From positions 704,001 through 768,000 of the forward strand of contig CAWFQK010000004.1 of assembly GCA_963817955.1 (NCBI GenBank): a stretch of DNA of 64,000 bases, written 5' to 3'. The notes beneath the pieces were generated by a model. The model searched no databases, was not told where the DNA came from, and saw only the letters and a program-made list of their open reading frames with translations. The stretch comes from an uncultured Gemmatimonadaceae bacterium (GTDB lineage: Bacteria > Gemmatimonadota > Gemmatimonadetes > Gemmatimonadales > Gemmatimonadaceae). Shown piece after piece: positions 1-64,000 of the stretch (position 1 is the first letter of the stretch; every line of letters begins with the position of its first letter). A program made the translations under genes and the position numbers.

Positions 1-232
1 GCCTGCTCGCGCGCCCTGGGCCAGTTCTCCGGATCAAGGCTGGTGGGGGCTGGCAACTCGGTTGGAGTCATCCCGTAGAATCAAGGGGTGCAGTCGACGT
101 GCTCGAGTACGCGAGTGGTGGAGTGGTAGAGTGGGAGGGGCCCCGCAAATCATCGGGTGGGATAGCGGCGCAAATGAATTGTAGCAGCCCGCCGCAGGCC
201 GCCGCAAGCGTGACGTCCAGGGTCCGATCTCG

Positions 233-3200
233 CTACGCGGTGGGGAGCTGATGCGCCGCATCGAGGAGCGCCTGCACTCTCACGAGCGAGTCCGCGGTCT
301 CCTGCTCGCCTGACATGTACACCGCCTCGCCACTCGTGCTCGGGAAGAAGAAGGAAAAGCGTGACAGCGCCGAGCCGGTGAGTGCCGTGAGGGCGGCGGA
401 GTAGACATCGCGCTGAACGCGATACGAATCGCCGATCTCTTGCTCTCGGCCCTCCGCCATGCCATGCGATTTGTAATCGAGGATCTCGAGTCCGCCGTCG
501 CACTGGGCCACGAGGTCCAATGCTCCCCGGATCAGCGTCACGCCACCATTGGAGCGAGCAAACCAGGTGAAGGCCAGCTCACGCTCGGAACGATCGGCGA
601 TGCACATTCGCTTGACTGACGCGTGAGCCCGCGTGGCGTCGATCATCCGGCGGAGCCGAGGCACCGCTTCGCAGATCCGTGGGGACAGCGCATTGTCGCC
701 GAGCTGCGCGCAAAGTTCGCGCTCCAGATATTCGTCGAGATCCGCGTCATCTCGATTGTGCTCCAGCGCTCCATGCAGCACGGTGCCCAAGACAATCCCC
801 GGGATCCACTGCCCAGCCGACGAGAGCTCAGCCGTACCTGTGAGAACCGCGTGCGCAGAGTCATCGAGGCCGCTCCGGTACCGCTCGCGATACGCCTTCG
901 GATCAGCATGCAGCAGCATGAGCTGCGTCGCCGAGCGTGCAGGGAGTGGCGCAATCGCGGACAGCGAAGCGATCCTCACCGAGAGAGCCTTCGCGACGTC
1001 TGGCGGCAGACTGGCGGCGCGTGTCTGCTCCAGCGTCGGCAGGGTGCGCGCAAGGTCGAGAGCCTCACTCTGGGGCTCCAGCATCGTCTCGCCGAGCGTC
1101 CACCGCTCGCCGCCATACGCATACGTGAAGTGGTCCTCCTCGGGCTCGAGCGCACGGAGCAACCAGTGCGGCACCATCTTCGCGGCCGACTCGGACGCGA
1201 GATGCGCTCTGGCCTCATCGACAGCGTTAGCGCCAGCGCACAGGATCAGGCGGTCCTGAGCGCGTGTCGTCGCGACGTACCACAGCCGCTTTTCCTCAGC
1301 CTCCGACAGCGCGACATCTCGCTGACGCAGACACTCGAAGGCACCGGCGGCAACAGCCGTCTCGTCACTTCCCGCTACCGAGTGCGTCAGTGCGATCCCC
1401 GCGATTGGATCGGCATAGAATGTGGGCATCTTCAGGATATTCACGATCTTACAATCGAGTGAAGCGAGAAATACGATCCGCCACTCGAGTCCCTTCGCGC
1501 CGTGCACCGTGCTCAGCGTGACGACATCCTCACCCGCCGTATAGAGCGCCGCGTCGCCGTCTCGCGCGGCTCCGTCCTCTCGCTCCTCCATGAACGACAG
1601 GAATTCCTCGACGCTTGCATTCGGCTGTCCCTCGGCGGTCCTCACGAGTTTTCGCAGATTGGAAAGTGCCTGCTCGCCGCCCGATTCGGCCAGCAACTGC
1701 ATCGAGTACCCACTCGCGATGAGCACATGATCGATCAGCGCGGCAACGGGCATCCGATCGCGCATCAGGCGCGCGGCGCCCAGCCAACGCGAGGCTTGCC
1801 TGGCCTGGGGCTCCTGACCATCCGCCGCAAGTCCGAGCATCGCCGAGAATGGCTCCCCTCTGTGATCCGTGCGGAAGCGATAGAGCGACTGATCCGACAC
1901 GCCAACAAAGGGAGAGCGCAACAATCCGATCCACGCGACGTCGTCGTGAGGGTTGATCAGCGCCGTCAGGAGGAGACGTACATCGCGGATCTCTCGGCGG
2001 CTATACAAGCCGGAGCTACCAGCGACATAATGAGGGATGCCGAGCTTACGGAACACGGTTTCGTAGGCAGGCAGCGCGGTGCGCGTCCGGAACAGAATCG
2101 CGATGTCACGATAATGGATGCGCCGCTTCTCGCCGGTGCGGTCCACCGCAAGATGATCGGTGCCCTTCTCTACCATCTCGCGAATGCGCGTCCCCACGAT
2201 CGCCGCCTCGATGTTTCGCTTTTCGTCTGCCGTGCCGACTGTTGGGACGGCCAGCAGCTCGAGATGCTCCTCCAGAATCGCGGGCGGACGGTGCGCCACG
2301 AGCGGCGTGTACGCCACCTCGTGCCCCACCGCCATGACCGCTGGGCGCCCAATTCCGATCAGCCCATCGAAAGTTGCATTCACGTAGCCCAGGATCGGCG
2401 CGCGGCTGCGGAAGTTTGTGTCTAATGTGATCGGCTGAATGCCGCGCGATGCAAACTCGGTGCTGACCTCCTTCCAGAGCGACACATCCGCGCGCCGAAA
2501 GCGATAGATGCTCTGTTTGGGGTCGCCGACAATGCACAGCCAGGGCGCAACTACCGGCGCATCCACCGGCGCATCCACCGGCGCAGCACCCGTGTCGCCC
2601 GGCTCGATGCCGCAGATGCGGTAGGCGATGTCGAGCTGATCGCGGTCGGTGTCCTGGAACTCGTCGATGAAGAGCCACTTGAGCCGGCGCTGGACGACCT
2701 TCAACACATCAGGCCGTCCATCCAGCACAGAGCGAGTTCTTGCGATCAGAGCATCGAAGTCGAGCTTGCCCTCTTGCGCGAGTCGTGCATCGAGCGCCGC
2801 ACGCGCCTCGCTGGCGATCGTGAGCAGGGTGCACGCCACTCGCGCTGCCGCCGAATCCACGTCCGGACGCCAGTTGCCTACGTCCACGCCACAGCCCCAC
2901 CCTTCCCGCTGCTCGTCGATGCAGCGCTGCAGCTGCTCGAGACGAGGGGCTCCCGCAACCGACCATGCGGCCATTGCTTCGCTGGCGATGGTCCCTCGCG
3001 AGACGATCCGCGCGATCTCCCGCTCCGCCGCCGCGAGGCCGACGACCTCGGCCAGCTCGAATGCGGATTCGCGTTCCTCATTGAGGGCAGCGTGAAGCGC
3101 CGTCCTCGCCGCTTCCGCGGCGAACTGCCTTCCCTCCCCCTCATCAGCGATCTGGAATGCCGGGTCGAGTCCGACGCGGAGCGCGAACTCGCGCAGCAGC

Positions 3201-3595
3201 TGTCCGCAGAAGCTGTGTATCGTCCCCACACGCGCGCGGTCCACTTCATACACCCGGTTCCGCCACGTCAGCTCCGACTCGGCATCGCCTGCCCGCATGT
3301 GGAAATCGGCGATCAGTCGCATCCGGTCACGGAGCTTTCGCTTGAAGTCAGCCGCCGCCGCGTTCGTGAATGTGATCGCAGCAATCTCTGACAACTCGCA
3401 ACGGCGAATCGGCGTGTGCCCGGGCGCCCGGTCGGCACCAAGCGAGTAGACGATCTTGTCTACCAGTGTTGTCGTCTTGCCGGAACCGGCGCCCGCCTCG
3501 AGCAGCAGGTGCCCCTCGCGGACGATCGCCGCCAATTGGTCTGGTGTGGGCGACGGCTCGCCATCGAACGGTGTGTCACGCACGTGGTTCACCAT
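233..3595 (-). CDS. addA: AddA-like UvrD/RecB-family helicase-nuclease
   Basis: Walker A AGAGSGKT, AITFTNAAA, IDEFQD, VGDPKQSIYRFR, TVHGAKGLE, YVATTRA, and C-terminal RecB-type nuclease motif G.LD...LDYKS. ATG at 3595 overlaps the upstream gene's end. Confidence 0.88.
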   Translation of the reverse strand: MVNHVRDTPFDGEPSPTPDQLAAIVREGHLLLEAGAGSGKTTTLVDKIVYSLGADRAPGHTPIRRCELSEIAAITFTNAAAADFKRKLRDRMRLIADFHMRAGDAESELTWRNRVYEVDRARVGTIHSFCGQLLREFALRVGLDPAFQIADEGEGRQFAAEAARTALHAALNEERESAFELAEVVGLAAAEREIARIVSRGTIASEAMAAWSVAGAPRLEQLQRCIDEQREGWGCGVDVGNWRPDVDSAAARVACTLLTIASEARAALDARLAQEGKLDFDALIARTRSVLDGRPDVLKVVQRRLKWLFIDEFQDTDRDQLDIAYRICGIEPGDTGAAPVDAPVDAPVVAPWLCIVGDPKQSIYRFRRADVSLWKEVSTEFASRGIQPITLDTNFRSRAPILGYVNATFDGLIGIGRPAVMAVGHEVAYTPLVAHRPPAILEEHLELLAVPTVGTADEKRNIEAAIVGTRIREMVEKGTDHLAVDRTGEKRRIHYRDIAILFRTRTALPAYETVFRKLGIPHYVAGSSGLYSRREIRDVRLLLTALINPHDDVAWIGLLRSPFVGVSDQSLYRFRTDHRGEPFSAMLGLAADGQEPQARQASRWLGAARLMRDRMPVAALIDHVLIASGYSMQLLAESGGEQALSNLRKLVRTAEGQPNASVEEFLSFMEEREDGAARDGDAALYTAGEDVVTLSTVHGAKGLEWRIVFLASLDCKIVNILKMPTFYADPIAGIALTHSVAGSDETAVAAGAFECLRQRDVALSEAEEKRLWYVATTRAQDRLILCAGANAVDEARAHLASESAAKMVPHWLLRALEPEEDHFTYAYGGERWTLGETMLEPQSEALDLARTLPTLEQTRAASLPPDVAKALSVRIASLSAIAPLPARSATQLMLLHADPKAYRERYRSGLDDSAHAVLTGTAELSSAGQWIPGIVLGTVLHGALEHNRDDADLDEYLERELCAQLGDNALSPRICEAVPRLRRMIDATRAHASVKRMCIADRSERELAFTWFARSNGGVTLIRGALDLVAQCDGGLEILDYKSHGMAEGREQEIGDSYRVQRDVYSAALTALTGSALSRFSFFFPSTSGEAVYMSGEQETADSLVRVQALLDAAHQLPTA

Positions 3596-6500
3596 GACTT
3601 CACTCGCTCCTCGCGACACACGTCGCGGAAGTCGCAGTAACGCAGGCAGTCCACCTTCTCGGGCGCGCGAGCCGGAAAGCGGCCCGCCGTGATGCCATCG
3701 CTGATGGAGAGCGCCAGGCCGGCCGCGCCGTCGATCGTTGCTTGCGCCTTCAGTTGCGTCGCATTGCCGAGCTCCTTGACGCCCGCTTTGACCACGGAGC
3801 AGCGATCGAGTGGGGCCTTTCGCTCCAGCCCGTGGACAAGTTGATAGGCGCCGCCCCAGATGCGAGCCTTCGGTTCGATCTCTCGCAAGGCGGCGATGTA
3901 CAGCGCAAGTTGCAGCACCGCGCCGGCGGGCTGCAGGTTCGTGAGACCACTGAACGCGCTCCCCCCCGACTTGTGGTCCACTACATAGAGGTACTCCTCG
4001 GCACCCGCGACCAGCATGCGGTCGACACGATCGATCCGGCCACGCAGCTTGATCGTTCGCCCTCCACTCTCCAGGACGACGACCGGTGACTCGGCGCCGT
4101 CTACACCGAAGCCCTGTTCCATGCGCAACGGCACGCGCGGTGCCTTCTTGTTCGCCGTCATCTCCCAGACGACGTAGTCTGCGAGCGTAGCAGCCATCTC
4201 TCGAGCGCGCCCACGCAAGATTCCGCGTTGGGCACTTTCACCGGGCACCAACTCCACCTCGCACTCGTCTCGCGACGATCGTGCGAGCGCGGTCAGCATT
4301 GACCGGAATGCAGCGCCTCGTCACCGAACTCGCTCACGAGGCGCCCGTACACTCGCCCTAGCACCGCGTGCATCACCGCGCCCTGGTATCGTGCGCCCTC
4401 CTCGTCCTCGATCACCTCGGTCTGCCGGACGCCGAGCGCGTACTTGGCAAAGAAGGAGAAGGGACAACGACCGTACGCCTCGAACTGCGTCGCACTCCAC
4501 ACCCGATGGCCATAGTCGCGGCGGAGCACATCGAGAAGTGCCGGTTCCTCGACGAGCCCGTTCCAGGAGTGTGCCAGCTCGCTACGGTCGAACTCCGGCG
4601 CACGCGCGGCGACACGCATCGCGGCACGCGTGTCGGCAACGCCGGCCAACGTCAGCAACCGCTCGACCTCTTCCACTCGCTTCGCCTCACGAGCGGAGAA
4701 CCCGAGCAGCGCATTGCGCTGGCACGCATCGAGCTGGCACACATCGACCCCAAGCGAGCGCGCCGTCAGCAATTCGAGTTCGTGGAAGCTCCAGACTTCG
4801 TCAACCGAGCTGGGGATGACGTACGAACCCGGGATGCGAATGACCCAGTCGGAAGCCTTCGCCCCTGGCTCCGCGCCGCCGAGCCTCGCGTCATAGCGAG
4901 AGACGACCTCGTCCAGGTAGGCCGCACCGAGTTGGGGCGCGCCGTTCGCATCCGCGTAGGAATAACTCAACGCGAGCGAACGCCGCGCCGATCGTGCCAG
5001 GGAATACCAGAGCGCCGCCTCGCGGCTGAACCAGATGCGGGCTGGCTCAGTGGGCAGACCCTTCGCGAAGAGCTCCACTTTCTCATCGTCAGCGATCAGC
5101 CCGTCCGGCGGAGGCTCAGCCGGAAAAGCGCCGACACTCATGCCCACCACGAACACGTGCTCGAACGACCGGCCCTCCGCGGCGAGCGCCTCGAGCAGAT
5201 GCACACCGCCGGCGATTCCCGTTGGGACGGTAACCTCATTCTTGGAGAGGGTGGCCTGGAGCGCCTGCACCCAGTCGCCGAGCGTCAATGCCCGCTCGCC
5301 ATCTGGATCGTGTACGAGGGCACGCTTCCAACTCAGGAGCACCGCCTTGGCCTCCTTCAGAGCGGAAGCGTCGATCCGCGCGGCGGAAACAAGGGGCAAC
5401 GGCGATTCATCGGTCAGCGTCGGAGTTGCGTTGATCGCGAGGCCGAGCAGACCATTGTCCATTCCCGCCCGTGCCGCGCCCGCGGAGTCAGCGCCGATCG
5501 CACGGAGCGTCAACGTGATCCAGTCGGTTGCTCGCCGCGCCTCCGTGAACGATGACATATGAGCGTCCACCTGGCGTATCCCGTCGATGGCAGATCGCAG
5601 TCTGTCAGGGTCCGGGCCCTCGAACTCATCGGCATTCGCTTGCGCTTCGGCCTCGAGACGCTCCAGTGCGGCTATCCATTCGGTCAAGCCACTCGGGCGG
5701 AGTTGCGACGCCGCGTAATCGAGTACCCGTACGTCGAGGTGCGTGGTGAAGTAGGGCGATCCCCCAAGTTCGCGAATACCCAACCAGGTCCACCCGTCCG
5801 CGGCGGCGTGCAGGCAGCGCAGCAGTGCCGCGATCACCGGGACATCGGTCAGATTGTGCCTCAGGCGCGCGGAGAACGGGATGCCATACCGCGCGAATAC
5901 GTCGGCTGCCGATGTCAGATAGGGCCGAGCATCGCGGGCAACGACGGCGATGTCGGACGGTCGCGTCGTCTCTGCTTGCCCTGAGCTGAGCAGGCTCTTG
6001 ACCGTGCGCGCGACATGCTCGAGTTCGCGAATGATGTCTGGCGCCGCCGTGACCGAGACCTCCGATGAGGGGGATGCGGTGGCGCCGCCCAGTGTGAACA
6101 GCGTCGCTCCCAGGTGCCGGAGCGCTGGGGAGAGGGTGGCTTTGCTATCGATGACGCGTGTCTCGTCGGCGTGCTCGCGAAGCCATGCCTCTACGTCGCG
6201 CTCCTCGGTACCAGGAGTACCGGTAGCACCAGTCGCGTGGTTCGAGTCAGCGATGTAGACGCGGATCTCCTCGATGAAGGGAGCTGCGTGCAACGCCTGA
6301 AGAAGCACGCGCCACCCACGCCGCAGATCGGCCAGTCCGTAGATGTCGATCGAGCGCTTCTCTCCGACCGCACGAAGCGGGCGCCGTAATCCTTCTCTGG
6401 CGATCGTTGGACGCTCGGCGATCGCATGCGCCGCCTGGAGCAAGCCGTCTCGCCCGTCCGTGCGTGCGACGCCGGCGCGTAACGGCAAGGCGGCGAGGAT

Positions 6501-6983
6501 CGCGAGATATCGGCCATATACGGCTGCGATGTCAGCGTTGCGCTTTCCTTCCCACTCGCCATGCTGCGCGGCGGCGAGGCGCTCCGCCGCGCCGGCATCC
6601 GTGACTCCAGCAGCGACCAGATCGCCGAACAGACGATCGAGCGACTCCGCGACCGTTGCGCGAATGGAGGTGGCGCCGAGTCCCGAGAGCGAGACGTCGC
6701 GCATGGCACGCCGGATCAACGCCTCGCGCTCCAGGGCATCGAGCGGGGCAAGGTCGCCGGCAAACAGCGCCGGGAGGTCCGCGAAGACGACGATCGGCTG
6801 GCCGAGCCAGCCGATCGCTGAACCACTTGCGGCGAGCTGGTGGACTGCGTCACGGAGTCCGCCCTGACGGACCGCAAGGAGAGGCAACGGCTCGACGCAG
6901 GGGCCCGGCGAGCAGAACGGCGCGGCGGCAGCGCTGAGAAGCGCGTGGGCATCCGCGCCCGAGATACTGATGAGTCGCGCCAT
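3589..6983 (-). CDS. addB: AddB-like PD-(D/E)XK nuclease subunit, split by a frameshift near 4295
   Basis: ORFs 4293-6983 and 3589-4299 together give WSATQFEAYGRCPF, LRGRIDRVD, VDHKSG, LQLALY and C-terminal CxxCxxxxxC. Directly upstream of addA. Confidence 0.78.
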
Positions 6984-6985
6984 GT

Positions 6986-8284
6986 TCAGCTCGAGAGTGG
7001 CGGCCGGAGCTCCGGAGCGACGAGCGCAACGGGCATCACCTCCAGCGCATTCAACGGAAGCAGTTCCTTGGTCCTGCCTGCACCGAGCGACTGGAAACGC
7101 CGCGCCTGAGGCAGCACGCGTTTCTCGAGCGAGCCAACTGCCTTGTTGTAGGCGTGCACCGACTTGCCGAGGTGGTCGCCGACGTCGTCGAAGTGCTCGG
7201 CCAGTGTGCGGATGCGCTCGTACAGTTCGCGCCCCAGTTCACTGATCGTTTGTGCATTCTCGGCGATGGCTTCCTGACGCCAGCCGAAGGCGACCGCCTT
7301 GAGCAGTGCAATGAGCGTGGTCGGCGTAGCGATGATCACATTGTGCTCGAACGAGTGCTCGAATAACGCCGGGTCGAACTCGAGCGCGACGCTGAAGAAC
7401 GCCTCACTCGGGAGAAAGAGCACGACGAACTCTGGAGCATGGTCGAACTGCTCCCAGTAGGCCTTCCGGCTCAATGCCTCGATGTGTTTCTTGACACCGA
7501 GCACATGCTCCACACAGAGCTGCTTCCTCCGCTCGTCGTCCTGACAATTGACTGCTTCCAGAACCGCGGTTGCCGGGGTCTTGGCGTCAACGACGATCGT
7601 TTTCCCGCCCGGGAGACGGACCACCATGTCCGGACGCAGCTTGCCGTCGTCGCTCTCCACGGTATGCTGCGTCGTGAAATCGCAGTGTTCCAGCATCCCC
7701 GACAACTCGACGACGCGCTTGAGCTGGAGCTCGCCCCAGGCGCCGCGGACGTTCGAGCTGCGAAGCGCCTTCGAGAGATTCGCGGTTTCGCCCCGGAGCA
7801 CGTCGCTAGCCACTGACATCAACTGGATCCGTTCGGTGAGTGACGCGAATGACTCCGCCCGTGCGATCTCGATGTCGTGCAGCTTCTTGTCGTACTTTTC
7901 GAGTCCATCGCGGATTGGCTTGACGAGGCTCTGGATCGCCGTTTCCTTATCGGCCAGCTCGGCCTGCGCGGAAAGGCGAATCCGTTCGAGCTCCGTACGA
8001 GCAAGCAGAAGGAACTGTTCGTTGTTGCTTTTCAGTGCCTCGCCGCAGAGAGACTGGAAGGATTCCTTGAGTTGGGTCTGCGACTTCGTCAGATCTTCCA
8101 TCCGGCGCTCGGCCACGACGAGCTGCGCGCGAAGCTCGGCTTCGCGCACGGCAGCTTGGCTCGTCATTTCGCTCACCGTCTGCGCGCCCTGGGCGGCAGA
8201 CAGCTTTCTGTAGACCAGGAAGAAGAGCGTTGCGCCTAACCCTGTACCGGCCAGGAAGAGCAAGACCACGATAACTGGCGGCAT
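6986..8284 (-). CDS. rmuC: DNA recombination protein RmuC
   Basis: N-terminal TM helix and coiled coil, then [32 protein letters not shown] and [10 protein letters not shown] motifs. Confidence 0.92.
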
Positions 8285-8605
8285 TGGAAGCCTATTCGAA
8301 AGCGGGAATTACTGCTCCTGAACCTCGAGGATCACGATCTTCCTGCCAGGTGAGGCCGCACGAACTCCGTGAGTGTTTCCTGGTCTACAATTGACTCGGA
8401 CATCAGACGATTGGCTATGGCATCCAGGAGTGGGCGGCGCTACTGCAGCGGCTCGGGGTTGTCGCAGTGAGTATTATGGCCGAGCGATGCACCGTCGCGC
8501 TTGATGCGTTCCTCCGCTGTATGATGTACGGAGGGTCTGACAGGGACCAATCAGCACCGGCAGCCGGACGGTGGCTCACAGACTGTTGAACTACGAGTGA
8601 ATCGC
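8285..8605 (-). pseudogene. Deleted remnant of the 60-aa gene and peptidase M41 3' end (third copy of the repeated module)
   Basis: Colinear similarity with 14818-15325 and partly 25356-25680, with an internal deletion at about 8345. Confidence 0.75.
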
Positions 8606-8607
8606 CG

Positions 8608-9816
8608 CTACTCAATGCCGCCCGTAACCACGGCCTGCGGAACCAGCACGCGCGGTCGCATTCGCACGCGATCCTGGAGTGCCAGGCACGGCTGCTCGAC
8701 CAGGCGATAGCTCAGCGCTGACACCACGAGCGTGAGCGACACGATCATCACGATCCAGGACGCATGGGCGGCCCATAGTTGCCATCCGCCGCTTCCCCCG
8801 AAGGACACGAGGCGCGTGCGGACTCCCGCGCATAGCCCGATGATGGGAAGATGGTAGAGATAACCGCCGTAGCTGATGCGCCCGACCGCTCTCAGCGGCC
8901 CCCATGCCATGATGCGACGCGGTCTCGGGTCGACAATCACCCACAGGATCGCGCTCCCGAAGCCCACGGCGCTTAGCGAATAGCCGACCAGCACGACACG
9001 GAGATTCTGTAGATCGTCGCCAACCGCGGCGAACAGCGGCAGTCCCACGATCAAAGCCGCAATGCCGACGCCCCTGTACCAGCGCAACAGCGTGGCAGAA
9101 CCGTCGCTGGACCTCGCCAACACGGCGACGAAGGCGCCGGCCGCGAGCGAATCCATTCGCATGGGCGTGAGCACGTAGGCGCCGAGTAGCGCCGTGTGCG
9201 TGACTGCCCAGCCGACGCGCAGCGCGATGGCGGTGACGAACGCGAGCACGCACACCTTGGCGAGATGCTTGCGCGCAGTGACCAGCACGATCGCCGGCCA
9301 CACGAGATAGAACTGCTCCTCCACCGAAAGCGACCAGAAATGCCCGGTCCAGAACCACTCCGTTGTGGGAGACCGGACTTGCAACACGTTCACCAGGTAC
9401 GTCCAGTACCATCCCTCATGCGCACGCAAGTGCATGTACTGCCAGCCCATCCCATGCGCGAAATACCACGAGCCGAACGGAATCCAGACGAACAGCACGA
9501 CGAGGAGCAGGTAGTAAATCGGAAAGATGCGCAGTGCTCGCCGCGCGTAGAACGATCGAAAGAAGTCAGGGTCGTCGCGCGTATCGATCAGAATCCCCGT
9601 GATGAGAAATCCGCTCAGCACGAAGAAGAGATCGACGCCGAGCCAGCCGTGGATCATGACGCGGTCGAGCAGGTCGAGGTTCGCGACGAGGCCGGGGAAG
9701 ATCAGATGGCAACACACGACCGCAAGCATCGCCACGCCACGTACGCCGTCGAGCGCCGGGATGCGATCGCGGCGGTCTCGCACGAGCGGCGCGATCTCAG
9801 GGGTTGATGCAACCAT
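8608..9816 (-). CDS. Acyltransferase family 3 (OafA/YrhL-like membrane O-acyltransferase)
   Basis: RIPALDGVRG, GVDLFFVLSGFLI, RRALRIFP, HFWSLSVEEQFY and SYGGYLYH motifs; multiple TM segments. Confidence 0.9.
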   Translation of the reverse strand: MVASTPEIAPLVRDRRDRIPALDGVRGVAMLAVVCCHLIFPGLVANLDLLDRVMIHGWLGVDLFFVLSGFLITGILIDTRDDPDFFRSFYARRALRIFPIYYLLLVVLFVWIPFGSWYFAHGMGWQYMHLRAHEGWYWTYLVNVLQVRSPTTEWFWTGHFWSLSVEEQFYLVWPAIVLVTARKHLAKVCVLAFVTAIALRVGWAVTHTALLGAYVLTPMRMDSLAAGAFVAVLARSSDGSATLLRWYRGVGIAALIVGLPLFAAVGDDLQNLRVVLVGYSLSAVGFGSAILWVIVDPRPRRIMAWGPLRAVGRISYGGYLYHLPIIGLCAGVRTRLVSFGGSGGWQLWAAHASWIVMIVSLTLVVSALSYRLVEQPCLALQDRVRMRPRVLVPQAVVTGGIE

Positions 9817-9925
9817 ATCCTGAAAAACGACTAGCAGCATGGTCGGGTCACATCGGTGCCGCCCCGGCGCGCCACGCAGTCTTCGCTGCTTCGGCGCTCG
9901 TCAGGCCGTCCGAAACCGTGTCCGC

Positions 9926-11194
9926 TCACGGCATCGGCATTCCGAGGCGCTTGGCCAGCGCGCTCGCCGTCTCCCGCACCGACGTGCTGAGCTTGTCCAG
10001 CATCTGGGGCGCACCCCCGACACGTGACACATCCTGTAGGACCTCAGGAAGGCCAGAGCGGATACGGTGCACGACGTCATCGGCCAGATCCGTCACCAGT
10101 GCCGCCGGCAAGCTGAACTCACGCGCAGCGGTCCTGAGGCTCGCGCGCGTCAGTGCTTGTGGAAGCGTCGTGCCGCAGAAGTGAAGCGCGAACTCGCGGT
10201 CAAGGTTCTCATACACCGCGGTGACCACGACATCGTATGCCGGCGCGAGCCGAACCCGGTCCGCACTCACGTATACGACGCTGATGTTCTTTGCGTGGGC
10301 GTCATAGTTCCCCATCGCGGCGTTCGCCATCGCCCATCGGAAGAGGAGTTCGCGATCCTGAAGCGGGTTCGCGCTCGCACGATTCAGCACCGCGCACAGA
10401 TCGAGGTAGGTGGGGGCGTTCAACTTCGCATACTTGTTTCGGGACAAGCGTCCCGTCAGCTGACACCCATCCTCAGCATGTCGCCGCTGGACGTGCCCCT
10501 CCGGCGTGACCGCACGGTCGAAGCGGGCCGACTCATGACAGTCGGTGGCGACGACACATGGGGCGCTCGAGGCCGTCTCGACTCCCGCCGATTGCATCAG
10601 GCGCATCCCGACCATTTCGGCTTCGAGGAGACCGGGGAAGTCCTGGCCTGGCCGTTTGACGACGACCGTCGTGGGAGCCCCATTCCTCGGAAGTCGGTAC
10701 TCCGGGTGCTCACCGCCGACGGGCGGCATGCGCCAGAGCGCAAGCTTCGGCTGTGCACCGGAGAGTGATGCGCGTCCGGCGATTTGGCGCAGTTGCCCCC
10801 GCGCGTTCGTGAAGGCGACGCTCAGCGCTGGGGCAGACACGTCGTCGTACTCGGGCTTCACGGGCGGTGATTCACCCTCAGGCCAGAGGTGCAGCGCCCC
10901 GGCGCACTCACCACCGACGACGCCGAGGAGACCGACGGTGTCACCGGGGTCGTGTTTCGTCGCCTGCCCAAGCGTGCTACGGAGTGTGCCCTCGGGTAGG
11001 AGGTTCTCGAAGACCGCTGCTGCCTCCAGCCCGATATACGGCTTCGCGCGAACCGGACACGTGAAACCCACAGCGGATTCCGGACGCGCCTCAGCGACGA
11101 CCTCGGCGTCGTAGGTGAACCGCACCGCTCCGTCGGGCGTTGTGTCGAGCACGCCGACGCGTCGCGCGTCGCGCCACACCGTGAGACCGGTCAT
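9926..11194 (-). CDS. hipA: HipA-family Ser/Thr kinase toxin
   Basis: FENLLPEG, SLSGAQPK, RFDR, NYDAHAKNIS and LAPAYD motifs. Confidence 0.88.
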   Translation of the reverse strand: MTGLTVWRDARRVGVLDTTPDGAVRFTYDAEVVAEARPESAVGFTCPVRAKPYIGLEAAAVFENLLPEGTLRSTLGQATKHDPGDTVGLLGVVGGECAGALHLWPEGESPPVKPEYDDVSAPALSVAFTNARGQLRQIAGRASLSGAQPKLALWRMPPVGGEHPEYRLPRNGAPTTVVVKRPGQDFPGLLEAEMVGMRLMQSAGVETASSAPCVVATDCHESARFDRAVTPEGHVQRRHAEDGCQLTGRLSRNKYAKLNAPTYLDLCAVLNRASANPLQDRELLFRWAMANAAMGNYDAHAKNISVVYVSADRVRLAPAYDVVVTAVYENLDREFALHFCGTTLPQALTRASLRTAAREFSLPAALVTDLADDVVHRIRSGLPEVLQDVSRVGGAPQMLDKLSTSVRETASALAKRLGMPMP

Positions 11195-11502
11195 GCATCA
11201 TCTCCACGCGCCGACTGCGAGGGGTCGCGCGGCACGAGGATCACGTCGAACCCGAGGTCGGTGAGAACACGCAGGGTGAGATCGAGTTGCGACCCCCCTT
11301 CACCGCGCTCCAAGCCGCCGAGCATGCTGAGACTCACGCCGAGCCGTCGCGTTGCATCGACCTGCCGTCCGAGGGCGCGCTCGCGGGCCACGCGCACGAC
11401 ATCGCCAACGTCCTTCGGCGTGAAGACACGAACTCCTCGAGCGGCAGCGTCATGCGGCGCTGCTGGCAATTGGGTGAGGTCCGGTCTTCTTGTTCGGGGC
11501 AT
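11191..11502 (-). CDS. hipB: HipB-like HTH antitoxin
   Basis: XRE-like HTH (VRVARER..LGVS..LERG); ATGA overlap with hipA. Confidence 0.75.
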   Translation of the reverse strand: MPRTRRPDLTQLPAAPHDAAARGVRVFTPKDVGDVVRVARERALGRQVDATRRLGVSLSMLGGLERGEGGSQLDLTLRVLTDLGFDVILVPRDPSQSARGDDA

Positions 11503-11517
11503 TCGTTCACCGCCTTG

Positions 11518-11652
11518 TATATCCTAATAGAAGGTATATTTTGCCTTCCGCTTCCATATACCCTATCGGATATTTTCCCGTCGTCAACGCACTATATACC
11601 CCGTAGGAGCTATAGCCTCCACATGGAAGTCTATATCTCCCAACGAGGATTG
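11518..11652. promoter_or_regulatory. AT-rich hipBA promoter with HipB-like operator repeats
   Basis: TATCC-N8-GGTAT (11520-11537) and related TATACC-N8-GCTATA and TATCT-N8-GGATT sites, resembling the E. coli HipB operator TATCC-N8-GGATA. Confidence 0.45.
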
Positions 11653-11676
11653 AAGCGCATCTCAGGAGAAGAATCC

Positions 11677-12102
11677 ATGAGCTCAACCAAGCGAAGCGCC
11701 CTCACACTTGCTGTGCTCGCTGTCGTGGCTGCCGGCCTCGACGCCATTGCTGGTCGCGCCCTCCAAGCCTCGCCGACGCCGAGCATCGTGCTCGGCCTTG
11801 GACTTGTGGCGTGGACCACCCTGCGCCTCACCGTCCTACGACAGCCGAGGGCCGCAATCCTCGGCGGCGTTGCAGCCTGGGTCATCTTCCTCGCCACATA
11901 TTGGCTGGCGGCTTCGAGTCTCGTCGGATGGAATGGCTCGCTGCCATGGCGGCCGCGCGGCGAGTGGCTGCTCGGGTGGACGGCCGCAGCGGTTGCTGTC
12001 GCGGCCGTGGCGCGCGCCACGATGGGCCGCAGCCTCGGCCGCGCTCCCGCTAATACGCGGTCGGCGCGGGAGATCTCGCCCGAAGGTTCACGCCAGGGCT
12101 GA
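11677..12102 (+). CDS. Hypothetical 4-TM membrane protein
   Basis: SD-like AGGAG upstream; hydrophobic segments; second copy at 17336-17744. Confidence 0.6.
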   Translation: MSSTKRSALTLAVLAVVAAGLDAIAGRALQASPTPSIVLGLGLVAWTTLRLTVLRQPRAAILGGVAAWVIFLATYWLAASSLVGWNGSLPWRPRGEWLLGWTAAAVAVAAVARATMGRSLGRAPANTRSAREISPEGSRQG

Positions 12103-12849
12103 GACTCGCAGTTCCCGATCAGGGTTAGTTGTTTGAGGAGCGCGGCTACCAGATAACTTCTGCGGCGTTGTTCGTCTCTGCCTCGCTCAGGTTCTCGAGA
12201 TTGTTGAGATGCAACAACACGCCGCGAGCGTCTGATCCGCGAACAAGGCCCATCAGGTCGCGCATGACTCGGGGGGCGTCAATGAGGATGTCCTTGGGAG
12301 TCACGACCGTCGTGGCTGTTGTTGCGCCGAGCCCGACGCCGACCGACGAACAAGCTGAGTGGCCTGGCCGAAGCGTCGCCGGTTTCGAGAGTGCCCTGGA
12401 AGAACGGTGAGCTTCTGAAGAACGGTGAGCTTCTGAGGTTGTTGAGGTTCCACTCCGTTGGAAGCGGTGGCAGCGATATTGACGACAGGGTTTATAAGGT
12501 GAGTTCGGCGAAAACGTTATAATGGCGGTCTATAAGGTGAAATGCTTGACCAGCAGGCATATAAGCCATTTCCATTATAATGGAAATACGACGTCCAACG
12601 ACGCCATGCCAGGCATCTCCCGACACGCCTCGAACGCCACCCACGGAACCTCGCGCGCGACGTCTGCGGTGTGGATGCCGGATCTGTTACGCGCCGGATA
12701 CCGGCCCCTCGTCTATGGGCACGTAGAAGAACCCCCGGCCCATGCGGGACGCGCGGCCGGGTCGCAGGATCCCGTCAGTTTCCATTGTCGTCAACAACGA
12801 ACCAACGTATGGCACGATCGCCGGTTCGGCATGACCCCGGGCAAGCATG

Positions 12850-13155
12850 TAGGGTGGGTGGGTGGGTGATGATGTTTGACGGGGCAATGCCGCCGATGAA
12901 GCCGCGGGGGGACGTTACGACGAGGGTGTCGCCAACGTGCTCGACGGTGGTCGGCTGCCGCGACAACCAGTCGCGGTGAACGATGCCGTTGATGATTGCC
13001 TCCCGAAGCGCCCGCGGTGGTATGGCGCGTGCCTGTGCCTGGGCAAAGCCCTCCGAGGCGTGCACGAGCCGGTTCCCCGCCTCGCTCGCTTGCTCGACCT
13101 CCGCGATCTGTTGGAGCAGCGGGCCCGCCTTCGGCGGCCAGCCCGGCAAGTACAT
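12850..13155 (-). pseudogene. Fragment of an ATP-binding (RecG-C/HATPase_c_4-type) protein
   Basis: ALREAIINGIVHRDW...TLVVTSPRGF..GI.PSNIITHP motif; truncated at both ends. Confidence 0.7.
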
Positions 13156-13270
13156 CGGCTACATGTTGGGCCACCGGATCGAAGAATCCAAAGGTCATCG
13201 GAAGAATTCCGGCCAGGGGTTATACTTTTGCCCGGAAAGTGTAACTTTTGGCCGTCACTTAGACCTGGGC

Positions 13271-14227
13271 CTACTGGAACGCCTCTTCCAGCAGCCTCAA
13301 CTGCTCCGCGAGTTGCTGTCTGACTGACTCCGGTGCCAGCACCTCTGCCTCCGGCCCATACTGCAACACGTGCCGCATCGCCCAGTGCTCGTCGGCGAGC
13401 GGATGCTCCAGCGTCAGGCTGCCGTCCGGGGCAACGTGCTTCCCTTCCCGCTCCGCGATCCATCCGGCAATACGCGGCGAATAGCGCACAACGAGTGTCT
13501 CGACGCGCTCCGTCTCGAAGAGACGGGTGCCAGTGATGATCTCATCGACTGAATAGTCGGCAGCAAGCTCGAAGGTCTCGTCGGTCTGCGCCACCGACTC
13601 CATCCGGTCGAGGCGGAAGACTCGCAGCGCCTCGCTGGTCTGGCAGAACGCCACCATGTACCACATGCCGCGGGCGAACACGAGGCTGTACGGGCAGACG
13701 ATACGCGATCTCGACGTCGTCGATGCGCCGGCACGATAGCGTATCGCGAGCTTGCGCCGCAGGCGATGGGCGGTCTGAATGGACGCGAGGTGATCGGCAC
13801 CAGCGGCCGAGATCTCCGCGTGCTGTACGCCTTCCAGGCGGTCATTGACCGGCAGTCGCGTGATCGCCTCCCGCAGGCGCTCGAGCGCGCGGTCTACTGC
13901 CGGCCATTCCTCCGGCGTCCGCTCGCGTCGCAGGAGGGCAAGCCCAAGCTCCAATGCGCACAGCTCGCGCATCGTCAGTCGCATTGGTCGCAGGAAGTGC
14001 GTCGTGAATGCACTCAATTCCCTGTCGTCCCACTCGAGGCTCAGGCCGGCGACGAATCCGCTCGGTTCGTCGAAGCGTTCGCCGAGGGAGATCACGTCAT
14101 CCAGCAATGTCTTGCGGGACACGCCCAGTCGTTCCGCAATGTCATCGATGGCGTGGGCCTCGCCGTCCGCGACTTGCGGAATGAGGAGGAGAATGCGATT
14201 GAGCGCGTGCGCGGCGGTGTCGCTCAT
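13271..14227 (-). CDS. PafC-like HTH-WYL-WCX regulator (intact copy)
   Basis: N-terminal wHTH, FLRPMRLT, WYMVAFC...LRVFRLDRM (WYL), HVLQYGPEAEVLAP (WCX). Confidence 0.9.
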   Translation of the reverse strand: MSDTAAHALNRILLLIPQVADGEAHAIDDIAERLGVSRKTLLDDVISLGERFDEPSGFVAGLSLEWDDRELSAFTTHFLRPMRLTMRELCALELGLALLRRERTPEEWPAVDRALERLREAITRLPVNDRLEGVQHAEISAAGADHLASIQTAHRLRRKLAIRYRAGASTTSRSRIVCPYSLVFARGMWYMVAFCQTSEALRVFRLDRMESVAQTDETFELAADYSVDEIITGTRLFETERVETLVVRYSPRIAGWIAEREGKHVAPDGSLTLEHPLADEHWAMRHVLQYGPEAEVLAPESVRQQLAEQLRLLEEAFQ

Positions 14228-14787
14228 GCGTCCACCGGTGAGTCCGCATGTGCGCCCGTCACCGGCGAGCCGAGTGCGGCCGCCGCGATCACCGCGCCGC
14301 TCGAGCCGCGAAACTCCACCGTCACCGAGACGACCTCATTGTCGCCGAGTTCCCACGCGAGTCGGGAGCGAGCGTGCTCGCGGAGCACGAACGATCCCGG
14401 AATCTCGTACTGGGGCACCTCGCGGTCGGGAGCAAGCTGCTTCACCCCCGCTATGCGATTGACGCGGAAGTTGCGCAGTGCCCCGCGATCGACGTCTCGC
14501 GCGACGAGATACCAGTGTGCGTTGAGAAAGAAAAGCCCATAGGGGAAGTCCGCGGTGCGCAGACGATACCGAAAATCCGTGTCGCCGTCCTCTCCTTCGC
14601 TTTCGATGGGCACGCCAAAGGCTTTCAGATCCCGCTTGTCGCGCTCGAACTGGCGCTTGGCGGTCGCCCTCTCCTTTCCATTGTAGGCCGGGACTTCGCG
14701 GGCGATCTCCTCGAAGGTGATGGCGCGCTGACGACCGAGCAGGGCGGCGAGGAGGTCGATCCAGCGTTGCAACTTGGACGATGACAT
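14224..14787 (-). pseudogene. PafB-like WYL protein with two in-frame internal deletions
   Basis: Near-identical to 24219-25325 but 187 aa instead of 368 aa (126-aa and 55-aa segments missing). Confidence 0.85.
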
Positions 14788-14841
14788 GCGCTACGCGGTG
14801 GGGAGCTGGTGCGGCATTGGAAGCCTATTCGAAGGAGAAAC

Positions 14842-15024
14842 TTACCGCTCCTGAGCCTCGAGAATCACGATGTTCCTGAACGTCGGGTGCTGCCGTTGGA
14901 GCTCCGCTTGGATCGCGAGTTCCGACTGACCGTAGACCGTCAAGACGGCCCGATTGACGCGTCGCTGGTCCGAGCCATCGGTCGAGTGCTCATAGATGAC
15001 GCTGAATGTCTGATAGTGCGCCAC
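14842..15024 (-). CDS. Conserved 60-aa hypothetical protein (copy 1)
   Basis: GAGGAGG SD; 59/60 aa identical to 25380-25562, with mostly synonymous differences. Confidence 0.7.
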   Translation of the reverse strand: MAHYQTFSVIYEHSTDGSDQRRVNRAVLTVYGQSELAIQAELQRQHPTFRNIVILEAQER

Positions 15025-15663
15025 TCAAGTCACCTCCTCTGTCCGGGGGAGGTGAGGCCGCACCAACTCCGTGAGTGTTTCCTGGTCTACAATAGATTCC
15101 GACATCAGCCGCTTGGCTATGGCATCCAGGAGTGGGCGGCGCCGCTGTTGCGGCTCGGGGTTGTCTCCGTGAGTATGATTGGCTGAGCAATGCACCGTTT
15201 CGCTTGATGCGTTCCTCCGCTGTATGATGTACGAAGGCCCTGACAGCCGGGCGGCTCGCGGGACGAATCAGCACCAGGAGCCGGACGGTGGCCCTCAGAC
15301 TGTTGAACTACGAGTGGATCGACAGCGCGGTGGCGAGAATAGTCGGCGCGGGTCGGCAAGCGCCGCTGAGCGCGGTCGCGCCGGCGACCGCCCTGTGCAG
15401 GAATAATCGGACTATGCTGCCGATCGGCGCGATGGAAATCCGCGTTCTCCTACCCGCTGGCCTCGGGTACGCGGTCGAAGTGCAGCTTCCCGAGGGAGGA
15501 TTCCACGTGGACCACTTGGCGACGCTACGCATCAAGAGCCCTGGCTTCTGCGCGCCATCCACCAACGAACGCTCATGAGGCCGTCTGAGCCTTCCAACCA
15601 TTTCCGGTTGTCAAGCTGTCCAATCCGTCTGGACATCGGTTGTGCCCTCGGAGTGTGCCGCTT

Positions 15664-16464
15664 ATGCGCGTTTGTCGTACCTTCTCTGGACTGCTGCTCG
15701 GCCTTGCCATGAGCGCGGGCGCTCAAGCGCTCTCCACTCCGGAACTGCCGTTGCCGGCAACCGGCGTTGACTTTTCTGGCGTCGATCAGTTCTGGCGAAT
15801 CCTCGATGTGCTCCAGGCGGACTCGGAACCAGCGGAATCGCAATGGCGCGCACTCCAGCTGACTCCTGGTTATCGGCTCGCGCAGACCGCGATCGGAGAC
15901 GTCGTGCGCGACGAGTTCGAGATCGCCTTTCGCCCCTCGCGGCGGGCAGTGTTCGACAGTCTCGTCAAGCTCGATAACGACCGCGCGCTCGACTTGATGC
16001 ACCTTGCTCGGGCTGCGTCGCTCCGTTCTGAGTTAGTGGCGTTCCGCAATGAGGGAATCGCAGACCTCATCGACAAGCCGTTTCCCTTCTCGTCGCCGAA
16101 TCCGTCGCGCGCTGCCTATGCTGAGCGGTACAACGCAGAATACGCACATGCTCCCGCCACACTTCATGCGCTGGATTCGCTGCTCGCCGTAGTGTCGAAA
16201 GACTCGACCCAGATGGCGTCCGCCGGCCTGCGTGCACGAACGCTCCTCTGGTCCAGCGGACACCCTAATGGCGCCTACATTGCTCGTGAGATCTACGAGA
16301 CCTTCGGTGTGGATTCGCTCTTTCCCGCGATATTCAATCCGGCGGCTTTTCTTCGAACGTACGCCTCGGCGGAGAAGACACGCAGCAAGCCAAGCCCGTT
16401 TTCGCGCAAGGCGACCAGGGTCATCGAGTTGCTGGAACGACGATACTGGGTCCGGAATAAATAG
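15664..16464 (+). CDS. Secreted hypothetical protein, possibly a DUF5700-like peptidase with an internal deletion; putative gene cassette
   Basis: Signal-peptide-like N-terminus, NEGIADLIDK and GHPNG.Y motifs, no HExxH visible; followed by an attC-like site. Confidence 0.5.
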   Translation: MRVCRTFSGLLLGLAMSAGAQALSTPELPLPATGVDFSGVDQFWRILDVLQADSEPAESQWRALQLTPGYRLAQTAIGDVVRDEFEIAFRPSRRAVFDSLVKLDNDRALDLMHLARAASLRSELVAFRNEGIADLIDKPFPFSSPNPSRAAYAERYNAEYAHAPATLHALDSLLAVVSKDSTQMASAGLRARTLLWSSGHPNGAYIAREIYETFGVDSLFPAIFNPAAFLRTYASAEKTRSKPSPFSRKATRVIELLERRYWVRNK

Positions 16465-16491
16465 AGAGACCTTTCGATGTCGCGCTGCGCT

Positions 16492-16588
16492 ATCTAACTG
16501 GTCGTTGCACTTGGCAAACGGCTGAGGAGGTCGCGTGCTCCGCACGCGCTCTTGTTTTATCGCTTGCAAGTGAACTCTGGCGTTCTGC
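16492..16588 (+). other. Integron attC-like recombination site
   Basis: ATCTAAC (R''), GTTgCACTTGgCAA pairing with TTGCAAGTGAAC (two extrahelical bases 6 bp apart), and GTTCTGC (R'). 97 bp, directly after a + strand gene. Confidence 0.65.
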
Positions 16589-16747
16589 CGCAGCCGCACG
16601 ACGTCGCGAGGTCAGCACACGCACCAAGTCGCGCCTCGTTGCGCCCGTCGCGAAGAAGGCTCGGAGCAGCAGATCCACGATGAGACCGGAGGCCAGCCCA
16701 GTCATAACTTCTAGGCGGATGCCTGGGCATCGTCGGACATTCAGTGA

Positions 16748-17035
16748 ATGGCACTCACCTTCGAGTGGGATCCGCGCAAGGATGCTGAGAATCGCAAGAA
16801 ACACGACGTCGCGTTCGATGAAGCGCGGACCGTCTTCGCGGATCCGCTTGGCCGGATTGTCGATGACCCGCGCCACTCGAAGGGCGAGGTCCGGATGACT
16901 CTGCTCGGCCTCTCTGGTCGTCGGCGACTTCTTGCAGTAATGTTCACTGAGCGCGGCGAGGACCGCGTTCGAATCATCAGCGCCCGACGCGCGACGCATC
17001 ATGAACGCCATGACTACGAAGAAGCCCGCCCGTAA
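16748..17035 (+). CDS. brnT: BrnT-family toxin
   Basis: FEWDPRK..N.KKH.V.F.EA..VF.DP...RIISARRA. Confidence 0.92.
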   Translation: MALTFEWDPRKDAENRKKHDVAFDEARTVFADPLGRIVDDPRHSKGEVRMTLLGLSGRRRLLAVMFTERGEDRVRIISARRATHHERHDYEEARP

Positions 17036-17285
17036 GAGCTCTGCCGCCGCTGCGCGTGTCGCCGAAGACGACATGTTGCCGGAGTACGATTTTTCGCGCG
17101 CGCGCCTGAACCCGTACGCGAAGCGACTTGCGCAGGATGCCGTGATGGTTGTCCTTGATCCCGATGTTGCGCGGCTCTTTCCGGACGCGACATCGGTGAA
17201 TGATGCGTTGCGAGCCTTAGGACGCATCGCGGAACGGACGCCCCGCCGGTCACGCTCGAAGCGCCGCACCGCCAACGAACGCTGA
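17010..17285 (+). CDS. BrnA-like antitoxin
   Basis: MLPEYDFS..NPY...LDPDVA..FPD..SVN.ALR; overlaps brnT. Confidence 0.8.
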   Translation: MTTKKPARKSSAAAARVAEDDMLPEYDFSRARLNPYAKRLAQDAVMVVLDPDVARLFPDATSVNDALRALGRIAERTPRRSRSKRRTANER

Positions 17286-17335
17286 AGCTGACGGGCGGTT
17301 TAGCGAGGCTCGAACCTCTATTCGCGACGTCTACC

Positions 17336-17744
17336 ATGAGCTCAACCAAGCGAAGCGCCCTCACACTTGCCGTCCTCGCTGTCGTGGCTGCCGGCCTCGA
17401 CGCCATTGCTGGTCGCGCGCTCCAGGCCTCGCCGACGCCGAGCATCGTGCTCGGCCTTGGACTTGTGGCGTGGGCCACCACGACAGCCCAGGGCCGCAAT
17501 CCTCGGCGGCGTTGCAGCCTGGGTCATCTTCCTCGCCACGTATTGGCTAACGGCTTCGAGTCTCGTCGGATGGAATGGCTCGCTGCCATGGCGGCCGCGC
17601 GGCGAATGGCTGCTCGGGTGGACGGCCGCAGCGGTTGCTGTCGCGGCCGTGGCGCGCGCCGCGATGGGCCGCAGCCTCGGCGGCGCACCCGCTAATGCGC
17701 GGTCGGCGCAGGAGGTCTCGCCCGAAGGTTCACGCCGGGGCTGA
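17336..17744 (+). pseudogene. Frameshifted copy of the membrane protein at 11677-12102
   Basis: Very high identity to 11677-12102, with a short out-of-frame deletion near 17480. Confidence 0.75.
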
Positions 17745-18049
17745 GACTCGCAGTTCCCGATCAGGGTTAGTTGTTTGAGGATCGCGGCTACCATGATCGG
17801 GCGCGCATCATGTTTCGTCGACGGCTCCGAGGCAGCGGGGCACGCTCCGCCCGACTTCGAGACCGCAGCCTGTGAGATGTCCCATAGTTCCCGTAATGAT
17901 TTCTGCGTGTGCGTGGCGCCCGGCGATTGAGTCCCCCATGCCATGAGTTGTTCAACGCGCCCGCGTTCCGAGAGGGTCGCGAGGTGGAGCGCATACCGCT
18001 GTTGAAGCGCCGGCCGAATATCGGCGACAGCGGATTCACGGGCGCCGAG

Positions 18050-19197
18050 TATGCGGTGCACGCCGGGACGAAACCCTTCCGATTTGAAGCTGTGGTTCCA
18101 GCGTTCGAACTTCCCGTTCGACTGCGGATAGTACGGCGAGGTCCGGACGTGCGTCATCTTCGAGAGGCAGATGAATTCTTTGAAGTCCCTCGCGATGAAC
18201 TGCGGGCCATTGTCCGAAATGATCCGCGGTCGCGCGCTCCGGGAACTTCTCTTTCGCCCGTTGCAACGTGAGCTCGACGTCCTGTTCCGTCATCTGGACG
18301 CGGAGCTCCCAGTGGAGGATGTAGCGACTGGCCCCGTCGAGGACCGCACAGAGGTAGTAGAAGGTCCCCCCGATGCGGAGGTGCGTGATGTCCATGTGCC
18401 AATGCTCGTGCGGCGCGAGCGGTTGCTGAAAGCCGTGGCCCTTCTTCGACGGCGTGCGATTCCACGCGCGCAGCACGCCCGCGTCGCGCAACACGCGGTA
18501 CGTGGTCGACGGACTCACCGCCACGATGTCGGCATCGAGCATCATGTAGGTGAGTCGGCGGTAGCCCTCCTCGACATGATCGCCATGGTAGGCCAGCATC
18601 GCCTCCCGCTCCGCTGGCGTCAGCCAGTGATCGCGCGGCACCCAAGCATTGTGTTCGTTCACTTTGCCGTAGCGACTGCGCCAGTCGTAGAACTTGCTGG
18701 TCCCGATGCCGACCCAGCGGATGAAGCGCTCGACGGGAATCTCGGTCCGGCGGCTCCAGTGCCGGACGAAATCCATCACCTGGTCGCGCGTCTCGTGGGA
18801 GACCCATTGCCCGCTCAGCGCTCCCCACGACTGTTTTTTTTTAGCGCGACATGCTCCTCCATCAGCTCCGCCAGCACGGTGTCCTTCGTGCGGAGCCGAT
18901 CCTCGAGGTGGGCGATCCGGCGCTGCGCCTTGAGATCAGGGCGCTCGGGGGCACCATTGCTCCGCTCCAGCGCGGCGGCCCCATTCTCAAAGAGCTGCTT
19001 GAGCCACCGGTAGAAGACGGTGGGCTGGAGCTTGGCCTCGTCGCAGACCGTCGAGACTGGGACCTTGTCGATGAGGTGGCGTCGGAGCAAGGTCATCTTC
19101 TCCGCGGCCGTGAAGTTCTTTCGAGTGCGTTTCATGGGCGTGTCCTCCATGCACAATTCTACGAGGGGGACACTCCAGTTCCAGCTGAGGCATTACA
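18050..19197 (-). mobile_element. IS3-family element (orfA 18815-19156 and orfB), 3'-truncated
   Basis: Left end TGTAATGCCTCAGCTGG at 19197, HTH orfA, A9C slippery site near 18833-18842, and DDE/rve core (WHMDITH, LDGASRY, SPYYPQSNGKFERW). Confidence 0.88.
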
Positions 19198-19361
19198 GTC
19201 GCAGTCGTCCTTCATCGGCCTTTCTTGCCGCATTGTGAGGGCAAATGCTGGTAGGCAATTTCCCTAGAGACGGAAGAAATTCTCAGAAGTCATCGGAATT
19301 AGATTGCGAAGCCGCGGGCATCTCCCACACCGAGCCACCCGTCGCCAGCTAACTGAAGGCG

Positions 19362-19694
19362 TTATGCCGCAGCCGCACGACGTCGCGAGGTCAGCACACG
19401 CGCCAAATCGCGCCTCGTTGCACCCGTCGCGAAGAAGGCTCGGAGCAGCAGATCCAATGAGATACTCGGATCGCCGGCCTCCATCTTCGCCACGCGCGAC
19501 TGGCTCGACCGCAGTTTCTTGGCGAGCGCCGTTTGCGTGACACCCTTCGCTTGCCGCCTTGCCCGTAACGCGCGGCTCACCGCCAGGCGCGTTTCCACGA
19601 GGGCCGATTCCTCAGCCGTCAGCTCGAGAAAGTCTGCCGCGGTTCCCGTCTGCCATCCCGCGGCCTCGAGCCGCTTCCGCTTTTTCGCATCCAT
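19362..19694 (-). CDS. XRE-family HTH antitoxin
   Basis: MDAKKRKRLEAAGW..G...FLEL..EE; TQTALAK.L.SSQSRVAKME. Confidence 0.88.
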   Translation of the reverse strand: MDAKKRKRLEAAGWQTGTAADFLELTAEESALVETRLAVSRALRARRQAKGVTQTALAKKLRSSQSRVAKMEAGDPSISLDLLLRAFFATGATRRDLARVLTSRRRAAAA

Positions 19695-19696
19695 AC

Positions 19697-20053
19697 TCAG
19701 TCCTCTCCTCCCACCGCATCATACTGCGCCAGGCGTCGCTGACAATCCCGAACGATTCGTACGGGCGTTTGCTTCGTCGTCTTCTGAAACACGTCGGCAA
19801 TGACCACGGCATCGCGATCCAGACGGTACACGATGCGCCAGGTCTTCCCCGCATCCACCACGCGGAGCTCATGGCACCGCGCGCCGATGCCCGGCATCGG
19901 CCGCGAGTGCGGCAGGCCAAGCCGTTCGCCCCCCTGCAGGCGGCGCAGCAGCATGCCGGCCTCGACCCGGGCCGCTGCGGAGAACGGCGGAGTCTTCACC
20001 TCACCGCGCAGCCAGAGCAATGGCTTATCGTCGCGCGTCATCACTACGAACAT
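19697..20053 (-). CDS. RelE/ParE-superfamily toxin (Gp49/DUF891-like)
   Basis: KPLLWL.GEVKTPPFS...LPHSRPMP.IG.RCHELRV...WRIVYR...F.KTT.QTP. Confidence 0.88.
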   Translation of the reverse strand: MFVVMTRDDKPLLWLRGEVKTPPFSAAARVEAGMLLRRLQGGERLGLPHSRPMPGIGARCHELRVVDAGKTWRIVYRLDRDAVVIADVFQKTTKQTPVRIVRDCQRRLAQYDAVGGED

Positions 20054-20299
20054 AATGTCCGATACGACATAGCGCCAGAGCGACCGCGACTGCGCCCTCT
20101 AACCCTGCGGGTCGCCGATGGCCAACTCATCAAGCGTGACGACCGGATTGCGGTCACGGCGCCCCATCTGCGCCGGCGAGAAATCGCTCGCAGTGTGACA
20201 GAACACTGCGAGAGCTCTGATTGCCCCTTGGCCTGTTTGCACACCAGGGGAGGAGCAGAGCTGAACGGAACGGATCGCCCAGGAACGGCATCTAAACAC

Positions 20300-20395
20300 A
20301 GTGTTGGAATCACAAGATACGGAACGTGCTCGACCTGGTGCCGACGAAACGCCAAGCCGAAGTCACCGTGCAGCTCCAGCAGATCGCCGCGGCGG
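20300..20395 (+). mobile_element. Internal fragment of the same IS256 as at 25759-27138
   Basis: Near-identical to about 26629-26724; ends where the IS21 end begins. Confidence 0.8.
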
Positions 20396-20752
20396 TGCGT
20401 ATTTCGGCGAAGCTGATCACCCAGTTCGCTCGAAGCTGATCAGTCATTTCGGGCGATGGTGATCACCGTGGTCGATCCTGGAAACGGAAGGTCACGGGAG
20501 TCCGGGTGATGGGGTTAGTCGGCCTGCGTTGTTGAGTTGGTCGGGATACGCCGGAGGGAGGCCCCGGTCAGCTTGATGCGATGCGCGTGATGCACGAGCC
20601 GATCGAGAATCGCATCGCCAAACGTGGGGTCGCCGACCAGATCGTGCCAGTGATCGACGGGAATTTGACTGGTGACCAGCGTGGCGCGTCGGTCGGCTCG
20701 ATCTTCGACGATTTCCAGCATGTCGCGGCGTTCGCGATGCCCAGGGCTGAAA
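20396..20752 (-). mobile_element. istB: IS21-family right end with istB 3' fragment
   Basis: TG-initiated end with repeated GCTGATCA motifs; LEIVEDR..R.ATLVTSQIPVDHWH.LVGDPT..DAILDRLVH.AHRI.L.G.SLR. Confidence 0.85.
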
Positions 20753-21394
20753 GTCCCCCGTCATCCAATTATGTGGAGTTCCACATAATTGGATGACGGA
20801 GGCAAGGCGCCCTAGTCGACGTACGGCGATTCGCAGACAACCCGCAACACGTCCATCCGGAAGCGATTCGGCATCGAGGAGCAGAACGCAGCATTGGCTT
20901 CACGACTTCTCAACGAGGCCGTCGAGGACAAGGCGATTGTCGTCCGGGATCAGAAGGTAAGAAACAAGAGCAGGAGCTACCTGCCGTACTGGGCGGCTCC
21001 CCCGGCGGCCGAGCCTGGCGCGGTTGCTTGATGTGCGACGTTCCATGTGCCGCTATTCAGGTTGCGTGGCATCTGTAACACCATGGTAATCCGCGAGTTA
21101 GAAGCTGGCTTGGTTGTTTGATGGTTGTTTGATTGGACCGGGATGACCCGTTCCCACAGTTGCTCGGCGAGCTCGATTCGCTCCGCCAGGCTCAGATGGC
21201 TGAAGTCGAAGATAGGCCTGGCCCATTTGGAGTCCCTCGCAAACGGCCATGGCAAGAGGCCCTGTTGACGGAGAACGCCCCAGCTCAGCTGCAAAGGGGC
21301 GATATACGAGCGAAACCGCAGGCTTCACAATTCAATAAACCCGCTGTCAGCTGCGGCGTACGCTCGATGGCCGCCACGCGATCGCCGAATGGCG

Positions 21395-21712
21395 TCAGCC
21401 GGCCCGAGAGAGGGGCGCCAACTTCGCGATTTCCTTCGCGTCTTTCGACCGAAGGGCGTGCCAGAGATCCCAATCCGACTGCAGCCCCAGCCAGAAGTCG
21501 GCACTCATGCCGGTGACTCGTGCGAGCCTGAGGGCCGTATCTGGCGTGACGGTACGCTTACCGCGAACAACTTCATTCAACCGGGGGAAGGAGACGCCCA
21601 AGCGAATGGCGAACGCCGACTGCGAGATGCCCAGCGGCTTCAGGAACTCCTCGAGCAACATCTCACCGGGATGAGTGGGCGGGCGCTCGGTGGGAAGTCG
21701 ACGGCGCACCAA
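21395..21712 (-). CDS. higA: HigA addiction-module antitoxin
   Basis: PTHPGEMLLEEFLKPLGISQ...LNEVVRGKR.VTPDTALRL...FWLGLQ. Confidence 0.92.
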   Translation of the reverse strand: MVRRRLPTERPPTHPGEMLLEEFLKPLGISQSAFAIRLGVSFPRLNEVVRGKRTVTPDTALRLARVTGMSADFWLGLQSDWDLWHALRSKDAKEIAKLAPLSRAG

Positions 21713-21737
21713 TGGCCGTGACGCAACGGTCCCGCGG

Positions 21738-22031
21738 CTAGTGGTAGTCTGTGACTTCGACTTCGTCGGCATAACCATCCTCCCAACGGAAACAAAGACG
21801 ATACTGCTGATTGACGCGAATACTGTGCTGGCCGCGCCGCGACCCGTGCAACGCTTCGAGCCGGTTCCCCGGCGGCACGGCGAGCTCACGCAGGTCACGA
21901 ACGCGGTTGAGTTGCGTGAGCTTGCGGCGAACGACGGGCCAGAGTTCCCTCGGACACGCCGCCCGGGCTCGCCGACTATCGACGCCGTTGAAAAGATCCT
22001 CCGTAGCCGCGTCGACGAAAGTGCGTATCAC
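21738..22031 (-). CDS. higB: HigB (plasmid-killer-like) toxin
   Basis: MIRTF.D..TE.LF...PPGNRLEAL.G.R.GQHSIRVNQQYRLCFRW...VEVTDYH. Confidence 0.93.
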   Translation of the reverse strand: MIRTFVDAATEDLFNGVDSRRARAACPRELWPVVRRKLTQLNRVRDLRELAVPPGNRLEALHGSRRGQHSIRVNQQYRLCFRWEDGYADEVEVTDYH

Positions 22032-22186
22032 ACCATGTATTATAACGGCGGCCGTAGGGCATGGGCTAGCCGAGAAACGGATGGCTCACCGCGTCGTTCC
22101 CTACCGACGCCGGGATCGAGATCCGCCCAGAAAATGTCCCACCGATGCACTGGGTCGATGTAGGACATAGTGGGGCTATCCCGTCC

Positions 22187-22441
22187 TTAGCCTACGGTAG
22201 AGCCCTGTTCGCGCCCATCGGCCAGCGTCACATCAAACGCGTGCAACATGTCCGACATATCCGACATGAAGTGCGGATCCGAGGCCGCTTCGGCGTACTC
22301 CGCGTAGAGGCGCTCGCGGCGACGCTCTCTCAGGGCGGCGACAACAGCCTGCTCGACGAATGCGTCGGCACTCGAGGCATCCTTCGCTGCCACGACCGCC
22401 TTGATCGCCTCGACTACGCGCTCATGCAGGCGGAATGTCAC
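22187..22441 (-). CDS. Small antitoxin-like protein, probably 5'-truncated
   Basis: TFRL..V..A...FVEQAVVAALRERRRE.LY..Y resembles RHH-type antitoxins; lies within the TA cluster. Confidence 0.45.
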   Translation of the reverse strand: MTFRLHERVVEAIKAVVAAKDASSADAFVEQAVVAALRERRRERLYAEYAEAASDPHFMSDMSDMLHAFDVTLADGREQGSTVG

Positions 22442-22446
22442 CTTCT

Positions 22447-22632
22447 TCAGCGGATCTGCGGCGGTGCTGCGGCGGCGTGTGACCGCGGAGCGTGGTGTCT
22501 GCTGGATCGTAACGTGACGCGCACGGCGCGCAGGAAGTCAGGCCCGAGGCCATCGCTCCTCTCCTCATACCAGCGAACGGCATCCGCGATGTCCGCTCGC
22601 GACGCTCTCCGAACGAACAAGCGCGGCGTCAT
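22447..22632 (-). pseudogene. Truncated ParE/RelE toxin
   Basis: RADIADAVRWYEERS.GLG.DFL is a ParE N-terminus; similarity is lost afterwards. Overlaps the addiction-module gene. Confidence 0.75.
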
Positions 22633-22844
22633 CCGCCGCGCTCTGCAATCTCGTCGATGACCTGTTCCCACGGCTCGCCCAGGTCGCCATCTGCAGCGAG
22701 TTCGACGCGGCGGCGGCGGACCAGCTCAACTTCCTCCGGCGAAGGTGCGATGACGTCGGGTTCGAGGCTGTCCCACAGTTGCTCGGCGAACTCGATTCGC
22801 TCCGCCGGGCGCAGATGGCTGAAGTCGAAGATAGGCCTGGCCAT
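22629..22844 (-). CDS. Addiction-module component (putative antitoxin)
   Basis: L..AERIE.AEQLWDSL...RRR...PWEQV. A partial second copy lies at about 21150-21225. Confidence 0.82.
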   Translation of the reverse strand: MARPIFDFSHLRPAERIEFAEQLWDSLEPDVIAPSPEEVELVRRRRVELAADGDLGEPWEQVIDEIAERGG

Positions 22845-22873
22845 ATCGCGACGAGCGAGGCCGGACTCCGAGG

Positions 22874-23098
22874 TCACGCCGCCGTGGCCCGCGCGAGCAG
22901 CAGCTCCTTCGCGAGCTCGAGAACCGCGACGGCTTGCTCGCGCGAGACGCTCGGAAAATTGTCGAGAAACTCGTCGAGGGGATCGCCCGCTTCGAGGTAA
23001 TCGAGGAGCGTCTGGACGGGGACGCGGGAACCGACGAACACGGGCGTGCCGCCCATGATCTCGGGATCGCTATGAATGGGAAGCTGATCGGTCTGCAT
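22874..23098 (-). CDS. DUF433-family protein (putative antitoxin)
   Basis: DPEIMGGTPVFVGSRVPVQTLLDYL..G..LDEFL.NFPSV.REQ. Confidence 0.92.
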   Translation of the reverse strand: MQTDQLPIHSDPEIMGGTPVFVGSRVPVQTLLDYLEAGDPLDEFLDNFPSVSREQAVAVLELAKELLLARATAA

Positions 23099-23263
23099 GC
23101 GGCGCTCCGATGAAGGCCCCCTTCAACTTACACCGAACTTTGGTGGCGTGGCTAACACGACCGACGAAGAAGCTGAGTGGCCTGGCCGAAGCGTCGCCGG
23201 TCTCGAAAGTTCCTTGGAAGAAGGGTGAGCTTCTGAGGTTGTGGCCGTCACTTAGACCTGGGC

Positions 23264-24222
23264 CTACTGGAACGCCTCTTCCAGTTGTCTCAACCGCGCC
23301 GCGAGCTGCTGTCTGACTGACTTCGGTGCCAGCACCTCGGCCTCCGGCCCGTACTGCAACACATGCCGCATTGCCCAGTGCTCGTCCGCGAGCGGATGCT
23401 CCAGCGTCAGGCTGCCGTCCGGGGCAACGCACTTCCCTTCCCGCTCCGCGATCCATCCAGCGATGCGCGCCGAGTAGCGCACAACGAGTGTCTCGGCGCG
23501 CTCCGCCTCGAAGAGACGGGTGCCCGTGATGATCTCATCGACTGAATAGTCGGGAGCAAGCTCGAAGTGTCTCGTCGGTCTGCGCCACCGACTCCATCCG
23601 GTCGAGCCGGAAGACTCGCAGCGCCTCGCTGGTCCTGGCAGAACGCCACCATGTACCACATGCCGCGAGCGAACACGAGGCTGTACGGGCAGACAATACG
23701 CGATCTCGAGGTCGTCGATGCGCCGGCACGATAGCGGATCTCGAGCTTGCGCCGCAGGCGATGGGCGGCCTGAATGGACGCGAGGTGATCGGCACCAGCG
23801 GCCGAGATCTCCGCGTGCTGTACGCCTTCGAAACGGTCATTGACCGGCAGTCGAGTGATCGCCTGTCGCAGGCGCTCGAGCGCGCGGTCTACTGCCGGCC
23901 ATTCCTCCGGCGTCCGCTCGCGTCGCAGGAGCGCAAGCCCAAGCTCCAATGCGCACAGCTCGCGCATCGTGAGTCGCATCGGTCGCAGGAAGTGCGTCGT
24001 GAATGCACTCACTTCCCTGTCGTCCCACTCGAGGCTCAGGCCGGCGACGAATCCGCTCGGTTCGTCGAAGCGTTCGCCGAGGGAGATCACGTCATCCAGC
24101 AATGTCTTGCGGGAGACGCCCAGCCGTTCCGCAATGTCATCGATGGCGTGGGTCTCGCCGTCCGCGACCTGCGGAATGAGGAGGAGGATTCGATTGAGCG
24201 CGTGCGCGGCGGTGTCGCTCAT
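23264..24222 (-). CDS. PafC-like WYL regulator (copy 2, frameshifted near 23570-23635)
   Basis: High identity to 13271-14227 but split by two +1 insertions; may be a pseudogene or sequencing error. Confidence 0.82.
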
Positions 24223-25325
24223 GCGTCCACCCGTGAGTCCGCCTGTGAGTCCGCCAGACTGCGATCGTAGAGCTTGCGCGTCGTCTGGAGCACCTCGCGG
24301 AACTGCGCGATGATCTCGGGCGGACCAAGCGGTATGGCTTCACCGGCGAAGGAGAGCAGCCACCACACGAATCGATCGGGCCGCCGCACGGCAAATATCC
24401 GGTGGGTCGGTGCGTCCGTCACCGGCGAGCCGAGTGCGGCAGCCGCGATCACCGCGCCGCTCGAGCCGCGGAACTCCACCGTCACCGAGACGACCTCATT
24501 GTCGCCGAGTTCCCACGCGAGTCGGGAGCGAGCGTGCTCGCGGAGCACGAACGATCCCGGAATCTCGTACTGGGGCACCTCGCGGTCGGGAGCAAGCTGC
24601 TTCACTCCCGCTATGCGATTGACGCGGAAGTTGCGCAGTGCACCGCGATCGACGTCTCGCGCGACGAGATACCAGTGTGCGTTGAGAAAGAAGAGCCCAT
24701 AGGGCTCGACCGTCCGAGCGGTGGCGCTGTCATTCGCGACCGCGCGATACTCGAAGCGGACCAGCTTCCGACCGTGCAGGGCGTCGCCCAACGCCTCGAG
24801 CACCCGCCTGTCCGCTGGCGCGCGGGCGGGCACAATCACGGTGTCGTCCGTCGCCGACACGGCTCCGATGGGAAGATCGTACGCCAGCTTCCGCATGGCG
24901 CTCGCCACGTCCGCCGCCAGGGGTGCGTTCCCGAGCTGCTCCGCTCGCGCCGCGCCCTCGGCCACCGCTTGCAGTTCATCCGCGTCGAAGCTCAGGCTCT
25001 TGAGCGAATGATACCCGAACCGATCCACCCGTGAGGGTGTCGACTTCCCGCGTGGCGTGGTGACGGACAGATAGGGCAGGTAGAAGTCCGCGGTGCGCAG
25101 ACGATACCGAAAATCCGTCTCGCCGTCCTCTCCTTCGCTTTCGATGGGAACGCCAAAGGCTTTCAGATCCTTCTTGTCGCGTTCGAACTGGCGCTTGGCG
25201 GTCGCCCTCTCCTTTCCATTGTAGGCCGGTACTTCGCGGGCGATCTCATCGAAGGTGATGGCGCGCTGACGACCGAGCAGCGCGGCCAGGAGGTCGATCC
25301 AGCGTTGCAGCTTGGACGATGACAT
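24219..25325 (-). CDS. PafB-like HTH-WYL-WCX regulator (intact)
   Basis: RQFERDKKDL..FG.PI, RTVEPYGL...HWYLVARD..R.ALRNFRVNRI, WCX tail; ATGA overlap with the pafC-like gene. Confidence 0.9.
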   Translation of the reverse strand: MSSSKLQRWIDLLAALLGRQRAITFDEIAREVPAYNGKERATAKRQFERDKKDLKAFGVPIESEGEDGETDFRYRLRTADFYLPYLSVTTPRGKSTPSRVDRFGYHSLKSLSFDADELQAVAEGAARAEQLGNAPLAADVASAMRKLAYDLPIGAVSATDDTVIVPARAPADRRVLEALGDALHGRKLVRFEYRAVANDSATARTVEPYGLFFLNAHWYLVARDVDRGALRNFRVNRIAGVKQLAPDREVPQYEIPGSFVLREHARSRLAWELGDNEVVSVTVEFRGSSGAVIAAAALGSPVTDAPTHRIFAVRRPDRFVWWLLSFAGEAIPLGPPEIIAQFREVLQTTRKLYDRSLADSQADSRVDA

Positions 25326-25379
25326 TCGCTACGCGGTGGGGAGCTGGTGCGGCATTGGAAGCCTATTCGAAGGAGAAAC

Positions 25380-25562
25380 TTACCGCTCCTGAACCTCGAG
25401 AATCACGATGTTCCTGAACGTCGGGTGCTGCCGTTGGAGCTCCGCCTGGATGGCGAGTTCCGACTGACCGTAGACCGTCAATACGGCCCGATTGACGCGT
25501 CGCTGGTCCGAGCCATCGGTCGAGTGCTCATAGATGACGCTGAATGTCTGGTAGTGCGCCAC
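25380..25562 (-). CDS. Conserved 60-aa hypothetical protein (copy 2)
   Basis: GAGGAGG SD; paralogue of 14842-15024. Confidence 0.7.
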   Translation of the reverse strand: MAHYQTFSVIYEHSTDGSDQRRVNRAVLTVYGQSELAIQAELQRQHPTFRNIVILEVQER

Positions 25563-27450
25563 TCAAGTCGCCTCCTCTGTTCTGGGTAGGTGAGGCCGCA
25601 CCAACTCCGTGAGCGTTTCCTGGTCTACAATAGACTCCGACATCAGCCGATTGGCTATGGCATCCAGGAGCGGGCGATGCTGGGCAAGCATCTCCTTCAC
25701 CACTCCGTATTCTGTAGAGAGGAACGCGCGCACGAGTTCCTCGATGTGTGCCGCTTCCGAGCTAATGTCGAAAGGTGTGGAAATAGACGGAAGGCGGTGA
25801 CACCTTCTCGGGTGAGTCCAATCACCCCCGGGAGAATCCCGGCAACGAAAAGGAGCCACCGCCCATGAAGAAGATGAAGGATGAGCCAGCCACGTCAAGC
25901 GCGACGTGGGACACGTTGGAGTCCTTTGCGCGGATGCATATCCAAGGATTCATTCAGCAGCTGTTGGAAGAGGAGGTGACCGAGCTGCTCGGGCGACAGA
26001 AGTCCGCGCGCCGCAGCGCGGTGGATGCGCCGACCGGGGCGCGCAACGGGCACGGGAAGCCGCGAAACCTCTCGCTCATGAATGGGACCATCGTGGTGCG
26101 CCGGCCACGGGTGCGCGACCTGGATGAGCTGTTCGTGAGCCGCCTGCTGCCGCTCTTTCAGCGGCGCACCAAGGAACTGAGCACGCTGTTGCCCGAGCTG
26201 TATTTGCATGGCCTCGCGCTCGGGGATTTCGAACTCGCGCTCCGCGGCCTGTTGGGCGACGGGGCGCCGCTGAGTGCGAGCTCGCTCGTGCGCCTCAAGG
26301 CGACGTGGCAGGCGGAGTATGCGGTGTGGCAGCGGCGCGACCTGAGCGACCTCAAGCTGGTGTATCTCTGGGCGGACGGCGTGTATGTGAAAGCCGGGCT
26401 TGAGCACAGCAAGGCAGCGCTCCTGGTGTTGATCGGCGCCGACGCGGAGGGGCGGAAACACGTTCTCGCGGTGACCAGTGGCGAACGCGAATCGGTGGTG
26501 AGCTGGACCGCCGTGCTCCGCGACCTGAAGGCGCGCGGGCTCTGCGCCCCCAAGCTCACGATCGCCGATGGGCATCTCGGGCTCTGGGGCGCACTCGCGG
26601 CGATCTATCCGACGAGTGCCGAGCAGCGGTGTTGGAATCACAAGATACGGAATGTGCTCGACCTGGTGCCGAAGAAACGCCAAGCCGAAGTCACCGTGCA
26701 GCTCCAGCAGATCGCCGCGGCGGAGACACTGCGGGCGGCGGTGCGGCTGCGCGATGCGTTTGCCCGCACGTACCGTCGCGTGGTGCCCAAAGCCGTCGAG
26801 TGCCTCGAGCGTGATTGGGACCGCCTGGTCGCGTACTACGCCTTTCCGCAGGAGCACTGGAAGCATCTGCGCACGACGAACGTGATCGAATCACCGTTTG
26901 CCGCGGTGCGGCTCCGCACGATCCGCGGCGAAGCGCTTCAAGAAAGTCGACAATGCCACGACGTTGATCTGGAAAACCTTACTCGTCGTCGAACAACATT
27001 TCCGCAAACTGAACGCCCCGCACCTCTGTACCGACGTGTACGATGGCGCCGTGTTTCACGACGGTATCTGCACCGTGACCCCGACCCGGGAACGGATCGC
27101 CGCCTGACGCCTATTTACACACCAATTGACAAGAGCTCCCGCTTCCGAGGCGCAGATTGATACGCACGTCGTGACGCATATCGGCGTACGTGTCTCGATC
27201 ACCAGACTCGTACAGGAACTTGTACGATTCCACAACGGCACCCTTCAGGTTCGCAGACGGCAGGATGGATGAGTATTCCGGAACATTCTGGCCGTCGGAG
27301 TCGATGACGGCGACCAGGGCGTGTCCAGCCTCGTGGTACGCCGTCTGCCGGCGGATCGCTTCTATCTCCGTGGACGGCAACTCTGCCTCCTCGAAGCCGC
27401 GCAGGGTCAGGTTGACCAGATCGACGAACTCCAATTTGCGTTTCTCGCGT
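25563..27450 (-). pseudogene. FtsH-like peptidase M41 3' region, interrupted by IS256 and 5'-truncated
   Basis: AYHEAGHALV (27140-27434 segment) and L.QHRPLLDAIA.RL..E.IVD (25563-25758 segment) flank the IS. Confidence 0.75.
25759..27138 (+). mobile_element. IS256-family element with transposase (25865 to ~27107, frameshift near 26920)
   Basis: Imperfect terminal IRs (GAGCT..TGTC....GGTGTG.AAATAG), 8-bp target duplication CCGCTTCC at 25751-25758 and 27139-27146, and motifs YLWADGVY, QRCWNHK, RTTNVIES. Confidence 0.95.
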
Positions 27451-27485
27451 GGGGCCGATTAGTATTCCTATTGCAGGGCTGCTCC

Positions 27486-27719
27486 ATGCTGATTGAGAAC
27501 CCGATAGCAATCGCCTCTTCCTACTGGGCGAAACTGCCACGATTAATATGGCAGAATCACATCCCAGTAGCCTCGACGCCCATGGGCGAATCGAAAATAA
27601 TGGTTCGACTCGACTTGGGCGGACGTGACGACGCATACACGTTACACGTTCTCAGATGGAAATCAGGGGCCGGAGTATTCATTCCGGCCTTGTGGGTGTC
27701 CGAAACCCTCAACCAGCAT
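27486..27719 (+). ncRNA. Candidate retron-like (msr/msd-type) structured RNA
   Basis: ATGCTGATTGAG / CTCAACCAGCAT inverted repeat (11/12) encloses hairpins at 27502-27513, 27521-27570, 27577-27621, 27623-27642 and 27668-27689; upstream of a retron-type RT. Confidence 0.55.
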
Positions 27720-27737
27720 CAGAGGAGGTGAAGATAC

Positions 27738-28064
27738 ATGCGAATCGGGAAACCGAAGAAGGCACTCCGCAAACTGCGCGGCACGAAGCGTGGCAACGAG
27801 GTGCCGAATCGGCGGACACGAGTTTCGAACGGGAAGCCCTCATGGTTCCCGACGGATATCGCGAGCGTTGCCAAGGCCGTTGGTAAGCTCGTCACTTCGG
27901 AGGTCACGAAGTGCCTAGTGACCGAGGCTTACAACGTCATCCGCGAATACGTATCGAGACTCACCATCCGCACTACACTCCGCTTCGGCGGCTGCACCAT
28001 ACGACTAGACCGAGCGCTCTCGAAAGTCATGAGCGGCTCGGTCTTGTCAATTCCTCCGGTATGA
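27738..28064 (+). CDS. 108-aa orphan protein coupled to the RT (candidate effector)
   Basis: Strong SD GAGGAGGT at 27722-27729; TGA overlaps the RT ATG (ATGA at 28061-28064); basic N-terminus and an amphipathic central helix. Confidence 0.55.
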   Translation: MRIGKPKKALRKLRGTKRGNEVPNRRTRVSNGKPSWFPTDIASVAKAVGKLVTSEVTKCLVTEAYNVIREYVSRLTIRTTLRFGGCTIRLDRALSKVMSGSVLSIPPV

Positions 28065-29164
28065 CGAACGCAGGTCGCAAGCTCGGACTTGGGAGTATCG
28101 CGGGTACGCTGTGCACAAAGATCGCGTGCCTCAGGAAGCACGCCGCTGAAGTGAACACTTCCTATTCGCGTTACCCGAAGAAGAAGTCGTCTGGCGGCCA
28201 TCGGTGGATAAGTACTCCATCTGATGAGCTGAAAGAGCTACAGGGTCGCCTTCGCGAGCGCATCCTCGAACCACTCTCCTCCACGCCCGAACTCCTCGCC
28301 GTGTTGATGCGAGACCCGCTCCGAAATGCTCGCCTGCATGAAGACGCCGCTCACATCTTGATGCTCGACTTGAAGGAGGCGTTCCCGTCAACCTCAGCGC
28401 GGCGTGTGAGAAACACTCTCGTTCGAGCTGGCATGGACTCTCCAGCGGCGCGACTCATCACAGAGCTGACTACATACCGCGACGAGCTTCCGCAGGGAGC
28501 CCCCACGAGCAACGCACTCCTCGACCTGGTTTTGCGCCCAATGGATAGAGCCATCGTTCGGTTCTGCAGACGGCGTGGTGTCCAATACACTCGCTACGCC
28601 GACAACCTTGCCTTCTCATCAGAGGAACCACTCAACTGCGTGGAGCGTTTCGTCCGTCGGAAGCTTGGGGAGTACGAATTCGAGATCAATCCGCCGGTGT
28701 ACGGAGGTCGTTCGGCTCCAGTGGACATAACCGGCGTACTCACTGGCAAGTCTCTCCGGGTTCGGCCGAAGACGATCGAGAAGACCAAGGCTCGTATCAT
28801 CGCCGCCGAGGCCACTGGCTCCGAGCCTGAAAAGGCGTCCGCGAGGGGGGCAATGGGCTGGGTCGTTCGTGTGAACCCTCGACAGGCGGCAGAACTCGTC
28901 TCCCAGACGCTTCCACCCGAAAGTGAACTCGCGAAAGCCCTGGCACCAAGACGTCGGCCTTCAGCTGTTGATAACAGCGTGAGTTGCGGCGAGCGACTGC
29001 GGATTAGCTCAACCTCGCCAAAGTGCCTCGACGGGGTCTACTCCGATTCCCTGATCTGTTCCGGACGGCACCCCATCCCGCCACATCGCGTACAGGATTC
29101 CTACGAGCCGCCGCTCCAGGGCGACCACCGCGATGCGTCAAGTGCGCGACATCACGCCGAGTGA
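28061..29164 (+). CDS. Retron-type reverse transcriptase with a YADN catalytic motif
   Basis: KKSSGGHRWISTP, LKELQ, NARLH (retron NAxxH), LDLKEAFPS, LPQGAPTS, YTRYADNLAFS, ITGV (VTG region), GWVVRVNP thumb. Confidence 0.88.
   Translation: MTNAGRKLGLGSIAGTLCTKIACLRKHAAEVNTSYSRYPKKKSSGGHRWISTPSDELKELQGRLRERILEPLSSTPELLAVLMRDPLRNARLHEDAAHILMLDLKEAFPSTSARRVRNTLVRAGMDSPAARLITELTTYRDELPQGAPTSNALLDLVLRPMDRAIVRFCRRRGVQYTRYADNLAFSSEEPLNCVERFVRRKLGEYEFEINPPVYGGRSAPVDITGVLTGKSLRVRPKTIEKTKARIIAAEATGSEPEKASARGAMGWVVRVNPRQAAELVSQTLPPESELAKALAPRRRPSAVDNSVSCGERLRISSTSPKCLDGVYSDSLICSGRHPIPPHRVQDSYEPPLQGDHRDASSARHHAE
29055..29140 (-). mobile_element. IS110-family transposase C-terminal remnant
   Basis: Minus strand reads RIAVVALERRLVGILYAMWRDG, typical of IS110 C-termini. 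Confidence 0.6.
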
Positions 29165-29281
29165 CCTCGACAAACACAAAGGTGCGGACAGGCGGTAAGT
29201 TGGCGATTGTCAGTGGTGCGGTGCAAGTTCAATCTCTCGCCGCCCGGCATCACCTGGCGCCCCCTCCTGAACAACTTATAG

Positions 29282-32797
<3,516 letters not shown>

Positions 32798-32802
32798 ACT
32801 CC

Positions 32803-33790
32803 ATGAGGGAGCTCAACGTCTCCTGCGAATCGATCATCTTACGGTCAAGAACTTCCGCTGCTTTGCAGCTTGCGATCTCAAGCTGCACGCCAAAGCTGAC
32901 GGTTCTTGTCGCGGAGAATGCTGCAGGGAAAGACGTGCGCTGCTCGATGCGCTGCGTTTGGTTCTCCAGGGTTTTGTTACTTCGGCCGGAAGTGTCGGGC
33001 AGCACCGTGGCTTCGAACGGACGGATATACATCTGGAGCAGAGTAAACAGCACTGTCGATGGAGACGCGACTTCCAACCGAGTTTCACGTTGATGGGGAG
33101 GTCGATGGCGAGTGTGTTTCTTGGCTTCGCACTCTGAGCAAAGGCAGTTTGCACGCCAAGACGTCAACAAGGAATCTCAGGGGCATCCAGCGGATCGCCA
33201 ACGCCTAGCTGACCGAGCAGACCGTACACGACAATTTCCCGATCGATTCGTCCACAATCTTGCCAGTTGTGGCCTATTACGGGACAGGGCGGCTTCTACG
33301 ACGAGCAGCGCCTTACGAAAAGCAGGCGGTGGCTGGCCGGATCCAGTCCAAGCCGCGTTTCAGCATACCTGGATTGCCTCTCACCTTCATCGTCCTATAA
33401 ATCGTTCTCCACTTGGTTTGGTCAGAAATGGGAACAGGTCAGTGAGCCTCGCTTTCGTGCGGTAGGATTTGAAGCCCGACCAGAGAATCAAATTGCAGCG
33501 GTGCGCAATGCGGTCCAGCACCGTGCTCGATCCCACGAGTGGCTGGACAACCATTGTGTGGACCCCAGCGACTCTAGATGCCGTACGGACGCAACTGTTA
33601 GCCCGGGCTATATCGCGCTAGAACATTCAGAGAAAGGTCAGCTTCCACTAACCCACCTCAGTGACGGTGTGCGCAACATGGTCGCCCTCGTCGGTGATTT
33701 GGCCCACCGGTGCGTGCGATTGAATCCGTTCTTCGGCGAAGACGCAGCCAAGCGAACCCCGGGAATTGTCCTTATCGATGAAGTGGAGAT
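32803..33790 (+). pseudogene. PtuA/OLD-like ABC ATPase (AAA_21), frameshifted and 3'-truncated
   Basis: RIDHL.VKNFRCF, ENAAGK, LSDGVRNM.ALVGDLAHRC..LNP, PGIVLIDEVE; the expected HLHP.WQ does not follow. Confidence 0.75.
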
Positions 33791-34025
33791 CAAATCCTAC
33801 ATCGGAGGTGACAGCATCAGGAGGTTGTTACAAGCTCGGGGCGTTCGAGCTCGCAAGTGTGAGTGTCTCAGCAGCAACAACTTGCAACGCGACTGATCTA
33901 CCATCCGCCGCAGAGTTTTGTCATCCTTTCAAAGCAAGCCAAAGAGGTGGTCGACCACTTTTGTGGATTCACTTCCTCGAAAGCTGGCAAGTCGCCGAAG
34001 GGAGCGACGCAGTGACAACTAAGCC

Positions 34026-36956
34026 ATGGCCGACTATCCCATCAAATCACCCCGCAAGCTCATCGAGGTCGCGCTGCCGCTGGATGCGATCAATGCGGCT
34101 TGTGCGCGGGAGAAATCCATCCGGCATGGGCATCCATCCACACTGCATCTTTGGTGGGCGCGGCGACCGCTGGCGGCGGCGCGGGCGGTCATCTTTGCGC
34201 AGTTGGTCAATGATCCCGGCTACCAGCAGGGCGGCGGGTTCAAATACGGGAAGAACAAGAAGGAAGCCGCCATCGAGCGGAAGCGGCTGTTCAAAATCAT
34301 CGAAGACCTCGTGCTGTGGGAGAACACCACCAACGAGGAAGTGCTGGAGCGCGCCCGCGCCGAGATTCGCCGCTCATGGCGGGAGGTGTGCGAGCTGAAC
34401 AAGGACCACCCGCAGGCCGCCGAGCTGTTCAATCCCGACAAGCTGCCCGCCCTGCACGATCCCTTTGCCGGTGGCGGAGCCATCCCGCTGGAGGCGCAGC
34501 GGCTGGGGCTGGAGGCTTACGCCAGCGACCTCAACCCCGTGGCCGTGCTCATCAACAAGGCCATGATCGAGATCCCGCCCAAGTTCGCGGGCAGGCCGCC
34601 GGTCAGCCTTCTGCAAAGCCGCCAAGTCGCGAAGAAGAAGGAACTGGATTTGGAACGGGAATGGCCCGGTGCCACCGGTCTGGCGGAAGACGTGCGCTAC
34701 TACGGCGCTTGGATGCGCGAGGAAGCGCAGAAGCGCATCGGCCACCTCTATCCGCCGGTTGAAATCACGGCGGAGATGGCAAAGGAACGGCCCGACCTCA
34801 AACCGCTCGTCGGCCAGAAACTCACCGTCATTGCTTGGCTCTGGGCGCGGACGGTCAAGAGTCCCAATCCGGCGTTCTCGCATGTGGATGTGCCGCTGGC
34901 TTCAACATTCGTTCTTTCGAGTAAAGAAGGGAAAGACAGCTTACGTTCAGCCCGATGTCGCAAGGCGACAGCTACAGTTTCACGGTTAAGATTGGGCACT
35001 CCCGCCGGATGCGGCAAAGACTGGCACAAAGCTAAGGCGCGGATCGAATTTCCGTTGCATTGCTATCGGACGTCCGCTATCGACGCGAACTACATCCAAG
35101 CTGAAGCACAAGCGGGGCGAATGGGGACTAGGTTGATGGCGGTTGTTGCCGAAGGCGACCGTGGCCGGTTTATCTTATCACCACCCAGAGCATGAAGCCG
35201 TCGCAGCTACGGCAAAGCCCGAACTGGAAACCCGATTTGGAAGTTCCGACTCCTTGCCACGATGTGGACAGACTTCCGATGTATGGAATGCCGACATGGG
35301 GCGACGCTGTTCACTCGACGGCAATTGGTGGCGTTGACGACGTTTAGCCGACCTCGTTGCGGAAGCGCGAGAAGATCGTAAGATCGCTTGCAACGGATGT
35401 TACCGACGACGGGTAAGGGCATGGAGGCGTGGACAGTAGCGACAGCCTATGCCGAAGCTGTCAGCGTTTCTTGGCGTTCGCGGTCGAGCGAAGCGCGCAA
35501 CTACTGGTCAATGCACTTTACGCCATGGGCCGATGGTCTCAATGTCCAGAACCTTTTGGGAGACAGGCGATACCAATGATTTGGGATTTTGCTGAAGTAA
35601 ATCCGTCTTCTCGGATTCCGGTCTGGGAATTTCGCGAGTGGTGCCAATTGACTTGGATAGAGCGAGTAATTGCCAATGTCTACCGGCTCGTTCCGCGGGT
35701 TTGGCAGTTCAAGCTGACGCACAAACACAGACATCAGCCAAGAAAAGTCATTTCCACTGACCCTCCCTACTACGACAATATCGGCTACGCGGACCTCTCC
35801 GATTTTTTCTATGTCTGGCTACGCAGAGGCTCTGCGCCCAATGTATCCCGAATCTGTTTGCGACGATCGCGGTTCCGAAGGCTGAAGAACTGGTTGCAAT
35901 CCACTATCGCCACGGCGGCAAAGAAAAGGCAGAGGCATTCTTTCTTGACGGCATGACCGAAGCCATGAGCGAACTCTGGTCAATCAAGCGCACCCGACTG
36001 TCCCGGTCACGATCTACTATGCATTCAAGCAGTCCGAAACGAACGATGGATGCTGGCAACAGCTCAGCACAGGATGGGAGACCTTTCTTGGCGCGGTTCA
36101 TCGAGCAGGACTTCAATTAGCGGCACTTGGCCGATGCGAACAGAGCGCTCACAAGGACGTTAAGGCCAAGCTCGAACGCCCTCGCTTCCAGCATCATCCT
36201 CGTCTGCCGCAAACGCCCGCCGACGCACCCTCCATTTCCCGCCGCGAGTTCATCCGCGAGTTGAACGGCGTGCTGCCCGAGGCGCTCGACGAGATGACCA
36301 AAGGTTCCGGCGACGAGCGTTCGCCCGTGGCCCCGGTGGACCTTTCGCAGGCCATCATCGGGCCGGGCATGGCGGTCTTTTCCAAATACGCCGCCGTGCT
36401 GGAGGCCGACGGCTCGCCCATGAGCGTGCGCACCGCCCTCCAGCTCATCAACCGCTTCCTCGCCGAGGACGATTTCGACGCCGACACCCAGTTCTGCCTG
36501 CACTGGTTCGAGCAGCACGGCTGGACGGAAAGCGTCTTTGGCGAAGCCGACGTGCTGGCCCGCTCCAAATCCACGAGCGTGGACGCCATGAAGGAAGCCG
36601 GGGTGCTGCAAAGCGGCAGCGGCAAAGTGCGCCTGCTCAAGTGGGCCGAGTATCCCACCGATTGGGACCCGCGCACCGACACCCGCACGCCCGTCTGGGA
36701 AGCTCTGCACCAGCTCATCCGCGCCCTGAAACAAGGCGGCGAATCCGCCTCCGGCGCGCTCCTCGCCGCCCTCGGCGGCAAGGCCGAAGCCGTGCGTCAA
36801 CTCGCCTACCGCCTGTACACCCTCTGCGAACGCCTCGGCAAAGCCGAAGACGCCCGCGCCTACAACGAACTCATCACCAGTTGGACCGGCATCGAATCCG
36901 CCGCCGCCAGCGCGTCCGAAACCTGCCGACCGGCAAGGCGACGCTGTTTGAACTAA
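34026..36956 (+). CDS. DUF1156 adenine DNA methyltransferase (multiple frameshifts)
   Basis: [66 protein letters not shown]. Confidence 0.9.
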
Positions 36957-36963
36957 GTGAGCA

Positions 36964-39777
36964 ATGACTATGAGCCTGAAACCCTGGCGAGAAATCATCG
37001 TTCCCCACCCGGACGTGCTGAATGGCACGTTCCAACAATCCGAGTTCGCCGCCGACCTCACCGCCGTGCGCACCGGCAAGGCGACCCCGGAATACGGCGA
37101 CGCAAAGGCGTTTTACGAGCGCACCTTCATCACCGAGGGCATGGGGCGACTGCTCACCCAAGTGTCGCAGCGGCTCAATGGCAAGGGCGGCGAGCCGGTC
37201 ATCCAACTGCAAACCGCCTTCGGTGGCGGCAAGACGCACACGATGCTGGCTGTGTATCACCTGGCTCTCGCGCAAATGTCCGCTGGGCGACTTGTCTGGC
37301 ATCCCGGCGCTGCTCGATCACGCCGGATTGCTGGATGTGCCGCAGGCGCAGATCGCGGTGCTGGACGGCACCGCCCACGCTCCCGGCCAGCCGTGGAAGC
37401 ATGGTAAGCAGGCGATCCGGACGCTCTGGGGCGAACTGGCATGGCAGCTTGGAAAGGCGGAGGGCTTTGCGCTGGTGCAGGAAGCCGACGCCAACGGAAC
37501 GTCGCCGGGCAAGGATGTGCTCTGCACGCTGCTGGCTCGCTATCGCGCCGTGCGTGGTGCTGCTCGACGAGCTGGTCGTTTACATCCGCCAGTTCGTGGA
37601 GAGCCAACCGCTGAGCGGCGGCACCTACGACAGCAACCTGTCTTTCATCCAATCGCTGACGGAGGCGGCCAAGCTCGTGCCGAATGCGGTGGTGCTGGCT
37701 TCGCTGCCGGAATCCGACAGCCAGGCCGGTGGTCCGCGTGGCGTGGCGGCATTGAAGGCGCTGGAGGCGGTCTTCAACCGGGTGCAGGCGCTTTGGAAAA
37801 CGGTGGCACCCGAGGAAGCATTCGAGATCGTCCGGCGTCGCCTGTTTGAACCAATCCGCGATGCCAAGGCGCGTGACCAGGTGTGCCGGGCTTTTGCCGA
37901 CGCCTACGTGGCCGAAGGCGCAAAGGTGCCCGCAGGAAACTCAGGAGTCCCGTTACTTTGACCGGATGATGCAGAGCTACCCGATCCACCCCGAGGTGTT
38001 TGCCCAGCTCTATGAGGAGTGGACGACCATCGATGGATTCCAGCGCACGCGCGGCGTGCTGAAGCTGATGGCGAAAGTCATCTATCGTCTGTGGCAGGAC
38101 GACAACAAGGACCTGATGATTCTGCCCGGCAGTCTGCCGCTTTACGACGGAAGTGCGCGCAACGAGTTGATTTACTATCTCGGGCCCGGCTGGGATCCGG
38201 TGATGGACCGGGACATTGACGGCGAGCGGGCTGAGACCACGGTACTTGGAAGCCAAGGAGCCGCGATTTGGCTCCGTGCAGGCCGCCCGCCGCGTGGCGC
38301 GAACGGTGTTCCTTGGGCAGCGCGCCGTCTTCGGTGACCACGCAAGCCTGGAATCCGCGGCATCGACCGCGCGCGAGTGCTGCTCGGCTGTCTCCAACCC
38401 GGCCAGACTTCCTCTCTCTACTCCGATGCGCTGAATCGGCTGGCGGACCAACTCCACTACCTGAACTCCTCCGGCGACAAGGCGCAGGACGCGACCCGCT
38501 ACTGGTTCGACACCCGCGCCAATCTGCGCCGAGAGATGGAGGAGCGGAAGAAGCGGTTCGAAGACAAGAATGAAGTGCGCGGGCGAATGGCGGAGGTCGT
38601 CAAGAAGCTCGCCAGCTGGCGCCACCTTCTTCGACGGCACGCATATCTTCACCCCGCACGGCGACGTGCCCGACGATAGTGCATTGCGTCTGGTTGTGCT
38701 GGCCCCGGAGCAGTTTTATTCGCGCGAGGAACCGCGCCTGGCCGTTGAAGCCGTGCTCGACTATGTGCGGAACAACGGCACCGAAGCCGCGGTATCGCGG
38801 CAATCGCTTGATCTTCCTCGCGCCCGATCATGGAGCCCTGACACGACTGCGCGATTGCATCCGCGTGGCGCTGGCCTGGAACTCCATCGTCGAAGATGTT
38901 GCCGCCATGCGCCTGGTGCTGGACAATCTCCAAGCGCAACAAGCCAAGAAGGAACTGAAAGGGGCGGAGGACGTTTTGCCGCGAGTCGCCCGCGAATGCT
39001 ACAAGTGGCTGCTCTGCCCGGCGCAGGAGAACCCGACCGCCGCAAAGCCGACGGTGGAGGTTTTTCCTCTCAATACCGGCGGCGGCGGCTTTGGGACCTG
39101 AGATCGAGCGAGTGTGCATCGACAACGAACTGGTGATCGCGACCTGGTCGCCGATCCATCTGCGCGCTGAGTTGAAGGAACTTTATTGGAAGGCCGACAA
39201 GCCCGCCGTCGAGCGCGCTGGCTTTCTGGGAAGACACGCTTCGCTACCTATATCTGCCACGCCTGAAGAATCGCGACGTGCTGGCAGCAAGCCATCGTCA
39301 AAGGTGCCGGCAGCCGGGATTTCTTCGGCACCGCCTACGGGCAGCATGACGGCAAGTTCGACGGATTCAAGCTCGGTGACGCCAACGTTCAATTCGACGA
39401 CACGCTGCTGCTAATCGAGCCAGAGGCGGCGCTGGCAGTACGAGGCGGCGCATGCGCGGATCGATCCATTGGTCGTTATCCCGCCCATGCCTCTGTTCGT
39501 CTCACCGCTGACCGTCCAGCCTCCCTTACCGCCACCGATAACCACGAACCCGCGCGCATTCCACGGCAACGTGGTCATCAACGCATCCAGCGCGAAGATG
39601 CGGTTCGTGGAGCTTGCGGATGAGATTGTTGCCGTGCTTGCAGGGGATCCCAACGCGGACGTCACGATCACCGTGGAGATTCACGTGCAGTACCCGACCG
39701 GTGCGTCAGACCAGATCAAGCGTGCGGTGTCGGAAAACGCGAGAGCGCTCAAGTTCCGGAACGCCGACTGGGAGTGA
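36964..39777 (+). CDS. DUF499 AAA+ ATPase (multiple frameshifts)
   Basis: LKPWRE...[54 protein letters not shown]-terminal R.VSENA..LKF. Confidence 0.9.
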
Positions 39778-39783
39778 ACGCAA

Positions 39784-40053
39784 TCAATGGGCTCCGAAGC
39801 AGGCGTCCGAGCGGACATCGAGCTCCCGGCCGACTTGCGCGAGCGTCACCCCGAGCGCGCGCCGCTGGGCGACCCACCGCACCGCTTCAGCTTTGAACTC
39901 GGCACTGAACGCGCGTCGCTCCCCCCCACCCCGCCCTGCTCCTCCTGCCTTCCTGTTGGACCTCATGAGCCACCTCCACCCCGAACTTAGGGCGAGTAGG
40001 GCGTCCACGAAATCGGGTCAACTTCAGGCGCCCACGAAATCGGGGCGATCTCA
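39784..40053 (-). mobile_element. IS3-family left end and orfA fragment, plus a second adjacent IS end
   Basis: RRAFSAEFKAEAVR HTH; TGAAGTTGACCCGATTTCGTGGACGCCC end at 40026 and a related end at 40053. Confidence 0.75.
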
Positions 40054-40306
40054 GACCCCGAGGACCTCGTGAACGATGCGATCGAGAAGCTCATCGTGTC
40101 ACGGAAGAATGCTTGCTAACGCCGCCGTCGAGCGCCCGCTGCCGGCGGCGCAGCGTTCAACCGGCGCATTCCGCCGCCTGCCGTCGCCCAGGCCGTTGGC
40201 CCCCCGAACGGCGGGCCAGCGGTCCGAGTTCGCTGGAGTGCCGTTTCTTTTGGGGGGACAACAGACGAGCGAACTCGAAGCCATTTATCCCGGCCACGCT
40301 GCTACT

Positions 40307-41364
40307 TCAGATACGCCGCTCGGCGAGATACATCGCTCGGCGGCATCGGACCCCATTGAGGATCGTGTTGAGCTGATTGGCGACCTTCTCATCGTCGGTG
40401 TCGGAATAAAGAGTTGCGCAAGTCAATCCCGCCTTCTCCGTGAATCCGAAGCCGCCGCGAGCCTCAACTTCGTGTCGGAATCCCGCAGTGGTGATTTGCA
40501 TTTCCCATGTATCCAGGCGGATCCAGGCTCGATCGACTTGCGACCGCGTGAACGACGTCAAGACTTCGGCCTGTTCGGACAACCTTGCCGCGCCATCGTT
40601 GGGAAAGAGGGCTCGGCCCTGGTCGAACGCGTTCCATATTCTGGTGGAAACTTCTTCACACTGCCGGAACCTCGCCACCTGAACTCCCGGAACTACGGAC
40701 AAGTCCCGACCCCGCGTCAGCTTCAACCCGAATGCCCGTTGTTGCTCCGGACGGGCAGCGGCTGCCACCCAATCGGCTCGAACTCCACATTCTGGATAAG
40801 ACCTTCATACGCCCCCCACGGCGGAGTGCGATATATCACGCCCGGCTCCTCCGAGGTCCCAATCGGTCGATATTCCCGACCCGTCCGATCGAATCGGCAG
40901 ACAGCAAAGAAGGTCGCTACGTCGAAGTTGCTGGTGAAGTCCAGCATGCCAGTGGCAAGGCCGTAGTGCTGTGCCAACGATTGTCGGTCAATGCGCAACG
41001 GGCTGCCGAAGAAGGCGCACCGCTCCGCAACCCGCACGGCGGGAGCGCCCCCGATGGCATCCTCGAATGCAATGGTCCGGCACATTGCCACCAACCTCTC
41101 CGCTGGCGTCTTCAGGCGCGCCAATGTTGGAAGACAGGGCACATGCTCTTGCGATTCCCCGCGGTACATGTGCGGGGGGAACTCGACGCCGGATTGCAGA
41201 ATGACCTGGCCATCTTCATCCGTCACAGCGGTTAACCCTTCAATGTCATCCGTGACGATTCCGGATGGCGTAGTCAGCGGTCGCTGAACGCCCGTGTTCA
41301 CCAGCGCCACGTCAAGCTCATGACGCAAGAAATCAAGGTTGGGAAGACGATCGCTGTTCTTCAC
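40307..41364 (-). CDS. FRG-domain protein (frameshift near 40750)
   Basis: MYRGES, LAQHYGLATGMLDFTSNFDVATFFA; continues as RPEQQRAFG in another frame. Confidence 0.82.
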
Positions 41365-42017
41365 GTTGTTACGCCCTCAGGAATTCAACACTCGCTCCGG
41401 CTCCCCGCGGGGTTCTCCCGAACCTTCTCTGCCACCTATGGGGGAGACTTCGATCTTCCCGGAGTTTAGCGTATGACGGTGATTCGGGATGTTTCCATTT
41501 CGGGTACTCTTGCTCCTACCCGGATGTTGGTTCAAGATGTGGGCGTGCGTCTGCGAAACGCGACCGCCGCCGCTTCACCGTCGCCTACGAGCTGCGCATG
41601 CTCCAGGAGGCCGAGCGCTGTCGCGCGCCCGGAGAAGTCGGCGCGTTGCTCCGGGAGTCGGTCCGGCCGCGGTTGATGGCGCGGGGAACTTGACGTGCAG
41701 ACGCTACGGCTAATTAGCTGCGCGGGCGGATCGTTTCGAGTCCACGGTTCCAATTCCTTTCTTGCTGCGATGAAACGTCGCGTCGGCGCGCGATCGCTTA
41801 CTTCATAATTGGCGTTGCTTGCTGGCAAGCGGTTTCATCGTGGCGCGCCGAGCAGCCGATTGGCACCGTCGGCAGTGTGCGTTGTCCAAGATGAACCGAG
41901 GTCAAGCAGACTGAAATGGCAACAGGATGCCGAGACCGGCACCCTGTTGCTACACCAGTTGCTACATCGCACCAGAATTCCCTCAAACAATCGCATGTAA
42001 GTCGTTGTCGCACGAAG

Positions 42018-42091
42018 TAGCAGGGGAGGGACTCGAACCCTCGACCCCGGCATTATGAGTGCCGTGCTCTAACCAGCTGAGCTACCCTGCC
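42018..42091 (-). tRNA. tRNA with CAT anticodon (elongator Met or Ile2)
   Basis: Cloverleaf GGCAGGG-TAGCTCAGCTGGTTAGAGC-CGGCA CT CAT AA TGCCG-GGTTCGAGTCC-CCCTGCT A; no encoded CCA. Confidence 0.95.
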
Positions 42092-42191
42092 CCACTGCAG
42101 GTCCCGACCCTCCCAATACTCCGGACAAGCGGCCGAGCTCTGCCTATTACCTGAAACAAACCGGCCGGCCCTTGCGGACCGGCCGATTCTA

Positions 42192-42265
<74 letters not shown>

Positions 42266-42327
42266 CCAGTCCTTAAAAAATAAATCAGGCGGCCACAGAG
42301 TCAACCCAGCCGAGCGCTTCCATTCGT

Positions 42328-44695
<2,368 letters not shown>

Positions 44696-44696
<1 letters not shown>

Positions 44697-45625
44697 CAGC
44701 GCGAAAAGTGATCGTAGCCCGAGGCATTCGCAACCGGAGCACCATGAATCTTCACGCCCTCCGTGTCTGCGACGACCCGTCCGATCTCGCTGAGTGGAAT
44801 GCCGAATCGGCGCTCGAACGCATTTGCGTCGAATGGCGTCGGCGTCGTGACGACGATCTCGTACTCTTCGCCGCTCGCGATCGCCTGGTCCACGCTCACG
44901 CCGCTCTCACAGGGAATCCGCGCCGCCTCTATCACCATGCCGTGGCCGCACGCGCTCGCGAGGTGGCGAAGATCGGCCGCGAGACCGTCGGAGATGTCGA
45001 TTGCCGCCGATGCACCGGCATCGGCCAACCACCGGCCTTCGGCAATGCGCGGTATCGGGTGCGCAAAGCGATGGCGGTGTTCGCCGGCGTCCAATCCGGC
45101 AGAGAGGCGGCGCACGGTGTCGCCTGGGCCCCCAAGTCGCCCGGTCACGTACACGGCGTCCCCAACGCCCGCGCCGGCACGCCGCAATGGTGAGAAGCAG
45201 GCGCCGAGCACCGTAGTCGTGATCGATAGCTCGGACGCATCGGCAGTATTCCCGCCCAGGATCTGCGTGTCCACGGCCGCCGCCGCATCACCAATCCCCT
45301 TGCCGATGTCAGGCAATTGGTGCCGCCAGGCCACCGGCACCGCGAGCGCGACAAGGATACCCACTGGCCGCGCTCCCATGGCCGCGAGGTCGCTGAGCGC
45401 GGCAGCCACGGCCCGATAGCCGATCTCGCGCGGCGTGAGCCACGCCGGGCGGAAATGACGCCCTTCTACAAAGCTGTCGACGCTCGCAATGAGTGAGTCG
45501 CCGCGCGGAAGTCGAAGTACGGCAGCGTCGTCGCCAATGCCCTGCGCACGGTCGCCCCAGCCGTCCACCAGAGCGCGAATTGCGTCGAACTCCTTGCCCG
45601 GACCGAGTGGCGTGATGTCGCTCAT
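44696..45625 (-). CDS. thiL: Thiamine-phosphate kinase
   Basis: GIGDDAAV, EGRHF, LSDLAAMGARP, IDISDGL, GEEYE. Confidence 0.95.
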
Positions 45626-47187
45626 CAGCCTGGGCCGACGTTCGGCAGCTCGGCGAGCACCGGGTACCGCGACGGCCGAGTGTCGAACGTCCAGACACGG
45701 CGCAGTTCGTTCACGATGTCGTCGAGCACAATGCCGCGCACAACGCTCGGCTCGTTGAACGACACGCGCTCGGCGGCCCGTCCATGCACCCAGGCGGCGA
45801 CGGCGCCGGCGACGAGCGGGTCATCTGATTGGCCGAGGAGCGTGCCGGCAATGCCACTCAACACGTCGCCGCTACCTGCGGTAGCCAGGGCCGGCGTGCC
45901 GCTGGCGCTCACCAATCGGCGCCCGTCAGGCGCGGTGATCACCGTAGGAACGCCCTTCAGCAATACGGCAGCGCCGAGCTTTGAGGACACCGAACGCGCT
46001 GCCTCGAAACGGGTGGCGAGTACGTGGTCCACGCTGTCGCCTGAAAGTCGCGCGAACTCGGCCGGGTGCGGCGTGAGCAACGCCTGGCGGCCGGCGAGCA
46101 GGTGCGCCAGTTCGGGCCTGCGGCCCTCGAACAACGTGATCGCGTCGGCATCGAGGAGCGTCGGTCCGGTGAACGCGTGCAGCACGCGGCGCAACACGTC
46201 TTCGCTCTCGGTGGTGCGACCGAGTCCGGGTCCAATGATCACCACGTCTGCCCAACTCGCGATGTCGCGCACGGCACCAGCGTCGTCCAGCGGCCAGGAC
46301 GCGGCCAGCGCGTACGGCTCGGCCTCCTGCACCCGTGAGAGCGAGGTAGGAGCGACGATGAGCTTGACCATGCCCGCACCGCTCCGCAACGCTGATCGGG
46401 CCGCGAGAATGGCGGCGCCGGCCATTCCGTTCGCGCCGCCAATGATCGCGACCTTCTTTCGCGTTCCTTTATGGGCGGACGGGTCGATCGCCGGAACGTG
46501 CGCACCAACCCAGGCTTCGTCCACGAGTTGCGGAGCGCCATCGCCCGGCGTTGAGTGCGCACCCAGTCCAATGTCGAGCACGACGATGTCGCCGCAGGCG
46601 CCGCGGTTCACGAGGTGGCCGCGCTTTGCCGTGCCGAACGTGAGCGTCAGGTGGGCGTGCACGAAACATCCGCTGGACACGCCAGTACTAGCGTCCATGC
46701 CGCTCGGCACGTCCACGGCAACGATGGTGGCGCCGCGGCTACGAATGGACTCCAGGCCGCCAATGACACTGGCGATCGCCCCGCGGGGCGCACCGGTGGC
46801 CCCCGTTCCCAACAATGCATCGACGACGAGTGCTTCACCGCCGTCGAGTGGTTCGGTACTCGCGGTGACGCCAGGCTGCTCGAGAGCGAGCGTGCGCTCG
46901 GCGCGCGCGTCGTCGGTCTTCGCCTCGACAGGCTCCACGACACGAACGCGAACGCCGACGGCCCCGAGCGCACGGGCAATGACCCAGCCGTCTCCGCCAT
47001 TGTTACCGGGGCCGGCGAGTACCAACACGCCGCTTGCAAGCTGCTCGCGGTAGCGTAGCGCGATCTCGCTGGCGGCTGCCGCTCCGGCGCGCTGCATCAG
47101 AGCGCGCGACGGCGTACCCGCGGCAATGGCCGACGCGTCCCGCGCCGCCGACTCCGAGCTGGTGACGACGTGGACGAGGGTCCGCAC
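45625..47187 (-). CDS. nnr: Bifunctional NAD(P)H-hydrate epimerase/dehydratase
   Basis: GPGNNGGDG, DALLGTG, AVDVPSG, GPGLG, DADA, TPHPAEFARL, ATAGSGDVL. Confidence 0.95.
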   Translation of the reverse strand: MRTLVHVVTSSESAARDASAIAAGTPSRALMQRAGAAAASEIALRYREQLASGVLVLAGPGNNGGDGWVIARALGAVGVRVRVVEPVEAKTDDARAERTLALEQPGVTASTEPLDGGEALVVDALLGTGATGAPRGAIASVIGGLESIRSRGATIVAVDVPSGMDASTGVSSGCFVHAHLTLTFGTAKRGHLVNRGACGDIVVLDIGLGAHSTPGDGAPQLVDEAWVGAHVPAIDPSAHKGTRKKVAIIGGANGMAGAAILAARSALRSGAGMVKLIVAPTSLSRVQEAEPYALAASWPLDDAGAVRDIASWADVVIIGPGLGRTTESEDVLRRVLHAFTGPTLLDADAITLFEGRRPELAHLLAGRQALLTPHPAEFARLSGDSVDHVLATRFEAARSVSSKLGAAVLLKGVPTVITAPDGRRLVSASGTPALATAGSGDVLSGIAGTLLGQSDDPLVAGAVAAWVHGRAAERVSFNEPSVVRGIVLDDIVNELRRVWTFDTRPSRYPVLAELPNVGPG

Positions 47188-47206
47188 GTGATGATCGAGT
47201 GAGCCG

Positions 47207-47404
47207 CTACTTCTGCGAGATCCCGATGGTGCGCCCGTAGCTCAATTCACCGTTGTCGATGCGGAGATTGAAGCCACAGTCGGGATTCGTGCACGCCCAC
47301 GCCTTGTACGTGATCGGGGCGCCGTCGCGACCGTAATCGCTGAGCGGCAGCAGGATTCCCGTGCTGCACTTCTGACAATTTGGCCATTCCAACGGAGTAT
47401 CCAT
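47207..47404 (-). CDS. Small zinc-ribbon hypothetical protein
   Basis: CxxC...CxxxxC; lies within the operon. Confidence 0.75.
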   Translation of the reverse strand: MDTPLEWPNCQKCSTGILLPLSDYGRDGAPITYKAWACTNPDCGFNLRIDNGELSYGRTIGISQK

Positions 47405-47409
47405 AAATG

Positions 47410-47796
47410 TCAGACCTCGAGCGCGCTGCACCAGGGATACTCGCGCTCGAATGCCTGATCGAAATCAAACACGTCGACGAACTCGCTCCGGGTGTCGGTG
47501 GGCTGGCTCATGAGCAAACCGAGATCGACGAGGGTGAACACGACGGCGCCGATGTCGCCACTGGTCCGCATTCCCCAGTGCTCGAGCACTGGGCGCGCCA
47601 TGACCCCGAACCGATCGAGGGCCATATCCCGGCAAGCCAACGCGAGCTCTCGCCCCGTGATATGACGGCGCTCATCGAGCCGTTGCTGGCAATACTCGAG
47701 GGCGGCGAGTACGAACAGATACGCGCGCTCGTCGAACCGCGGCTCGTGCAGCCGAATACGGTCCATGATGCCATCTCGAAATGCCAGTTCCGCCAC
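47410..47796 (-). CDS. Minf_1886-family protein
   Basis: AYLFVL.AL...RHITGREL...A...FG.MA..VL..WG...DIG.VVF.LV. Confidence 0.8.
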   Translation of the reverse strand: MAELAFRDGIMDRIRLHEPRFDERAYLFVLAALEYCQQRLDERRHITGRELALACRDMALDRFGVMARPVLEHWGMRTSGDIGAVVFTLVDLGLLMSQPTDTRSEFVDVFDFDQAFEREYPWCSALEV

Positions 47797-48020
47797 CGCG
47801 TGCCTCGCTCCAACCGTTATATGAGGAACGGCGGGACTACGCGCGTCCCGCCGACGACAGGAAATTGACGATTGGACGCCGCCTCCACAACTCCCTTGAC
47901 GGAATGTGGGTAGGCAGCATGCCGGGCTCGCTGCTAGATTACCCCCCGCTGGCGAAGGGCCGGACCCCGTACCAAGGGGATGGCACGCGCCGCGCCGGTC
48001 CACCAGTCCTCCATTCGAAT

Positions 48021-48962
48021 ATGCGTGCCCCCAAGTACGACGTAGCGATTACCGCCGCCGACTTTGACGCATTGGCAGTGGCGGAGCTGAAGCGACGCCT
48101 CGAGCAGCGCCTTTCGAAGCCCGTCTACGCTCCGCCCCGCGCCGGAGACACGCCACGCACGGACGCCGACTTGGCCGCCATTCAGAAGGCGATCGAGAAG
48201 GAATCGCGGGTCGTGGTCGTGCTCCATCAACGGCTCTGGGGCGTGACGCCTGTCACAGCGCCAGAAGCGGCAGCCTTACAGGCACGCATTGGCAAGGTCA
48301 AGCACAAAGATGTCGTCGTCGTGCCCATCGATACCTCGCCGGTGCCGACCTGGCTCAAGGCCACGATGGTTCGATCGGAGGGCGATCCGACCAGCGCCGC
48401 GGTGATTGACGCAATCATGAACGCGGTGGACCATGCCGGCGGCTCGCCCAAACGTGTCACGGACGCAATCATCGCGGCGCATGTGGCCGAGGACGCGCGA
48501 CGCGCGCAGGCACGCACCACCTTCCTCACGTCGCAGCGAGCACTCACGCTGATCAACCGCGAGCTGGACTCGCTGTCGGCAACGGTGCTCAAGCTTTGCC
48601 AGAGCACGCTCCCGGAAGGAGTCGCCGCCGAAGCGCGCCGGACACCTGACCGCTACACCGTCCAGATTGGACCGGTGGGTCTGAGCTTTTCATGGATTCG
48701 TGGCCGCTCCAATTCGATCGCCGACGGGCAGCTTCTCGTCATTGAATGGAGCGGCACACTGGGCGACCAACAGGGTGTAGCCGCTGCGCGCACGGCCATG
48801 CCGGCGTTCGAGCACGTCCTCCAACCGCACGCCACGAGCCCCGAGGACTGGCAGTGGCGTCGCGCGGATCTCGATCTCTGCTGCTATACGACGCGGGATC
48901 TGGCGGAGCAGTGCGTCGCGTCAGTGGTGAGGCGACTGCCTGCGCCGGTGGTCGTGAGTTAA
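48021..48962 (+). CDS. Protein with a divergent N-terminal TIR-like domain
   Basis: KYDVAIT....D...A.EL..RL, ESRVVVVL....WG.TP.T..E..A pattern. Confidence 0.55.
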   Translation: MRAPKYDVAITAADFDALAVAELKRRLEQRLSKPVYAPPRAGDTPRTDADLAAIQKAIEKESRVVVVLHQRLWGVTPVTAPEAAALQARIGKVKHKDVVVVPIDTSPVPTWLKATMVRSEGDPTSAAVIDAIMNAVDHAGGSPKRVTDAIIAAHVAEDARRAQARTTFLTSQRALTLINRELDSLSATVLKLCQSTLPEGVAAEARRTPDRYTVQIGPVGLSFSWIRGRSNSIADGQLLVIEWSGTLGDQQGVAAARTAMPAFEHVLQPHATSPEDWQWRRADLDLCCYTTRDLAEQCVASVVRRLPAPVVVS

Positions 48963-48967
48963 CAGAG

Positions 48968-49402
48968 CTGTCATCCTGAGCGACGGGCTGTCATCCTGAG
49001 CGACGGGCTGTCATCCTGAGCGAAAGCGAAGGATCTCTGTGACCGATAGACCAGCTTTTTAACGCAGAGGACGCAGAGAACTGCAGGAGGTCGCAGAGAA
49101 CTGCAGGAGAACTGCAGAGGACCGGGAAGGATTGTCTCGCCTGGAAATCTTGGCTGATGCCGTCGTGATGCTCCGATGGTATCGCCCAGGTTGGGATCAT
49201 CAACAATATAGGTGGAATGAATTTTGGACTCGGCATCCACAATTCATTCCACCTATACGCGCCTCCCTCTTCCATACGCTTACAAGTTTTCTTTTACAGT
49301 TCTCTGCAGTTCTCTGCAGTTCTCTGCAGTTCTCTGCGTCCTCTGCGTTAAAAAGCGGTTCTGTCAGTCACAGAGATCCTTCGCTTTGCTCAGCATGACA
49401 GG
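48968..49402. repeat. Composite REP-like nested palindromic element
   Basis: GTCATCCTGAGCG x3 and GCGAAGGATCT; inverted CGCAGAG/CTGCAG arrays; central 22-bp inverted repeat near 49208-49257. Confidence 0.85.
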
Positions 49403-49416
49403 CTTTGCGAGGGTCA

Positions 49417-50691
49417 TCAGGTCCAGTAAAGGCAGAACTCCTTCGTGAGCGCCAGAACGTCCTGGCGCACGGCAGCCTTCACTGATGCATCTTCGGGCGC
49501 TTGAACCACGCGATCGATCAACTCGGCGATTCGCACCATCTCCGGCTCGCCCATGCCGCGGGTGGTCACGGCGGACGTGCCGATCCGAATGCCGCTCGTC
49601 ACGAAGGGAGACTGCGTTTCCTTCGGCACCGTGTTCTTGTTCACCGTGATCGCGGCCTCGTCGAGCGACGTCTGCGCGAGTTTGCCGGTGAGATTACGGT
49701 TCCGGAGATCCACCAACATCAGGTGATTGTCGGTACCCCCGGAGACGATCTTGAAGCCGCGGGCCGACAGCGCGTTGGCGAGCGCGCGGGCGTTCGCGAT
49801 GACGCGTGCGCCGTACGCCTTGAACGCCGGTGTCGAGGCTTCCTTGAAGCACACGGCCTTGGCGGCAATCACGTGCTCGAGCGGGCCGCCCTGACTTCCG
49901 GGGAACACCGATTTGTCGATCCCCTTCGCATGCTCGGCGCGGGAGAGAATGAGACCACCGCGCGGTCCACGTAGCGTCTTGTGCGTCGTCGTGGTGACGA
50001 CGTCGGCATGCGGCACCGGCGACGGGTACACGCCCGCGGCTACGAGGCCGGCGAAGTGCGCCATGTCCACCATGAAGACCGCGCCCACCTCGCGCGCGAC
50101 CTCGGCGAACGCCTCGAAATCGATGACACGCGAGTACGCACTGTAGCCCGCGAGAATCAGCTTCGGCTTGTGCGCGCACGCCTTGGCGCGCATGTCCTCG
50201 TAGTCGATCAAGCCGTCGTCTGTCACGCCATACGAGATGGCATTGAACAGGCGACCCGAGAAATTGACGGGCGACCCGTGCGTCAGGTGACCGCCGTTCG
50301 ACAGATCCATGCCGAGGAACGTGTCGCCCGGGTTGAGAAACGTGGTCATCGCGGCGTAGTTCGCCTGCGAGCCGGAGTGCGGCTGCACGTTCGCATGATC
50401 GGCCCCGAATAGAGCCTTGGCCCGATCGATGGCGACCTGTTCAATGCGATCGACTACCTCACAGCCCCCGTAATAGCGCTTGCCCGGCAATCCCTCGGCA
50501 TACTTGTTCGTGAGCGCCGATCCCATGGCCTCGAGCACCGCCGGTGACACGAAGTTCTCGCTGGCGATCAATTCGAGTCCGTCGGACTGGCGCCTGATCT
50601 CCTCGTCGATCAGGTCCGCGATGTCGGGGTCGTGCTCACGCAACGCTGCGCCCGGGGAACATAAGCAGTGCTTCGTCAAGTGGTTGTTCAT
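49417..50691 (-). CDS. glyA: Serine hydroxymethyltransferase
   Basis: [49 protein letters not shown]. Confidence 0.99.
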
Positions 50692-51137
50692 CACTCAGTG
50701 TCCTTCTTTTCGATTTTCTCGACGCGCCGCGCGTGACGTCCGCCCAGAAACGGTGTGTCGAGCCACATTTTGAGAATGGCAATTCCCTGCTCTTCCGATA
50801 GAAAGCGCGCCGGCAGCACGAGCACGTTCGCATCATTGTGCTCACGCGCCAGCTTCGCGACCTCCGGATTCCACGCCACCGCGGCACGGACCCGCGGATA
50901 CCGGTTGGCGGCGTAACTCATACCCAACCCCGTGCCGCACAGCAAAACGCCGCGCTGCACCGCACCCGCCGACACCTGCTGCGCCAGGGGATGTGCATAG
51001 TCGGCGTAATCGGTGGAGTCCATGCTGTCTGTGCCAAGGTCCTCGACGTCAAACCCGAGGCGACCCAGCGCGGCCTCGAGCTTTTCCTTCAGCTCGAAGC
51101 CGGCGTGGTCGGAGGCGATCAGAATGTGTTCAGCCAT
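50691..51137 (-). CDS. rpiB: Ribose-5-phosphate isomerase B
   Basis: [31 protein letters not shown]. Confidence 0.97.
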
Positions 51138-51140
51138 GCG

Positions 51141-51190
51141 AGAGATCCTTCGCTGCGCTCAGGATGACAGTGGTTTTATGCTCAGGATGA
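51141..51190. repeat. REP-like repeat
   Basis: AGATCCTTCGCTGCGCTCAGGATGAC, same family as those at 48968 and 63280-63505. Confidence 0.8.
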
Positions 51191-51208
51191 CCGTGCGCAG
51201 GCGCACGG

Positions 51209-52279
51209 TCACTTGTTCGGCCACTGCGGCCAGGTGCGAACCATGGAGCCTACAGCCCGAATGCGCTGCTCGGCCAGACGATCGGCGGCGAGATAGGTCG
51301 GGATCTTCTCGGTGTTCGCGATGCGGTACACTTTCAGGATCGTGTCATAGATCTCATCAGCCTTGCGGAACGCGCGTGCTGACGTCCAGCCGGCCAACTC
51401 GCTGTACACGTTGATCACGCCACCGGCGTTCGCGACGTAGTCAGGCGCGTACATGATGTTGCGTTTCTCGAGCTCATTGCCATGCCGCTCTTCGAGCAGT
51501 TGGTTATTCGCGGCACCGGCGACAATGTCCACCTTGAGCTGCGGGATGGTCTTGTCGTTGATGATCGCGCCAAGCGCGCATGGTGCGAAGATGTCGGCCT
51601 GCACGCCGTAGATCTCATCGCTCGTCACTGCCCGAGCGCCAAACTCGGTCACGACGCGCTTCACACACTCGGCGTCGATATCGGTGACGATGAGCTTCGC
51701 TCCCGCCGCGTGCAACTCCTTCGCGAGGTACGAGCCTACGTGGCCGCATCCCTGAATCGCCACAGTCTTGGTGCTCAGATCGTCGCTACCCCAGCGCTCC
51801 TTGGCCGAGGCCTGGATGGCGCGGAACACGCCGTGCGCCGTCACTGGCGAGGGGTCGCCCGACCGGCCGGCAAGACCGCTCACGTACTCGGTCTCCATGT
51901 GGACGAAGTCCATGTCGGCCGTGTTCGTGCCAACGTCCTCGGCGGTGATGTACCGGCCACCAAGACTCTCGACAAAGCGGCCGTGCGCGCGAAAGATCAT
52001 CTCGCGATCGGCGGTCTTGTTGTCGCCGAAGATCACAGACTTGCCGCCGCCCAGGTTCAGGCCAGCCACGGCATTCTTGTACGTCATGCCGCGCGCGAGT
52101 CGCAGCGAATCGACGATCGCCTCTTCGTCGGTGGCATAGTTCCAGAAGCGCGTGCCGCCGAGCGCCGGGCCAAGCACGGTGCTATGAACCGCGATGATGC
52201 CGCGATAGCCTGACGCCGAATCCTGGCAGAGCACGAGCTGCTCGTGGCCCATGTCGGCGATGGTGTCGAAGAGCTTCAT
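51209..52279 (-). CDS. Leucine dehydrogenase (Glu/Leu/Phe/Val family)
   Basis: [42 protein letters not shown]. Confidence 0.95.
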
Positions 52280-52360
52280 GTGTGAGGTCTAGGGATGGGG
52301 TCTGAGGTCGAGGTCCAGCGTAGGCAGGAACAACGTGGGGCACGTGCAACGGGCAACGAT

Positions 52361-53525
52361 CTACCTCTTCGAGTACAGCTCGCGAGCAATCACTATGCGT
52401 TGGATCTCGGAGCTACCCTCGTAAATCTCGGTGACTTTGGCATCGCGGAACAAGCGCTCCACGGGAAAGTCCTTCACGTAACCGTAACCGCCAAAGATCT
52501 GGATGGCTTGCGTGGTGACCCACATGGCCGTCTCGCTCGCCAACAACTTGGCCATGGCGCTGAATTGCGTCATGTGCTCGCCACGGTCCTTCGCGTGAGC
52601 CGACATGTGGAGCAACGCGCGAGCGGAGGCAACGCGCGTAGCCATGTCCGCGAGCTTGAACTGAATGGCCTGGAATTCCTTGATCGGCTTTCCGAACTGC
52701 TTCCGCTCCGCGGCATACGCGGCGGAGTAGCGCAGCGCGGCTTCGGCAATGCCGATGGACTGCGCGGCAATCCCGAGGCGGCCGTTGTCGAGCGATTGCA
52801 TGGCATAAATGAACCCGCTGCCCACATCGCCGAGCAGCCGGTCACCCGGAACGCGCATATCGGTAAAATTGATCTGCACCGTGGGCGAAGCGCGCAGCCC
52901 CATCTTGTCTTCTTTCTTGCCGACGCTGAAGCCGGCGAAGGTCGGGCGTGATGATGAAGGCACTGATCCCGCGTGCCCCACGCCGGTCATCGGGCGTATC
53001 GGTGCGCGCCATGGCGATGATGACCTCGCCCGCCGTGCCGCTCGACACCCATGCCTTGGTGCCGTTCAGAATCCAGTCGTCGCCGTCGCGAACCGCTTGC
53101 GTCCGCAGCGACGCGGCATCCGATCCCGCCTCGGGCTCGGACAGGGCAAACGCGGCCAGGAGCTCGCCGCGCGCCGCGGGCTTCAAATAACGCTCTTTCT
53201 GGTCTTCTGTTCCCCATCGCAGCAGCATCTGCGTCGGGAGCGAATTGTGCACGCTGAGCATGACGGCAACCGAGGCATCCACACGCGCGATTTCCTCGAG
53301 CGCCACGAGATAGGTGAGCGTGTCGAGCCCCAGACCGTCGTACTCCTCGGGGATGGTCATGCCCAGAAAGCCGAGCGCGCCGAGCTTGCCCACGAGTGAC
53401 GGCTCGAAGTACGCGTCGCGATCCCACTGCGCGCTGTATGGCGCGATCTCATCGGCCGCGAAATTCCGTGCGACCTGCTGAATCTCGCGCTGGACTTCGC
53501 TGAGCGGGGTTAGTGCCCAGGCCAT
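52361..53525 (-). CDS. Acyl-CoA dehydrogenase (frameshift near 52940)
   Basis: FALSEPEAGSDA, LNGTKAWV, EDKMGLRAS, RKQFGKPI..FQ.IQFKLADM, IYEGSSEIQR. Confidence 0.93.
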
Positions 53526-53573
53526 GACATCAACGGTAAGGGGTGGTGTGAGGTGTGGCTTTCGAGCTTACCG

Positions 53574-54419
53574 TCAGTACGCATGGAACCCGCGCTTCGT
53601 TTTCCGTCCGAGCCATCCGGCCGCGACGAACTTCCGCAGCAACGGGCAGGGACGGTACTTCGGGTCGCCAAGTCCGTCGTGCAGCACCTCGAGAATCGCG
53701 AGGCAGGTGTCGAGACCAATGAGGTCCGCGAGTGCCAGCGGTCCCATGGGATGGTTCATCCCGAGCTTCATGACCGTATCGATGGCGTCGGCGGTCCCGA
53801 CGCCTTCCATGAGGCAGTAGATCGCCTCATTGATCATTGGCATCAGGATGCGGTTGGCGACGAATCCGGGATAATCCTGCACTTCCACCGGTGTCTTGCC
53901 CACCGCCTTGCTCAACTCGAGCACGCGCCCCATGGTCTCGTCCGACGTCGCGAGACCGCGGATGACCTCCACGAGCTGCATCACCGGCACGGGATTCATG
54001 AAGTGCATGCCGATGACCTGGTCCGGACGCTTGGTGCGCCCGGCAATCTCCGTAATGGAGATGGAGCTGGTGTTGGTCGCGAGGATTGCGCCGGGGCTCG
54101 CGACGGCTTCCAGTTCGCCGAAGATCTTGAATTTCAGATCGCGATTCTCGGTTGCCGCTTCGATGATGAGCGACGCGCCGCTTGCCGCGCCGATCTGCTG
54201 CGCAGTCGCCACACGTCCAAGGATCAGATCCTTGTCCGCCGGCAGGAGTGCGCCCTTCTTGATCTGTCGATCGAGGTTCCCGGCGATGGTCTTCGTACCG
54301 CGCGCCAACGCGTCAGCAGAGACGTCGATCATGGTGACGTCATATCCGCTCTGCGCGAACACATGCGCGATTCCGTTGCCCATCTGTCCCGCGCCGATGA
54401 CGGCCACACGTTCGGCCAT
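53574..54419 (-). CDS. hbd: 3-hydroxybutyryl-CoA dehydrogenase
   Basis: GAGQMG.GIA, TNTSS, GMHFMNPVP, PGFVANRIL, HPMGPL.LAD.IGLD. Confidence 0.95.
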   Translation of the reverse strand: MAERVAVIGAGQMGNGIAHVFAQSGYDVTMIDVSADALARGTKTIAGNLDRQIKKGALLPADKDLILGRVATAQQIGAASGASLIIEAATENRDLKFKIFGELEAVASPGAILATNTSSISITEIAGRTKRPDQVIGMHFMNPVPVMQLVEVIRGLATSDETMGRVLELSKAVGKTPVEVQDYPGFVANRILMPMINEAIYCLMEGVGTADAIDTVMKLGMNHPMGPLALADLIGLDTCLAILEVLHDGLGDPKYRPCPLLRKFVAAGWLGRKTKRGFHAY

Positions 54420-54424
54420 TGGTG

Positions 54425-55300
54425 CTATGTCTCCTGGCGGCGTGTAGTCCGTCCGCGCCGCGCAAAAAGGTATACGATGCCTATGCCCATCCCGAATCCG
54501 GCGGGGATGCCGCCTTCGGGACCCCATGCACCCCCAGTTGCCCAGTCCGGCCCCGCATCAACATAACGGTACCGCGGCGATTCAAGCGGGTAGCCGCTCA
54601 CCGCGGTGTGAAAGATGACCGCCATCGTCCAATTCCAGGCGAAGTGCGCCATCCACGCGGCGTACAGGCTCCGCGTAGCGTACAAGACCCCCGCCAAGAA
54701 AAACCCCGCGAGCGTCACCAACACCACCGATTCGGCGGTCACGCCCTTGTTCCCCAGGTGCAGCAGGCCAAAGCCGACGCTCGTCGTGATGATCGCCCAC
54801 GGCCAGCCCCAGGACTCGCGCAGTACGGAGAGGATATAGCCCCGCGTCAGCAGCTCTTCGACCAGCGCGGCCGGCAACAGAAACAACGTGATGCGCGCTG
54901 CTGCTCCAGCCCACGAGCCGGCGCCTGATACATCCAGTCGCAGCCAATGGACACCGATCAGCAGTGCGATCGGCACTCCGATCGCCAACCCGCCGGCAAG
55001 CAGTCCAAAGCCAAAGAGTGAGGGGCGGGCCGCGTCGTTCCCCAGCCAGACGTCGCGCCATGGCCGCTTGTCGATCAATTGCAGGCAGACGGCGGTGCTG
55101 GAGAGGAGCCCGATGACTTCGATCCACGACTCGGTAGTTACACCGCGCGCGCCAATGAGCGCGAAGAGCCGAGTGATGAGCGGACCGGCGAACGCTGCGG
55201 AAACGAACAGCGTGGCGAGCGTGACGAAGAAGAAGATGAGAACGCGCCAGGGCGCGCGAAGCGCCCCGGTTTCACCGTAGAAGACCTGCCGCGCGTTCAA
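54425..55300 (-). CDS. CPBP (CAAX/Abi) intramembrane metalloprotease
   Basis: EELLTRG, FGLLH, HFAWN and GG.WGPEG motifs; TTG start overlaps the bioY stop. Confidence 0.88.
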   Translation of the reverse strand: MNARQVFYGETGALRAPWRVLIFFFVTLATLFVSAAFAGPLITRLFALIGARGVTTESWIEVIGLLSSTAVCLQLIDKRPWRDVWLGNDAARPSLFGFGLLAGGLAIGVPIALLIGVHWLRLDVSGAGSWAGAAARITLFLLPAALVEELLTRGYILSVLRESWGWPWAIITTSVGFGLLHLGNKGVTAESVVLVTLAGFFLAGVLYATRSLYAAWMAHFAWNWTMAVIFHTAVSGYPLESPRYRYVDAGPDWATGGAWGPEGGIPAGFGMGIGIVYLFARRGRTTRRQET

Positions 55301-55851
55301 GCGCCGCGGCGCGTCTTCCGAGGACCAGTGACCGCTGCCGCCACGAGCGCCTTCACGATGTCGAGCGCCGCGAACGGAGTCACGCCGAGCTGCACCGCCC
55401 GCGCAACGCCGCCGCTGAGCAGCGCGAGTTGGGCAATTCCGCCCACGAAGATCACCGCGATGCCTGCGACACCAGCCACCCAGCGGCCATTCAACGACGA
55501 CGCACGCCGCGCCAGCGTGCCCGCCACCCACGCGGCGGCGGGATACGCGAGCAGGTATCCGCCCGTGGGTCCAAAGAACCGCGCGATACCGGGCAGGCCC
55601 ATGGGCGTGAACACCGGCAGCCCCGCTGCGCCAGCCGCCAGATACAGCAGCATGCTGGCAACGCCCGCCGCCGGCCCAAGCCACATGCCGGCGAGAATGA
55701 CGAGCATTGGCTGGAGCGTTACCGGCACCGGCGTGAACGGCAGCGGAATGGCCACCTGTGACGCCGCCGCGACGGCAGCGGCAAAACCGACGACGCCAAT
55801 GAGCGACGTGCGGTCGGTAATGGACGAGAGGCGTTGGACGTTCGTCGTCAT
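55297..55851 (-). CDS. bioY: Biotin transporter BioY
   Basis: IPLPFTPVPVTLQ, YL..GA.GLPVF, GPTGGYL. Confidence 0.95.
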   Translation of the reverse strand: MTTNVQRLSSITDRTSLIGVVGFAAAVAAASQVAIPLPFTPVPVTLQPMLVILAGMWLGPAAGVASMLLYLAAGAAGLPVFTPMGLPGIARFFGPTGGYLLAYPAAAWVAGTLARRASSLNGRWVAGVAGIAVIFVGGIAQLALLSGGVARAVQLGVTPFAALDIVKALVAAAVTGPRKTRRGA

Positions 55852-55852
55852 G

Positions 55853-57061
55853 TCAGCTCACCCGTGAAACGCTGAGGGCCACCGCATCGCCGCCGCCAAG
55901 GCAGAGCGTCGCGAGACCACGTTGTTTATTGCGATCCTGCAAAGCGTACAGCAGCGTCGTGAGCACGCGCGCACCGCTGGCGCCGATCGGATGCCCGAGC
56001 GCGATGGCTCCGCCGTTCACGTTCACGCGGTCCCAATTCCAATTGAGGCCGGCGCCGTTCGCCAGCGCCTGCACGGCAAACGCTTCGTTGGCTTCGATCA
56101 GATCGTAGTCGGCGATCGACGTGCCGCTCTTCTTCATCAGGTTCTGAACGGCGTGGATTGGCGCGAAGAACAGATCCTGCGGCTCGGTACCACCCGTGGC
56201 ATATGCGTCGATGCGCGCGAGAATGGTGAGCCCATGCGCCCGCGCGTACTCCTCCGACGTCACGACCACCGCCGCTCCGCCGTCGTTGAGGCTCGACGCA
56301 TTGCCCGCGGTGACCGACAGCGATTCCGGCTTCTCTTTGCCGGGAAACGCGGGGCGAAGCTTGCCGAGCGATTCAACCGTGGTGTCCTTGCGCGGGCTCT
56401 CGTCTGTATCCACGGTCGTCGGGCCTTTGCGTCCCGGAATCTGCACTGGTACGATCTCGTTCTTGAACTTCCCCGCTTCGATCGCCGCGATTGCCTTTGC
56501 GTGCGACTTGGCCGAGAACTCGTCCTGCATGTGCCGCGTGATGCCGGCCTTCTTTGCCGTGTACTCGGCGTGGCCACCCATGTGGACGTCGCAGAGCGCA
56601 CACCAGAGTCCGTCCTTGATCATGCCGTCGACGAGCGTCTGATCACCGAGCTTGACGCCGCTGCGCAATCCATAGTTGTAGTACGGCGCGTTGGACATGG
56701 ATTCCTGTCCGCCGGCCACGACAACCTGGCGATCGCCCGCCTTGATCGACTGTGCAGCAAGCATTACGGCCTTGAGACCCGAGCCGCAGACCTTGTTGAT
56801 CGTGAGCGCGGACGCGACAGCCGGCATGCCGGCCTTGAGCAGCGCCTGACGCGCTGGCGCCTGGCCAACACCGCCCTGGATCACGTTGCCCATGATCACT
56901 TCTTCAACGTCCTGGATGTCGATGCCGGCGCGCTCCACGGCGGCGCGAATAGCGATGGCGCCGAGTTCGGGCGCGGAAAGCGGGGCAAGCCCGCCGAGGA
57001 AACGTCCAATGGGGGTGCGGGCCGCCGCGACGATCACGGCCTGCCGGGATGTATCCGTCAT
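55853..57061 (-). CDS. Acetyl-CoA C-acetyltransferase (thiolase)
   Basis: INKVCGSG, TAGNAS.LNDG, NEAF, GHPIGASG, CLGGG. Confidence 0.97.
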   Translation of the reverse strand: MTDTSRQAVIVAAARTPIGRFLGGLAPLSAPELGAIAIRAAVERAGIDIQDVEEVIMGNVIQGGVGQAPARQALLKAGMPAVASALTINKVCGSGLKAVMLAAQSIKAGDRQVVVAGGQESMSNAPYYNYGLRSGVKLGDQTLVDGMIKDGLWCALCDVHMGGHAEYTAKKAGITRHMQDEFSAKSHAKAIAAIEAGKFKNEIVPVQIPGRKGPTTVDTDESPRKDTTVESLGKLRPAFPGKEKPESLSVTAGNASSLNDGGAAVVVTSEEYARAHGLTILARIDAYATGGTEPQDLFFAPIHAVQNLMKKSGTSIADYDLIEANEAFAVQALANGAGLNWNWDRVNVNGGAIALGHPIGASGARVLTTLLYALQDRNKQRGLATLCLGGGDAVALSVSRVS

Positions 57062-57199
57062 GTGGCTGAGGCTCCGAAGCTGGAAGTTCAGCCAGAAAGC
57101 TAAGGACGACGGTTCAGCGACGCGACCGTTGGGCGTGTTCACAGCTGCTGGCCGCCCGTTTCGTCAGCGGGCGGCGTCACGCCCCCATGCGGACATTGC

Positions 57200-58033
57200 C
57201 TACATGGACGTCCAGATCAACACGAGCACCTGACTCGCGTTTTGCGCGCCGCCAGAACTGAACATGTTTGGGCCTCCGCGCGTCATGTTGTACTCGGCTG
57301 GACGATTGTGACGATAGACCTCGACGCCAATCACCAGTTCTGCGGGATAGCTCTGAACGGTATTGTAGTCCACTGCAAAGCGATCGAGCTGGAACTCGAC
57401 CCCCTTGTCGTCATGGAATCCGTACCAGGCAAGAATGTCCGCTACGGTTTGCGGCTTCCGGCGCAATATCTCCTGACGGTCGACGAACGTTCCGGTGCCC
57501 TCAAACCGATGCCGGTCGAGGTAGCCAACGCGGTTCAGGCGTGCGTTCACCTTATCGACGGAGGTGGCGGTGACCTGCACCTTGGCGAGCACCTGCGACG
57601 CCACATCCATGACGATCGATGTCGATACGGTCGTACTGTCGACCACGACAAAACCGCGCACGGGGCTCAATCCAACGCGGCGCACCTCGAAGATGTACCG
57701 GCCCGGCACAAGCGAGCGAATGGCGAAATTGCCACCCGAATCGCTGACGCCGAGGCGCGATCGGGTGGTGTCGACAAACGCCTCGAGGGAGTCGGGCGTG
57801 TTGGGCTGCGTGACCCGGATGCTGTCGATGTAGAACAACCGGATGTCGGCGGAGCGAACGCCGGAGTCATCGTTCGCGTTCCGGACCTGGCCAATGAATG
57901 CGGCACGAGCCCCCACGGCGGCCGGCCTGCTCGCCGAATCCGGTAGTTGCGCATAGAGCGCGACGGCTGGAGTGACGGCTGGCGTGACGGCAAGCGCAAT
58001 AGCGAGAGAAACCTGACGGGCAAGCGATAGCAT
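57200..58033 (-). CDS. Secreted carboxypeptidase-regulatory-like domain protein
   Basis: Signal peptide, G.V...SDSGG.F.I..L.PG.Y..EVRRVG, TonB-plug-like tail. Confidence 0.65.
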   Translation of the reverse strand: MLSLARQVSLAIALAVTPAVTPAVALYAQLPDSASRPAAVGARAAFIGQVRNANDDSGVRSADIRLFYIDSIRVTQPNTPDSLEAFVDTTRSRLGVSDSGGNFAIRSLVPGRYIFEVRRVGLSPVRGFVVVDSTTVSTSIVMDVASQVLAKVQVTATSVDKVNARLNRVGYLDRHRFEGTGTFVDRQEILRRKPQTVADILAWYGFHDDKGVEFQLDRFAVDYNTVQSYPAELVIGVEVYRHNRPAEYNMTRGGPNMFSSGGAQNASQVLVLIWTSM

Positions 58034-58190
58034 GATTGCGTCTCTCGACGGCGGGTGTTCCAGGCGTTCATGTATACAATTATGCGACCGTCGCGTCAAG
58101 GCTCACGTTCGGAGCGATCGCAGAACGCTCTTGACAGAAGACGCGAGAGGATACCATGGTTCCATACAGACTCTCCATAGAGACACCAGA

Positions 58191-58547
58191 ATGTCACGCC
58201 TGCCGGTCCTCAAGGGAACGCTCGACCTCCTCGTCCTCCGCGCGCTGAGCTGGACGCCGATGCACGGATTCGAGATCGTCACGTGGCTCGAACGGGCCGC
58301 CAATGGGGCACTCGACGTCGACGATTCCGCGCTGTACCAGGCCGTCTATCGCCTGGAGGAGCGCGGGCTGCTCGAGGCGGAATGGGGCATCACGGCGAAC
58401 AACCGGCGCGCGCGCTACTACAAGCTCACGGCCAACGGTCGCGCGCACCTCCGCGCCGAGACAAAGAGCTGGGTGCAGTACGCGGACACCGTGACGAGCA
58501 TCCTCACCGCTGGCAAGGACGCCCTGCCCGCGCGGGCGAAAGGATGA
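58191..58547 (+). CDS. PadR-family transcriptional regulator
   Basis: GTLDLLVL..L...PMHG.EI, LYQA..RLE..G, NNRRARYY.LT..G. Confidence 0.95.
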   Translation: MSRLPVLKGTLDLLVLRALSWTPMHGFEIVTWLERAANGALDVDDSALYQAVYRLEERGLLEAEWGITANNRRARYYKLTANGRAHLRAETKSWVQYADTVTSILTAGKDALPARAKG

Positions 58548-61189
58548 TTCGCGGCGGCGTACGACGGTTCTTCCACCTCGCCCTTCGACGGCGCGACCGT
58601 TGGGAGCGCGAGGTGGAGGACGAGATCAAACTACACCTCGCGCTTCGCGCCGAGCAGTTCGTGGCGCACGGCGCCACACCAGACGAAGCATGCCGCGAAG
58701 CCATGCGCCGCTTTGGGCCATTGGATGAATCACGCGCCCGGCTACTCGACGCCGCGCGCCACCGGGAGCAGCACATGCGACGCACCGAGTATCTGTCCGA
58801 CCTGTGGCAGGATCTGACGTTCGCCGTTCGCACGCTGCGGCGCGAGCGCGCGTGGACCGTGGTGGTGATCCTCACGTTGGCGCTCGGCATAGGCGCCACC
58901 ACGGCGGTCTTCAGCGTGGTGAGCAGCCTCATGCTGCATCCGCTGCCGTATCCGAACGCCGACCGCGTGATGCTGGTGGCGCAGCAGCCCACGACGGGCA
59001 ACATGACGGGGATCCAAGTGTCCGTCGACGCGCCGCCACCCTTGATAAAGGCATGGCGCAGCGGAGCGCGGTCGTTCGAATCGCTCGAGCCGTTCCGCCC
59101 GTTCAACACGCTCATGCAGACGAACGGCGAGCCCTCCCAGCTCAGGGCCGCGCAGACGTTGCCGAGCTTTGCCACCTTCGCGGGACAACGCGCTCTCCAT
59201 GGCCGCCTGTACGACGCGGGCGACATCGAGCGGCGAGATCACGTCGTCGTGTTATCGGAGCAGCTCTGGGTTTCGCGTTTCGGGGCCGACGCCTCAGTCA
59301 TCGGCAAGCGTATCACGCTGGACGATAGCATCTACACGGTGATCGGCATCGCGCCCGCGGCGCTGCGGCTGCCAACGATCGGGCTCCTTCCAACCGACGT
59401 CTGGCTTCCACTCGACCTCGGCAAATCACTCTATGGAATTCGGAACGTGGGGCGTCTCCGGACTGGCGTGACGCCGACGGCCGCCGCCCGCGAGCTCGAT
59501 TCTCTGTCGCTGCGATCCGGCGTCTATCCCGGCCCCAAGCTACCGCTCGTCGCGACCGTCACGCCGCCCGCCCGACTCATCAGCTTTCGCGAGTCGCTGA
59601 TGATGCTCAGCGCCGCCGTGGCTCTGGTGCTGCTGGTCGCGTGCGCCAACGTCGCGCATTTGCTGCTGGCGCGCGCCGCGGCGCGTCATCGCGAGTTGGC
59701 CATTCGCGCCGCGCTCGGCGCCGGCCGGCGGCGCCTGTTCCGCCAACTGCTCACGGAAAGCCTGATGCTCTCGCTGGCTGGCGCCGCGCTGGGCGTATTC
59801 GTTGGATGGATTGGACTGCGCGCCATGCTGCTGCTCCGCCCAGCCGAATTGCGCGAGCTCCGCGCCGCCCATCTCGACGGAACCACGGTGATCGTCGCTG
59901 TAAGCGTCGCGGTGCTCTGCGGCATTGCCTTTGGTGTGCTGGGTGCGTTCCAGTCGGCACGCCAATCGACGCACGACGCGCTGAAGTCGGGGGCCTTGTC
60001 GGCGTCACACTCTCGCCGCCATGATCGTCTTCGCGCGCTACTCGTCGTCAGTGAAATGGCCCTATCGGGCGTGCTGATGGTGGGCGCCGCACTGCTCGTG
60101 CGTAGCGTGATCAACATGCGACAGACCGATCTCGGATTCGAGCCACGCGGTCTGTACGCCATCAGTCTCTCGCTGCCCAGTTCACGATACGCGACGCCGG
60201 CCTCCCGCGAGAGCTTCGTGCAGGAGTTGACGACGCGGCTGCATGGACTGCGAGGAGTGCGGGACATTGCCATGGCGGGGGTCGCTCCCGGCTCGTTCAC
60301 TTTCATTCTTGGCACGCTCGAAATCGAGGGCGAGCCAGCGCCGCCGGCCAACAGCTCGGCGTACATCGCCGACAACAACGTGGAGCCAGCGTTCTTCCGG
60401 ACGATGGGGATTCGATTCGTGGAGGGTGGCGTGTTCACCGACACGAGCAAGACGTCCAACCAAATCGTTGTCAACAATGGGTTTGCACGGAAGCACTGGC
60501 CTCGAGGTGGGGTGGAGGGGCATCGGCTGCGAGTGGTTTACGGGGGCCAGGGCAACTGGATGACCATCGTTGGCGTGGTGGCTGACGCAATGGTCGGCGG
60601 TCCGGTTCGAGAGACGTCGGCACCAATGTTGTATTCTACCGGTGACCACCAATACCTCCGGGCGATTCTCATTCGCACCGACGGCACCGCGGACCCACTG
60701 ACGCCAATACGATCGCTGCTCCGATCGATGGATCCGCACATGATGTCCAGCGACGTATCCAGTATCGAGCAGATGATGGGGAACTCGATCGCGGAACCCC
60801 GGTTCACGATGGTGTTGTTGACCGCGTTCACGGGACTGGCGCTACTGCTCGCGGCGATCGGCCTGTACGGCGTCATGTCCTATTCCGTCGCGCAGCGCAC
60901 CCGCGAGATCGGCATTCGCATCGCGCTCGGCGCCACCCGCAGCAACATCGCGAGCGTCGTGGTGGTGCGCGGATTGATCCTGACCGCACTGGGCGCGGCG
61001 GCGGGCCTCGCCGGAGCCTATTGGGGCACGCGCATGCTCGGCGATCTCCTGTACGGCGTCACGCCACTCGACCTGCCATCGTTCGCCGTCGGCGCAGGAG
61101 TGCTCTTTGCGGCGGCAGTCCTCGCGTGCCTGGTACCAATGCGGCGAGCCGTACGAGTCGATCCAATCGCGGCGATACGGACGGAGTGA
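58544..61189 (+). CDS. Duplicated MacB/FtsX-type ABC permease (ADOP family)
   Basis: TLALGIGATTAVFS, LLVACANVA.L.LAR, RELAIRAALGA, QRTREIGIRIALGA; coupled to PadR. Confidence 0.93.
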   Translation: MIRGGVRRFFHLALRRRDRWEREVEDEIKLHLALRAEQFVAHGATPDEACREAMRRFGPLDESRARLLDAARHREQHMRRTEYLSDLWQDLTFAVRTLRRERAWTVVVILTLALGIGATTAVFSVVSSLMLHPLPYPNADRVMLVAQQPTTGNMTGIQVSVDAPPPLIKAWRSGARSFESLEPFRPFNTLMQTNGEPSQLRAAQTLPSFATFAGQRALHGRLYDAGDIERRDHVVVLSEQLWVSRFGADASVIGKRITLDDSIYTVIGIAPAALRLPTIGLLPTDVWLPLDLGKSLYGIRNVGRLRTGVTPTAAARELDSLSLRSGVYPGPKLPLVATVTPPARLISFRESLMMLSAAVALVLLVACANVAHLLLARAAARHRELAIRAALGAGRRRLFRQLLTESLMLSLAGAALGVFVGWIGLRAMLLLRPAELRELRAAHLDGTTVIVAVSVAVLCGIAFGVLGAFQSARQSTHDALKSGALSASHSRRHDRLRALLVVSEMALSGVLMVGAALLVRSVINMRQTDLGFEPRGLYAISLSLPSSRYATPASRESFVQELTTRLHGLRGVRDIAMAGVAPGSFTFILGTLEIEGEPAPPANSSAYIADNNVEPAFFRTMGIRFVEGGVFTDTSKTSNQIVVNNGFARKHWPRGGVEGHRLRVVYGGQGNWMTIVGVVADAMVGGPVRETSAPMLYSTGDHQYLRAILIRTDGTADPLTPIRSLLRSMDPHMMSSDVSSIEQMMGNSIAEPRFTMVLLTAFTGLALLLAAIGLYGVMSYSVAQRTREIGIRIALGATRSNIASVVVVRGLILTALGAAAGLAGAYWGTRMLGDLLYGVTPLDLPSFAVGAGVLFAAAVLACLVPMRRAVRVDPIAAIRTE

Positions 61190-61194
61190 GATGA

Positions 61195-61505
61195 GACACG
61201 GGACACGGGACAACGGCTGACTGCGTGCTAACTGCGCTAACTGCGGGCTTGGGCTCCGGGTGGTGACCGGCTGGATGTCGCTGGCTGCTCCGTAGCGGTC
61301 GGCCCACCGGTCGGCGAGTTTCGAGTTGCCAGTTGTGAGTGATGCGTTGCGCGTTTTAAAAAACGCACAACTCACAACTCACAACTGGACACCCGAACCT
61401 CGCCGACCGGCGATAGTGGCCTGCGAACCAGGCGCCCTGGTGCGCATGACCCGTATACTGACAACTCACAACTGCCAACTGATCACTGATCACTGATCAG
61501 TGATC
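61195..61505. repeat. Left arm of a ~310-bp inverted repeat
   Basis: Reverse complement matches 63515-63851; contains 7-mer microsatellites (ACAACTC, GGGACAC, CTGATCA). Confidence 0.92.
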
Positions 61506-61724
61506 CCCCGCGACGCCTGTCGTCCCGCGCGAACCCTGTCATCCCCGGGTCACAACAACCACGGGACACGGGACTGCCGTACCTCTCTACTAGTACTAAC
61601 GCTGAAACGTTCAAAACATGTCGGTTATTGGTCAATCAGTCATATTGACCCTTGCGCTGCCCCCCCAATTTCGGAACTAATATATAGGACTACGACCATC
61701 GCCCGACGCTCGGGTGGCGAGGCG

Positions 61725-63180
61725 GGATCGATCGTGGCGAGATCGAAGTCGATCGTGGCGAGATGGGATCGATCGTGGCGAGATGGGATCGATCGTGGCG
61801 AGATGGAATGCGATCGCGCCGAGATCGACTTCGATCGCGCCGAGATGGAATGCGATCGTGCCGAGATGGGATCGATCGTGCCGAGATGGAATGCGATTCC
61901 GCCGAGACGGAATGCGATCGCACCGAGATGGAATGCGATCGCGCCGAGACGGAATGCGATCGCGTCGAGATGGAATGCGATCGCGCCGAGACGGAATGCG
62001 ATCGTGGCGAGATGGAATGCGATCTCGCCGAGATGGAATGCGATCGTGGCGAGACGGAATGCGATCGCGCCGAAATCGGAATGCGATCGTGGCGAGATGG
62101 GATCGATCACACCGAGATCGAATTCGATCGTGGCGAGATGGGATCGATCACGCCGAGATCGAATTCGATCGCGTCGAGATGGGATCGATCGTGCCGAGAT
62201 CGAATTCGATCGTGCCGAGATGGGATCGATCGTGCCGAGATCGAATTCGATCGCGTCGAGATGGAATGCGATCGCGCCGAGATCGAACGCGAGCCTGTCG
62301 ACCGAGCATCGCAACCCGGCGACATGGCATTGCAACGCGGCAAGTTGGCACCCCAACGCGCCAAGCAAGGATCGTCGCGTGTCCAGATCGGATCGCAACG
62401 GATCGAGCGAGGATCCCAGCGCGGCGAGCCAGGATCCTCGCCTTGCTAGCAGGCATCGCAACGGGCCGAGGAGGGAGGCGATCGCGGCGAGATCGCATCG
62501 CATCGCCGCGAGGCGACTCTCTTGCGTGCCGAGACAGCAGCGCCCGATGCCGAGCTGCTTTCCGAGCGCATCGAGCTGAGATCGCAACTCGGCGAGAGAG
62601 CACTCAAACTCGCCGAGACGCAATCGGAGCGCGTCGAGACGGCACCCGAACTCGTCGAGACGCCATCGGAGCGCGTCGAGACGGCACCCCAACCCTTCGA
62701 GATCCCATCCTAACCCATCGAGACGGCACCTCAACCCTTGAGATCCCATCCTAACCCATCGAGACGGCACCTCACCCTCGAGATCCATCCAACCCTCGAC
62801 AGCACCTCCGGGCACCCTAACTCATTGAGCGGGTACCCCAACCCGTCGAGACGAGACCTCAACTCGGAGAGCTGCCACTCCAACGCATTGAGCCGTCAGC
62901 CGAACGCGTCGAGCGGCCACTGTAGCGCGTCGACACGGCACTGCAACTCGGCGAGACGCTACTCCAACTCGCTGAGACGACACCCCAACGCTCCGAGACG
63001 ATATCCCAACGCAGGGAGGCGACATCGCAACTCCCCGAGCCGACTCGCAACTCCCCGAGGCGACATCGCAACTCCCTGAGACGACATCGCAACTCCCCGA
63101 GGCGACATCGCAACTCCCTGAGACGACATCGCAACTCCCTGAGACGACATCGCAACTCCCTAAGACGACATCGCAACCGC
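61725..63180. repeat. Degenerate ~21-bp tandem repeat array (several sub-families)
   Basis: Units such as GAGATGGAATGCGATCGCGCC and GACATCGCAACTCCCTGAGAC; heptad periodicity in several frames. Confidence 0.9.
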
Positions 63181-63278
63181 CCGAGGCGGTTGCTCCCAGT
63201 TTTCGACCCCGGCGCATCGGGCGCCCGTCGGTATGCAGGTCCATTTCGGCGCCCCGTTGGCCGCGGACACGAGGCGCC

Positions 63279-63505
63279 TGTCATCCTGAGCGACGCCGTA
63301 TCAATCTGAGCGAACCGTAGGATCTCGTGACCAGCCGGCTTCGACCCCCGAATGGAGAATCGCCTCTCGCGTTCGACCTATACGTGCTTCTCTCCGCAGT
63401 TCTCTGCAGTTCTCTGCGACCTCTACCGTTGAAATGCTGTTCTGTCGGTCACAGAGATCCTTCGCTTCGCTCAGGATGACAGGGCTTCGCGCAGGATGAC
63501 AGGGC
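63279..63505. repeat. Composite REP-like element
   Basis: TGTCATCCTGAGCG...GATCCTTCGCTTCGCTCAGGATGACA, sharing internal motifs with 48968-49402. Confidence 0.82.
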
Positions 63506-63514
63506 TTCGCGGAT

Positions 63515-63851
63515 GATCAGTGATCAGTTGTGAGTTGTCAGTTGTGAGTTGTCAGTATACGGGTCATGCGCACCAGGGTGCCTGGCTCGCCGGCCACTAT
63601 CGCCGGTCGGCGAGGTTCGGGTGTCCAGTTGTGAGTCGTGAGTTGTGAGTTGCTAAAAACGCATAACGCATAACTCACAACTGGCAACTCGAAACTCGCC
63701 GACCGGTGGGCCGACCGCTACGGAGCAGCCAGCGACATCCAGCCGGTCACCACCCGGAGCCCAAGCCCGCAGTTAGCACGCAGTTAGCACGCAGTTAGCA
63801 CGCAGTTAGCCCGCAGTCAGCCGTTGTCCCGTGTCCCGTGTCCCGTGTCCC
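63515..63851. repeat. Right arm of the ~310-bp inverted repeat
   Basis: Reverse complement of 61195-61505, with different microsatellite copy numbers. Confidence 0.92.
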
Positions 63852-64000
63852 TTACCCGTGCGCAGCCAGTACCAGCGCTCGCGTCGCATTCTCTTCCGCG
63901 ACCCTCTCCACGAACGTATCGAGCGGAATCGAGTTCGGCTTCTGCTCCTTCCCCGCCCCGCGCACGTTCACCGCGACGGTGCCGAGTTCGGCCTCGCGCC
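63852..64000 (-). CDS. thrS: Probable 3' end of threonine--tRNA ligase (partial)
   Basis: REAELGTVAVNVRGAGKEQKP..IPLD.FVERV.EE...RAL* resembles a class IIa anticodon-binding C-terminus; only about 48 aa are visible. Confidence 0.6.
   Translation of the reverse strand, partial: REAELGTVAVNVRGAGKEQKPNSIPLDTFVERVAEENATRALVLAAHG

Follow-up and report, generated by a model that had tools for sequence, protein, structure and literature searches.

The mycobacterial and actinobacterial PafBC protein is an HTH-WYL-WCX heterodimeric activator of the LexA-independent DNA damage response. According to two reports, the heterodimer is triggered by single-stranded DNA (ssDNA; PMC11804915; PMC6789036), and the statement in the initial annotation of the present locus that mycobacterial PafBC activates DNA-repair genes including adnAB agrees with PMC8682763, in which adnA expression is PafBC-dependent and adnAB, encoding a two-subunit helicase-nuclease, is a member of the regulon. 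BrxR/CapW and DriD are wHTH-WYL-WCX regulators that lie beside the genes they control and are reported ssDNA sensors, as given for CapW in PMC11662680 and for DriD in PMC9186387, which discusses ssDNA produced by AddAB resection as the signal to which DriD responds. RmuC-family nuclease domains are in turn known from accessory islands, as in the Shield system (ShdA) and in RT-associated RmuC (PMC10270631).

Herein we describe a locus in Gemmatimonadota in which these gene kinds are found together. The window, a stretch of 64,000 nt from an uncultured Gemmatimonadaceae bacterium, belongs to a MAG-like assembly of 9 contigs and 4.53 Mb. As in actinobacterial PafBC (6sj9, 7p5x), its WYL proteins are encoded by two adjacent paralogous genes, the PafB half followed by the PafC half, and they are linked to a two-subunit helicase-nuclease. 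Unlike actinobacterial PafBC, the pair occurs in a different phylum, where its relatives are patchily distributed (71 of 200 family genomes), and it is linked to addBA, either in one operon or divergently, rather than to a pafA/proteasome locus; a search of the genome (94% complete) for pafA/Pup ligase (PF03136) gave no match, and a Corynebacterium control was positive. Relatives of the pair adjoin McrBC and other nucleases, which recalls BrxR/CapW, but BrxR/CapW and DriD are single-gene homodimers and not a two-gene PafB/PafC-type pair, and the neighbors here are AddBA and RmuC and not, as for BrxR/CapW, a recognized defense system.

The window AddA resembles AddAB, AdnAB, and RecBCD in combining a UvrD-type SF1 helicase with a PD-(D/E)XK nuclease, as does AddB in its nuclease domain and cysteine cluster, and the closest solved relative of AddA is that of Bacillus subtilis (3u44_A, 3.2e-53). 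Unlike classical AddAB, the pair scores far below the NCBIfam equivalog cut-offs and is accessory, with no match in four genus mates, and the window-type operon has rmuC before it and likely regulators after it. The RmuC protein matches the PADLOC RTasRmuC profile (9.8e-58) but, unlike ShdA, it is full-length and canonical and its gene is coupled to addB by a 2-nt spacer.

Genes of the locus

The genes considered are as follows, in order of position.

233 to 3595, minus strand: addA, UvrD-type helicase with a C-terminal PD-(D/E)XK nuclease (Pfam, NCBIfam, and PDB matches)
3589 to 6983, minus strand: addB, PD-(D/E)XK nuclease subunit, split into ORFs 4293-6983 and 3589-4299
6986 to 8284, minus strand: rmuC, the sole copy in the genome
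13271 to 14227, minus strand: pafC copy 1, intact, 318 aa (HTH_PafC, WYL, and WCX)
14224 to 14787, minus strand: pafB copy 1, 187 aa, from which internal stretches of 378 and 165 nt present in copy 2 are missing, both in frame
14842 to 15021, minus strand: conserved small gene of 58 aa, copy 1 (98% identical to copy 2)
23264 to 24222, minus strand: pafC copy 2, broken by two +1 insertions (23635 and 23568; called ORF 23407-24222)
24219 to 25325, minus strand: pafB copy 2, intact, 368 aa (WYL and WCX)
25380 to 25559, minus strand: conserved small gene of 58 aa, copy 2

In AddA, the Pfam domains UvrD-helicase (4.5e-46) and UvrD_C (7.6e-30) are followed by PDDEXK_1 (3e-11) at residues 896-1099. 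Directly upstream lies addB, which encodes a large partner, also with a C-terminal PD-(D/E)XK nuclease; its PDDEXK_1 match runs across the end of ORF 4293-6983 into ORF 3589-4299, and the protein terminus carries the cysteine cluster C-x3-C-x5-C. All scores against the NCBIfam equivalogs fall below cut-off (for AddA, 273.2 versus 707.65 bits with addA_Gpos and 218.5 versus 860.75 with addA_alphas; for addB, 70.1 versus 903.7), and the window AddAB is a distant subfamily. The RmuC protein covers positions 2-290 of the 291 of PF02646 (2.8e-100) and is not the Escherichia coli equivalog by the NCBIfam model PRK10361 (167.6 bits against a cut-off of 810).

The pafB and pafC genes are adjacent paralogs that overlap by 4 nt. 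PafB2 has WYL (1.8e-21) and WCX (3.6e-04) domains, with no Pfam HTH match at E 0.01, and its top PDB matches are residues 110-214 of 6sj9, in the PafB half (1.1e-22), and 7p5x_AY. PafC1 has HTH_PafC (1.3e-09), WYL (7.3e-21), and WCX (5e-16), and matches residues 345-651 of 6sj9, in the PafC half (3.2e-26), and 7p5x_AX, which is named PafC. The upstream gene is thus assigned as the PafB ortholog and the downstream gene as the PafC ortholog on sequence grounds.

Anatomy of the junction upstream of pafB

Each pafB copy is preceded by a 27-nt mini-ORF (MPHQLPTA), which the initial annotation read as a fusion of the rmuC start with the addA end, joined in frame at a GCG microhomology after a deletion of ~8 kb. 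Every detail of that description that was checked agrees with the sequences, and the elements concerned are:

25329 to 25355, minus strand: mini-ORF at the proposed deletion junction, copy 2 (ATGCCGCACCAGCTCCCCACCGCGTAG)
14791 to 14817, minus strand: mini-ORF at the proposed deletion junction, copy 1 (27/27 identical to copy 2)
8278 to 8345, minus strand: rmuC start codon and leader, homologous to the leaders of the two mini-ORFs (59/68 and 60/68 nt)
231 to 256, minus strand: addA 3' end (last 6 codons, stop codon, and 3 nt), proposed origin of the 3' part of the mini-ORF

On the minus strand the mini-ORF reads ATG CCG CAC CAG CTC CCC ACC GCG TAG, and the pafB ATG follows 3 nt beyond it in copy 2 (TAGCGAATG) and in copy 1 (TAGCGCATG). 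The 23-mer GCGGCATTGGAAGCCTATTCGAA (plus strand) has exactly three occurrences across the 4.53 Mb of the genome, one at the start of rmuC and one at each mini-ORF. For the 3' part, the 20-mer CAGCTCCCCACCGCGTAGCG has exact matches only at 231-250, 14789-14808, and 25327-25346, none in 100 dinucleotide-preserving shuffles even with 2 mismatches allowed, and its 16-nt core likewise occurs only three times in the whole genome; when the preceding CGCA is included, the match to addA extends to 26 nt with one mismatch, a synonymous CAT/CAC difference. The join is in frame, with ATG CCG C from rmuC and (C)AC CAG CTC CCC ACC GCG TAG from addA, which overlap by CGC (GCG on the plus strand), and the equivalent end points lie 8,051 nt apart in the surviving rmuC-addB-addA copy.

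The direction of descent is given by the AddA C-terminus. The window protein ends in VQALLDAAHQLPTA and that of a relative from the same family (locus L114, 68% identical) ends in LHALLDAAHALHAT, with both stop codons at the same position, and the AddA of a further relative (G019) ends a few residues further on. Since the six residues encoded by the 3' half belong natively to the AddA terminus, the mini-ORF is derived from addA and rmuC and not the reverse. We consider it probable that the mini-ORF is a deletion scar of an ancestral operon, and such a scar in itself is ordinary genome decay. What it offers is a clean worked example of how a lost operon can be reconstructed from a leftover of a few codons. 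A consensus scan of 24900-26000, an approach that is not informative for this phylum, found no sigma-70-like promoter.

The ancestral gene order in relatives

The locus L114, which was found by a scan for AddA with one genome per species, is a 7,395-nt contig of a Gemmatimonadaceae MAG that carries in order rmuC (83% identical, cut by the contig start), addB (60-70%, a single ORF), addA (68%), and pafB, of which at least the first 33 residues (70%) are present before the contig ends. The spacings are the same as in the window, with 2 nt between rmuC and addB, a 7-nt overlap of addB and addA, and TAG CAC ATG leading into pafB. The last 127 nt of this contig are the exact start of another contig of the same genome with pafB-pafC (50% identical), so that the contiguous rmuC-addB-addA-WYL-WYL arrangement does occur in a related genome, directly as far as pafB and through the exact overlap to pafC. 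A third contig of that genome also ends in the same 127 nt behind other upstream sequence, and since two contigs end in these 127 nt, the assembly graph holds two alternative contexts for one pafBC. The genome of G019 has a contig end with addB-addA and a contig end with addA-pafB-pafC that overlap by 357 nt at 96% identity.

Other relatives have parts of this arrangement. Two loci (G125 and L026) contain rmuC-addB-addA without pafBC, and rmuC stands alone in 72 of the 80 rmuC loci examined (80 kept out of 547 relatives, with the queries of this analysis). In the AddA clade closest to the window, pafBC is absent downstream of addA in five of six assessable loci (L130, L132, L134, L135, and L136), for which the downstream flank was 4.5 kb in L130 and 10 kb in the other four. 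An AddA scan of metagenomes yielded nine loci, all of them distant (25-35% identity).

The seven-gene operon proposed in the initial annotation (M41 peptidase, a 60-aa gene, rmuC, addB, addA, pafB, pafC) therefore holds in part: the order rmuC-addB-addA-pafB is that of L114, and the M41 peptidase and 58-aa genes are rare add-ons. No genome examined has the seven genes intact. The M41 and 58-aa genes are tied to the module by the window itself and by re-ordered neighborhoods in G075 and G181, and the 58-aa gene is also found upstream of an insert of ~7 kb in a contig of the soil-metagenome run X2.

This contig (24,798 nt) is the only one among the contigs of four runs compared with the window that bridges the region. 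It is ~94% identical to the window flanks, matching 24900-25351 with 30 differences and 25378-25561 with 9, and the two matched parts are separated in the contig by 6,972 nt (13,993 to 20,964) exactly at the position of the scar, which means that a close relative carries ~7 kb where the scar sits. The 23 nt of the mini-ORF that stem from addA fall within the first matched part and the second is the 58-aa gene, and the contig has no match to the 26 nt of rmuC leader and start or to the M41 remnant. The insert, known by its length alone, falls 1,079 nt short of the 8,051 nt that the window would predict and fits addB and addA (6.7 kb in L114) with a short spacer better than it fits rmuC, addB, and addA; in G181 the 58-aa gene is likewise followed by addB and then addA.

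Linkage of AddBA and PafBC across the family

This type of AddA is present in 27 of 200 other family genomes (E ≤ 1e-30), 19 of which also have PafB and 8 of which gave no PafB match. In 13 of the 19 the two share a contig and are separated by no more than 8.4 kb, and in the other 6, which are mostly fragmented assemblies, they are on different contigs. Twelve loci, consisting of 11 of the 13 linked loci and one from the same genus as the window (G287), were re-checked by tblastn, with gene coordinates taken from tblastn and ORF lists (high-G+C DNA), and all 12 contain addB-addA and pafB-pafC. The genes are co-directional and adjacent in five (G107, G003, G056, G115, and G121), co-directional with spacers of 4.7 and 8.4 kb in two (G287 and G161), and divergent in five (G074, G020, G116, G158, and G180), where 104-460 nt separate the start matches of pafB and addB in four and ~1.2 kb separates them in G116. 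A convergent AddBA/PafBC arrangement is found in G181.

The genes for RmuC, the 58-aa protein, and the M41 peptidase are absent from all 12 re-checked loci, and the 58-aa gene itself was found in only 2 of 300 other family genomes and in 8 clusters among 5.8 billion. Hence the robust core is AddBA plus PafBC, and RmuC, the M41 peptidase, and the 58-aa protein are rare add-ons. The stand-alone M41 protein was rejected as a regular member of the module: a search of 200 family genomes with the G075 protein gave relatives in only two, counting G075, and the M41 and pafB genes of G130 are on separate contigs. The G075 locus runs M41, pafB, pafC, and the 58-aa gene follows in convergent orientation.

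With PafB as the query, seven loci were obtained, and among the six covered by the neighbor counts (all except L005) two have addB-addA upstream, three have a DUF2779 protein, and one has an SF1 helicase with an RNase H-like domain. In G177, from the same genus as the window, the pair sits behind McrBC and a Pua-like gene. The neighbors of the pair are addBA, M41, McrBC, and DUF2779.

A search of full-text literature retrieved no paper on PafBC in Gemmatimonadota or on an addAB-pafBC or rmuC-addAB-pafBC cluster, and linkage of AddBA and PafBC outside Actinobacteria was accordingly not found in print. The mycobacterial link between PafBC and AdnAB is regulatory and in trans, and here the same kinds of gene are neighbors in a distant phylum. 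A neighborhood maintained in three orientations and in many genera is the classical signature of a regulator and its target, and it suggests that PafBC-type WYL regulators have long had the control of DNA-end resection among their core tasks. Where pafB and addB diverge, the intergenic regions (100-460 nt in four of the five loci) are ready-made sites for operator mapping and for the study of ssDNA-dependent regulation outside Actinobacteria.

Copy history and decay

The copies in the window are bounded upstream by the following elements.

8348 to 8436 and 15050 to 15138: shorter remnants of the M41 peptidase gene
8578 to 8606, plus strand: dispersed genome repeat bounding the upstream block, also at 15295-15321
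25563 to 25758, minus strand: C-terminal remnant (~65 aa) of a stand-alone M41 peptidase, which an IS interrupts at 25759
25759 to 27160, plus strand: IS256/Mutator-family element (transposase 25865-27160), whose end at 25759 truncates the M41 gene

Copies 1 and 2 are 95-96% identical and their flanks differ by 4-5%. In the rmuC copy the 171 nt that cover the 58-aa gene are missing (at 8346/8347), and the M41 remnant and leader are kept. The copies are mosaic, in that the upstream breakpoint 8436/15138 is common to the rmuC copy and copy 1 and missing in copy 2, the rmuC copy and copy 1 also share a block that ends in the dispersed repeat (26 BLAST hits in the genome, its own place included), and the scar is common to copies 1 and 2. 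This pattern needs at least one extra recombination among the copies. These comparisons are based on BLAST blocks and an anchored alignment, as MAFFT misplaced the 3' part of the rmuC leader at the 171-nt gap. The surviving rmuC-addBA copy has a leader that is ~12% diverged (87-88% identical) and it is without pafBC and the 58-aa gene, and it is therefore not the direct parent of the scar.

Decay is evident in several genes. The addB gene has two +1 insertions within ~45 nt (near 4290-4340) relative to L114, and assembly errors could account for the paired single-base insertions in addB and pafC2, though not for the large deletions. Still intact are pafB of copy 2 and pafC of copy 1. The two pafC copies differ by 28 nt in synonymous and 18 nt in non-synonymous codon pairs, which indicates that the decay is recent and that both were under purifying selection for most of the time since their duplication. 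The scar and the two pafB1 deletions lie upstream of the intact pafC1 and all three preserve the frame, for which the chance is ~1 in 27, and this may reflect selection for continued translation into the gene coupled downstream.

Island status

The region was described in the initial annotation as island-borne, and the comparison with genus mates agrees. Positions 1 to ~42,000 of the window, with ~2.7 kb upstream, have only scattered short matches in five genus mates, except for several kb within 29-38 kb that are common to G030 alone, and positions 42,000-59,000 are syntenic in all five. Two tRNA-Met genes lie at the border (42017-42265), and remnants of IS256-family and other transposases are found in the region, the G+C content of which is not deviant. 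Taken together these features define an accessory region of ~45 kb.

The genome was also searched for separate housekeeping addAB and rmuC genes. The single rmuC has no strong match in four genus mates, addA is found in none of four, and pafB in one of four. A second AddB-AddA pair (30% identity) is encoded on contig C1 and is present in one of five genus mates; with the window AddA in none of four, neither pair is core in the genus, and the C1 pair is not a housekeeping AddBA there.

Alternative explanations

Three other origins of the junction have to be weighed against a deletion within one operon. An assembly artefact, in which reads of the rmuC and pafB regions were merged into a chimera, might be suspected in a MAG-like assembly of nine contigs with its paired single-base insertions in addB and pafC2, the more so as the public runs searched with window 24900-25900 gave a best share of sampled words of 0.12 and no source reads across the junction. 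However, the same 27-nt join is present in two copies that differ by 4-5% in their flanks, by large indels, and at the base that follows the stop codon, and an assembler would need to have made the same chimera twice, which renders this origin very improbable. Hardly more credible is a mini-ORF that was itself ancestral, as a pafB leader peptide, with rmuC-addB-addA inserted elsewhere, or a 20-mer that is a regulatory motif and not a gene remnant. Its perfect conservation between the copies and its place 3 nt before pafB would suit such a role, but the 3' half continues the C-terminal helix of AddA and aligns to the very end with L114 and less closely with G019, the 5' half is the start of rmuC, the genome has no further copy of either k-mer, and there is no mini-ORF in L114 or in the alternative pafB upstream region of G201:C292. 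Ectopic (non-allelic) recombination between paralogous or separately acquired units could have left a product of the same appearance, and the presence of at least three related units within 26 kb, their mosaic structure (a shared breakpoint versus a shared scar), and the dispersed repeats and IS elements that bound the blocks speak for it. We nevertheless regard it as unlikely, given that a 3-nt overlap is typical of illegitimate end joining or replication slippage and not of homologous exchange, and that L114 has both partners in one operon. A deletion within one ancestral operon is hence the reading preferred here.

As to what the module does, a role in repair or the damage response is somewhat favored. 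A defense role is possible but doubtful, and the same caution applies to its specific form, an anti-phage or anti-plasmid cassette in which AddBA and RmuC are the effectors and the WYL pair is a damage-sensing switch of the BrxR/CapW kind. Consistent with defense, all parts are accessory in the genus, and the region contains a retron-type RT (RT_II-A, 2e-43), HipA/HipB-like genes, and IS elements. The McrBC and Pua-like genes of G177, the DUF2779 proteins of three loci, and the SF1 helicase with an RNase H-like domain of one locus adjoin related PafBC pairs, and the RTasRmuC match and the use of RmuC domains in Shield point the same way, as does the co-localization of WYL regulators with defense islands described in PMC9122601 and PMC11662680. 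Against this, PADLOC matched no complete known system and only generic domains (a GajB-like UvrD helicase, RTasRmuC, and WYL), with no match for AddB or the 58-aa protein, and AddAB is a classical repair enzyme, just as the genes activated by PafBC are repair genes that include adnAB. The island-borne patchiness and the neighbors (RmuC, McrBC, DUF2779, and the retron RT) make the question of repair versus immunity directly testable.

Proposed history and function

We propose that the ancestor was a tightly translationally coupled operon, rmuC-addB-addA-pafB-pafC as in L114, possibly preceded by the M41 peptidase and 58-aa genes. Some 8 kb would have been lost by the CGC microhomology join between rmuC codon 3 and the sixth-last addA codon, placing pafB-pafC directly behind the rmuC leader and start codon. 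Ribosomes that initiate at the former rmuC ATG would terminate at the former addA TAG, with 3 nt left to the pafB ATG, and since the join is in frame the coupling of pafB that existed before the deletion would have been kept. The deleted unit would then have been duplicated, and a more diverged sister unit would have kept rmuC-addBA and lost pafBC and the 58-aa gene, with all units now decaying in the IS-ridden accessory region of ~45 kb beside the two tRNA-Met genes. The intact PafB2 and PafC1 could still form a PafB-PafC heterodimer.

In functional terms, the HTH-WYL-WCX pair would sense ssDNA generated by end processing by AddBA (with RmuC) and control the adjacent addBA genes, and rmuC where present. 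Such ssDNA-sensing control is suggested by what is known of the family and by the conserved AddBA-PafBC neighborhood. A bolder and rather improbable extension is that AddBA-PafBC, optionally with RmuC, the stand-alone M41 peptidase, and the 60-aa protein of unmatched fold, might be a mobile, self-regulating DNA-end-sensing cassette, in which the WYL pair reads ssDNA from its own helicase-nuclease and switches the cassette on, serving immunity against linear foreign DNA as much as repair. The window would then hold a split system whose PafB and PafC come from different copies, and the in-frame scar would have been selected for keeping the translation of pafBC coupled to a start site that had been captured.

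The 58-aa protein and the IS border

The 58-aa protein has no Pfam or NCBIfam match. Its structure is modeled with a pLDDT of 91.9 as strand-strand-helix-strand, and a search of the PDB with the model gave no match at E 0.001; the best match, the RNA-polymerase-interacting protein YkzG, reached only E 0.1 and a TM score of 0.51 and was set aside as being of no evidence value. At the other side of the M41 remnant, many metagenome contigs also break at position 25759, the base at which the IS256/Mutator-family element begins.

PafBC and WYL Genes in Other Genomes

In the Gemmatimonadaceae MAG G201, the same 127 nt are found at the end of L114, the contig that carries rmuC-addB-addA and the start of pafB, at the end of L119, and at the start of L120, the pafB-pafC contig. 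Upstream of this common stretch L114 has addA, whereas L119 has intergenic DNA unrelated to it. G201 contains either two copies of pafBC or two strain variants, one with and one without addA directly upstream. The PafBC pair also has other neighbors. A locus from the same genus as the window (L113, G177:C1, 6550-11747) encodes McrC, McrB (AAA_5) and a Pua-like protein with the PafBC pair directly downstream, and a Pua-like gene follows pafC in locus L001 as well. Five rmuC loci from MAGs of cyanobacteria-related and gammaproteobacterial origin (L034, L035, L039, L042, and L093) have a single WYL-domain gene, 25-30% identical to PafC, at a distance of up to about 4 kb from rmuC; in L093 it is directly upstream of rmuC. 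The presence of a WYL gene near rmuC in these five loci hints that the WYL-RmuC association is wider.

Within the window, the frameshifts in addB and in pafC of copy 2 each involve two single-base insertions rather than one, about 45 nt apart in addB (4290-4340) and 67 nt apart in pafC (23568 and 23635). These paired insertions may be real mutations or may reflect a local problem of assembly quality.

The 58-60-aa Protein

25380-25559, gene for the 58-60-aa protein

This protein is strongly conserved among its relatives, with 17 invariant columns in an alignment of 10 sequences (A5), and its predicted fold is strand-strand-helix-strand (confident model, pLDDT 91.9). A search of the PDB with the predicted model gave no significant match. 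In genome G181 the gene follows one for a YbjN/TY-Chap1-like protein.

Neighboring Genes and Repeats

9926-11502, minus strand, HipA-like kinase (HipA_C 1.9e-39, Couple_hipA 1.4e-19)
27911-29164, plus strand, retron-type reverse transcriptase (Pfam RVT_1 6e-12; PADLOC RT_II-A 2e-43)
8578-8606 and 15295-15321, dispersed repeat
61700-63200, degenerate tandem repeats of 20-21 nt in long arrays (families D1-D4)
48971-49409 against 63391-63516 and 51141-51191, short direct and inverted repeats, ~100 nt in length (82-90% identity)

The kinase gene has the rmuC unit on one side and pafBC copy 1 on the other, and together with a small HTH gene upstream of it likely forms a toxin-antitoxin pair. The reverse transcriptase gene is just past the IS that adjoins pafB copy 2. 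In two of the three window units the dispersed repeat forms the boundary of the upstream block; it has 26 BLAST matches genome-wide, 24 of them beyond these two. Its core is GACTGTTGAACTACGAGTGAATCGCC, often followed by AGCAATCGGTTACGCGGCTGCGAAG, and it may represent a MITE or an IS end. The ~100-nt repeats fall within the conserved part of the window.

Follow-up and report, generated by a model that had tools for sequence, protein, structure and literature searches.

A locus in the window (the whole stretch of DNA that was analysed, 64,000 nucleotides long) appears to be a retron, a phage-defence system built on a reverse transcriptase and a folded RNA of its own, and probably falls in a rare branch that splits off the Type VI-like (SP-HTH-RT) lineage. 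Its elements followed one another on the + strand in the order structured RNA, SD, 108-codon ORF (ORF108) and retron reverse transcriptase (RT). The preliminary description had seen here a retron-like three-part unit, possibly of a new type; the retron RT, the structured RNA, the small ORF and a defence island were all recovered, whereas the status of new type did not hold. An orphan small ORF does not imply a new retron type, because the hallmark of Type VI is described as a gene for a small, hypervariable protein placed between ncRNA and RT (Mestre 2020; Zhang 2025; Garcia-Rodriguez 2026). Since the unusual points of the locus are a missing HTH, an unrelated small protein (SP) and a YxDN motif, it represents a variant and not a new category.

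The RT reading frame (28061-29164, + strand) comprised a retron RT core of 304 codons (28061..28972), carrying NARLH, LPQGAPTS, YADN and ITG, followed by a tail of 63 codons (28973..29164). The two retron signatures announced for this protein were found as NARLH (an NAxxH motif) and ITG, along with YTRYADN. NAXXH (region X) and VTG (region Y) are given as retron RT marks by Mestre et al. (2020), and NAxxH and (V/I)TG were displayed by all ten members of the RT family. The RT matched Pfam RVT_1 (4.6e-12), and all 25 PADLOC matches listed were retron RT models (1e-43 to 1e-40), with II-A (147.2 bits) and III-A (140.4 bits) ahead of RT_VI (third best, 137.7 bits, 1.1e-40). These scores were low compared to those of 48 other retron RTs, for which strong own-type scores ranged from about 290 to 670 bits and the cross-type scores listed from about 204 to 380 bits; the NCBIfam St85 model (NF038233) gave 136 bits for a cutoff of 235. 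The RT was 93% identical to P0003, which ends at residue 304, and other family members also end at or near this residue. Codon scores were +0.136 for the core and -0.279 for the tail. The stop codon was thus probably lost in the window copy, the last 63 codons being read-through.

Type II-A (St85/Sen2, Ec86) shares a retron RT with the locus and provided the best-scoring PADLOC and NCBIfam models. However, two true II-A RTs reached 399-406 bits against 147 for the window RT, Type II-A RTs fell elsewhere in the ML tree, and profile scans of the locus detected no deoxyribosyltransferase-like effector of this type. Sen2 likewise has its effector gene placed between RNA and RT.

In a careful ML tree of 50 RTs, including five canonical RT_VI sequences and one type V RT, the RT family of the window formed a rare group of 10 clusters (clade support 100/99) inside a 21-row clade (94/98) with L008, L009 and L243-L247, all of which encode ncRNA, SP, HTH and RT in this order. 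The phylogenetic check proposed in the preliminary description thus yielded a distinct family, but one grouping with SP-HTH-RT loci. The join of the 21-row clade to the five canonical RT_VI and the type V RT had insufficient support (26/91). The same SP-HTH-RT layout was displayed by L249, L250 and L252, found later, and an HTH was directly upstream of the RT or fused to it in all 11 near-relative loci with DNA. The PADLOC HTH_VI model matched the HTH of L009 (1.6e-17), the one HTH scanned against PADLOC within the 21-row clade, and that of L034 (4.1e-20). The sister loci (L008, L009, L243-L247, L249, L250 and L252), which come from the window's own bacterial family and phylum and from metagenomes, resembled the window by their RTs, which form its nearest clade, and by small ORFs of 79-132 aa with strong SDs, while L009 and L243 also shared both arms of the closing helix and the placement of the SD. 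In contrast to the window, they possessed an HTH, a YxDD box and a common SP family, marked by a V-S pair that is conserved within a motif resembling N-A-G-V-S. A profile search (E<=1e-40) matched 8 of 400 sampled genomes from one soil bacterial family, and 6 of these 8 loci were SP-HTH-RT. Members of the window's RT family were absent from 160 metagenome and genome loci listed (family-alignment scan; best match 42% identical over part of the RT) and from 254 relatives on viral contigs, and the RT identity on plasmids did not exceed 29% (tblastn).

The Cro/C1-type HTH gene (cl2_1) that lies upstream of or overlaps the RT in Type VI was missing from the locus, where a profile of 10 sister HTHs gave a best six-frame match of E 0.93 over 27000-29500. 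A peat-metagenome relative (91.5% identical) was also devoid of an HTH gene, and the relative from run X1 covered 27452-30495 with 3050 nt, where the window has 3044 nt, and therefore has no extra gene. According to Garcia-Rodriguez et al. (2026, 10.64898/2026.04.27.721009), an HTH accompanies about 78% of the Type VI entries catalogued and is lacking from about 22%. As described by Zhang et al. (2025, bioRxiv 10.1101/2025.10.22.683967), Retron-Vpa2 shows the same order of structured RNA, small ORF and RT, a ribosome-binding site and start of the small ORF folded into the RNA (predicted in the window), and, as other Type VI systems, a lineage-specific small protein without known domain and a defence context, but it differs by the HTH between small ORF and RT. 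ORF108 (108 aa, with a basic N-terminus) stands apart in sequence, the window RT has YADN and not YADD, and five canonical Type VI members scored 237-256 bits on PADLOC RT_VI compared to 137.7 bits here.

The structured non-coding RNA, a candidate msr/msd-like leader, spanned 27452..27737 (+), its left edge corresponding to the start of the block shared with relatives, at 27452 in contigs of both runs X1 and X2. A multi-hairpin region of ~235 nt with a closing inverted repeat, as first proposed, was borne out: 27436-27740 folded with a z-score of -3.54 and none of 100 shuffles did as well (z-scores overall -3.5 to -3.8), the predicted energy being -112.7 kcal/mol with the closing helix enforced and -108.0 kcal/mol without. 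Nine substitutions were listed in the RNA of the X1 relative (five unpaired, three pair-keeping and one pair-breaking). The a1-like 5' arm (ATGCTGATTGAG, 27486..27497, +) and the a2-like 3' arm (CTCAACCAGCAT, 27708..27719, +) were complementary at 11 of 12 positions with 210 nt between them, and a repeat of equal quality was found in 10 of 300 mononucleotide shuffles. The helix core reads AUGCUG/CAGCAU here, UUGCUG/CAGCAA in L009 and UUACUG/CAGUAA in L243, the pairwise differences amounting to two compensatory changes. Distances of the arms from the small ORF start were also close in the window, L009 and L243 (-252/-234/-260 for the 5' arm and -32/-32/-29 for the 3' arm). The motif TCAACCAG directly before the small-ORF SD was shared with L009, L243 and L252, and the composite of TCAACCAG then SD occurred four times in the 4.53-Mb genome, one occurrence being that of the window.

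Kinship of this RNA with the sister loci rests on these short motifs, which were spotted in an alignment that already included the window, since nhmmer profiles of the sister ncRNA 3' parts (9 and 4 sequences) did not find the window RNA and RNAalifold on MAFFT alignments gave no pairs in one case and a misaligned 5' arm in the other. An Rfam search of 25000-31000 (evalue mode) returned 0 matches. As judged from its sequence, the RNA adjacent to the RT is a structured ncRNA with the a1/a2-like inverted repeats of a retron. The sigma70 promoter put forward upstream (TTGCGT-N18-TAGTAT) proved a weak candidate, with 7 of 12 consensus positions, no report in a promoter scan and a -35 element upstream of the shared block. 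An 81-codon ORF that extends exactly over a1 to a2 (27486-27731) was discarded as a gene candidate (no SD, codon score of 0.10, 1-nt deletion in the X1 relative).

The SD of ORF108 (GAGGAGGTG, 27722..27730, +) lies just 3' of the closing helix. The 16S rRNA 3' end of the genome carries CCUCC, and the genome uses SDs little (they precede 19% of naive starts, the background being 11%); a comparable SD preceded all nine sister small-protein genes listed. Fold prediction displayed a candidate anti-SD, GCTCC, directly 5' of a1 (27481..27485, +), with GCUCC at the equivalent position of L009 and L243, and a second candidate, CCTCTTCC, at about 27514-27521 (+). The helix-enforced fold is predicted to extend the closing helix over the SD and AUG, and the unconstrained MFE to pair about 27511-27520 with the SD. 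Sequestration of the SD in a basal stem is thus predicted in both folds, on the basis of thermodynamics and three sequences rather than a statistical covariation test.

ORF108 (P0002, 27738..28064, +) starts with an ATG at 27738, would encode 108 aa with basic N-terminal 40 residues, and shares an ATGA with the RT, its stop overlapping the RT start at 28061-28064 (+); SD, ORF and overlap all agreed with what had been described. As the window, L009 and L243 have in common the helix arms and, immediately 3' of them, an SD, ORF108 occupies the position of the SP toxin, and it is presumptively the positional equivalent of the Type VI SP, and the effector, by position and SD context. It showed no relationship to the SP family of the sister loci (hhalign, probability of 0.1% with the family profile; BLASTP E 4.1 with the L009 SP). 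No homologue was found among 5.8 billion proteins (word-based search) or among 1.84 billion proteins (phmmer), even though the RT does have relatives at 36-45% identity, and its 90% cluster contained two member sequences. In agreement with the earlier view that it falls outside described effector families, it matched no family in Pfam, PADLOC (none at E<=1) or NCBIfam; tblastn gave no match on plasmids and the ESM Atlas no entry. The AlphaFold2 single-sequence model (pLDDT 46) was too poor for a fold search, and complex prediction of the RT with ORF108 gave no verdict at a score of 0.00.

It is conceivable, if rather unlikely, that ORF108 is not a gene and that 27452-28060 forms a single long structured RNA of the retron (an extended msd, or what remains of a hybrid RNA); RNA and RT would then make up the whole system, with an effector elsewhere (e.g., the adjacent helicase-nuclease) or absent. 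The lack of homologues would fit, as would the ambiguous codon score (0.138, reached by 17% of spurious ORFs after calibration), the ratio of four non-synonymous to two synonymous changes among the six differences to relatives listed, and the contiguity of retron and helicase in the X1 relative. The ORF108 stretch was also strongly structured as RNA (z -3.60), with predicted long-range pairing of 27462-27495 with 28060-28101, and could on this account be non-coding. RNA structure is nevertheless no argument against coding, since SP coding regions of published Type VI retrons are described as being under RNA structural selection too (Garcia-Rodriguez 2026, 10.64898/2026.04.27.721009). A coding ORF108 is favored by the helix-SD-start arrangement, which matches real SP genes of sister loci, by the ATGA overlap, and by two relatives' contigs that were gap-free over 27730-28021 and 27765-28158, with no indels across ORF108 there to break the frame.

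With ORF108 as the effector of a Type VI-like retron, one transcript from near 27452 would carry a folded RNA of ~270 nt, ORF108 and the RT, with the ORF108 SD and start codon directly 3' of the helix (27486-27497 / 27708-27719) and buried in its predicted basal extension. By analogy with Retron-Vpa2 and Retron-Sen3, ORF108 would be toxic and its translation kept low by the RNA fold; RT action on the RNA triggered by infection (cDNA synthesis or remodelling on binding) may open the basal stem, so that the effector would be made and the infected cell arrested. Control would rest on RNA and RT alone, as there is no HTH antitoxin. For Type VI, lambda Red genes and RecBCD inhibition are known triggers. 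Retron-Vpa2 is reported to use msDNA-dependent release of translation (Zhang et al. 2025, bioRxiv 10.1101/2025.10.22.683967). For Retron-Sen3, of the cl2075 Type VI lineage, post-translational HTH-SP toxin-antitoxin control is reported, the HTH being the antitoxin and needed for viability (Garcia-Rodriguez et al. 2026, bioRxiv 10.64898/2026.04.27.721009); without an HTH in the window, this mechanism cannot apply here as described. Retron RT identity, SP-HTH-RT kinship, helix-arm conservation with covariation and HTH absence come from direct analysis.

The catalytic box of the window RT reads YADN in place of YxDD. YxDN was found in 8 of the 10 family RTs and in 8 of 121 homologues listed, while for the other 159 locus RTs the record was 142 YxDD, one FYDS and 17 unreadable. 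A literature search for YADN reverse transcriptases returned only matches to the yadN gene. Kept in most of the family, the Asp-to-Asn change suggests altered or weak polymerase chemistry. The YxDN family may even have largely given up DNA synthesis, an unlikely scenario in which the RT would be mainly an RNA-binding sensor or antitoxin holding a translationally silenced hybrid RNA, and ORF108, as a novel sort of small basic protein, would be released as effector without an HTH partner. If true, the Type VI radiation would have a third mechanism, and nature would offer a retron that functions with no reverse transcription.

Genes downstream of the locus encoded ResIII/SNF2, Helicase_C, NOV_C, a DUF1156 methylase and DUF499, so that the restriction-like domains expected there were present, but broken up into several frames. 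Abutting the locus were an IS (Mutator-family transposase) and a truncated gene for an M41-like peptidase, and the surrounding defence island is degraded. The retron itself might share this decay, having lost HTH and SP by rearrangement, gained YADN and lost its RT stop to become non-functional; HTH loss would select for inactivation, given the HTH requirement for viability reported for Retron-Sen3. Such a remnant is quite improbable, as eight of the ten family clusters, spanning 36-93% identity, share YxDN and keep all other RT motifs, the RT frame runs undisturbed through 304 codons and is 93% identical to P0003, RNA arms and SD are preserved, and relatives at about 91-97% DNA identity in four sequencing runs have the same layout.

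A separate and so far undescribed type of retron, without ties to any of the thirteen known ones, as first suggested, would account for the low PADLOC and NCBIfam scores and the orphan effector, but is highly improbable given the position of the family among HTH-associated SP-HTH-RT loci, the HTH_VI match of L009, the common RNA arms and a layout equal to Type VI minus an HTH, which a share of catalogued entries also lack.

Of the genomes sampled from one soil bacterial family, about 2% carried SP-HTH-RT retrons below the usual PADLOC Type VI RT score. ORF108 is a candidate new small effector. The two published Type VI mechanisms (Vpa2 and Sen3) conflict, and both, as described, involve the HTH protein. 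A natural lineage without HTH, whose small protein is unrelated and whose catalytic box has Asn for Asp, offers a test of which components such a system requires, of whether the RNA fold by itself can restrain a retron toxin, and of whether full polymerase activity is needed.

The reverse transcriptase (RT) encoded at 28061-29164 (+) carried NARLH and ITG, in line with the retron signatures reported for it earlier, together with LPQGAPTS and YTRYADN, NAXXH and VTG being given as marks of retron RTs by Mestre et al. (2020). It matched Pfam RVT_1 (4.6e-12), and all 25 PADLOC hits shown were retron RT models, weak and almost tied (II-A 147.2 bits, III-A 140.4 and VI 137.7 at the top), and the NCBIfam St85 model, whose cutoff is 235 bits, gave 136; the RT therefore falls outside every PADLOC retron model. 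As a scale, 48 other retron RTs scanned with PADLOC (6 of them without a hit at 1e-60) gave about 290-670 bits for strong own-type matches and about 204-380 bits in the cross-type scores listed. A word-based homologue search scored 7999 candidates (818 at E<=1e-10) and returned as close homologues only P0003 (93% identity, 304 aa) and P0004-P0011 (36-45%), the next standing at 7e-34. This RT family is small and patchily distributed among the genomes searched, no member being found in 60 relatives' genomes or in 30 other species of the genus.

Motif C read YxDN in eight of the ten family members and YxDD in P0007 and P0010. No YxDN occurred among the 111 other homologues listed, and motif C of 159 other locus RTs was YxDD in 142 and FYDS in 1, with 17 unreadable. 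YxDN is thus a family trait. The motif A aspartate and the first motif C aspartate were invariant. The window RT ran 63 codons beyond the P0003 stop position; as this tail scored non-coding (codon score -0.279 versus +0.136 for the core), the stop codon was probably lost, either by a change of 1 nt or by an indel of the assembly.

RTs cut from 160 loci found with the family alignment included no family member. A careful IQ-TREE phylogeny of 50 RTs, drawn from selected loci of this set, 14 homologue proteins and 6 loci added later, supported the family at 100/99. A 21-row clade (UFboot 94, SH-aLRT 98) united it with P0012-14, P0016 and the RTs of L008, L009 and L243-L247. All seven of these loci showed a small protein (SP, 79-132 aa), an XRE-type HTH and the RT in order, the HTH of L009 matching PADLOC HTH_VI at 1.6e-17. 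Another locus, L034 (HTH_VI 4.1e-20; RT best model RT_VI, 202.7 bits), was basal to the clade in FastTree (support 92) and unplaced in the careful IQ-TREE. A separate clade held a type V RT and five loci, all with an upstream HTH, whose RT_VI scores were canonical (237-256 bits); the deep node between it and the 21-row clade was weakly supported (26/91). With the family profile, 6 of 400 other genomes of the phylum (E<=1e-45) and 8 of 400 genomes of the bacterial family (E<=1e-40) gave hits, all at 149-206 bits versus 456 for the window RT, and therefore none belongs to the RT family. The new loci L249, L250 and L252 were SP-HTH-RT and L253 was a fragment (L249-L253 stood outside the tree); L248 and L251 look like type III-A. 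An HTH lay directly before the RT, or was fused to it (as in L247), in all 11 near-relative loci, and motif C was YxDD in each of the nine where it was readable.

The SP family of SP-HTH-RT retrons in this phylum displayed a conserved V-S pair within a motif resembling N-A-G-V-S. Six sister SP genes (L008, 40-432; L009, 1959-2354; L244, 867-1232; L245, 2767-3003 on the minus strand; L246, 886-1275; L247, 858-1241) matched no PADLOC model; four of the six products carry a terminal -AA (L-A-A for two of them), with an overlap between the tail and the HTH gene. The SP of L243 was split by a frameshift.

Neither sister component was recovered at the window locus. Profiles built from 10 sister HTHs (best E 0.93) and from the sister SPs (best E 0.19) gave no match to 27000-29500 translated in six frames, and ORF108, the 108-aa ORF at 27738-28064 (+) in the SP position, aligned to the sister SPs with an hhalign probability of 0.1%. 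A 33-kb contig from a peat metagenome (run X1) aligned to 27452-30495, from which it differed by 258 substitutions and 16 gaps; its block measured 3050 nt versus 3044 in the window, so this relative has the same HTH-less layout. The possible new retron type of the preliminary description belongs to a kind already known, the RT family grouping with SP-HTH-RT loci. Among catalogued Type VI entries, about 22% have no HTH (Garcia-Rodriguez et al. 2026, bioRxiv 10.64898/2026.04.27.721009), and HTH-less forms are therefore catalogued but, within the available portion of that source, unstudied. In the portions of the literature consulted, no description was found of a retron that joins a missing HTH with an orphan 108-aa ORF and an RT of a YxDN family; in full texts, YADN together with reverse transcriptase brought up only the yadN gene.

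Upstream of ORF108, the inverted repeat noted before was present: 27486-27497 (ATGCTGATTGAG) and 27708-27719 (CTCAACCAGCAT) were complementary at 11 of 12 positions and enclosed 210 nt with a run of hairpins. The region 27436-27740 folded at -112.8 kcal/mol (z -3.54; 0 of 100 shuffles equally stable), and the closing repeat taken alone was only mildly unusual, one of equal quality occurring in 10 of 300 mononucleotide shuffles. The suggested sigma70 promoter proved weak, with 7 of 12 consensus positions and no entry in the promoter scan report; its -35 was not part of the segment shared with relatives, a segment that began at 27452 in contigs of two different runs. Among the substitutions listed between the X1 relative and the window RNA (at least nine), five were unpaired, three kept pairs (C-G to U-G once, G-U to A-U twice) and one broke a pair. 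An 81-codon ORF at 27486-27731, whose start coincides with the first base of the 5' arm and whose stop lies just past the 3' arm, was judged spurious: it lacks a Shine-Dalgarno sequence (SD), and 1 nt within it is deleted in the X1 relative.

Nhmmer profiles from sister sequences only did not find the window RNA, and RNAalifold on MAFFT alignments gave no useful consensus. Both closing-helix arms were nevertheless common to three sequences (window, L009 and L243) at matching places. The 5' arm lay in GGGCUGCUCC-AUGCUGAU at -252 from the small ORF start in the window, GGGGCUCC-GGUUGCUGAU at -234 in L009 and GGGGCUCC-GAUUACUGAU at -260 in L243, and the 3' arm in UCAACCAG(C/U)A, followed by the SD, at -32, -32 and -29. 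The core helices read AUGCUG/CAGCAU, UUGCUG/CAGCAA and UUACUG/CAGUAA respectively, and therefore two positions change on both sides. Arms were 216-245 nt apart, and each RNA formed four to five hairpins (-87 to -89 kcal/mol). L252 showed CTCAACCAG and then AAGGAGG. The composite TCAACCAG, at most 10 nt and GGAGG or GAGGG occurred four times in the 4.53-Mb genome, counting both strands, once of these at the window RNA, a count that is indicative only, the motif having been defined after the window was seen in the alignment. It is through these short shared motifs that the window RNA is related to that of the sister loci. The L243 RNA also held, besides its own 5' arm, an internal ATGCTGATTGA about 123 nt before the SP start, identical to the window 5' arm; this copy may belong to the direct repeats that hybrid RNAs of Type VI retrons are reported to contain.

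The strong SD (GAGGAGGTG, 27722-27730) before the ORF108 ATG at 27738 and the ATGA overlap (ORF108 ending at 28064, the RT ATG at 28061) were both as first described. In favour of translation, the helix-SD-start region matched that of real sister SP genes, a strong SD preceded all nine sister SPs printed although SD use in this genome was low (19% of naive starts versus 11% background; 16S rRNA with canonical CCUCC), ORF108 was coupled to the RT by the ATGA, two relatives' contigs were gap-free over 27730-28021 and 27765-28158, and its 90% cluster held two member sequences. Against translation, or neutral, were the lack of any homologue in the searches, four non-synonymous versus two synonymous changes among the six listed, a poor structure model, and strong RNA structure across ORF108 (z -3.60), such structure across SP genes being also reported for cl2075 retrons (Garcia-Rodriguez et al. 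2026). Of 2010 spurious ORFs, 17% attained its codon score (0.138), and of 800 true-gene windows 13% scored lower. On balance, these sequence features lean modestly towards translation of ORF108. In the minimum-energy fold of RNA and ORF108 together (27452-28110), 27462-27495 paired with 28060-28101, just beyond the ORF108 stop; only 9 of these pairs were kept in the centroid structure. This predicted pairing is reminiscent of the repeat by which SP genes of Type VI retrons described in the literature are flanked.

The retron block lay within 17 nt of the start of a truncated M41-like peptidase fragment (27111-27434, minus; HEAGH motif, E 1.5e-5, below the Pfam cutoff) with no AAA domain upstream. 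A minus-strand ORF at 25563-25898 may be its C-terminal remainder, and a Mutator/IS256-family transposase (25865-27160; PF00872, 1.7e-57) adjoins the fragment. Two adjacent WYL-domain regulators (23407-25325, minus), one with a PafC-type HTH, stood just upstream of the defence island. The genes of the restriction-like operon described downstream were present at 29282-37961 and make up this island: a helicase with ResIII/SNF2, Helicase_C and NOV_C (DUF3883) domains, an ORF resembling an ATPase, a DUF1156 methyltransferase and a DUF499 fragment. Every large gene was split over two or more frames, by real frameshifts or by assembly indels. Intact long ORFs (up to 1128 aa) elsewhere in the window suggest local decay and not a generally bad assembly. 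In homologous contigs from four metagenome runs, single bases were missing at 30172 and 30191.

Whether folded freely or with the helix enforced, the RNA was predicted to pair its 5' portion, at GCUCC (27481-27485) or CCUCUUCC (near 27514-27521), with the ORF108 SD and AUG. In Retron-Vpa2, a hybrid RNA silences translation of the SP toxin until phage-induced msDNA releases it (Zhang et al. 2025, bioRxiv 10.1101/2025.10.22.683967), whereas in Retron-Sen3 the SP is constitutively made and neutralised by the HTH (Garcia-Rodriguez et al. 2026), which the window locus lacks. Since the HTH is missing, control of ORF108 would be left to a Vpa2-like RNA-based mechanism or to direct neutralisation by the RT and RNA. 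Replacement of Asp by Asn at the YxDD position cripples HIV-1 RT, and poliovirus polymerase so altered stays active with other metal ions. The YxDN motif of this family suggests, at sequence level, an altered polymerase chemistry.
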